Program-made: the position numbers and the translations under genes
NCBI RefSeq assembly: GCF_902459465.1
Contig: NC_047062.1
Coordinates: 21,142,001-21,206,000, forward strand
DNA from: Asterias rubens
Taxonomy: Eukaryota
Reading direction: 5' to 3'
DNA: 64,000 bases
Notes under the pieces: model-generated
The model's database searches: none
The model's input: the letters and a program-made list of their open reading frames with translations, nothing else
What the model was told of the DNA's origin: nothing
Part shown: positions 1 to 64,000 of the stretch, one piece after another
Layout of the letters: each line of letters opens with the position of its first letter
Position numbering within the stretch: the first letter of the stretch is position 1

Positions 1-149
1 TATTGGACATGAAGAGTGGCGACAGCATCCCGATAGCTTCTAATGTATAGACATTTAGATGAAGTAGTGGTCTATTAAGCTTAGCTGTTCGTGGCTTTAA
101 TATAAATTGTTATCAAATAATTTAAGTAGGTCTGTAAGACTACACTAGG

Positions 150-665
150 ACCATTTATCAAATGATTAAGGGATCCCTTACTCATTAATAGATCCATAGA
201 GCTGCTTCAGTGGTGATTTTGGTGTCATCCAAGGTTTTTCATTGCTTTTTAAGCAGGAGGGGTACCTCATCTTTGTAATGGGCAAGGCATATTTTGTTGC
301 TTTACAGCAACATTTTGTAAATAACAAAAAGCTTTTTGAGGTAAAGACCTTTGACTTCACTTCCCCTTCAAGTTCACTTCATAATCTTTGCATGATTAAT
401 GTCAACATATTGAAATACATCTATAGGACTATATTATATTGGACATAGCCCCTTTTTTTGTTACAACTTGTACGATAATTTTAGTTGGCCCTTGGGCATG
501 TGTGTAGACTTTTAACAAGAGCATGGGAATACCATTGATAAGGTTGGCCATTGACTCCACAACCACGGATGCATAATTTCCAGTTTGATCCTCTATCCAA
601 AAAAACACACAATGAACGATTGATAGAGCCCATTCGGATGTAGTCTGCTCAACAGACCCATTCAT
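150..665 (-). mobile_element. Possible highly decayed non-LTR retrotransposon fragment (endonuclease-RT linker region)
   Basis: Broken minus-strand frames include ...LKSNEKPWMTPK..., resembling the KPW(M/I)T motif upstream of RT in L2/CR1/Jockey-type LINEs. No splice structure. Recognised from memory only. Confidence 0.3.
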
Positions 666-905
666 ATATCATTATGATCACCCGACTACTCTCAAACCAT
701 TATTCGTCCGTACGTACAGAAAAAGGCTCCCTCGACACCTTGCTAAAAGAATTGTTTAAAATTTTCAAAATTCAGCATCACCTCGAACACTTGCCCCTCT
801 GTATTTTATAACTCCACGATTTTACAGTATGTAGGCCAACAGTATTGCCAGGAATAAATACAACCAATTTTTATTCTTCCTGATTAGTATTCATTGTAAT
901 GCATT

Positions 906-1490
906 TAATAATAATAATGCATCTATCTAGTGTACAAGACTCTATTCCGAGGCGCAGAACAAAGAACAAAACATATACAACAAAAAAGATAAAGAATACA
1001 ATAACAAATTATACAATGAATAATCTAAGTCAAGACATGTAACAAGCTAAGTGTATGAGGATTTAAATAAATGAGGTTTTCAGCAAGTTTTTAAACAATG
1101 GAAGAGAACTACAGCATCTGATGTTATTAGTTAAAGCGTTCCAAAGTTAAGGAGCACAAGCAGAAAATGCATATCGCCAAACAATGTACGCAATGTGTGT
1201 CATGATTGAACGTATACACCTGATCTACACACGTGTTCTGGCTATCAAGTAAAGGGAGGTTGATAACAGAAACAATGGTGTAAGACAATCTAACAGCTCC
1301 CTAATGATTGACTTTCTGGTGGTGAGAACATCTTCAGCAGAGTTAATGAGGTCTAAAATGCATGGTATTAAATACAGTTTGACATGGTTTGACAGAACAC
1401 TTCATTATCTTGGACTGATTACAATACAACACACACATGGCCAGCATGGTAAAATGTTATGTAATCCAATTTATAAGCCTGACTAGCCTA
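906..1490 (-). mobile_element. Decayed L2-clade LINE 3-prime end
   Basis: Minus strand reads RYAFSACAP*LWNALTNNIRCCSSLPLFKNLLKTSFI, matching the L2 ORF2 C-terminal pattern (RAFSxxAPxLWNxLPxxIR...FKxxLKTxLF). It is followed by a GCGCCT..GAG segment and a (TAT)n tail at about 906-918. Confidence 0.55.
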
Positions 1491-2288
1491 GATGGGGGAT
1501 AAAGGCAATCATTATTACAGGATGGGAGGGACTAATGGTGGTCCTGATAATTGCTTGTCAGTCCACACTTTTAGTACTGGGTACACTTATTGTCTTAATG
1601 ATTTTTTAAAAGCACTATCTATCAACACTGTATTTCTTGTTCAGGACAAGACTTGTACCAAGCTTGGAATACCACAGAGACCACTATGTAGGTTATCTGG
1701 ACTTGGCCTTGGTGCCCCTTGAGATGGTTCACACAGACTTTAAGATTTTAGAAGTGGTGCCCTAAAAATGAAAAAACAAATGCATTCTGAAGTTTTCAAC
1801 AATGATGTTTTGAGCACGATTTTAATTTAAAACCACTAAAATTAGCTTAGGTAGAGAACAACAGTATTTAACAAGTAAAACGTGACCAAAAACAGCAAAC
1901 AATTAACATTCACTTCTTCAGTGACAAAGTCACTAGTAAACTCACATTACAGTAATTGATTGTTCAAATTACAATAAAACTATTGCCTACACCACCAGGG
2001 CCATACAACAGTCTAATAGGCAAACTAAAAAGCCTTTAAACATAAATTAAATAAACTTTCTCTGGATAATATAACAACTTCAATGCATGAATTGTGAGAC
2101 CCAAAAGGTAACACAGTTATGATGATGTAGATTGTTTGTATTTTGTACTTGAATATTGAAGTTGTAGTAGGCCTACTGCACTTTAGTTAGTAGGCCTAGT
2201 GTGCCAATACTTCAATCATACATATGACATACATATCAATAATTGTTTGTTGACTTGTTGTTATTTTGGTTTTTACAACAACCCATTT

Positions 2289-2424
2289 GGGAAAAGTTTC
2301 CGTATGGCGCCACCACGTTTCATTCAAAATGAAATAAAAACAGGATCTAATTGACCTCAATGAGATATATCCCTTTTTGTAAAAATGAGTGAAAAAGTGG
2401 TGGCGCCATATGGAAAGTTATCCC
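2289..2424. mobile_element. 136-bp MITE with 28-bp TIRs and a 6-bp target-site duplication
   Basis: Left end GGGAAAAGTTTCCGTATGGCGCCACCAC; right end GTGGTGGCGCCATATGGAAAGTTATCCC (25/28 match in reverse complement). Direct repeat CCATTT at 2283-2288 and 2425-2430. Confidence 0.8.
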
Positions 2425-2802
2425 CCATTTGTTCCAATATTTTCTCACTAACATGAATTTATAAACTTGTAAATCTCATTCGATAACAAGGAATAAACAC
2501 AGGCCACATTACAAGTGAAACACACTGATGTGCAGTGCAGGCATACTCTATGGTGCAGGCAACCAGCTCACAGGCCGGCCTGTCGACCTTGTTGTGCATG
2601 GTGATGTCTTTCGTCCATCGTCGTGGGCATCGTCACAAATTCAATCCACTGTTCTATCACACAAGTTTTATGTTTTACAAACACAGTATTACAACATAAC
2701 CAAATGAAACATTATACTCACACAACTGTATTAATCCTCTTCCGTTTTTATCTCACTTCACGACAGAATGTTTAATTCGTCCAGATTTTGTAGCCAGCTC
2801 AC

Positions 2803-2831
2803 TTTCTCTCGAATGAGACTCCCGTCTCCAT
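2803..2831 (-). CDS. Putative first coding exon (METGVSFER+2 nt) of an unidentified gene head-to-head with CCSAP
   Basis: Minus-strand ATG at 2831 in context GAAATGG, then 9 codons plus AA, then a strong donor AA|GTGAGC at 2802. It lies in a CpG-richer promoter-like segment. No downstream exon found in the window. Confidence 0.35.
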
Positions 2832-3103
2832 TTCCGAAGGCAGAAAGTAATAATAGATTATACGGTCCGGAGTATAAGTAAATTGTACCGCCTGCACATT
2901 AAGTTTTAATTCCTACGACGCGTTAGGATAAAATAAAAAAAAATTAAACTATAGAGGGCGGTATACTGTACTGAAATTGAGGGCGATGCTGAGGGTACGG
3001 ACGGGTGCGCTCTATGTTTTGCATGATTGTAAAATGTAATGTAAGCAGTAGTCTGCAAACGCTCCATTTTAAACCAAGAAGTTTCATTCGCTTCGAAGGG
3101 ACT
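2832..3103. promoter_or_regulatory. CCSAP promoter / non-coding exon 1, probably bidirectional
   Basis: Locally CpG-enriched; YY1-like CCATTTT at about 3064-3070; consensus donor ACT|GTGAGT at 3103/3104, upstream of the CCSAP acceptor at 3748-3749. Confidence 0.4.
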
Positions 3104-3753
3104 GTGAGTATCCCATTTTTATTCGTTTTTATTTAAGTAATCGTAAGTGTGCCCCTTTCTTCACATCAAAGTTGATAAAAATCTGACCGTGCAATCTCCA
3201 TAAAAAGTAACGTTATTTTTTATTTTAACAGTTTCACTAACTATTCTACCTCCATGCTTAGACTAATGCCAGTATTCATAAGTGCCAGTAACTGGGGCGC
3301 TGTATTCCTTTTTCGAAATTTTGACATGTTAACAACTAATCTAATAATCACTACATACACACACGACCAGCTAAAGAGCTAGGAACTGTAGCTGTAGTCT
3401 CGTGACATTCGTAAAGTTCATCTGTTCATAATTTCAATTCAACCATACTACCATGACTCATGAGGTAGGTTCAACCATTCCTCCATGGTTCAACTTGTGT
3501 TGAAATCACCTTTGGTTGGCCGCACAAGTATATATACAATTTTGAAATGGCTGCCGAATAAAAATACATGATTTCGGGGGAAAAGATTAGTTTCATCAGC
3601 AAGATCTCCAACTGAGACTTGTGCCTGAGACAAGACCACATCATTTTGAGATGTCAACAAAGTCCCTTGAGACCGAGACCTCCAACACTTGGTTGTGTAC
3701 AGATTTGCACATGCATTTACAATTTTGTTTTTATTTTATTTACTCACAGCACC

Positions 3754-5262
3754 ATGGTGTTCACAAGGAGTGAGTACAGAAAGCAGTATAAAGACCCCAT
3801 ATGGAATGGCCACTTCCCGCACTACAAAGAGAAGGTCGACTATCGAGTCTACCGCCGTAGGATGGAACATCACCATGAGATCTTTGACTGGGATTCTTCA
3901 GACAGTGAGAATGATCAGGGTGACATCGGAGCAGCCCCTAACAACAGCCGTACAGCCCCTAACAAGAACAACAACCAGGGACAGGAATATGAAAGAAGAG
4001 TACCACCACATCGGACTGATGAACCACAAACACAGTCTGAGATGCGTCAAGAGCAAGATGTACCCCAGCCAGACCAAGGTTCATATTTAGTGTAGTTTGA
4101 TGTTACAATTGTCACAAGCTTTACTGTCGAGTTCCAACTCAAATAAATGCTCAAACTTTTCCTATACAAGTATTGTTGGAAGTTGATAAAAAGTTATAGT
4201 GACAAGAAAACATCTTGTCACGATTTAAGGCTGTTTTTAAGCAGAATTTTGTTTTTCTTAGCAAATATGAGCAGGACCAGTTACAGATGGGACATGTGAA
4301 GTAGTATGTTTGGCCATTGACCTTCTGGTTAGCACAACTTTTTAAGTAGGTCTATGAAATTGGGCCCATGGTCAGGGCAACAAAGTTTAGCCCCACATTT
4401 TGAGTATCATGCATAACCAGGAATCATGCACTTGTAACCAGGAATCGCATGTTAATGCTTACATGTAAAGAATTCTTGAATTTGTCTGGAAACTTTCCAT
4501 TCTAATTTCATAAAGTGTGGTTCCCCTTTTTAAACTCAGTTTTACAGCGAGTGAAGCCACTTCGTCTCAAAAAGCCCAAGCCACAGAGAGATGTTAGAAC
4601 AGCAGCAGCCAGGCCTCATACTGCACCAGGAGGCAAGAGAGTTGATGTGGGGAAGGAGAGAGCACCTATGATTGCATTTGGTTGGGCCGATAGAGAACTC
4701 AAAACTGGATCCAAAAAGACGCACAATATCAAGGCATCTGCAGATGTGAGAATCTTGTATTTACTGGTGCTCTGAGTTTCTGAAGCTCCCTCTAGACCAT
4801 TTCATTTTATAAATTGTCATTATGGTGGCCCCTTAAATAGTTCAAAAGATTGAAGAAGTTAAATCATAATTGAATAAGAGTCAATCTAATTGGAAAACAT
4901 ATGCAGAATTTTGATTTACCAAGTTTCCAATGCCCACTTTTTGCATTTCCTTCAACAAAAGCAAAGTAAAAAGTCTGCGGGAGCCAAATAAGTTGATCTG
5001 GCTATATTCTAAGAACTTGAACCTTAATCCACTTCCACTTATTAAATTGGACTCTGTTCTGAATTCCACCTAGCCACTACAGATCTACCCGTCTGCCCTG
5101 AGAGCCATGCGACGAAGAGAGCTAGACATCCAACGACAACAGGAACAAGACAAACAAAGCCGCAAGGAGCAGAAGCTCAGAGCTTTGTTCAATATCCAAC
5201 CAAGAGACGACACAATGTGGACAACGGAGTATAGACGAAACTTCATTGGTCCATCACGGTAA
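3754..5262 (+). CDS. CCSAP: Centriole, cilia and spindle-associated protein (CCSAP/C1orf96) ortholog, 236 aa
   Basis: Coding exons 3754-4078, 4540-4745 and 5083-5262; GT-AG introns, phases 1 and 0; 711 nt in total. N-terminus MVFTRSEYRKQYKDPIW...YRVYRRRMEHHHEIFDWD parallels human KSEYMKRYQEPRW...YRLGRRLLEQAH..W.WD. C-terminal AFGWADRELKTGSKKTHNIKASAD-IYPSALRA...WTTEYRRNF parallels LYGWGEKQTDTGSQKTHNVCASA..IHESALRA...WMTEYMRCY (human sequence from memory). Adjacent to RAB4, as in human. Confidence 0.9.
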
Positions 5263-5560
5263 CAGGGCCAATGAAGAATTCCAAGAGCTGAAGTACGACA
5301 CTCTGTGGACAACGGATTATAGACGAAACTTCATTGGTCCATCACGGTAACAGGGCCAATGAAGAATTCCAAGAGCTCAAGTACGACACTCTGTGGACAA
5401 CGGAGTATAGACGAAACTTCATTGGTCCATCACGGTAACAGGGCCAATGAAGAATTCCAAGAGCTCAAGTACGACACTCTGTGAACAACAGAGTATAGAC
5501 AAAACTTCATTGGTCCATCGCGGTAACAAGTCCGTCCAATGAAGAAAGCTCAAGAGCTTG
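5207..5560 (+). repeat. 4 x 88-bp tandem repeat spanning the CCSAP stop codon
   Basis: The TGGACAAC anchor falls at 5218, 5306, 5394 and 5482 (TGAACAAC), an exact 88-bp period. Units differ by a few substitutions. Confidence 0.95.
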
Positions 5561-5804
5561 TAAACACAGTTATATAAACCACAAAGAGAACTCGTTGAAA
5601 AAAACTTTGCTAGGTCCGTTCTGCGGCTTGAATTGAAGAAGTTTTGAGATGCTACATAGCAGCCGACTTACATGTAGAAGGTGAAAATAAACTGGTGGAA
5701 ATTTAACCAGTATACCTGATGCCATAGACATGTTGTTACCGTCTGTAACATGTGAACTTTAACACTATTTAACAGTCTGCGATTAGATGATGATTAGTAA
5801 TATA

Positions 5805-6065
5805 ATAATATCAAAGTCTTATATAGCGCACATATCTCCCAAACAATGTACTCAAGGCGCTGAGTGTATACAAACTTTCAGAAAGATAGGTTATGGAAGT
5901 GATGAATTCTGAGACCCAGTTATTTAGCACCTTATAAGGGTTTACAAGGTGCTACGGCGCATACAGTAGCCACAGCCAGGATTATCGGGGTGAACCCCCC
6001 TCTCTTTTTGATAAGTGCACTGGATTCTTTTACATGCATTACAAAACGCATGGGACCACATGGGA
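5805..6065 (-). mobile_element. Deu-domain-like SINE remnant (3-prime half)
   Basis: Minus strand GTAAAAGAATCCAGTGCACTTATCAAAAAGAGAGGGGGGTTCACCCCGATAATCCTGGC resembles the DeuSINE/AmnSINE core. It ends in an L2-type tail, GCGCCTTGAG...GCGCTATATAAGA...TATTATTA. Confidence 0.55.
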
Positions 6066-6902
6066 TTATCAAGATTGTGCACACAATTATACTTAGTTTT
6101 GCTATAGATACTGTTTCGAGATACACAAGGGTAATTATGCATTGTTGACAGTAGATATTCAAAACTGAAATTTAATCATTTTCGTTTTGAATTCTCATTG
6201 CTAAAACATTTATGTCCTGGGGGATATTTGTTCTGTCCTTGAGGGATATTTAAGTGTAGGAAATAATACTTTATTTAGTCAAAGTTGCTTTTTACTTTAG
6301 AAAGCCAGGCCGGGCAGTGTCTGCTGGCCAAATGCCAGTCAAAACACTCGATGAACAGTCAAACTTCATTTGAGTCGAAGTGGTCTGGCAGGATAGTTCA
6401 TTGATGAAAAGCATCCCTACTGAATGTTAAGTATGGACTAGTGAAATGACAAGCTGACTAGTCCAGCTGACAACCTTGTAGGGGTAGTCAATAACTAGGT
6501 ATGTTTCTTTTCGTTAAAAAATATATTTTACAAAACACACACAGGTTCGTCAAAACTAGTGTCATCAACGGTGTCTTGAGGTCGCTGATTAACCTTGTAT
6601 TACACTAGTCTTTAACGCCTCTATTCTGAATGGTTATTAATGTAGTTGCCAACCACTACATGCCAGATTAAAATGTATTGAATTATTTTTTTAAATGGAT
6701 GATTTTTTATTGTACATGTATATAAATTATTTTACATTATAAGTGATTATGGTTTAAGTTTTTGTATGGAAAGTTCACCTTTCTTGTGCCTTAATTTTAT
6801 GAAATAAGGTTGAATTTTTACACTTTTGCAGCTGTACAGTAGCATAATTAATCACTTCCGCACAGGCAAATTTTTTTTCTGACACACGTCCATTGTTTTA
6901 CT

Positions 6903-7010
6903 GAAAATGATTTTTGGGTTGAACAAAGAATTGACTTGAGTGGGATTCAAACAAATGACCTCCGGATTAATGTGCCGGCGCTCTACCTACTGAGTTATCT
7001 AGCCCTATCT
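6903..7010 (-). mobile_element. tRNA-derived SINE 5-prime head
   Basis: Minus strand GGGCTAGATAACTCAGTAGGTAGAGCGCCGGCAC...TTGTTTGAATCCCACTCAAGTC has an A-box and a degenerate B-box, with no complete cloverleaf. Confidence 0.5.
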
Positions 7011-7402
7011 TTACTGAAAAGAAAATTTTGCAGAAAGTTCAAAAAGCTAAGAATATGATTGCTATCCATTCAGATGATGTTGTGAACAGTTTAATGTCGG
7101 AGCACTTTGGATATATACTTGTATGAACAAGTATACTTGTATGAAAAATAGAAATGTTTTAGGCATTCTTTGGACAAAGTAACATCTCGGAAATTATTCT
7201 TTCACTTTGGGAAAAAATTAGGTTTTGATGAAATTATTGTCTGGTATAAAAAATTCTACATTTTATAGAGGTTTACTGTGCGAAAGGACATTAAAAAGCT
7301 ATACAACTAACGATGTAAACAAATTAGTTGTACATGTAACTTTTGTTCTTGTTAAAAAAAAATAAAAAATTAAAAATGAAAGGAGTAAAAGAACAATAAC
7401 CA

Positions 7403-7534
7403 GGGGTGGATTTCACAAAGAATTAAGACTAGTCTTATCTCGAGTTAGGACGAGTTACTAGTCCTAACTTAGGATGAGCCATACGTTTTCTATATCTCCT
7501 AGGACTAGTCCTAACTCTTTGTGAAATCGACCCC
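7403..7534. mobile_element. 132-bp MITE (Harbinger-like GGG termini) with internal palindromic ACTAGT repeats
   Basis: TIRs GGGGTGGATTTCACAAAGA / TCTTTGTGAAATCGACCCC (18/19). Confidence 0.75.
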
Positions 7535-9597
7535 ATGGGCTTGAATAAATAAAATCTGTCATATGTTTTGTAGCTCCGAACTGAATGGACCAAGAACTCC
7601 CTTTACAAGACCTAAAATTGTCCGAACAATGGATGCCATAAATGTGAGTACAATTTGCAGAATAAAATCACTCATTGACATTTGGACTGCTTCATTTCAC
7701 GAGGCTATATTGTATGAATAAAATGCATCCTTTGTTTGATACACCGAGAATCAATCAATTACTGGACATTGTTTATGTAAATAATATTTTTATTTGGACA
7801 ACAGCCACATCATCACTGTACATACAGTTTCTATCTTAACGTCTCGGTTCAAACTACAGTACATTGTTACAGCTTTAATAAAAAATACTCCCCCCCTACA
7901 ATGGCATCTGAAGATATTTTGTGATTTCCAAGCGACCCAAAACTTTTTTTCTGAACCTTGGTTCAGGAACCAGCTGAAACTTTGTTTACCATTTTCCTGT
8001 TCCATTTTAAAGCGCTAGCCCCGTAAGCAGAGACTGATGTTTAACATGTTTTAAGCAGTCACTCTAAGCACAGAATGCTGCCTTCAGCAGCCCCATGAAA
8101 TTTGGCCCCGATAAACAAGGGTTTAATCACTCTACTTAATTAATGTGTACATTTATTTTAATTAATGATAACAAGACGTACACACTATTCCTTGCCATAA
8201 GCCACTAACAGGTTCCATTTAGAAAAAGTCTGATAGACTCAAAGACAGTGTTGCTAAGTCACATGGCTCGAGCAAACTTTTGTATAGCTATGGTACATTT
8301 TACCATTGAGCCATACACCTTCATTCAGATTAAGTGGTGCTCGTCTTCTTTTACAAAACTACGCAACTTCTTGTCTAGAACCATGTGACATAGCCATTGT
8401 ATCGACTCAGAGGAAGAAGCAGTCACTTGCGACTGAGCAAGTCATTCCACCAGATATTATTTCATTGTTACTCGCGTATGACATTTTGGAGACTACACCC
8501 ACTAATTTATTTGGAAAAGTATTACAGTACAGGCTGCAACTTGGCAATTGTGTTTCTGCATTTTACAATCGACTCCAAGTGTAAGTCACCCTACATCATC
8601 CTTTCTTAGCTTTCTTAGCAATGACAATACTACCCAACAAAGAAAATGCTTGAGTGCCTATTTTAAATACTGTATCATAAATGAACTTCGTCTCCATTTC
8701 AGGTCGAAAACACCAGTGAAACCTTTCAAAATTTGTCCATCACCGCACCATAACTGACATAGTAACATACAAACAACTTAATATGCATTTTGGAAAGAAA
8801 AGCTCCTCATTGAACAATACACATGAAAGAATAATGTAATATACAAAACATGCATTACATCTATTCAACATGTCCTCTTTTTTAACAGCTGAATCATTTG
8901 AATCATCAACAAATTTCAATAAAATTAATTGCTTCACATTAGTCAAATATCATAATTTATTGAATTATAAAGTGCCATCATTTATATGTACTCTATTCTT
9001 AGCAACAGACATGAGCATCTCGTACAAAAAAAAAAGAATCGTCTACAAAAAAATACGCATCAGACAGTTAAATATTATTATTAAATTGCTATACATCTTG
9101 ACATTAATAACTGAAAAACTGAATCTGTACATTTGTATCCACACAAATAATCTGATTTTTAATGCTATTGTTTAAAAGTAACTTTTACGCCCAGAATTTT
9201 CTTCAATTGTACTCTGTAGTGCTGATTTTGTTTTGTTACACTTGCCAGCGCCATCTATCTTGGCCAATTTCATAAAGCCTGAAAGCACAAAAACTTGCTA
9301 AGAGCAGAAACTAATTGCTTAACAAAAAGACAACCAGCCGAAATTCCATAAAGTTTACATTGTCATCACTGGTGCCCATTCAATTTTTGCCTAGCAGAGA
9401 AATTTTTTCAAGTAGTATTTTTTGCTTAACAGTATTCTGGTTCACCGATTCACTAAGTTTATACATTCTTTTCATGAATGCAAAGAAAGATTACTATTGA
9501 AGGCTTATTCTCTTGGATATACATGTACATACAATCAAGTAAAATGGCTATTTACACATATTATATGACAATTAATTAGCAAAGTAATGACAGTTAA

Positions 9598-9997
9598 AGA
9601 GGGGCTCCGAGGTCAAATTGAGTTATGCGAATATATTCCTCATAAAAAACACTTACAAGTGTCTTAACAATAATTAAACGGTGTTAAATACCAAGTGTTT
9701 CATACCCATGCGGTGCAAAATGTTTTGACATACAAACACATCAAAGAGGTAATTTCAAATTCTTTTTAAAACTCCTTTCTGAATATCCATGATTTTAAAT
9801 CAAAACATCATTATTTTTTTGTTGACACCAAATGACTTCATGCTTTAATTTTCGCTGCGGACGAGTATAAAATTCAATGACAATTATAACGTGAAGTAAA
9901 GAGACTAAAAAATTGTTTAAACTCAAACAAGGACTCTATTTGTTGGCATTGGCAAATGAGTGCATCGCAAAACTTAATTCGACCTTAAAGCCCCTCT
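9598..9997. mobile_element. 400-bp TTAA-flanked non-autonomous DNA transposon (Kolobok-like)
   Basis: TTAA|AGAGGGGCTCCGAGGTCAAATTGAGTTATGCGA ... TCGCAAAACTTAATTCGACCTTAAAGCCCCTCT|GTAA; imperfect TIR of about 33 bp; right TSD has one mismatch. Confidence 0.7.
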
Positions 9998-10186
9998 GTA
10001 AACAAATGTAATGTTAGTCTCTACATCATACAGATTGTTGGTGATTAGGCCTATTGGTGATATACAATGCCATATAACGTTACTTCTAGCCTAGCAAATA
10101 TTGAGGTGAAGTTGTGTGAAGCTTAAGACTGGACATGATGTAATGGAACATGTAGAAGGGCCTGCCTTCAGAACTTGAGACACTAT

Positions 10187-10355
10187 GGCCCTTTTCAAAA
10201 CCACGGCTTCGGATTCGGCTTGAGGCTCCGTCCTCTCGTCTGAAGCCCTGAGACTGAGTGCGCATACGCAAAGCACGCGCAATTGTCAAAACAACCGGCG
10301 GGGCCAAGCTAGCCTGAGCCGAACCCAAAGCCGTAGTCGTCACCTGGAACCGGCC
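10187..10355. mobile_element. GC-rich MITE of about 170 bp
   Basis: Inverted repeat ACCACGGCTTCGGATTCGGCTTGAGGCT vs AGCCTGAGCCGAACCCAAAGCCGTAGT; GGCC at both ends. Confidence 0.6.
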
Positions 10356-11599
10356 ATACTCTCCTTGCGCAGTTTATAAAAACAACCAAAGCAAAGGTTT
10401 TTTCCGCAAACCACAAAGTTCTTCAGCTAACCAGAATTTGGACAGTATCATATCAACTGCTTACAATCTGACAGTATTTTAAGTATCAGTTTCGACACTT
10501 CAAGTTAGATTTGAAAGTGGGGGGTGTCTTGAAAGTCAGTTTTTTTCGATGACTTCCAAACCATTGATCAGCAAACAAAGCAACAAGTTGGGTTCATACC
10601 TCCTGCAAATGCGAAACGAATTTTGACATCACAAATTCACAACAAATAATCGTGTCAGTTGAAAACTGCTCAACACTTGCAAAACATTCGCTGTGAAAAC
10701 AGGGCTGTGGCATCAAAATTGGCTTCGCATTCGCAGGATGAACCAGGCTTTAGAAGTCGTTTTCTCAAGACTTCCGATGTTTTTTGTAAGAGAAAAATAC
10801 ACCTCAGCACACAATTCCAACTACTGTTCGTATTAATATTAACATGTACACGGCTATCACCATTTCATTCCTTCAAAAATGTTAACATCATTCAGTATAT
10901 ATTAAAGCGTCATCTATATTTATTGCGCCTGCATTCATTTTTATCGGACCTAAAATCTCAGCGGTGATTTTGGGGTGTTACCTAAACTATGCATTTGTGA
11001 CATACAAATTATGAAAGTGATTGAAAGTACAAGAAAAAACAATTCATCTTGATGGTAATACTAATTTATACATTGGACTATTTACACTTTTTTTAACATG
11101 ATGAATGAGCTTTCCGAGCAGCTAGGAATTTCTCATTCTGGTAAACATTTTGAATGCCTTCTTAAAAGCTGTTGTTTTACAGTTTCTGTACCAAAATGGA
11201 GTCAAACATGGAAAGGTTTTCGTTCTTGTAAAAATATGATGGAAATACAAATATTAATTCCAGTTCGTTCATTAAGAATTTATGCAGGCGTGATGCTTTG
11301 TTCCTGAAAGGGCATGGGCACCACGTAATTTTCTCCTTTTGTAAAGGGCACCTCCTTGAGGAAGTTGGAAATATTTGTTGGAACGTTACAAGGGGCACCA
11401 AGGTAATTGCCTCCACTGCTTCTGTAAAGCATTCAGGCTTGTGTATGATTACAAAACTATCTTCTAGGTGCTTTCTGAGCTCTTAAGAAGAAATCCCCAG
11501 GGCAACTCTTAAAAGATTCTTCATTCTATTATAATAATAATGACTAGTTTTGGAGGCTAATAATCCTTACTCGCAACAGAGTAGGTGAATTTTGAACAT

Positions 11600-11790
11600 C
11601 ACAGCCGCAAGTATGCAAGTTCACATTTAGTAGCCAGCCAAGCTGGCGGGTCTGGAGAAAAACCTCATGGCACAGGCAAGAACCATTGATACAAAACTCT
11701 ACTTACATGTACGGCCCCAGTTTGGAATCGAACCAGGGCTCTGCGGGGAAGTGGTAAGCGCGGTAGCACTAGCCATTCATGCCATCCAAC
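11600..11790 (-). mobile_element. Decayed tRNA-derived SINE
   Basis: Plus strand ...GGAGAAAAACCTC...GGAATCGAACCAGGG...AAGCGCGGTAGCACTAGCCA is the reverse complement of a B-box/A-box SINE head. Confidence 0.35.
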
Positions 11791-13545
11791 TAGCCACCCA
11801 AGCAACAATGCCTGATTTAATAAAGCATGGCTTACTCAAATCGTGCAAAGATGTTACATGTATGACTGCTTTGCAAATGTGAGCTTTTTCAGTGACAATG
11901 AGCCGACATGAACACAGCTAATTTTAAATTCAAACAAAGTAAACTTGAATACATTTGTGTTGGCCATGATGTAACACCGTGTTTCAAGATACACAACATA
12001 TTATATCACGGCTAGAATTTTGTTTACAAAATGCTTTTCCTCCCGAGTGACAGATGACATTAGCCCTTTTCGTAAAACTACGACTGTGAAAAGAACAGGA
12101 AGAACCAAGAAAAACAACGACAACAAGAGAACCATGGCACCCCTATAGGGGAAGGAAAATGATAATACATAAACTTGGTTTAGTAAACCCTGGTAGTAAA
12201 ATATATACATAAAGCTCTACTTCTCTAGATTTGGACAATATACAGACATTTTCAGCATTCTCCATAACATGATATGGGCATAATCGTTAAAACATAAAAG
12301 TTCTGCCTTCAACCCACAACAGGCACCCTGTTGGACAAAATGGACTGCACAACCATCTAATGCCTGTTGCATTATTATTGCACTGAGCAGAGCTTCGATA
12401 GTGCATTTACCATTCAAACCATTTTGCTCATTAAAACCCTCCGACTGTCTGACCATTCAAAATCATCCACTGTGGTTTTAAACGACAGATGAACTACGCC
12501 AGCCTGCAATATAATATCACGTGTTGAATGCATCTACACAAAACACTCATGAATGGTTTTAAAACGTTTGTCAACTCTCGTAAAGATGTTACCAACAGCA
12601 AGAAGGTTGATGATTGAAAGGCAATAATTGAAGGCAAACAAGTCCTACTATAAACAATAGAACCTTCCAATGAAACATGCTAATTATAATCACGCTTGCG
12701 TACAAACCATATTGGTTTGTAAACACCATAGAGATGTGCACTCGGCGGATGCACAATCGAATCTGCGTTACGCAGCCAATAGCCGCATACAAAAACAGCT
12801 CAGCGTTCCCTCATTTTGCCAACCAAAAGTGTGCAAGCGCTATGTGCAATTTACATATTTTATGTGAGGGGTCTATTAATTCATTGGCATAAAACTGAGC
12901 TCTCCAGCATGAGGACATTGATAATAAGTTGTCCTTTCTTTTTGTAACGATCTCACAATGGATGACCTTGTATTTCATACAAAGACTCTCCAGCACAACA
13001 AAGCTTTGTTCTGTCTATATGCACTTTGACAAGGCTTTTGAACTTGCATATTAACAGAAACACAATCCTTATGTGTAGTCATGCCTCATATTACCGTGGG
13101 TCTGTTTATATCGTGGTACCAGTAAATTCAATAGACAACCTTCATATGGTGAATCGGTAGCCACAAATCCTTTACTGATCTGGTCAAAAATGACATCAAA
13201 AGTGTGGAAGGTTTTTTTCTAAGTTGAATACTTTTGAAAAAGAAATCTTAAATTTTTCGCTGACCATACCTGTAAAAAGTGCCACCAACATTAAAATGTT
13301 ACTTTAAATTTTGTTCTGTAAAATATCAGTGTCCAGATCCTGTTTCACATTTGAAAAAAAGATTGACATTGAAAGTCGTATTATCACCTCAAAAACGTAA
13401 CTGAATGTTAAGTATCCAATTAAGGACAAGAACTAAAACACAAACCCCCCACGGTAATAATAGAGCAACCCATCCTACACTGAAATATCTGTATATTGTT
13501 GACTTCCATCGCTAGCTGCCAGGAATACTTGCATCTCATGAATAT

Positions 13546-19998
<6,453 letters not shown>

Positions 19999-20742
19999 TT
20001 TATCGTGTTTTTGGAAGGCAACACGACGACGTCGATTATCACAACTGCGTACGCCCGTCAATTTTCCAAAATGGCGTAAAAATATTGCATGTAAACTAGT
20101 CCAGTCAATCGAAATACTTATAACAATTTAGAAACAACATAGTTACAACAATAAAAGTGGACGTACAATTTGGTTAATTTTGATTGTTTTAATTGTATCA
20201 ATTGATAGCAATTGAATAAAGTATAAGTGTTTAAAATACACTTCCGGGACATGGACGTAAAATGACCTTTCCCTTATCTATTAATAGCATTATGCATGAC
20301 GTCAACGACGTGGATGACGCATCGCTGGGGGTATCCTCAATATGAATAAGTAATAATAATGTTTACAAGGCCAGCTGATGATCGCTACCGCGCTAGATGC
20401 GGGTTCCAACGTGGAGTGATTGACGCTTCGGTCGTCAGCAAAGTATTACAAACCGGTAGTCCCGGTAACTTTACCCTGATTAGTTGTTGACAAAAGTGAA
20501 GGCTGGATTTGTCCACGTACCAAAAAAAAAAACCACCACAACTTGGTGGTATAAGAGGCGATCTCATCGAGCACATGGTTATTCATTTTTCCTCGATGGT
20601 TATTATTCCTACTACAGCAGAGAGCTCGCAATAAACGCTGATTTGGGACATTCAATTCTGCACACTTTGCTTAAGGAAGATAACTGCTTGGATAAAAACA
20701 ATAAAATCTTATCTTATTTTCAAAAGAAAGAGAGACCTAAAG
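19999..20742. promoter_or_regulatory. Bidirectional CpG-rich promoter between RAB4 and ARF-like copy 1
   Basis: The ATGs are 745 bp apart, head-to-head. YY1-like AAAATGGCG 20068-20076, ETS ACTTCCGG 20240-20247, palindromic CRE TGACGTCA 20297-20304. Confidence 0.6.
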
Positions 20743-22866
<2,124 letters not shown>

Positions 22867-24490
22867 GGATGGAACCACGAACAGTTGTGAGAAGTATGAA
22901 TTCATTATAATTGCGTTTATTAAAATGTTTGAACATCCAGAAACATGCAGGCCTAACAAAATGACAGACTCATGGTTTGAAGCATATTCCACAAAGATTT
23001 GTATGTATGCAAAGGAAATGTTGCCGGTCGATTTGTATACAAAGAGTGCCTTCATCATTTAAGAATCATTGGTGTAACGGACGGAGGGGGGGGGGTCTTG
23101 AAACCAATGGAGAATTTTGTATATATATACTTTGAAATGCACTTTGTGCAAATGTATGTTTGAAAACTTTCAAAATGTGTGACATAAAGTTAATTGTTGT
23201 AATGTACATGTATAATTGTGGGGCTAATTATCCCAAATCATTTTCAATTTACCCAGTAAGTTTTTCTTGTGGTTTAATATTTATTTTTGATGTATAAGTT
23301 GTGCCCGTTTGAAGGAATAATCTTGTGAATTTAAAAATTATTTATACTGTTGATTTGTGTACAGCGTATTGAGAAATTTATATTTTAATAATGTATACTG
23401 TTTGAAAACTATAAGAAAACATCTGTGGGCTCTGAACGCTTTTTATCCCTATCATTTTTAGAGAGACACATTATGAGTGTACATACACAGAAATAAAGGG
23501 ATGGTACAAACATTTGCCGTACAACAGACATTAAAAAGAGACTCACCTTTAAGATATTCCCCACGATTATATTAATATTAACGAAATAAAATAATGTACA
23601 TATTGTCTTACTTATAAATTGCATTGTGACTTTACAATACTTGATGGTCCCTAAATTTATACAAAATAATTTACTCCATCCTAACAAATTTATCGGAAAG
23701 GGGGGAAAAAGATTTTAGACTTTCCGAATAATAAAGCCTTGATGTCTTTCATAAAATTTAAGAAGTATTTTTAATTAGACCATTTTGTGTTGCAAGTGTT
23801 TGCACAAATTAGCTGAGTTGTGGTGAAATTAATAAATGTGTATATATTTTTAAAGAAGAAACATTCATTGTACCTCGGAAGTTATTTTGTTTTCCGTTCA
23901 TAGTTTTTATTCATTAGACATTAGAATTAAAATGTTCGGTAGTTACTCATAATTATGAACATGTGTCCCTTCGAAATGATATTAAATTGCATCGGTCGTA
24001 CAACAACAACTACAAAAGTTGATACAAAGATTTTTGGTAGCATAATTAACACTCTCTTAGAAAATGTAGAAAGAGATAACTGATTGACTGAATAATAAAA
24101 GGAAACAAAATAATACATTCTCTGAACACGCCTGGGTCAAAACTGACCAACGTTATGGGGCCCGTGGCATGACCTATTTCTTGGTCATGTTTTTTACGAT
24201 CGAAATTTGCTCAAGTTTGATCCATTTCTGAGTTATCGACACAGATTTCGGGTCATATTGATCCAGAAAGGGGACAGGCCCCCACGGGATCCAGAATCAG
24301 GGAAAATTCTGAAGAGGGACTTTTCATGGTGTAAAGACTTACTGCAATTTTGTTTTTGTTTTAAATAAAATTGATGAATAAATAAAAAATAAGTTATCAC
24401 TAATAAAAAATACTATAAAATTAACCATTTATATCTGAGAATTATTGTGCTACCCAAAACAAAAACTACCAAATCATAATCTTTGTTTAA

Positions 24491-24812
24491 AGGCAGTGGA
24501 CACTATTGGTAATTACTCAAAATAATTATTAGCATAAAAACCTACTTGGTTACGATGAATGGGGAGCTGTTGATAGAATAAAACATTGTGAGAAACGGCT
24601 CCCTCTGCAGGTTTAGAATTTGAGGTCTCGAACTCAAGCATCAGAAAGCACACAACTTCGTGTGACAAGGGTGTTTTTTCTTTCATTATTATCTCGCAAC
24701 TTCAACGACCGATTGAGCTCAAATTTTCACAGGTTTGTTATTTTATGCATATGTTGAGATACAGCAAGTGATAAGACTGGTCTTTGACAATTACCAATAG
24801 TGTCCAGTGTCT
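24491..24812. mobile_element. TTAA MITE family 1 (Kolobok-like), internally deleted copy
   Basis: TTAA|AGGCAGTGGACACTATTGGTAATT ... AATTACCAATAGTGTCCAGTGTCT|TTAA. TTAA TSD with purine-starting termini is typical of Kolobok. Confidence 0.85.
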
Positions 24813-26042
24813 TTAAAACGAGTTTAATTAAGTTTTTGATTTAAAAGGGACGTGGCATGATTTGGAACCAAACGTGTTGAACGTGGAGGTAATGCATTGA
24901 AAAACACAGGAATAAAACAGAAATTGTGGCCAAGAAAGGAGCAGCCATATTTGTTTCTCTGATCAAAGACAATGTATAACCAGACTGAGGCTGAAATATA
25001 AAACAGTCTGGTATGAGCATCAATCGGTCTATCCATACTTGGTATTGCATTATGCATGTAGTGGTTCGGTAAGAATTATCATGATAACCTACACTCTAGG
25101 TTTTCAAACAAACATTTCAAAAATAATAGTTAACCATTATACGTGTAGTATTTTTAGCCTCCCTGTGATTGTGGCATGATGGTGATCGCCAACCGTCACA
25201 AGATATTGCCCACTCGGGGGCAATGTTTTCCCAGCGGTTGCCAAGTAAATTTTAAGCGCATTATAAGCTGATTGGTTCTTCTTCAGTCGCGTTATGAATA
25301 AATTACGAAGTGTATACTCCTCAGGTTCCACGTGTACTGAACCACATCATACGTCAAAGACGTAAACAAGGGGAACGTGTTTCATTATTTTTTGCATAAA
25401 AGATACACCTCATTTTAAAAAGTACTTCCTCATGGATACTACAAAAGAGGTTTCTTTACGTAGTCTAACCATACTCTCGCAAAAGAAACCACTTTTGTAG
25501 TACTAGTAGAATACTGGAGCATCAAACAGCAAATGTGATTTAAATCAATGTCACAATATTCAGCTTTATAAAAAGGGCTCCGTTTTTAGTTAAAAGTGTT
25601 ATTTATTGAAAATACAGCCAATTATGGTCCATCGGATCGAGTCTTCCCATGTCTTTACTGTGTAGCGTTGTTTTCCTAGACCAATATAGGTCACGTGATC
25701 ACATGTAGACATTGGTAGCACAATCGGTTTATTATGTTTACAAGGCCGGCTGATCGTGATGGAAGTTTCAATGTGGAGTGATTGACGCTTTGGTCATCAG
25801 CAAAAGTATTACAAACGGGGAGTCCCGGTAACTAAACCATGATTAGGTGTTGACAAAAGTGAAGACTGGATTCGCCCACGTACCAAAACACACACCACAA
25901 CTTGGTGGTATAAAAGGCGATCTCATCGAGTGGGGGAAACAAGTAATTCTGCACACTTTTTGGTTAAGATAACTGCTTGGATAAAACAATAAAATCTTAT
26001 ATATTTTTTTCAAAAGAAAGTGAGTCCCGTATAGACCTAAAG

Positions 26043-27945
26043 ATGGGACTATGGTCTTCAAAGTTGACGAGTGCGCTCAGCGAGCTGGCTTACGGTCCTT
26101 CCAGCCATATACTTATGCTGGGACTCGATGCTGCAGGTATGAATGTACTAGTTGTATGATTCAATCATTTTTTTCCCGATTATTTTATCAGTTTTTTAGA
26201 GCAACAGATCGTTTCCATGGGAAAGACACTAATTTTGTTTTGTCCTCAGAAAATAAAAGAGTCACAATGTACCCTGTGCCACTTAATCTACATATCAAGA
26301 TTTTCCAATTTCATAAGGGTCAAAGCGGTGCTGTGAATTTTGTAAACTGTTAAAAAAACATTACAACAATCATCGTAAACTTTGCTGACTTCACAATGAG
26401 TGTATTACAAAAAAATTATGCGTTGTTTTTTTACCACAACCGCTTCCCAATTGGACCGTCTGAAATTGCAAAAAGTTTTAAATCATCACCATATCAATTT
26501 TTATTCCGTAGGAACACAATGCAGTGAGCATGCAGAAGTGTAAGAAACGACCCTATCCAAAAGTTTCAATTGACGATTTTCCCCCTTTTTTTCACCATCA
26601 GGAAAGACCACAATTTTGTACAAGCTGAAGCTGAATGAAGAAGTGAGAAGCACCCCTACGATAGGTTTCAACCGAGAAATGGTTTCCCCAATGCCTGGAC
26701 TTACTTTCTCAGTGTGGGACGTAGGCGGTCAGCAGAAAGTACGGCAAATGTGGAGGGATTTATGCTATCAAGGCACCCAGGGTAAGGTCTCTTTACTTAA
26801 CCCCCTCCCCCAACAAATGATTGGCAGACACATTTTAACGACAACCGGTTGGGCTTTTTAAATTTTAAACAAATGGTCCGAGGTCGTTAAAATTTATCAC
26901 CTTTTTTGAGAATATAACGAAACATGAAAACGAAGGGGGCTAAAAGTTTGTTTCGAGTCCAGTGACTTCATGCAGTGAATGGGGGTCATAACTAAAAATC
27001 AAACAACAACAAAAAAAGGAAACTAATAATAAATGTAGGCCCACTTTCGTAACTTTTAAGTTGAACAATTGAACCCCCCCCCCCCCCACTCAAAAAAATA
27101 AAAATTGTTTTCCCTTCTTTTTGTTGATGATCTTCAGGTCTGATCTATGTAGTCGACAGCAGTGATAAGGCACGTTTATCCGAATCAAGAGACGAACTCT
27201 TCGGTATTCTCAATAACCCAGAGCTCCCCTCCACAGTACCCGTAGTCGTCCTCGCCAACAAGCAAGGCTTACCCAGTAAATGTACCCGCTTATTTATCCC
27301 ATCCTCTAAAAGTTGGTTCCTACCTCCATGGTCCAACAGGATTATAGCTTTATATTTTCAACAAACAGTTTGAACGGATATACAATTGTTAGTTTCTTAC
27401 TTTTTAGGGAATTATTAGGGGGGAAAAAAGAAAATAAGATTGACTCAATACTTGTTTACTTGTTGAAAGATAAGTTTGTTTAAAGAATATATATTTTATA
27501 GTTATAACAAATGCAAATTTATTGTGACTCTTTTCCCCCTCATAAACACGAGTGCCCAATTCATGATGCACAATAGTTGAATACTCTTCAATTCTCCCCC
27601 GATATTTTCCAATTTCATGAGGGTCGAAGCGATGCTGTGCATTTTGTAAACTGTTCAAAAATATTACAATCTTTGTAAACTTTGCTGTCTTTACACAATA
27701 AGTGTTCTTAATAATGGTTTGAGGTTTTTCCCCTTCACCAATCAGGTTCCCTTGGACCGTCTGACATTGCACAAGCTTTGAATCTTCATCATCTATCTGG
27801 ACATCCCTGGCACATCCAAGGAACGTGTGCTCCAAACGGAGAAGGCATCTACGAAGCAGTTAACGTCTTAGGGAAGATGGTCGAAGAGTACATGTACGCA
27901 AGTTGGCGTTACAATCCAAACAAAAACTTATTTGGTAACGAGTAA
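26043..27945 (+). CDS. ARF-family GTPase copy 2 (203 aa); intact ORF but G4 motif NKQG and a TE-derived C-terminus (divergent paralog or incipient pseudogene)
   Basis: Exons 26043-26136, 26602-26781, 27138-27275 and 27746-27945; GT-AG, phase 1; 612 nt; no frameshift or premature stop. G4 codon is GGC where copy 1 has GAC. Confidence 0.85.
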
Positions 27946-28253
27946 TGGGGAGAGGTTGATAGTATAAAACATTGTGAGAAACGGCTCCCTCTGAAGTAAC
28001 ATAGTTTTCGAGAAAGAAGTTATTTTCAACGAATTTGATTTTGAGACCTCCAGTTTAGAATTTGAGGTCTCGAAATCAAGCATCTGAAAGCACACAACTT
28101 CGTGTGACAAGGGTGTTTTTCTTTCATTATTATCTCGCAACTCAGACTACCAATTGAGCTCAAATTTTCACAGGTTTGTTATTTTATGCATATGTTGAGA
28201 TACACCAAGTGAGAAGACTGGTCTTTGACAATTACCAATAGTGTCCAGTGTCT
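27921..28253. mobile_element. TTAA MITE family 1, 5-prime-truncated copy overlapping the stop codon of ARF-like copy 2
   Basis: AAAAACTTATTTGGTAACGAGTAATGGGGAGAGG... through ...GTGTCCAGTGTCT|TTAA matches the copies at 24491 and 48871. Confidence 0.85.
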
Positions 28254-28905
28254 TTAAATTGTTCACTGAATACTTTAAAATGCTGGAGTTAACATATAAA
28301 ATGCTGGACTCAACACTTTCAAAGTGTATTCACTCACCGAACTCATGCAAGTGTTGGATTCAACTCTATAGTTTTTAGACTGACGGTGAGGATGGAATCA
28401 CGAACACTTGTGAGAAGTTTGAGTTCATATAATTAATTACGTTTCTCAGATCGTTTTGACATCCAGAAACAGCAGGAATCATAGAATTTCCAAATAAAGA
28501 CTCGTGGGAGACATCCGTCTTTCGAAGTTTATACGCTCATGACCAAAAAGACTTTCGTGTGTGTAAGGAAATGTTTACAGTCAAACTATACGAAGAGTGC
28601 CTTCATCAATTCCACCAATACATATTTAGTTTTTTAAGAATTTGTGGTGAAATGCAGGGGGGGGGGGTATCTTAAACCCATGGAGTTTTTTGTACACATA
28701 CTTGGAAATGTATTTTATGCAAATGTTAAATCTGAAAATGTTGTTGGATAGGGGCCCATGTTTATTTTGTACTTGCATGTATTGTAGCTCAAACGAACAG
28801 AATGTTTACATTCCTTTTTCCATCCATAAGCGAGCAAAGCTAATTCAAAATTTGTGACAGAAAGTATATGATTGTTATATTTATAATTAATGATTTGGGA
28901 CTGAA

Positions 28906-29298
28906 AAACACTGGACACCTTTGGTAATTGTCAAAGACCAGTCTTCTCACTTGGTGTATCTCAACATGTTATGCACAAACTAATTAACAAACCTGTAACA
29001 ATTTGAGCTCAACTCAATTGGTGGTCGAAGTTGTAAGATAATAGTCGAAGAAAAAACACCCTTGTCACACAAAGTTGCTTGATTTCGGGACCTCAAAATA
29101 TAATTCTGAGAACTCGAAATCAAATTCGTGGAACTTCTTTCTCGAAAACTATGTTACTTCAGAGGGGGGGGGGGGGGGCGGCCGTTTCTCACAATGTTTT
29201 ATACTATCAACAGCTTTCCATGGCTTGTTACCAAGAAAGTTTGTATTCTAACTATTATTATAATTATAGAGTAATTATACCAATAGTGTCCAGTGCCT
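28906..29298. mobile_element. TTAA MITE family 1, reverse orientation, degraded
   Basis: CTGGACACCTTTGGTAATTGTCAAAGACCAG ... CCAATAGTGTCCAGTGCCT; absent from the matching position in duplication unit 1. Confidence 0.75.
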
Positions 29299-30200
29299 TG
29301 AACAGTCCCCAAATCATTATAAATTTTACCCAGTGAGTTTTTCTTGTGGTTTAATATTTATTTTTGATGTCTGAAATGTGCCAGTTTGAAGGATTAATCT
29401 TGTGAATTTATGTTCACTGTTGATTTGTGTACAGCATTTTGCGAAATTTATATTTTAATAATATAATGTTTGAAAACTAAGAAAAAAATTGTTGGCTCTG
29501 AACGTTTTTATCCCTAATTTTTTTTTAGAGAGACAGGTTATGGAGTGTACAGACACAGAAATAAAGGGATGGTACAAATGAAACCTTACACAAGCTGCAT
29601 ACACAGACATTAAAAAGAGACTCACCTTTAAGATATTGACCACGTTTATATTAATATTAACTATCATGTTTTCCCTCATCCAAAACAAAATATAACAAAA
29701 CTGAGGCTGGAATAATGTCAAACAAACATTTAAAAAATAATTAACAACCACGTGTACTTTGTTGTTGCCTCCCAGTGATTTCTTGGCATGGTGGTGGAAC
29801 CAACGTGGAAGTATTGAGATCAATAATATTAACAAAACAAAGGCTTTGTATAATAAATTAGCATAATCATCAACCGTGACAAGATATTGCCCATTCGGGG
29901 GCAATGTTTTCCCAGTGGTTGCCAAGTAAATTTTAAACGTATAAGCTGATTGGTTCTTCTTCAGTCGCGTTATGAATAAATTACGAAGTGTTTACTCCTC
30001 AAGTTCCACGTGTACTGAACCACATCATTTGTCAAAGACGTAAACAAGAGGGACGTGTACCATTATATTTTGCATATAAGATACACCAACACAATATCGG
30101 CTCATTTTTAAAGCAACCACTCATGGTGTTGGACACCTGTTATAATTTTAAGGAGTGTTGTATTTAGGAATTTAGAGCCTTCTTCGACCCATAATACAAA

Positions 30201-32478
<2,278 letters not shown>

Positions 32479-32710
32479 TTAAGTCTCACAAACGTAACTA
32501 ACTTGAATATAGGACACAACACTTGCTCTGTTTAATGGCTTAAAAACAAAAACATTTTAAGCAAGGGGGAGGGTCATTTCTCTCCTGTGGAGAGCTAAAA
32601 AAGAGAAGAGAGATATTACAGAGACAAAACAAACACATTTTTACTACCAAGTCATTCCTTAAAATTAAAAACGTATGTATTATTTATTTGTTTTAATTCA
32701 TCGGACATAA

Positions 32711-33916
32711 TACGGAAGCGTATTGCCGCCCCATGAATAATTTTTTAATACCGTATCATGTACATACACGATACCTTATCACGTACGTACATGATAAATC
32801 CAAACTTATCATGTATGTACTCGATAACTTATTGTGTACGTACTCGATAACTTATCATATGTATATGATAAATCCAAACTTATCGTGTACGTATATGATA
32901 ACTTATCATATACGTACATGATAAATCCAAACTTATCGTGTACGTACACAATAACTTATCGTGTACGTACATAATAAGTTTGGTAAAGTTGTTCGGGTCA
33001 AGACAAAGGTTTTAGGAAATACAATTATGCAAATAATGGTTATCCTGCACAGTGAATGATTGTGAATGACATAAAGTTCATCGAATATTATTATTATTAT
33101 TAATATTTTATTGTCACTTGCAAAAATATAAAATTACAGTGAAATGCGTCTTGGTTTTGTGTGTCTTAAAATATGGTATATAAAAATACACACTCAAAAT
33201 TTACCATTTTATACAAAAATACATCGAAAATAAAAATGTTGAACTGAAACACTCCCTATGCATATGGCTGCCTGTAGTGTTTGACCTAGCAGAAGTTTTG
33301 ATTGCATAAAACAACAATCCCTAGGAGGTTTTATAATATTTCATTTCTTTATATGCAACGAATCTATTAATTTTAACCTTGAAAAGTATGTATAATTTAT
33401 TTTAGTAGAGTATTTTTGTAGATTATTGTTTTAAAATGGTATTAATTTCAAACTAGCTGTGTTTAAATAGTCCTGGGCCACAGTGTGTGATTCAAGTAAA
33501 TGCGTTTTACAGATTTTGTTGAATGTATTCATGTCATTCATAGATCCACCAGATAGCTAATTGTTTTTATTTGTATGAGGTAATAAAAGAACATGTAAAT
33601 GTACTGAACACAATTACCAAGCGTTTAAATCGGAACTGCTCATTTTTTTAATAGAGCGATGAGTAAAGTTACAGTGCAAAGGAAAGTGTGGGGTTGTTAC
33701 CTCTAAAGACAACAAGGATGACTGGTGGGAACAAATCAAGGGGTGTGGTCTTGGTGATGATCAATATTGGGAGTGGTGATGGTGGTGAATGGTCACCAGG
33801 GTGATAAGTTTGGAATATTTATACTTTTAGTTTATTGAGTACGTACACGTTAACTTATCGTGTACGTACACAATGAAAAATATATTTATTTTATTCAAAG
33901 GGGCGGCAATATCGTA
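32711..33916. mobile_element. Foldback-like element of about 1.2 kb with inverted termini and subterminal palindromic 22/30-bp repeats
   Basis: Left TACGGAAGCGTATTGCCGCCCCATGAATAA, then about 10 copies of GATAA(ATCCAAA)CTTATCGTGTACGTACA (32750-32975). Right end has the same repeat (33838-33872), then TTATTCAAAGGGGCGGCAATATCGTA. Confidence 0.6.
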
Positions 33917-35940
33917 CTTTTTGGAAACAGTTTTACATTTTCCCGGTGCGTAAAATCATGATTTATTCCACATGAGCTCCCAAAGAAAGATCACTTTAAT
34001 CTTTGTTGGTTTCTTTGGTTTGGATGAAGCAAGGACCGTAGAATACCATAGACCGCAGCGCGCATGGCGAACAAATTAAAACAAACACAATGCCTATTGG
34101 TTAATGACTAAGTTTCAAAAGTGACCCATACAAATATAAACATGAAGCCAAGTGGGGATGCACAATACGGATCTACTCCGTTGTTATTTCGATGTTTTTC
34201 ATTACTGGCAAGATTTGATCATTCCTGTACTTCCTGTATCACATCATTACTTTCCGCTCTGAGGTAAAGTGAACATGATTATTGAAAACAGCCCCAAGGT
34301 TGAATCATACGTATCGCCTTACGCTTTGTAGGTATCACATTAATATGAGGCCACCCAACTTGTACGAAATGACGACACCGTTACAGTTTTTGGTCAAACC
34401 ATGTGGTCTAAGAAAAAGAGGAAGGAAAATAACCAAGTAACCTTTGTTTACAAATAGAGTGACCTTGTTCATTCCAGAGCATTTCCCGACAGGCGAGAAT
34501 ACTATACATTGTCAGGGAATTATTGTGTAATAATTTCCACAATATTTCACGAGGTATTATACACAAGTTTTGAGATGTGCCCTCTTCTTCATATCGTTAA
34601 TAAAATCAGACAGTGGAATCCATATAAGATGTTATGTTTTTTGTTCGCTTGACTCTGTACAAATCGAAGCCCAGCTCTTTGGCTGTTTTTGTAAAAGTGA
34701 TCAGATGGCCTACAAGACTGTCTAACAAACTATGTTGTATCATTGAGTGCCCATAATGTTCACCGAGAAAGCGGCGTACCAGGCCTATGTTTGTTTGAAT
34801 CATCGACTGGCCCCTGTCATTTAAAATAACAGCGGAAAAAGTGTATCGCATGAAATGTCCTTTTTTGTTTTCAGAAAAGTATCCGATCATGCACTAAACA
34901 TGGATTAAAAATCCGGTTGTTTCTTGGCCATGATGTTGATGTGGTTTAGTGGGAGCGTCAACCAAGAGTCGAGTATGACACATCACTCAAGTTGAACTTT
35001 GTTTCAGCAGCATGGAACGTGTAGATGATGTTACCAATGTCCAGCCTTGTTGGACCTATTTCTCGAAATACACTGTCATTCTTTTCTGTGTATCTTGTGT
35101 ACGTGACGATTTGGTTGATAATCACCAGACAGAAAACATCATAATGATAACATCATCGAGTGTAACAAGGCGTTTGCACGAACTGCACGGGTTAAATTGA
35201 AGATAGTTCCAAATTAATATCGCGATAATTCACAAGGGCATTATGATTATGCTCATTCTATACTGGCTGATTGACCCATTACATCGTGGAGGGATACGCT
35301 CGTGTACGGGTGCCGTCGGTACACGAGAAATCTCGGGGTATATTCCTGGAAGTGACACCCTCATCACACACCTTCTTCCGTGTCACAACAAACTAAGCTA
35401 GTTTAAACACTCATGTTTGGCTATAAAATGAGAGAGAACCGAGTTGATTTGTGTTCAACGACTCATCAAAATCATCACAGGTCTACGCGATTTTGCAGGT
35501 GAATGCATTGAGGTCAACGCGGAAGTTCTCACACAGTACACACTGCTGCTCTTCGCCCGTCAACGGCCGCCCCTATTGCTGCACACACACGGGGCACGGG
35601 AATCAGCTGTAACAGGACAACACAGTGACTTCATATATTTATTTCTCTTCAATCATAGACCTTCAATACATCAGAACAAAACTCCTGGACGAGTTATAGT
35701 TGGAACAAGCTTTGAGTGTTAGATATTAGCCGCTTGGAAGAAATAGTGACAGCAGTGTGTTTGGACAACAAACCAGGAACCTCAACATCAGAATGGGAAG
35801 ATACCATGATTCTGCGACCTGCTGATTTTACTCCCGTACGAGATAAGGAAGTGGACTACAAAAACATCTAAACCCGGACTAAAGAGGATTTTGGTTTATT
35901 CATCTACTCACTTTGAAAGGGGGAACATACAACTTTCACC

Positions 35941-38900
35941 ATGGGTGCCAAATCAACCAAAATGGGCCACGTCATGGGCAAACTGTCTGACTTTTTACAT
36001 GTGGACTGTCGGTTTTCTATCAGTGGGGATAGAGAGTCGCGTATACTGATCCTGGGTTTGGACGCTGCCGGTAAGTACCTCGGTGTTTTTTAAGATGCTC
36101 TACACGCTCGTTAAGGGGTCTTCTTGAGAACATCACACAGCTGGCTTAGGAATGTGTTTTAGAAATCCTGGGAACGGCCTTGAGTTATTCCTGGCCACAC
36201 AAAAAATGCGCTATATGCCGAGAACATGAAGCTATGCAGTCTATGATGGGATTGTATGTTAAATATCACAGTCTGGTTATATTATTATCCCATGGTGACA
36301 TCATGCGTTAGTTTATTCAAAATTTCTCAAAATTAAAGAAAATATTGAAACAAAACAGTTTTTTAGAATAAATAATGTATCATGTTTATTGGAACATCTC
36401 AGATCATTACCTAGTTTTGGTTTGATCCAAATCAGACTTCAGAAATCTCGACGACACTCTAAGTGTAACACGGTTGTACAGGGCTTTTATCATTCCGTTA
36501 AATTTTGCTACATGTGCACGATGCCTGTTTGAGGTTCGCTTTGAATTTTGAAACCCATGTACCTACTTGTCGTCAACCAATATTCAATAAACCATACAGT
36601 CCTACCATACGATTTCTAAGAAAGGAGAATAATAGCGGGCAAATAAAGAAAACAAAAAACAAAACATGAACATGAATTGAAAGATACAGGATGCAATACT
36701 TGCTAAATTTTACATTGTCATGACACAAGAGACAGCAGAGAAACTTAATAAAGTGCGAATAATACTGCCCTTGAATGTTATTCTAAGCACGGAGTGCAGT
36801 TGTCCAATGCCGTGTCATTCCAGACAGTGCAGTTTTGACATGACTGTACCATGGAGGAAGGCTGGAGCTATCCATGACTGCAAAGGCTTGGATAACATCA
36901 GCCACCAACTCGATATGAGATATATTGAATTGTTTGATGATTTGTTTCCCTTATGCACATTGGCACCGATAGTCTGGTCTTGCTACACACGCAGTTGGCC
37001 TACTATTACCAGATGATATCACTGGGTTCAAATGAAGAGCTTCCTCGACTTGTTTTGCAGTATGTTATTTGATCGGTCAGAGTACTTGGAACTGAGCTCG
37101 AGGTTTTTTGTCGGATATTGCTCCGGTGGTATTTCCTTTTTCTCGTCTTTTAACAAGCACTTCCCGAACCTCCACACAGTTTTACAGCTAAGCTCATGTT
37201 GTGTTAACTGTCAACTAGTTTGTTTGTTTAATTATGCCTTAATCTTATCTGTACTGAGATTGGAACCCACGTACATGTACATTTGTTTTTCGTCCACTCT
37301 AATTTAATTAAAGATTTACAAGCACGAGCGGTCTATCTACATGTGCATGTTTAGGTCTATATGTACGTCTACAACAGTACATTACTAGTACGTAGTACTA
37401 CATCTTGGTTTCCTTACCACAAAAAAGGTTGCATGAGAAACAGAATATCAGCAATGCTGTCATAAGGTCGAGTTATGAGAGACTGCCAGGGGTGGCTTTT
37501 TGGCAGTTAAGTCTATCAAGCAACCTGCCGTTTACAGCTCTAATACAAAACGATTGTCAAGAAGGCTGTTTGAATTATTAGTACTAAACAAAACAATAAC
37601 AACATGACCAAACAACAATAACACCATTTCATTACACCGAATACTTTAGTTTTGTAGATGGCTCTGTTACGCAATATACTGATATCCATCTGAACTTGTG
37701 GTGCATATTTTCAATCAACGCAACTGTAATGCAATATTCCAGTAGACCCCAAAACAAAACAACAGAACGCAGCATGATATATCTTACACCTCGAACTTTC
37801 CAAAAGTACTCAAACAGATGTAATGGTTACAATTACACAACAAAATATTGAATAAGATTCGAGGAGGGTTACTGAACAGAAAGTACAGAACGTCACCTTG
37901 AATCTAAAAAAAACTTTTTTTTTGCTACCATGATGTTTTTGGGTTTAATTTGAAAATAATAAGCAGGAAGAAATAGTATATGTCTGTCAATTTCTGTGAA
38001 TCATGACACAGAGGAAATTGTGGATGTGTTGTTTGGAGACATCGTTTATAATGCATTTTGTATGGTATATTCCTTATGTATTGACGTCATCAAACCGCCA
38101 TCTTAGAGGTAAACTGATAATGAAACAATGGAATCTCCATGCGAGGGCGCCCTGTTCAAATGACCTCATGTGCATATTATATTGTTGTGATTTCTAAGCC
38201 ATTGGCAAGACTCATACCTCCTCAATATGTGGATCCTCGAGTTTGCGACGTTATTTGTCAGCAGTGACTCTCACCCCTAGTTTAAGAACTGCATGAAGAC
38301 AAAATCGAAATGCTTAATAGGGAAAAATGAAAGATTCATCCCGAAAGTGAAATACATTTTAATTTAAAACAACATAATTAAAAAGCCTTTACACTACCAA
38401 AAGATAATACTTTTATGGCGATGAACCATAATGAGAGCTTTTGAAGAGACTCATTTAAACGGCCATGTAAGCCGAGCACAGCCAGGTATAATGAGCATTG
38501 AAATATTATTTTGGCGTCCATTCTTCAATAGACCCTTATTATTGCTCTGGATTTCTTTCACAATATACACTTATAACAAAAGCAACCCCCAGTGGCTCAG
38601 CTCATGTGGGGCTTGAGCTTGCCTTCAGCACAAAAGGAATATTAATACTCATTGGCTGGTAAGCTGTCAATTTCATGCAACCACGGTGAATTGTTGCGAC
38701 ATTCATTTTAATTGACGAGTTTGTATACAATTGTTGAAGGTCCGCTTGAGTTATTTGGCTGAGCTTTTGTAAGCCCATAATGACTAGCACAAGGTCAAGT
38801 GAGGACGGATATGACGAAATTTGATGGGATTGTGGCGAGAGAGAAGGGATGGTAAACTGCCAATTACTGGACCCTGGTCATTCATTTTGAGTGGTCGGTA

Positions 38901-41900
38901 GTTCTATTCCATGTAAAGCTTTATGCTGCTCCCTTTCATTTTTTTTAACTCGATGCTTTGTAAGTATACTGTAGACTATTGGTAATTGTCAAAGACCAGT
39001 CTTCTCACTTGGTGTATATCAAAATATTTGCATAAAATAACAAACCTGTGAAAATTTGAGCTCAATTGGTCGTCGAGGTTGCGAGATAACTATGAAAGAA
39101 AAAATACCCTTGTCACACGAAGCTGTATGCTTTCAGATGCTTGATTTCGAGACCTCAAATTCTAAACCTGAGGTATCGAAATCAAATACGTGGAAAGTTA
39201 CTTCTTTCTCAAAACTACTTCAATTCAGACGCAGCTGTCTCTCACAATGTTTTATACTAACAACCTTTCCCCATTACTCGTTCCAAGTAAGGTTTTATGC
39301 TAATAATTATTTAGAGTATTTAGCAATAGTGTCCACTGCCTTTGAACAGGGTTAGAGGCGTATGTATTCCTTTTGTTTGTACTCTCACTCATGAATGTGT
39401 GAAGAAGGCTACATAAACGCCACGGGTCTTCAAGATAAAACAATAGATTTTAGTCGCCATGATTTTACTGGGTTCTCCCCATAGAGCTCTATGGTTCTCC
39501 CCCACACCTCCCATGTCACTTTCCGTATCGTTTGATCTGAAGCATGGTTGACGGCAACAAATCAACACTATGCAAATGAATCAGTACTGAAAGAGGGTTT
39601 ATTTGTATGTAGTCTATATTATGTGAATATGGGTCATTGGGTGAACATTTTTTCATTGCATAAAAGTTGAAAAATAGTGAAGTTCATTGTCGAACCGCAC
39701 CCCTTTTTTATTGGTGTTGAACCATAAGCCCTGAATTACCATTACTGTGTACCTAAATAGTGAAATGCACTGTTGAACACAGGCATACAGGTTTTTGTAT
39801 TTACATGAAAAGATGGTTGGTAAACACATTTTGAACGAAATGAATTGTGCGCAATAATGTTGATCTCCCATCACTACAAATAGTCATTGTAAAGAAAGCC
39901 AAATATCGCAACATAATTAACATAAACTTTCATTATTCATCGAATTTCCAAGTCCATTCATATAGCTTTGCTGCGGTGTCACTTAATTACCAAGCCTGTG
40001 CCGATTTAGAACTAGAAGGAAATGTTATTTCAGTTTCTTTATTATGGATTCACATTTTGCGGAGTGGAGATTTAGAAAGACTGTAAGCCGATAGCTTCGT
40101 TGCATTACAATCAGCAGTAGGCCCTTGGGAACTTAAAGGCAAAGTATCGAACCGGTTAATGATAGGTCAAACATGCTTGCGCTTACAGAATAGTTCCAAT
40201 CTGAAAGCTCACTTCTTATAAACTTCATACCAGTAGGTCTCTTGAAAATTGTAAAGGCCCCTAGTTATGTCCCCCTACAGTTACGTCTTTATAATGGTGC
40301 AGTCATCAAACCAATGGTACAAAGAGGCTGGAAGAAAAATAGTCAGGTTCCTTTTTGGCATATTAAAAATCAATAGCCATGATCGATTGATATGGTTGAC
40401 ATAGGGTACAAGACAAAGATGGTGGCAAAGAAAATAGTTGGTCAGAGCAGAGTCGAAAAATGAACCTTGCTTATTTCGCCTATTTTGATCACAGCGATTG
40501 AAATAGACACGCGAGATCGAATCCCTGCAAAACAAAAAACATGTGTTCACGCAACGTGACCTCCTGTATTGATGAAACTCTCACTGCTTGGTTTGAGATG
40601 GCGTGATTAAAACAAAAAAGTAAGATTTTATTCATCCTTCTGAAGAAAAAAAAAACCGCTGACTTATTATCTCTTTAAGTGCAATGTTCAGAAAAGCAGT
40701 TTTGTTTTCTGAATTACAACTGCTGCACGTTATATGATGTTTGGAAACAGATGTGTGGCACTCGTCAATCGGCAATATAGCATTATAATACGACTGCCTT
40801 AGCGTGAGCCAGCGCATGTCCACCCACGAAATGAATGCTAAAACGCGCCTGTGTTGGTGGATGATAAGGGACGGTTTGTTGGATATTGTGTTTTAAATTT
40901 AAGCCAACATCTTTAGCATTTTCTACACAACTAATTTACCCGAATCCAATAGTGCACATGTCCACCCTCAGAATGGCTGATGGCCTGGAGCGTTGGTGTG
41001 ATGGTAACTCAATGGTATTATTTTGAAAATAAAATTCGAAATGAAATGCAACTCGGCCCGTCCATGTATAGTATTTCAGCTTTACAATTATGTTTCAAAC
41101 TGTGAATGATTGGTTTCGGAAGGAACACCACGCGCCGGTTTTCCAATCAGCACGCCGGAGAAACAACCATTTTCATGACGTCATCATTTCGACAAAACTT
41201 TGGGGTCACATTACAATATTTTTCAAAGAAAGCGCTCAACACGATTTTGAGAAACTGCTTATTCATATCCTTTACGGTTTCAGACATGTTAAGATTCATT
41301 TAAATTGCCTGGGGTATAGACAAATCAAATAAAACAACTTCAAAAGTGTCTGCCAATGAATTTAGACAGAAATATTTCTTCCTATAAGAGTATGACCTAT
41401 TACATCTCTGTCCTTACTCTAGGGTTATATGAACCTCGTAAGCTTACATATCAACTTTGTTTTTAGACAATCACAATATCTGTTGTATTACTTCTTTAAT
41501 TCAATGGGCTATTGCATAACAGCTGGATGGCAGCCATCATAAGAGCGTATACATAATCTGGATGAGGAACCGCCATTTATGATATTACTATTCAATCGAC
41601 ATGTGGGTATGATAATGTATCCTTATGCAAGGGTAAAAAGAAACTCGCGTTTGAAAGAATAATCATATACATGACAACAAACACGGGTTATAAAGTATGT
41701 AGGCCTACTCCTATTTCCAGAAAATCCTGTCCCATGAAAAATAACCCGGGAAAGATCCGTTTCAAAAAGTACACATGCATTTCAAAAAGTTTGTTTGTAT
41801 GGTATGTTGGGACTAGTCCATTTTTGACGATCAATGGCCTCATTGGAGCCAACAACCAATATGACAATAGGAGCATCGATGCCAAAAACCAGGAGGCAAC

Positions 41901-44900
41901 CTCTTGAAGTGTGATGAAGTGGGAAATGCTGCAATAACAAGCAATAACACTAAGACTATTATCTGTGGCGGCCATCTTGATCATATCACACGGAAACCAA
42001 CATACAAAACTGGGGCCTGAATTGGAAAGGAAGATAACCCCTGTTATGGTGTCATGAAGGGTCACATGAGTGTTAAAACGGGTGAGCAAAACAGAGATTT
42101 GCTTTTTCATTCCCTCAAGTTTGAAAATATGAATTGAAAGTTTGAAGCTCAACTGAACATGTAGGCCTCTTTTGTGTGTAAAAGTGAAGCCAATGTTTAA
42201 GAGTTTATATTCAGCACATTTTAAAATCTTGCGCAAGAAACACAAAGGTCCGGGTACCAGGTCATGTACAGCTTGTCTCCCAACTATTTTTTTTTTAAAT
42301 GTTACTTCAAAGCATTTTTTTGCGTAGCATATCAATTTCTTCGGTTATATTTTCAGCCACAAGCGACTATAGATTCGGGCCGTGGTCGTTTAGGCGCACT
42401 TCTTGAAATTAATAATTTAGTTACAATCTAAGTGTGCTTGACACTGTTATTCAAGTCCCCAACAGCACATGCAAAATTGTGACACCATTAGCATACGTTC
42501 CCCATACTTGTTTTTAATCCTTACGCCAGACCTTTAATATTATATGGATTCAGGCCATGGTCGTTGGCACACTTCTTGAAATTAATCATAGTTACAATCT
42601 AAGTGTGCCCTGACATTGTTATTTAAATCCCCAACAACACAGCGTGTGTAACATGCAAAACTGTCACATGTTTAGCATACGTTGCCCATATTTCTTTTTA
42701 ATAATCCGTAACGCCAGGCCTTTAACATTACATGGATTTAGGCCATGGTCGTAGGCACACTTCTTAAAATTAATAATAGTTTCTAATCTAAGTGTGCCCC
42801 GAAACTGTTATTCAAGTCCCCAACAACACAGCGTGTGTGTACATGAAAAACTGTGACATCATTAACGTATGTTGCTGAATTGTTCTTAATCCGTATGCCA
42901 GGCCTTTAACATGATATGGATTCAGGCCATGGTCGTAGGCCCGCTTCTTGAAATTAATAATACAAATAATAGTAGTTTCTAATCTGAGTGTGATTGACAT
43001 TGTTATAACAATGTTATTCAAGTCCCCAACAACACAGCGTGTGTGTACATGCAAAACTGTGACATCATTAGCATACGTTCCCAATATTTTTGTTCAATAA
43101 TCCTCATATGCCAGTCCTTTATTATTAAGACGGCGGGTTGGAATCCCCCGAGACCGGGGGAAAGGGAGACGGATCGGCCCCGAGGATACCAATCCTGTTC
43201 ATGACTCATCCATCTCATAACATGGATGATGATCATACCAGTCCAGTCGACCGACACTCCAAGCACAAATCTATATTATTATGAAGATCCCTTTGTGTCA
43301 AGGCACCCCCAGCTACAGAGTCCTAATTTACAGACACGAAACCCATATTTTAAGCCCCCGGAGTGAAATGCAGCGATGTACTTTTTTTTGAGGGGTCCTT
43401 CCAGGATTCATAATCCTGTTGAAGTAATCAGATCATTTCTGGTTATACTAAATCCTGGATAGATATGGCTGATGTTTTTTGGTGTGAATTAAAATGAATT
43501 CACAAAATCCATTTTAGCTTTAAATTATTTATGCCACCTTCATATTTGCAGGAAGTAAGTGCCATGTAGTAAGATCGAATGAAGATGTAACCTTATTTTC
43601 TTAATATAGGGAAATGACCTTCTGTAATTCTTCGTTATATTTCTGTTTTATTATTCATTTATTTTACTATCGTCTTTAGAACATTGTTTATTTTGTAAAG
43701 ACAAATCATTTGTTTTGTGTTTCACAACACACAATAATAAAACTTCGATGAATTTTCCATTGCAATATCATTTTACATAAAAAGATACAGTTCTGCACAT
43801 AAGCACACTCAAATTAAGGTATTATAAATTTTAGAGTTATTCTGCACCATTGCATTATGCCATGACATCCCTGGAAACCTGGTGCAGTCTGTCCACCAAA
43901 AATAACCACACACAAGTCTACTCATAAACTATAGGGTTCTTCACCATTCCAAATCCAATGAAATACAAAAAAGGGAAAGACGTTTGTTGCATGGTTTCTT
44001 CGGAGCCGAGGCTGCTAGACAAATCTTCCAGGTATACCCTAATTCTATTTATAGTTTAGTGAATTGTAATCCTAATGGCACGGAGACACTGCTCCATTCA
44101 CAGGGGAATCTCAACGATCCAAGCGCGAGTTCCGTCAAAATCATATCAAGGGTCCGGCTTGTCATTAGTCTGGGTGCAATATACGTTGTTATTCACCATC
44201 ACTCAATCCCCGCTCGGGGCATATGGTAGTAGCGTGCTTTCGAAAAAACCACGGTAGGGACACAGGAGGTGTGTTAGCATTTTGATTTTTGTAGGAAAAT
44301 TAAAGAGAAAAATCAGCTAATAACTTACACAATTAATAAGACAACTAATGGACGCAGGTGTCAATTTTGAGGCGATAGTGGCCGAGTGGTCATGTACACC
44401 GGACTCAAGCTCCGGTGTTTCTGTTTAACAAGGTGTGGGTACAAGTCCTAGTCATGACCTTTTGTTGACCCAGAATCCAGGTGGGTACAAGCCGAGTCCT
44501 TTTGAATGATCAAATGTTTTGACATGGATTCCGGGTAATTTCAAGTGACCCGGAATCCGGGTCATTTCAAGTGACCCGGAATCCGGGTCATTTGAATTGA
44601 CCCGGAATCCGGGTCATTTGAATTGACCCGGAATCCGGGTCATTTGAATTGACCCGGAATCCGGGTCATTTCAAGTGACCCGGAATCCGGGTCATTTCAA
44701 GTGACCCGGAATCCGGGTCATTTCAAGTGACCCGGAATCCGGGTCATTTCAAGTGACCTGGAATCCGGGTCATTTCAAGTGACCCGGAATCCGGGTCATT
44801 TGAATTGACCCGGAATCCGGGTAATTTCAAGTGACCCGGAATCCGGGTCATTTGAATTGACCCGGAATCCGGGTCATTTGAATTGACCCGGAATCCGGGT

Positions 44901-47900
44901 CATTTGAATTGACCCGGAATCCGGGTCATTTGAATTGACCCGGAATCCGGGTCACTTCAAGTGACCCGGAATCCAGGTCATTTCAAGTGACCCGGAATCC
45001 GGGTCATTTCAAGTGACCCGGAATCCGGGTCATTTGAATTGACCCGGAATCCGGGTCATTTGAATTGACCCGGAATCCGGGTCATTTGGAATGACCCGGA
45101 ATCCGGGTCATTTCAAATGACTATTTGATTGGAAGTGTGTTACATTTTGATTATTGTAGGAAAATAAAAGAGAAAAATCAGCTAATAACTTACACAATTA
45201 TTAAGACAACTAATGGACGCAGGTGTCAATTTTGAGGCGATCGTGGCCGAGTGGTCATGTACACCGGACTCAAGCTCCGGTGTTTCTGGTTAGCAAGATG
45301 TGGGTACAAGTCCTAGTCATGACCTTTTGTTGACCCAGAATCCAGGTGGGTACAAGCCGAGTCCTTTTGAATGATCAAATGTTTTGACCTGGATTCCGGG
45401 TAATTTCAAGTGACCCGGAATCCGGGTCATTTCAAGTGACCCGGAATCCGGGTCATTTGAATTGACCCGGAACCCGACTTCAAAATGTAGCGATTGTGGT
45501 CCCGAGAATTGCCAGGCACAGGGGGGCTAAGTTGGGGGATGCCAACATCGCAAAAGTTGTCTGATGTTTAGGCGATGGGACTGCAAATAAAAAGGACCCT
45601 CATGGGGGACTGGGACTTGAATCAATTATATATCACCATGCGGTCCACAACATCCAGGACGGGAGCACTCAAGCGTGAGAATACAGATTACTGTGCTATG
45701 CTCTCTCCCGTCCTGTGTGCTCCGTGCCAAAAATCGAAAGCTCGCTATTATCGTAGGTTCAACACCTCAACAAGAACGTCTTGCACCAAGACTAGACAAG
45801 TCAATGTAATCACACTCATCGTTAAAGGCAAGACTAGCCTTCACAGTTGGTGTATCTCAACATATGCATAAAATAACAAACCTGTGAAGATTTGAGCTCA
45901 ATCGGTCATCGAACTTGCGAGATAATAATGAAAGAAAAAACCCACCCTTGTCACACGAAGTTGTGTGCGTTCAGATGGTTGATTTCGAGACCTCAAGTTC
46001 TAAATCTGAGGTCTCGAAATCAAATTCGTGGAAAATTACTTCTTTCTCGAAAACTATGGCACTTCATATGGAGCCGTTTCTCACAATGTGTTATACCATC
46101 AACCAATCGAGGTTTTGTGGTCAGAATTATTTTGAGTAATTACCAATAGTGTCCACTGCCTTTAAGCTTGTATATAAATCTACTGTGAAAACATTGGCTT
46201 AAAACAACATACACATCATGGCACAAATCGGCACGCGCGGCATGATTATTTACCACCAACCCATTTAGCACTTAATTTATCTTGGTCTAATTGAAATTCA
46301 CTTTGATTTTATTGGGGCACGGTGATAGGGCAGTGAAAGCACTCATGCTGTCATGCATTTTGTAAGAGGGGCAAGTCACCCATGGGGGACGTGAATAATG
46401 CGTATCACTCTGCTGAGATTGATTGAGGGCAGAGAGGAATGGATGGGTTTAGGACCAATGATCGATCCCTGTGGAACACTGATGTGTATATTCGTGAAGG
46501 AAGATGCCCTATAATTATGGTATCTTTTAGCAGCGGGTTTGAAAACGGGATGAACTTATTCTCAATAGGGTGTATAGAAATCATCAGCAAAGAGTTGTGT
46601 GCTTTTTAGTGGACAAAAATCAGTTGTTGATTCGAGTGGTAATAATATAATATACAAATTTTTAGAATGGAATTTTGCTTCTGTTAAAAAAGAGACGTTT
46701 CCTCGTGTGTGGAATTCACGGAAAAAAGTTCGACCTTTTCAAAGACTTTCGGATATGCCATGACAAGGAGTAGCAACGGATCCTACAAAATCATGAGACA
46801 GAATAATCTAATATATTTTCAAAGGATTCAGGAATTCCTGATGTAAACTTCAGCTTTTCAAAATGGTCTTCGAATGGGTTATTTATGACTTGGTCTGTTC
46901 CACTCATTTGAGCATTATAAACCCCACCGGATAATTTACACTCTTAATAGCGACCTCGTGCTCTTTAAAAGTTGCTTTCTCGAGTGTTTGAAAATGAGTG
47001 TGGAAACTGTGTATAATATCTGAATAAAAAAAAAAGTAAATAACTTTCCTTTCCTGTTATTTTCTTTGACCCTGTGCGGTGTGTTATGTTTTCAGTATAA
47101 TGTAAATTTGTATTATCACGAAATCGGTGCACAGACTGATATATCCTCAGATAGTTTAAATTCTTCAGGAATTCCTCGACTTGAGGGGCTGTATGTATAT
47201 CATGGAGGTTTCCTTCCTCCATGGTAGACCTCAGTGAGTAACTAACCAGACTATTTATGTATGATGGCAGGGACAACCTCATGTTGACCATGTCAAGAAT
47301 GTTGGGAGTTTAACCTAACAAAATACCACATCAATTTCTGTATTTCTAAAAGCAAGAAATGTTTGTATTTCTTTTAATAATAGGTCATACTATCACCGGA
47401 CGTCAATTGCTGGTGAAGATTAAGTTAACTATCATCAACCAACAAATCTTAATATTTCAGTAAAATAACTAGCCAATCATGAATTCTGTTTAATACGTAA
47501 TTTAAGCATACCTCTGAAAGTGGATTTCATTTTTTTTTGTTCTGCAGGTAAAACCACCATTTTATACCGGGTGAAACTCGGCGAGGCAGTCACGACAATA
47601 CCCACAATCGGCTTCAACGTAGAAACAGTCACTCCTGTACCCAATGTCACCCTATGCGTGTGGGACGTGGGCGGTCAGCAGAAAGTCAGAGCACTATGGC
47701 AACACTATTTCTGCGAAACTCACGGTAAGGGTGTTTTCTTTTGAAAAAGTGATTATTCATACTCTATTTTCGAAAGGCATGATACATTGGTAATTGTCAA
47801 AGACCAGTATGCTCACTTGGTGTGCCCCTCTGAAAAGTCTTTTTTTTTTGCTCAATTTGTCTCCAGCTCTCCAATTCTCTTTACCAAGTAATTTGTTATG

Positions 47901-50900
47901 GCTGCTTGTGTTGGGAGTAATTATCAAAGGTGTAACCTCCCTTTCAATATAAATTCATAACACAATTCTGAGACAAATTTCCTCATGATATCTGAAGGGG
48001 GAACTGGACCATGTTCCTCGATGAGTCCCTGAACGGTTCACTGGTTGTGAATAATTCTCGTCCTCAGGGCAGACCAAACCAATCACCGTGAAAAACAGAA
48101 ATTAATATCTACACCGTGAGGTGAACTAATTTAGTAATTTGGTCATGGGGTTAATTATGCATAACCTTCATGCATTGATTGAACCTTTGTCCAGAACTTT
48201 TAGAGTTTGACCAGGGATCAAGGTAGTCGACACTTGGTCAAAGAAGAGCTTGTTATGTTGTGGTACACTTAGCGTATCCGTCAACGGTTTAAAAAAGACA
48301 GCGGGTTGTGTTCTTGGTGAGAAAAACAATGGAAAGGAGAGATGAGTTTTAATGAGATTTTTTTTGGAAATATATCATTCAAATCATTCCAAATTCAGCA
48401 GAAGATGTTACTGTCTGAAATACTGCCAATGGGTGGGGAAATCACATTTAGTTATTCAGCTCAATTTGAATATGAAAATTTTTTCGTTTTGAATTTGATT
48501 GAATGTCTCAGGTTTTTGTGTTAATTGAAGAAAACAAATTATTTAAATTTTTTCAAATTTCCGGATTCATTATAATGCTGCAGCTCCCCCTTTAAAATCT
48601 ACCATTTGCCTCAAACCTCGCTTGAACTACACGAATGACGTTGCCATCATGTGAAGAAAGATGTTGGCCTAACCGACATTTTCTATAAATTATTTGGTTT
48701 TCAATTTGTGTTGGGATGGGTGGCTTATAGGCCATTGGGTGGGATGTGGCTTTTCACCGCATGGCGAAGACATTTCCAAGGCCCTTACCAGTTAATTGTC
48801 AGCCAGGTAATGTCCATGAGGGCGGTGACAGAGGAGGGTTTGTGTCTTGACTTCATGCAGTTAAGATTAAAGGCAATGGACACTATTGGTTACTACTAAA
48901 AATAATTATCAGCATAAAACCTCTCTTGGTAACGAGTAATGGGGAGAGGTTGATAGTATAAAACATTGTGAGAAACGGCTCCCTCTCTGAAGTGACATAG
49001 TTTTCGAGAAAGAAGTAATTTTCCACCAATTTGATTTCGAAACCTCAAGTTTAGATTTTGAGGTCTCGAAATCAAGGATCTGAAAGCACACAACTTCGTG
49101 TGACAAGGGTGTTTTTTCCGACGACCAATCCAGCTCAAATTTTCACAGGTTTGTTATTTTATGCATAATGTTGAGATACACCAAGTGAGAAGACTGGTCT
49201 TTGACAATTACCAACAGTGTCCATTGTCTTTAATAGTGTTATGCATAATATTCTGTTTAAGCAGCTCTTTGGAATTATAGGCATTGGTTGTTAATTCCAC
49301 CACCTTGTCCGTTGTATACATGGGTTCATAACCTTGTGGGTGCGCGAATGTCACCAGAGAGACATAATTAATAGGGTGTGGGTATCATAGCCACTCTTAC
49401 CACGTCACCCGCACCCTATTTCTTAAGTGCATCCTTTTTGACAAGATGCAGGAAGCGTTTTTTATCCTCAGTTGGCGCGTGTCAGCGTGACTCAGCAAGG
49501 GCAAATTTGCGCTCCAATTTCCTGATCAAGGCAATTATTTGTGTAAATCAAGAACGAGAAGAATTTTGAACGAAAATTATCTAGGAAATCGGGACGTGGC
49601 TGGTTTCTACACATTGGGGGTGTAGTGAAAAGGGGCGTGGCTGTGGAAGTCACGATCCCGTTAGAGATTTCAATCTCTCGGTCAGTGACGGTCATTCTGA
49701 CACTGAACACTTTCACGGCTCTTTGGCAATATTAGTGTCAAACAATTGACGTCAAATATTGGGTTAAAGCCATTGGACCCTTTCGGTACAGAAAAAAAAA
49801 ATCACAGATTTACAAATAATTTACAGGGTTTACAGAAGGTAATGGTGAAAGACTCCTCTTGAAATATTAGTCCATGAAATGCTTTACTTTTTGAGAAAAC
49901 GGTAAAACAATATAAATTCTCGTTAGCGAGAATTACGGATTTGTTATAAACACATGTCATGACACGGCGAAACGCGCGAAAACAGGAGTGGGTTTTCCCG
50001 TTATTTTCTCCCGACTCCGATGTCCGATTGAGCCTAAATTTCCACAGGATTGTTATTTTATATATAAGTTGTGATACACGAAGCTTTAACAGCTTTAATG
50101 TTGTGAAGGAAATGCAGTTTGATACGCGATCCTTTGCACAATCCGGTCTTTAACGGAGACACACAAATAGCATAAAGAATACCGTTTATAATAATGTTGT
50201 CACATGGATCTTATTTTACGGCGTATCTGTAAACTGTTAACTGTAATAATGTGGCTGTACTGCAATTTACCCTTTTTAACTGCGCCTTTCAGAATGTACG
50301 GCATGTGCAATGATTGTTTTAAAGTGATTAAGGAAGAAAATGACCCTTAAAGGCGCTGTATCACGTTTGGTAATTGTCAAAGACCAGTGTTCTCATCCCA
50401 TCATAAGCATAAAATAACAAGCCTGTGAAAATTTGGGCTCAACTGGTCATCGAAGTTGCGAGAAATTGACAAAAGAAAAAACACTCTTGTTGGACGATTT
50501 TGTCTAGCTCGAAGTCTTTTATTATTTTAGTGAGAAAGTACCTCTTTCTCAAAAACTACGTTACTTCAGAGGGAGCCGTTTCTCACCATATTTTATACTA
50601 TCAACACTGATCGCTAACAAGTAATGTTTTTAAATAATATTTGTTTTGAGTAATTACCAAACGTGTACATTCCATTTAAAATTCCTTTGCTGCAAAAACA
50701 TCGTCAGCAGAATCAAAGCCCTTGCACAAACAGGAGCAGTGACATAATTCTTCGCAATACTTCCTTTTGCAGCATTGCACTGTGTAAGTACGTCAATGGT
50801 CTGTATTATGTTTTATATATTATGGGCATCTGTTCTATATGGAAACAGGAACACTCTTTTATTGTTAGCCCCCCTACTAAGTGTGAGTTAAAGATCTTTC

Positions 50901-53900
50901 AGCGGTATCACTTGGAATAAAAAGTGGGAGGGAAATTCGATTAATTGTAGGACTGCATTTTATTTTTCTTCAATATTCACAGTTTCTATTTATATTGAAC
51001 GTTCGCCAGTAGGAATCATGGCCCGTTTGCATGTATTGTATTGTATTGTATTGTATTGTATTCCGTGTATGTATTGTTCAGCTTATTATGCCACACGAAC
51101 CCGAATCAGTGATGTTTGTCTGTTGACGAAAGAATGAAATCTAGAGGCGGCAACAATGGTTCTCGAGGAGGAAATAAATTAATTAATTAATTAAAATTTA
51201 AAAACAAATATTTTAACGGGAAAGCAGCTTCACATGAAAGTCAACTGACGCTCCCACCTCCACATATCACACATTATGCCATAAAAACGGTTGAAACGGT
51301 TTCTGTGTGGTTCTCTATTGAGTCGATTGTATTATTATGGTAAATGACTGCGGGGTCATTGACCTCATTTGACACTGCCCCCCTTTCTAGGCCAAGTTAA
51401 CTCGAGAACGAATGTGACACATCCAGACTGTCTTCTAAATAGTTATTGCTTGAAATAAATTATGAATAACTGTATATAACTGTAGTGTAAGTCCATCAAT
51501 TTCTACTAGCACATCAACACATTATATGAGTTTGTAACATCGGTGCAAATCTATAGGCCCATGCTTGTATTTCCTTCAAAGTTCAATAACTTTTAAGGGG
51601 GGGGGCATGGCTTTTTGAGATATTACCGTCTAGGCCTGCAGACCACATTAGATTTCCAGTTTCGCACAGGCCTCAAATGTTTCATCTAATTTACAAGTGT
51701 AATTGCAACATCGGCATTGACGGCTTTGGACGGTCGTGTAAACTATAGAGTCTGGTAACTAGACATGTTGTTTTTGTTTTCTCATGATCATAAAACAATC
51801 GTAGCTATCACTTCATGGGTTCCGAACACGACCCTAGTTTTTTGTATGGAATTTAAAGACTATTGGGGGGGGGGGGGGGTTCGAACGTCCACTTGTAACT
51901 CTGACACAGTCATAGAGAGATGGGAACCTAGACAGGGTCCCAGTTTCTGGTTGCATTTGCAATCAACGTGTCACTTCACGTCAGGCAGCCGTCGTGTTAA
52001 CCTCAAAATAGTGCACCGTGAACATGGAGGGTCAGACGGTAGTCATGTGAAGAGCGATGACCTTAAATATCCTCGTACTATCTTATGCGGCTTAGCACGG
52101 GAAATACGATAGGAAGTCTGATGGACTTGGGGGAAAAATCTCGAAGAATCACAACTGAAAGTTTGCGTATCGTACTCTCTCAAAAGGTCAACACTCCAAG
52201 TTTTGTTGTAGAACGAGCAATACTTATTGGAGCAAATTTAACTAAAAAACAATGTTATATTTTGTGCATTGGTACTATCTTATATAGCACGATAGGAAGC
52301 CTGAAAGAAAAGAAATCAAAGAATCACAAACGAAAGTTTGCGTATTGCAGGCCAACACTCTCAAAGGTCAACACTTCAAGTTTCGTTACAGAAAATCAAC
52401 AATGAAAGGTTGGAAGATATTACAACACACTGTTGGCATAAGTTATATAAGGGGATATGTTTTGTGTTGGGTGTTCACTATTCTGCACATGTCCTTGCTC
52501 CATTTTACTGCAAGGATCTCGCTAAATTAAAGGAGCATTCAAGCCAGTTTTCATTTTTTTTTTACTTGTTTGAAATTATCACTTTAAAATTAAGGCCATT
52601 GCCTTCAAATAATTTTGAACAACATCTGGAGGCGGGATTAGTTTTTTTTTGCGATTTGCTTGAATGGTTGTTTTCTCAATGCACCTTTTTTAACTCATCG
52701 GATTGTGGTGCACCACTTCTTGTTTCATTGATCAAACAACAAACGTCATTGTCATAAGTTACATTCAATGAATTTCAGCAGAAAAACACCAAAGCTGTAT
52801 ATTATGAAGTATGATAAAATAGTTCACAGCTCAGTAATCATGTAAAAACAACATGTGACGAACACTATATAATATTACTTCATCATTATATTTCAGTATT
52901 TCACTGAAATGAATCTGCTGACCATGAAAACACAATGGATAGTTTGTCATGGTGTTTATTTTAGACTGCGTTCAAAAACAACCACTACTGGTTATACCCG
53001 ACGCTGGTTCGTGCATTTCTGCAATACACGATCAGTTGTTGTTTTTGTAAACAGGGATGAAACTTCCATAAACAATAACTTCCAAGTTAGATCTACATGA
53101 GGTCTAGCTTATAAACGCGGGAAAAGCACATTGGATTATTGCATTATTCTGATTGAGTGAGAGGGATGAAAACAGAAACTGAAAGAGTAACTGGGTGTGC
53201 AGTTGGGAATTAAATTGATTTGTAATGGACGAGGGAATATTGAAAAATAAAACATCCCAAATCCCATATGATGGCAACCAACACCGTTACTCCTCATGAT
53301 GTGGTTGCAGTGTTGCAGTCGTGAGGTTATGACCCGCCAATTGATTCGAAGTTTCCCACAGCTTGATTCCCACGGCATGGAGGTCAATACCGGACGCCAC
53401 AATGTGGCTCGTGTGCTAATACCCAGTGACTTTATGACGAGTCTAATCAATATCATGAGCCAGTGCTATTAGTGTTATTGCAGCCGAACCTGTTTCAATC
53501 GGTCTCTCTAAAACATCCGTTGATTAATTTGGTCACCGTGGTTCAAGATCTGTGTCTTTAAAGCCATTGGACCCTTTCGGTTCAGGAAAAAAAAAAAAAG
53601 TTCACAGATTTACAAATAACTTACAGGGTTTACAGAAGGCAATGGTGAAAGACTTCTCTTGAAATATTATTCCATGAAATGCTTAACTTTTTGAGAAAAC
53701 AGCAAAACAATATAAATTCTCGTTAACGAGAATTACGGATTTATTTTAAACACATTTCATGACACGGCGAAACGCGCGGAAACAAGGGTGGGTTTTTCCG
53801 TTGTTTTCTCCCGACTCCGATGACCGATTGAGCCTAAATTTTCACAGGTTTGTTATTTGATATAGAAGTTGTGGTACACAAAGTGTGGGCCTTGGACAAC

Positions 53901-56900
53901 ACTGTTTACCGAAAGGGTCCAATGGCTTTAATAACAGGATCATGTCAGCTATTTTGTGTGATTTTGAGCTGAGTCCGTTCTCAAACTATTGGTAAAGACT
54001 GCAAATACATTCAACGACACAAAAACAAAGTTTTTAAATGTATTTGATTCAGAATTACTCAGATTGTCATCAGTGGCGTGACTAAACATTCATTTTGTTG
54101 TTCTTCCTCAAAAATACCACAACTCATGCTCAATCTGGTTCCCATCTCCAATGCATTAAATCATTATAATGGCAAAACACACACACACACACACACCCCC
54201 ACAGGTAATGGAATAGAGTGCAAGCGTTAATCATTCTTTCCACACGATACTTAGATATCCAAGTTTGCTTATGATTTTTAATGAAAAGACATATAGGCAT
54301 ATATGGTGAAAGCAATGGCGATTGATAGGCATACAGCTCAAAGTACACTTCGGTTTCGTAAAACGTCAGTCCCCCGTATAGCTTCTGTTATCTCCTGAGA
54401 AAACATACCCAATTTATATTTAGTTAATATTTACTATCGAATTGCTATGAAGAAAAACAAACAGTACAACGTACAGATTCTGAAGAAACGAAAGCAAAAC
54501 AACACCAAATGCGTCAGTGAAGATATGCAATGGTCATGTCCCGTGGAAATGAAAACAACAATGACGTGTACATTATTTCGAAAGCTTTGGGTGAAATGGT
54601 GTTACTAATAATAATAATAATATTAATAGTACTTTTGAATTGGTATCTGAAAGGATAAGCCTGCACGAAAACGTCTAATCGTAACCCACTGGTTGTCAAT
54701 GAAACACCCATGCATTATTTGCTCATCAACCGTCGACCTGATTATAGGGTTGTTTTGGGTCAGCAACTGTAATGTTCGAAAGCTTTGGGTACATGTTGTT
54801 AATGATCTTTGAACTTTTCTATTGGTATCTGAAAGGTATAATATTAAATAAGCCTGCACAGAAACGTATATAACCGCAACCCGTAGTTCGAAAACACCCA
54901 TACATATTAACACATCACCCATCGGCCTGAGGTATAATAATGTTTTTTTTTTAAAGGGTGTGCCCTTTAAAAATGTCCACTATTATACTGCCGATAGAGT
55001 AATTACACGGTATCGTTTAAATGGCATTATTTTGAAAGCTTTTGGTAAAATTTGGTCAAGTAGGCCCTACATGATCTTTGAACTTGTCTATTAGTGTCTG
55101 AAAGGTATATAAGCCTGCACAGAAACGTAATCGCAACCCGTAGTCCGGAAACACCCATTCATATATTTTACACATCACCAATCGGCCTGTTGTGTAGTTT
55201 TTTGGGTCAGCAAAAAAAATGTCCGTTTACCCTATATAACATTTTACAACATGCCGAAAGAGCTGTATTGCACGGTATTGATAAACTAGCAAATAAAAAT
55301 AATAAAAGCAAAAGGAGTTTCGATTCAACCGGTCCCACACCGCCACAGGCATTGTGATTATATAGCCAGTTCTATTGTGTGCTTTCTACTCCCTTAACAA
55401 TACCCAGCCATGAATTCAAGTATATAATCCGACTATATAAGATGCACTTGCGACTTTTCTCTCTTTGAAGTTCAACTATTTTGAGGTTTAGCGCGGCCTG
55501 TTGTGGAATGTCCCGCCATAAGAGCCATGCTGTTATACTGTTCAATTGTATTGGGTGTAGTTCCTGGAGTTGTTGTAACAGTTGTGGCATTGGGACAGCC
55601 ATGCGCTCTTGATGAAAGATAACCGTAGCCCATGCATGTGTAATGTAGGCTTTTTTAGCGAAGAAATTTAATATGATATTTCCATTATTCAAAACAGGAA
55701 TGTTGATTTAAAAAAAAAACTTATTCGGTACGGAGATTTGGGTTCTAGGCCTATATCTGTGAGTTTACAATGGATAACATGATCCAATCATTTTGGCAAA
55801 AAAACCAAAAAGAACCAAATAGATACCCGAAACAAGTCAAGATGCGTTCGTGCACATTCGTGGACAACTTTGTCCGGTATTTTTCTGTAAGGCACTAATA
55901 CAAAAAAGGAAACAGCTGAACAGGCATGACCGTGAATCACCGAGAACCCGGGGTTTCACGGTTGATATGAGGGGAAATCGGCTCGACTGTCGTTAACTTG
56001 TAATGGTTTTACAAGATGGCATCCACTCTCATACCAAAGTACCAACTTGAGCCCATAAATTAAGAAAATCGTAAATTATTCTGCCCTAATCCTCACATTC
56101 ACCCCTTGAGTGAAAAGCATAGCATGCGATGCCATAATCCAAAGGAAAGTAATCTATGTTTTTATACATATAACAGCTGAGTTTCTTCTCTTAACTCAAT
56201 TTAAAACTATTGTGACAAGCAGTCTCTTTATTTTCACCCGGCGATTGTCAAATTAGCCACAGCAAAGCCTGCCATTTTGTAAACCATGTAATCCCCTTTT
56301 GTATCACTAACTCAAATATAAGTTACTTCAGTTATATTTTCAAATCTGTAACAATAAACAGACTGCATAATTCATTCATCTATTTATTTGACTAACTGCA
56401 AATAACGGGTGTTTCTCCTTCGTTTATGTCCTATTGCACACAGGCCTTATATTCGTGGTGGACAGTGCCGATAGAGGGCGCTTGTGGGAGGCGAGAGATG
56501 AGCTGTTTCGAGTGGTGTCGAATCCTAACATGACTAAAGGAATTCCAGTTCTTGTCTTAGCGAATAAGCAAGATTTACCAGGTAAGCAGAGTACTATGTT
56601 TTCCTGACAAATAAGTGTTAGGTGGGTCGAAAACATTCTTGAAAATCCGTTTAAAGTGAGTCATTTTCCACAAGAACAGATCCTACCTAAAGAAGGCCAC
56701 CAACTCTCTATATTATTTTTACACCATTGGCCTTTTTCGCCCAAAAGTAATAAAATCTTATAATGTCACAAACAAAAACAAACATTACACAATGTTGTCT
56801 CTGGCGTTGTTACACACAATGATATTCACAAGTTTTTTATTATAAATCCTTAGTTTTCAAAGATTGTCATTACAATCTTGGTTTGCTTCTGTTTGTTGCA

Positions 56901-57357
56901 ATTAAAGTGTTAGACATGAGTCACTCATAATTTCACATGTTGGCCTCTCTAGCTGTAACTCACTATCTCCCCAAAAGAATGAGAAAACTGATATGTGAAT
57001 AAATTTACTTCTTGGAGGTAGGACTGGTTGCCTGTAAATTGCCTCGTGTGACATGATCAATGTCAAATGAACATTCATTTACATCTTCAACTTTATACTC
57101 TCAATAAACCAAGCACACGTTTCTCTCTGTGTCAACCCCCAACAGGAGCATACAATGCAGCACGCATCTCAGAAGTGATGGACCTTCAGAGTCTCTCGGA
57201 CAATCATCCGTGGATGGTAATAGAAACCCAGGCCAGCACGGGAGAGGGTCTCCAAGAAGCCTTTAAAACCATGGCTAGAATGGTCAAACAATTCCATAAA
57301 GACTCCAGTAAAGCAGAGCTTGGAAACTCCAAATCGGGAGATGCAACAGAGGTCTAG
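35941..57357 (+). CDS. ARF-family GTPase copy 4 (218 aa) with very long introns 1 and 2
   Basis: Exons 35941-36070, 47548-47724, 56444-56581 and 57146-57357; the 177- and 138-nt internal exons and phase-1 introns match copies 1 and 3; 657 nt. [26 protein letters not shown]; G5 is TQAS. Joining the exons across 11.5-kb and 8.7-kb introns is inferred because no other matching exons were seen. Confidence 0.88.
38970..39341. mobile_element. TTAA MITE family 1, reverse orientation
   Basis: CTATTGGTAATTGTCAAAGACCAG ... CAATAGTGTCCACTGCCT, with the internal TTGATTTCGAGACCTC/GAGGTATCGAAATCAA hairpin. Confidence 0.8.
42372..43125. repeat. 4 diverged tandem copies of a unit of about 175-205 bp
   Basis: The GATT(C/T)..GCC.TGGTCGT anchor falls at 42372, 42547, 42735 and 42919. 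Shared CTTCTTGAAATTAAT, CTAAGTGTG and AAGTCCCCAACA motifs. Confidence 0.9.
44279..45478 (+). repeat. Two tandem copies (offset 865 bp) of a composite unit: head of about 240 bp with a tRNA-like SINE segment, followed by a 26-bp satellite
   Basis: 44279-44520 is near-identical to 45144-45385. A-box TGGCCGAGTGG 44379-44389; B-box-like GGTACAAGTCC 44438-44448. Arrays of 23 units and about 3.5 units follow the two heads. Confidence 0.9.
44521..45118. repeat. 26-bp palindromic minisatellite, 23 units
   Basis: GACCC anchor every 26 bp from 44547 to 45093. Unit is TGACCCGGA-A-TCCGGGTCA plus a 7-nt spacer, TTTCAAG or TTTGAAT. Confidence 0.98.
45826..46161. mobile_element. TTAA MITE family 1, reverse orientation, with a small subterminal deletion
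   Basis: TTAA at 45822-45825 and 46162-46165. Perfect internal 16-bp inverted repeat at 45979-45994 / 46008-46023. Confidence 0.85.
46300..47300 (-). mobile_element. Decayed non-LTR retrotransposon reverse transcriptase fragment
   Basis: Minus-strand frames contain PKVFEKV (like RT motif SKVFEKI, about 46730-46755) and [18 protein letters not shown] (like GVPQGSILGP, about 46452-46505) in the expected order, with many stops and frameshifts. Confidence 0.55.
48871..49229. mobile_element. TTAA MITE family 1, near full length (359 bp)
   Basis: TTAA|AGGCAATGGACACTATTGGT ... ACCAACAGTGTCCATTGTCT|TTAA. Confidence 0.9.
49768..50085. mobile_element. TTAA MITE family 2, 3-prime truncated
   Basis: TTAA|AGCCATTGGACCCTTTCGGT...; near-identical to the copy starting at 53562. 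Confidence 0.85.
50351..50675. mobile_element. Family-1-related TTAA MITE, diverged
   Basis: TTAA at 50347-50350 and 50676-50679; internal TTGGTAATTGTCAAAGACCAG and AGAGGGAGCCGTTTCTC motifs. Confidence 0.7.
51032..51061. repeat. (TGTAT)6 microsatellite
   Basis: Read directly from the sequence. Confidence 0.9.
52100..52395. repeat. Diverged local duplication of about 110 bp, two copies about 180 bp apart
   Basis: ACGATAGGAAG..AAGAATCACAA..GAAAGTTTGCGTAT..CAAAGGTCAACACT.CAAGTTT occurs at about 52105-52210 and 52288-52390. Confidence 0.75.
53562..53927. mobile_element. TTAA MITE family 2, full length (366 bp)
   Basis: Perfect 20-bp TIRs AGCCATTGGACCCTTTCGGT / ACCGAAAGGGTCCAATGGCT, with TTAA on both sides. 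Confidence 0.92.
54570..55250. repeat. Three diverged tandem copies of a unit of about 190-270 bp
   Basis: (G)TATCTGAAAGG..TAAGCCTGCAC.GAAACGT..AACCC recurs at about 54642, 54826 and 55096; GAAAGCTTT recurs at about 54580, 54778 and 55035. Confidence 0.7.
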
Positions 57358-60300
57358 CTTCACTGCTTTGGAAACTATTATTTTGACGCTGAAAAACACT
57401 GATTATACGTCGACCAAAGGCGAAAAGTGCTCTTGTTTGCTGGTGCTATGCGGAGTTCTGAAAGAGCAGCTCCACAGTCGTGTTTGTGTGGACGAATCAG
57501 CGTGAAGATTGGCAATGCAGCAGCCAATCAAATACCCAGTTATTGAACACGTGTTCACTGGTACATCGCGGTACATCATGCTGTTAGCCTGAGATAGTCT
57601 TGGCTCAAGACTCTTCTGGCGGTACTTGATGGATGAATATGGATAGAAACAAAGGATGGTCACTGATGGATTTATTGACTGGTGAACACTGAGTGGGTTA
57701 TATTCAAACGCCTATTATCCGCAGCAATAAATGTGACGTCAGATTTTGTTCGTAACCAATGGCTGCATGTGTAACCATAAAACGACTTCAAGTAAAACAT
57801 GTAAATAAAAATGGACGCTGAAAAGGAACGTTTTGTTTCTTTAGTGATTGATGTTTCAAAACAAAAATGCAAACCTGGACTGAAAATTTGCCTTCCCCAA
57901 TATTTTCGAGGGATTGTTTGCATTTGGTTTATACAATATGTAAGATATCATACCCTGTAAGTATCTACAGGATTAACTGTTAGACAAAATATTCTGTTTT
58001 GTTATTTATAGAAAAATGGTTTAAAAGTTTGTTGTTAAAAAAATGTGCTCAGATGTTTTATGAAAATTAGTGATATGATGTGTTTTATTGGATTCATTTA
58101 TCTCATGCAGTATGTGGAGATACTAATTTTAGATGTTTTTTTATTTTTTATTCTCCATGTTTTGAAGCTTTCACTTTCGTTAATAACGTCTAATACAATT
58201 GTGCAGGGTTTTGTTTGTATAAATGTAATTCGTTTTGATAAGTAAACTATGATGTACTCCTCTGTATCTCTGCCTTGTGTTATATGATAGCTTCTATCTT
58301 GTTGGGCTGGGCAAATTCATCGAGGGAAATAAATGGTGTTACTTTGGGAAATCAGAGTGATTATTTTACCGTTATCTTGTGAGGGGCGGAAAGGCCAATA
58401 CTTTTGCGACATCCAAGGCAAATTAATGGCCAGTGTGGCCTTCATGAAAAATACAGGCCTTATACGAGTGTCGCCGGAATCGGAGATACAACTACGTTCC
58501 ATCTGTACTCCCTAACTTAGTGATGTGCTTTCTCTGCGAAATACCTATGTACTTTCTCTCTTGACATGTAGAGATTTTACTAAAGATCTGCATGTTTTTG
58601 CTCCTGATCATTTTTTGTATAAAATGATCACGGTAATTATATACTAAAAGCAAAGTATAAAGTTTCAGAAGATAAAACCCCAAACCATGTTGTAATGAAA
58701 CTGAAAGTTTTACAGAAACTTTGTCTAATAGACCACAATCATCTGTACAATATTAAGACATGTTTTTATTAGTGTGTTCATCTAAGTCTTATACTATCGT
58801 CTTCTTTAAAATATATTTACTTTTCAAACTGTAAAACTGAACCAATTCAACAGCTCCTTCTGTGGTTAAGAAAATCGGGATACGAGACACGGAACGGGTG
58901 AAACAAGCTAATTACTTTAAAAGTATAGCTCTGTGAAATTGTGTAGGTCTATTGTCTTTTATGCTGCCCGAGTGGCCCAACGAATTATGCAAATTAAAAT
59001 AAGTGTAAAGCATTAAAAAATAAAACACCAAAAACATCATAGCATAATCTGCAAAGTCAACGGCTATGCACATTCATTACATGAAGGTCGACTTGTCTTC
59101 CATATCTTCATTTTAATGTTGGGCAATGAATTAACAAGAGAGGCTGAATGCTTTAACTGATGTTAAAATCATGGTGCTATGATAGTGTTCCATTTGCCCT
59201 TTAATTCGCCCTGTGTTTTCTTATCAAATTAATGTAATCATGATTGCTGTCAATGCAATTCACTACATCACCTTTGAGTTCATTAAGGCAGCATCTCAAG
59301 TGGTGCTACGACACAGCGTCCTGCAGTGATTGCCTGTCGACAGGCACTGAGTATCCGTTTACAATCACACAGTGTCAGCTGCACCAATTCTCAATGTAAT
59401 TATCAGATAATGAAAACTCAATTGGGATTCTAGGGCAACATTATATCATCTGTTATAAATTAAGTAATGATACAAGAAACCTCGTCTCTATTATTGCCCA
59501 CTTATAGGCAACCATTTTGGATTAGTATACGCTTTCAGCGATTCAAAATGGACGGCTGTTCGTGGTGCTGATGGTGAGGTTTGGAAACGGCTTTGTACAC
59601 ACGTTCAGGATAGGCCGGAACCAGCCTATTCTGATCATGACAGACCGAGCTATTAAAAATGTGAAACTAAATTTTGGAGTGGGTTTCAAGTTATGTGATT
59701 AGGGATAACCGCTTGTTTGCTTCGCCAATCAGGCATGTCTATACATATAGCCTACGTGAAATATAATTAAGTCGGTTACTTCAATATTTTGCTCAGCAAA
59801 AAACCGAGACTGAGGGTCAATGACGAGCATAGCTGGTCACGTGGTGATTTGTCAGCTGGTGATGTTTTTCACGTAAAGCCAAGCAACTTTATTTGATGAA
59901 TAGCTTGATGAATTTAATTGTCAAATAAATCAAAAGCCAGGTTTTCTGTGGACACGATCTATAGGCATAACTGCCCTTGATTAATCATGCAATTTGGATG
60001 GCCTCTATTATTTATAGTGTATGCAATAAAATACCCACTGTGTGTAAAGCATTATGCTGAATCAAATGCAAATCTGCTATGAACGTTTTCTAAATCTAAA
60101 AGAATATTTTGTTATTTTGTCTTGTATTATAGAGATGGTCAAAGATCACAGCTTCGAATTATTTACACATAATTATTATCATTTCCCTTTCTTTCAATGG
60201 TTGCCATTTGCCAAGATTGTAAAATGTACCAAAAACATTTTTTTATGCGACCATACAATGAATTGTTCCCTGTTCCAGATTGGTCTTGCATTATTTTGTG

Positions 60301-62779
60301 ATGACTCTATGATTAATAAAGACAATCAAAGATGCTGTTATCATCATGACTGAAATTCGTGGCATGTGAAAAATGAATGTTTTACGGTCTGTGTTGTTGT
60401 CGTGGGTCTTGTGATTTATGGTCTATTAACCGCAACTTGGAATGGTATTAATCTAAATAGTTGTGTCACGTGTCACATACCTCACTAGACACTTATTGAT
60501 TCACCACCCATGTATTTATGTTTTTATATCAAAAGAACTTCCCTGATCTTTGCGTTACAGTCATGATAGCGGGTTGAGATTGGCAAGGAAACAAATTAAT
60601 CGTGATAAAAAATATTATCAAAGTTTGGCCTCATAAACTTGATACCAGTAGGCCTACAAAGTTCCCTGATTAAAAACTGTCCGGTAACAAGTTACTTCGA
60701 TTTGCGAAAGGGATAATAATATCTTTGCGAACGATCGGAACGTGCACATAAAAATCCCCGAGACGCCATCTTTAGGCCAAATTTGGGTTTCGGCTTTGAG
60801 CTGCGTCGCGTCCTATTTTGTATACGCTTCCAAGAGATTGTGGGCCAATTTTTTTGAAAGCCACTTCACGTGTGCCGCATTGGCGGTACGTTTTATTGTA
60901 CGCATGGCGCAAAGGGTAATTTGTGCGTTTAAAAAATTAAATAAACAACCATTGTGCCGGAACTACATTGATTTAAAAAAAAAAATAAAAATCGCCGTCT
61001 TGACCGCATGTGTATAATAGGCCCGTCTCACGAGCAACAAGGCTCTTTTAAACTAATCAAATTTTTCATTTCCAAATCGCCTTCTAGCTGTGACTCACAT
61101 TTCACTTGTAAATACTATACGCCTCGTTATGGTCAGCAGTATGGTAGTGACCGAAGCCCCAGGCCTATGAATGAGTGTGAAAAGAATGTAACATAGGCCT
61201 ATAAGAATGCAATGACGAAATGAACATTAATCAACTTAAATTTATCACCATGCTTAATAAATCGTACGCCAGTGACGTGACGCTTTCTTGTTGATCAAAA
61301 TCATGCAACTCGGAGAGTATATTATAGGCAAATGGCAATTTTTCAGCAATCTTTGGACCTCTTGTACTAAAAACGAAATAATACAGTTTTTGTGTAATGT
61401 TCCAAATCACCAAGGACGTTGACCCCTTCTTCTGGTTTGGTAAAACCAGTCGATGGGATCGGTTAAAACAGCAAGGACGTTAATTAATTTGTTTTGGGGA
61501 ACCATGGAGGTAGAAATAGGTGGGGGAACTAACGTCATCAAACAGCCTTGTTCATTACGTACATACGTATTAAACCAAAAAGAGGGCGGGCTTTATGAGA
61601 TTACAGGGTGCTTCCAAACGCGTATCAAGTACCAGTAGGTGCATAGTTTTTACTTTAAATAAATAATAACAACAATATGCAGATTTGTATTGCGCCAATC
61701 CACTCTATCATACTTTGTTTCCGGTTTTAACAAATCACACACAATACAGATGTTATGTTTTGTTTTTATTCATAAATTATAGTAATAATTGTTATGGACA
61801 GCGTATTATAGGTAGACCATTCATCACGTGACTAAAAACGTCAAGGTATGGTAAAGTGTCTGATCACCGGGCATGCCAAGAGTTGATGCACCCAACATCA
61901 GAGCATCGACCTCGTTAATTTGTTGTAGGCCATCCAAAAATTTCATATAAGACAGATTTGAGGGCCCAAAAGAGGGGTGTCACATCGGGTAAAACTTTTA
62001 AAACAATATTGTGACCTCAGGGTGGGGTTGACTTCCAACTTTTTGTATTTTGAACGAGGCCTAAATATTTTCCTATTTTGCTGAGAGGAGGTGGATGGAT
62101 ATTTGTTAAGAATAATGCTCAGACGTCTGGAAACAAAACGCCCAAATTGAGCGGAGTATTAAAGTTCAATGGGCAATGGATAATTCCTCTTTACAGTAAA
62201 AAGCTGTGGGACTTCTATGCATTTGTGGGTATTTTGCACTGTTTTGATTTAGTGTGGTGCACAAGAGGGCCGAAAGGGGCTACAAAGTGACGGCGGATGT
62301 GAGTGGGTGTTGGAACTTTTTTCTCTGATCGTTTTAGGGGCCATGCATAATATGGAGAAGGAAGTAAATTATTGTTAAATAAACACCCTCCTTTTAAAAA
62401 TTTTTTTTTCAAGTATTACTCAAACATGAGCGGTGACGAGCGAAAAGCTTTTACCGAAAAAAGAATTCGTAATCCAAAGCGACAAGTCTGAACACGAACA
62501 CCTTTTTATGTGATCGACCAGTCGACGAGTTTAGAAGTGCACATTAACATAACTAGGGGAAAGCGCCCTCACTAATTTGCATAAGACAATCTTGTTGACG
62601 AATTGGACTTTTTCCAAACCCGTGACACAACCGCAGTGAATAAAGTAGTGCCGAGTGAGACTATTTTGGGCTTTTCGTGGTAGCAACGGCTATTAATCAC
62701 CCTCAAAAGAGATGTGTATAACATTTCAATCAATTTATGATCGTTTAAGCTGAAAATTGAGGAGTAATCGTTCAATAAA

Positions 62780-62912
62780 TAAAGCGAATTGATATTACGA
62801 TTTGCTCCTCCCACTTGAGACACGTGGGTTCTGCGCGTGGCGTTAAGCAGACGCCATATTGCTCGGAAATTCGTTCTAGTCCGATTGGAACGTTGACGAA
62901 AATCTCGTCAAA
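62780..62912 (+). promoter_or_regulatory. MAX proximal promoter / 5-prime UTR
   Basis: CpG-rich; E-box CACGTG 62821-62826; YY1-like CGCCATATT about 62852-62860; inverted CCAAT (ATTGG) 62884-62888. Confidence 0.6.
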
Positions 62913-62951
62913 ATGAGTGACGACGAAGCCGATGTCGACATCGAAAGCGAC
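62913..62951 (+). CDS. MAX: MAX (Myc-associated factor X), coding exon 1; the rest of the gene lies beyond the window
   Basis: AAAATGAGT GAC GAC GAA GCC GAT GTC GAC ATC GAA AGC GAC|GTAAGT encodes MSDDEADVDIESD with a perfect phase-0 donor. Human MAX exon 1 is MSDNDDIEVESD, with the intron at the same position. Only 13 codons are available, so the call rests on this motif and its context. Confidence 0.8.
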
Positions 62952-64000
62952 GTAAGTAATCTTTGACATGTGATCGAGTGGAACCCGTTCTTGGATGACT
63001 CGTATTGCATTATAAAATGCCGGTTTTTGCCACCCAAATGGGTCGATGTTGTTTCCGTGAAGTGAAGGCCCTACTACTTGTGTGTGTTTACATGATGTTG
63101 ACAGTCTTGTGTGCATTGGTATGCTGACTGGGTGGTGCATGTACACAACACATGTGAATACGTTCCATGTGTACTGTGTCATAGGGCCATACACGTTGTA
63201 TGCCGTATTGATTCGGCCATGATCAGGCAGTCTGTTTACTACGTGTACGTGCCATCCCAATGTGATCACGATTACATGGGTTGGGTTGGCCTTGGTTTGC
63301 TGTCTAGATTTGTTTAAGAATCCGTTAACATTTATATAACGGTTCAAGTGATTGTGTTCAACAATTGATGTGATCTTTTTTTGAATAATAAAAACATGTC
63401 GATTGTCAACATAATGATAAATTATTATGATTATGAAGACGGTGTTCATTGAATCATGGAGGTAGGATTTGAATTGATTATCAATGACATTGATTGATTG
63501 ATAACATTATTTCGGTCAAACTATTTCTTGTTATGGTTGATCTTATCATGGGTAGAGAAACTTGAAAACAAAGCATGTTATTTATTTGTGTCCCTCTTTA
63601 AAATGAAAAAGAGAAAACACATTAAAAAATAAAAAAAATACAAAAATAAACTGAATCTTGTTTTGGGGGTTCAAAATAACAAGTTTTAGTTTTATTTAAA
63701 AACCATAGAGCAAGGAATATGTCATGATCTTAAAATTATGAACTCTTACCCAGTTACTCCACGCCTGTACACTGGCTATAGATATATAGCCAGTACACAG
63801 GCAGGCATTTGTGCAGTAACTGCATGAGAGTTCATAATTTCATGGCATGTACAGCCAAAGATTGGAATTTCTATGATCATGACGACCCCCTCTATTATGT
63901 TTAAATTAAGTGTTTAACTGCTTACTTTAACTTTTTTTTTTTTTAATTTGGTAATTATGGTTGTCCCCTTTTCTAATTTTCTGTTCTATTGTACTTTTGG

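What the first reader, a model, noticed from the sequence alone, without database searches (positions are those of the whole stretch)
26602..27275. ARF-like copy 2 looks like a pseudo-GTPase: NKQD to NKQG plus remodelled switch I/II, with the ORF intact
Seen: G4 codon GAC (copy 1) is GGC in copy 2 (exon 3). Exon 2 has about 10 amino-acid changes plus a one-codon insertion, against 5 synonymous codon changes. The changes cluster in effector surfaces: [12 protein letters not shown] to RSTPTIGFNREM, and LWRHYY to MWRDLCY. G1, DVGGQ, the myristoylation Gly, splice sites and frame are all retained. Established: the NKxD Asp hydrogen-bonds the guanine base; Ras D119 substitutions weaken guanine-nucleotide binding, and D119N shifts specificity to xanthine. 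Inference: either a fast-cycling or nucleotide-poor regulator or GEF decoy, or a pseudogene in very early decay.
Basis: partly seen in the sequence, partly recalled or inferred. Interest (0 to 1): 0.75.

Follow-up and report, generated by a model that had tools for sequence, protein, structure and literature searches.

The report
Drifting sea-star ARF gene duplicate
A young extra copy of a sea-star ARF-type switch gene has lost the aspartate that grips guanine while its reading frame stays open, but comparison with a sister species shows it changing as fast as its introns, so it is more likely a duplicate drifting towards death than a new kind of switch.

Summary
Copy 2 (26043-27945, four GT-AG exons, open 203-codon ORF) reads NKQG where copy 1 reads NKQD (GGC at 27266-27268). 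Exon 2 has exactly 10 replacements, one inserted codon and 5 synonymous changes.

The syntenic Asterias amurensis locus has an ortholog of copy 2, and it changes the picture:
- It keeps NKQD, so D-to-G arose in the window's lineage.
- It shares the switch II remodel and the foreign C-terminal tail, so those are older.
- It carries its own lesions: P-loop A-to-D and a 2-codon deletion.

Between the species, copy 2 has 15 nonsynonymous and 6 synonymous differences (omega 0.75), not distinguishable from neutral. Copy 1 has 2 and 7 (omega 0.09). Outside one conversion tract, copy 2 exons diverge as fast as its introns (2.8% against 2.65%).

The switch I cluster is best read as old copy 2 divergence that gene conversion erased in A. 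amurensis. A second individual keeps the invariant Ile49 and has a destroyed TATA box. No spliced copy 2 RNA was seen, but sensitivity was poor. The Gly codon was not confirmed in a second individual.

Most likely this is a dispensable duplicate in early decay. A functional low-affinity paralog is not excluded.

The scan had already noted the four-gene cluster and the exon 4 identity tract on this window.

The parts
26043..26136 (+). Copy 2 exon 1 (Met1, Gly2, N-terminal helix with F5S and F12L relative to copy 1, start of the P-loop)
   Evidence: Translation and splice sites; 4-way codon table
26602..26781 (+). Copy 2 exon 2: GKT of the P-loop, switch I, interswitch, switch II. It has 10 replacements plus 1 inserted codon relative to copy 1.
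26652..26654 (+). Codon ACC (Thr49) at a position that is Ile in all 97 homologs compared. The second individual (L002) has ATC (Ile), the ancestral state.
26757..26765 (+). Switch II codons GAT TTA TGC (Asp-Leu-Cys) replacing His-Tyr of WRHYY, with one inserted codon. Shared with A. amurensis (Asp-Leu-Ser).
27138..27275 (+). Copy 2 exon 3. It differs from the A. amurensis ortholog at a single base.
27266..27268 (+). G4 codon GGC (NKQG). It is GAC in window copy 1 and in A. amurensis copy 2, and GAT in A. amurensis copy 1. Asp is present in 100% of 97 homologs.
27746..27945 (+). Copy 2 exon 4. The G5 motif TCAP is retained. Its first ~136 bases lie in a tract identical to copy 1. From 27893 the sequence is foreign to copy 1.
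27893..28383 (+). 491-bp block that replaces 14 bp of copy 1. It removes the native C-terminus (KKLGSR) and pushes the original 3' UTR downstream.
   Evidence: homology to copy 1 ends at 27892 and resumes at 28384
27922..28258 (+). High-copy repeat of about 335 bp, with at least 8 copies in the window. It supplies the last 7 codons (KNLFGNE) and the stop codon of copy 2.
25909..25916 (+). TATAAAAG box upstream of copy 2, conserved in copy 1 and in both A. amurensis copies. It is destroyed by a cluster of changes at 25912-25918 in L002 and in run X3.
25930..25931 (+). Junction of a deletion of about 65-70 bp, specific to the window's species, directly 3' of the TATA box. The segment is present in copy 1 and in both A. 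amurensis copies. L002 also has the deletion.
20743..22866 (+). Copy 1, the conserved parent-like paralog (NKQD, WRHYY; 2 aa differences from A. amurensis)

Best explanation
Copy 2 is a young tandem duplicate of the ARF-type gene copy 1. It arose before the window's species (a sea star; Asterias rubens according to another note of this scan) split from A. amurensis.

Since then it has evolved under almost no protein-level constraint. The open frame is what remains of a gene that is dispensable and in the earliest stage of decay.

Its history, as read from the sequences:
- Early, shared by both species: the 3' end was disrupted by an insertion that includes a repeat element; the switch II residues corresponding to Arf1 His80 and Tyr81 were lost and a codon was inserted; the hydrophobic face of the N-terminal helix was weakened.
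- Later, in each species separately: G4 Asp-to-Gly plus a deletion beside the TATA box in the window's lineage; P-loop Ala-to-Asp plus a 2-codon deletion in A. amurensis.
- Throughout: short gene-conversion tracts from copy 1 intermittently overwrite parts of copy 2. This explains the exon 4 identity tract and the copy-1-like switch I in A. amurensis.

Shown: the substitutions, their polarity, the neutral-like rate and the differences between individuals. Inferred: loss of function. If the protein is made at all, it would bind guanine nucleotide weakly and would miss the usual ARF effector and GEF contacts.
For: Orthology:
- Synteny is conserved (L001: copy 1, copy 2, copy 3 in the same order).
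- The A. amurensis copy 2 shares MWRDLxY and the YMYAxWRYNPN tail but has NKQD and [13 protein letters not shown].

Rates (Nei-Gojobori counts):
- Copy 1, window against A. amurensis: N=2, S=7, omega 0.09.
- Copy 2: N=15, S=6, omega 0.75. The two differ at Fisher p=0.02. Copy 2 does not differ from the neutral N:S ratio (binomial p=0.6).
- Copy 2 exon divergence outside the conversion tract is 12/426 (2.8%), against 34/1283 (2.65%) in its introns (p=0.86).
- Relative-rate tests give copy 1 0-2 unique replacements and copy 2 9-17 across four outgroups (window pair: 0-1 against 12-17, p<=0.004).

Conserved positions:
- Of 75 columns at least 90% conserved in 97 homologs, the window's copy 2 departs at 10 (six of them 100% columns), A. 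amurensis copy 2 at 9, and copy 1 at 2.

Second individual:
- L002 matches 25863-27078 at 99.1%. It has the ancestral Ile49 and a destroyed TATA box. The same TATA cluster is seen in run X3.

Promoter and tail:
- A deletion specific to the window's species lies next to the TATA box.
- The stop codon and the last 7 codons lie in a repeat element, and the two species end the ORF differently.

RNA:
- RNA-type runs X19 and X24 hold copy 1 exon 4/3'UTR contigs. In X19 the contig carries 25 letters ahead of exon 4 that do not lie on the intron.
- The same two runs have zero depth over copy 2 exons 2 and 3 and over most of exon 1.
- The only RNA-run contig on copy 2 (X20) runs from exon 2 into intron 2.
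Against: - There is no stop, frameshift or splice lesion in either species.
- All three coding indels on the copy 2 lineage are multiples of three, while 0 of 9 intron indels are. Two of the three are conditioned on the ORF having been picked because it is intact, and most intron indels sit in homopolymers.
- With only 21 substitutions, a moderate constraint (omega about 0.3-0.4) cannot be excluded.
- Replacements tend to fall in the switch regions (p=0.059), which decay alone does not predict.
- A. amurensis annotators call the ortholog a protein-coding gene.
- The absence of RNA rests on small, contig-only runs of other Asterias-like organisms, in which copy 1 itself is barely seen.
Confidence: 0.58

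Rival explanations
1. Copy 2 is a functional, fast-evolving ARF paralog whose switch surfaces and guanine pocket have been reshaped. It would be a low-affinity or fast-exchanging (or nucleotide-independent) GTPase-like protein that binds different partners from copy 1 or titrates ARF regulators.
For: - The ORF and all splice sites are intact in two species.
- Coding indels are all in frame: a 6-bp deletion in exon 1, a 3-bp insertion in switch II, and a 6-bp deletion in A. amurensis.
- Gly2, P-loop GKT, switch I Thr, DVGGQ and G5 are retained in the window.
- Replacements tend to fall in the switch regions (11/52 against 5/62, p=0.059).
- Atypical, nucleotide-poor ARF-family members are known. 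ARL14 and ARL15 purify without nucleotide, and pseudoGTPase classes have been described (PMC12722892).
Against: - The Gly state is absent from the sister species.
- Omega is 0.75, and exons diverge as fast as introns.
- The sister species carries different motif lesions, P-loop A>D and a deletion before switch I.
- An invariant-site replacement and a TATA-destroying haplotype both differ between individuals.
- The C-terminal tail is unconserved and derived from a repeat.
- No spliced RNA was found.
Confidence: 0.27
2. The Gly codon is not a property of the gene in this species. It would be a rare allele of the sequenced individual, or an assembly error, with copy 2 otherwise NKQD as in A. amurensis.
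For: - The codon could only be read in the assembly itself. Runs X1 and X2, which hold 0.83-0.92 of the words, are probably the assembly's own sample.
- On the same haplotype, Thr49 is a derived variant that the second individual lacks.
- The window haplotype differs from L002/X3 at about 0.9% of sites.
Against: - X3 contig 27245-27541 spans the codon with 3 differences. The two that are listed lie elsewhere (27336, 27356) and none is listed at 27267, but the list was truncated.
- A single-base error in a finished assembly is uncommon.
Confidence: 0.15
3. The switch I cluster (E45, R47, R56, M58, S68) is a recent burst of adaptive change in the window's lineage, not old copy 2 sequence.
For: - All 8-10 sites are unique to the window's copy 2 in the 4-way comparison. 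A. amurensis copy 2 equals copy 1 there.
- N:S in the tract is 7:2.
Against: - The same ~75-146-base tract has no site where both copy 2 orthologs differ from copy 1, against 25 such sites in the rest of exons 1-3 (Fisher p=5e-7).
- The density of window-unique sites in the tract (7.0%) matches the paralog divergence elsewhere (8.7%).
- A burst would need an earlier homogenisation and then at least 8 changes where 1.7 are expected (P=4e-4). One conversion from copy 1 in A. amurensis explains both facts.
Confidence: 0.15

Closest known systems
Canonical ARF GTPases (Arf1/Arf6), the nearest solved structures
   Same: - The Arf-domain match is strong (E=3.6e-53).
- The best PDB relatives of the ortholog are Arf and Arf1 chains (E about 1e-49 to 1e-51), ahead of ARL1 and ARL3.
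- Gly2, GLDAAGKT, PTIGFN, WDVGGQ and TCA-type G5 are present.
   Different: - G4 is NKQG.
- The residues corresponding to Arf1 His80 and Tyr81 are Asp-Leu with an inserted residue. Tyr81 is part of the Phe51/Trp66/Tyr81 effector triad (own knowledge).
- The residues corresponding to Arf1 Ile46, Val53, Thr55 and Thr64 are replaced.
- The C-terminal tail is foreign and comes from a repeat.
   Same: Identity is 54-60% over the G domain (63% for one shorter hit). The LYKLKLNE and ETV(S/T)P.PG.T motifs are shared. Copy 1 and copy 3 are ordinary members.
   Different: Copy 2 departs from this group at 10 of 75 highly conserved columns. Assignment to ARL11 or ARL14 was not tested here.
PseudoGTPases and atypical ARLs (Stiegler and Boggon classes; ARL14 and ARL15 purify apo)
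   Same: A nucleotide-contact motif is lost while the GTPase fold sequence is retained (PMC12722892).
   Different: Known pseudoGTPases are conserved in their degenerate state. Here the degenerate G4 is confined to one species lineage and the gene evolves at a neutral-like rate. No biochemical data exist.
Ras Asp119 / Arf Asp129 substitutions in the NKxD motif
   Same: Same position. The Asp hydrogen-bonds the guanine base. Substitutions weaken binding, speed exchange or switch specificity to xanthine nucleotides (own knowledge, e.g. Ras D119N). NKxD changes in ARF3 and ARF1 are deleterious (PMC9652361).
   Different: Those are engineered or disease alleles of essential genes. This is a natural change in a redundant duplicate, and its effect is untested.
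Young unprocessed (duplicated) pseudogenes and duplicates under relaxed selection with interlocus gene conversion
   Same: - Tandem origin, with asymmetric acceleration of one copy.
- Omega near 1, and exon rate equal to intron rate.
- Promoter and 3'-end lesions.
- Conversion tracts from the parent copy.
   Different: No stop, frameshift or splice-site lesion has occurred yet in either species.

Membership tests
ARF family small GTPase (Pfam PF00025) | Arf-domain profile match above the curated cut-off | tested here: met
   180 bits against a cut-off of 22.3, residues 18-181
ARF family small GTPase (Pfam PF00025) | N-terminal Met-Gly (myristoylation site) and an amphipathic helix | tested here: inconclusive
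   Gly2 is present. Two hydrophobic residues of the helix are changed (F5S, F12L) relative to copy 1. Lipidation cannot be tested here.
ARF family small GTPase (Pfam PF00025) | G1 P-loop GxxxxGK[ST], G2 Thr, G3 DxxGQ | tested here: met
   GLDAAGKT, PTIGF and DVGGQ are present in the window's copy 2. The A. amurensis ortholog has GLDDAGKT.
ARF family small GTPase (Pfam PF00025) | G4 NKxD with the guanine-specifying Asp | tested here: not met
   NKQG, codon GGC at 27266-27268. Asp is invariant in 97/97 homologs.
ARF family small GTPase (Pfam PF00025) | Switch II WRHY(F/Y), including the Tyr of the effector triad | tested here: not met
   WRDLCY. The Tyr column is 100% conserved and the His column 92% conserved in homologs.
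PseudoGTPase (functional, conserved degenerate GTPase fold) | One or more nucleotide-binding or hydrolysis motifs lost | tested here: met
   G4 Asp is lost
PseudoGTPase (functional, conserved degenerate GTPase fold) | The degenerate state is retained by selection across species | tested here: not met
   The A. amurensis ortholog has NKQD. Omega is 0.75, and exon divergence equals intron divergence.
PseudoGTPase (functional, conserved degenerate GTPase fold) | Impaired nucleotide binding or hydrolysis shown biochemically | not testable with these tools
   Needs recombinant protein and mant-nucleotide or thermal-shift assays
PseudoGTPase (functional, conserved degenerate GTPase fold) | The gene is expressed | tested here: inconclusive
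   No spliced copy 2 contig in X19, X20 or X24. One unspliced exon 2-intron 2 contig in X20. Copy 1 is only faintly seen, so sensitivity is low.
Unprocessed duplicated pseudogene | A disabling lesion (stop, frameshift, lost splice site) | tested here: not met
   The 203-codon ORF is open and all borders are GT-AG. The A. amurensis ORF is also open.
Unprocessed duplicated pseudogene | Neutral pattern of substitution | tested here: met
   N:S is 15:6 against a neutral expectation of 3.3:1 (p=0.6). Exons 2.8% against introns 2.65%.
Unprocessed duplicated pseudogene | Loss of transcription or promoter damage | tested here: inconclusive
   A 65-70-bp deletion lies beside the TATA box. A TATA-destroying haplotype is found in L002 and X3. 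Transcription was not measured.

The most novel reading that the evidence does not exclude
Copy 2 is a retained, Asterias-specific ARF-derived pseudo-switch. In this reading its effector face (switch I, switch II triad) and then its guanine pocket were reshaped, its C-terminus was recruited from a repeat element, and the open frame is maintained by selection (in-frame indels only). It would act as a nucleotide-poor decoy or adaptor for ARF regulators. The sister species, after gene conversion restored switch I, would be a natural revertant for comparison.
Probability: 0.22. Interest if true: 0.55.

Novelty: new member of a known kind. Interest (0 to 1): 0.3.

Why it matters
If the main reading is right, this is an ordinary stage in the life of a gene duplicate, caught unusually early. 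The frame is still open while motif residues, promoter and 3' end are already eroding, and gene conversion from the parent copy intermittently repairs parts of it.

This bears on annotation. An intact ORF with a Pfam hit would be called a functional GTPase here. It also shows that 'pseudo-enzyme' calls made from a single genome need an ortholog check.

If the minority reading is right, it would be a very young natural pseudoGTPase in the ARF family. The sister-species allele keeps Asp, which would give a ready-made comparison for how NKxD loss and switch remodelling change nucleotide handling.

Tried and rejected
- a protein search by exon reference failed because the frame was wrong. It was repeated with the spliced protein.
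- exact look-ups of the copy 1 and copy 2 proteins found neither in the collection. Because the conserved copy 1 is also absent, this says nothing about annotation or expression of copy 2.
- the single read-laying run was flooded by repeats (24436-24835, 22436-22635, 25436-25835, 27036-27235). Its difference list was truncated, so base 27267 in X3 could not be read with certainty.
- a JGI metagenome scan for the codon context found nothing.
- a protein search with the stop-to-stop ORF around exon 3 (27131-27370) found no near-identical ORF from another individual.
- a search with the exon 2-3 peptide found no spliced copy 2 fragment. It did give L002 (genomic, second individual) and L003 (copy-1-like contig of another assembly).
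- L003 was tried as an outgroup to polarise synonymous changes. This was rejected as unreliable because L003 may be a copy 1 ortholog, not a pre-duplication outgroup.
- Frame maintenance as evidence of function: 3/3 coding indels are in frame against 0/9 intron indels. This was down-weighted because two of the three are conditioned on how the ORF was ascertained and most intron indels are in homopolymers.
- Gene conversion from another paralog in the window as the donor of the switch I cluster was rejected. Copies 1, 3 and 4 all read [11 protein letters not shown].
- Structure prediction was not run, because it would not discriminate between the readings.

Full report
**What is there**

The window carries a tandem array of intron-containing ARF-family genes on the + strand.
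- Copy 1: exons 20743-20842, 21213-21389, 21836-21973, 22700-22866 (193 aa).
- Copy 2: exons 26043-26136, 26602-26781, 27138-27275, 27746-27945 (203 aa).
- Copy 3: about 30201-32475.
- A fourth, long gene: exons near 36037, 47541, 56443 and 57166.

Copy 2 has canonical AG/GT borders at every exon and an uninterrupted ORF. It matches Pfam Arf at E=3.6e-53. The nearest solved structures to its ortholog are true Arf and Arf1 chains (E about 1e-49 to 1e-51), ahead of ARL1 and ARL3.

**The observation**

- G4 is GAC in copy 1 and GGC in copy 2 (27266-27268).
- Exon 2 has 10 replacements, one inserted codon and 5 synonymous codon changes.
- [12 protein letters not shown] becomes RSTPTIGFNREM, and LWRHYY becomes MWRDLCY.
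- Gly2, GLDAAGKT, the switch I Thr, DVGGQ and the G5 TCAP remain.

In Arf1 numbering (from the alignment plus known Arf1 numbering, own knowledge), the changes fall at Ile42, Thr44, Ile46, Val53, Thr55, Thr64, Leu77, His80, Tyr81 (followed by an inserted residue) and Asp129.

**The sister species**

The only close database relative is a 222-aa protein of Asterias amurensis (P0001, 91% identity). Its locus (L001, chromosome CP134952.1) is syntenic and has copy 1, copy 2 and copy 3 in the same order. P0001 is the ortholog of copy 2. It shares the MWRDLxY insertion, the shortened N-terminal linker and the YMYAxWRYNPN tail.

It differs from the window's copy 2 in these ways:
- It has NKQD and [13 protein letters not shown].
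- It has its own lesions: GLDDAGKT in the P-loop, a 6-bp deletion just before switch I, and V>M next to that deletion.

Three conclusions follow:
- The switch II remodel and the new tail are older than the species split.
- Asp-to-Gly is derived in the window's lineage. The codon is flanked, 38 nt upstream and 8 nt downstream, by sites where both copy 2 orthologs differ from copy 1, so a conversion artefact is unlikely.
- Each species has hit a different invariant motif.

**Rates**

Nei-Gojobori counts over 188 aligned codons:
- Copy 1, window against A. amurensis: N=2, S=7, omega 0.09.
- Copy 2: N=15, S=6, omega 0.75.
- The two differ at Fisher p=0.02. Copy 2 is not different from the neutral N:S expectation (p=0.6).

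Copy 2 introns differ at 34/1283 sites (2.65%). Its exons outside the tract discussed below differ at 12/426 sites (2.8%, p=0.86).

Relative-rate tests with four outgroups give copy 1 0-2 unique replacements and copy 2 9-17. For the window's pair the counts are 0-1 against 12-17 (p<=0.004).

Against 97 homologs, 75 columns are at least 90% conserved.
- The window's copy 2 departs at 10 of them. These include the 100% columns Ile49, Val56, Thr68, Leu81, Tyr85 and Asp135.
- A. amurensis copy 2 departs at 9.
- Copy 1 departs at 2.

**Gene conversion and the switch I cluster**

In a 4-way site-pattern analysis, the 5' two-thirds of exon 2 contain no site where both copy 2 orthologs differ from copy 1. 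The rest of exons 1-3 have 25 such sites. The same tract has 8 sites unique to the window's copy 2 (10 if the codon deleted in A. amurensis is counted), against one elsewhere (Fisher p=5e-7).

The density of these unique sites (7.0%) equals the paralog divergence elsewhere (8.7%). A lineage-specific burst would need a prior homogenisation and then at least 8 changes where 1.7 are expected (P=4e-4).

The simpler reading is one conversion of about 75-146 bp from copy 1 into copy 2 in A. amurensis. On that reading the remodelled switch I is old copy 2 sequence.

**A second individual**

An ENA marine metagenome scaffold (L002) matches 25863-27078 at 99.1%, so it comes from the same species and another genome.
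- It keeps the remodelled exon 2 but has Ile at codon 49 (26653 C>T, the ancestral state). Thr49 is therefore a derived variant that differs between individuals, at a family-invariant site.
- It carries a cluster of changes at 25912-25918 that destroys the TATAAAAG box. That box is conserved upstream of copy 1 and of both A. amurensis copies.
- The same cluster and other L002 variants appear in run X3.
- L002 ends 60 nt before exon 3, so it does not test the Gly codon.

Both haplotypes of the window's species also lack about 65-70 bp directly 3' of the TATA box, a segment that the other three gene copies retain.

**The 3' end**

Homology to copy 1 stops at 27892 and resumes at 28384. The intervening 491 bp include a repeat of about 335 bp (27922-28258) that has at least 8 copies in the window and enormous depth in the read contigs. 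This repeat provides the last 7 codons and the stop of copy 2.

A. amurensis has a further ~455 bp at that junction and ends its ORF differently. The tail is therefore not conserved.

**Transcription**

Both run searches and the single read-laying run were used.
- RNA-type runs X19 and X24 hold contigs of copy 1 exon 4 plus 3' UTR. In X19 the contig has 25 letters ahead of exon 4 that do not lie on the intron.
- The same two runs have zero depth over copy 2 exons 2 and 3 and over most of exon 1.
- The only RNA-run contig on copy 2 (X20, a metatranscriptome) runs from exon 2 into intron 2. It is therefore DNA or unspliced RNA.
- These runs are small, contig-only and from other Asterias-like organisms. 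This is absence of evidence, not evidence of absence.

**What speaks for function**

- There is no disabling lesion in either species.
- All three coding indels are in frame, against 0 of 9 intron indels. This is weakened by ascertainment and by the homopolymer context of the intron indels.
- Replacements tend to fall in the switch regions (p=0.059, excluding the converted exon 4).
- The ARF family is known to contain atypical, nucleotide-poor members (PMC12722892).

With 21 substitutions, a moderate constraint cannot be excluded.

**Verdict**

- Most likely (about 0.58): copy 2 is a dispensable young duplicate in the earliest phase of decay. Asp-to-Gly is one of several recent, lineage-specific hits.
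- About 0.27: it is a functional, fast-evolving, low-affinity ARF-like protein.
- Separately, about 0.15: the Gly codon is only an allele of the sequenced individual.

Noticed in passing
window 21049-21102 and about 26436-26500: Intron 1 of both ARF copies contains a decayed duplicate of the intron 3/exon 4 boundary. In copy 1 it translates as [17 protein letters not shown]. This is an old internal duplication that predates the gene duplication.
   Followed up: partly
window 24486-24817, 27922-28258, 28904-29242 (inverted), 31007-31345, 38968-39296, 45830-46104, 48916-49233: A repeat family of about 335 bp with many copies in the window and word depths in the millions in read contigs of four runs. 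One copy supplies the stop codon of copy 2.
   Followed up: partly
window 22464-22611: A GC-rich palindromic, MITE-like element in intron 3 of copy 1. Its depth is about 59,000 in X3. Part of it is also present in A. amurensis copy 1.
   Followed up: no
window 25909-25918; L002: A haplotype found in L002 and X3 replaces TATAAAAGGC with a cluster of four changes, removing the TATA box of copy 2.
   Followed up: yes
L001 10001-11911: A. amurensis copy 2 has P-loop GLDDAGKT, a 6-bp deletion before switch I, and about 455 bp extra (L001 11877-12332) before the repeat. Its annotated product (222 aa) splices to an extra terminal exon.
   Followed up: partly
L003 (GCA_014845345.1, contig JACSEG010063169.1) 377-827: A copy-1-like ARF gene of another assembly. 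Exons 2 and 3 are contiguous there, so intron 2 is absent, while intron 3 is present.
   Followed up: partly
window 17859-17963 (- strand): A Rab-like GTPase exon (HTIGVEFG...[10 protein letters not shown]) just upstream of the ARF array. It corresponds to a 210-aa gene called on the minus strand in L001.
   Followed up: no
window 36037, 47541-47741, 56443-56580, 57166-57294: A fourth ARF paralog whose exons appear spread over about 21 kb (NKQD retained). It was not modelled in detail.
   Followed up: no
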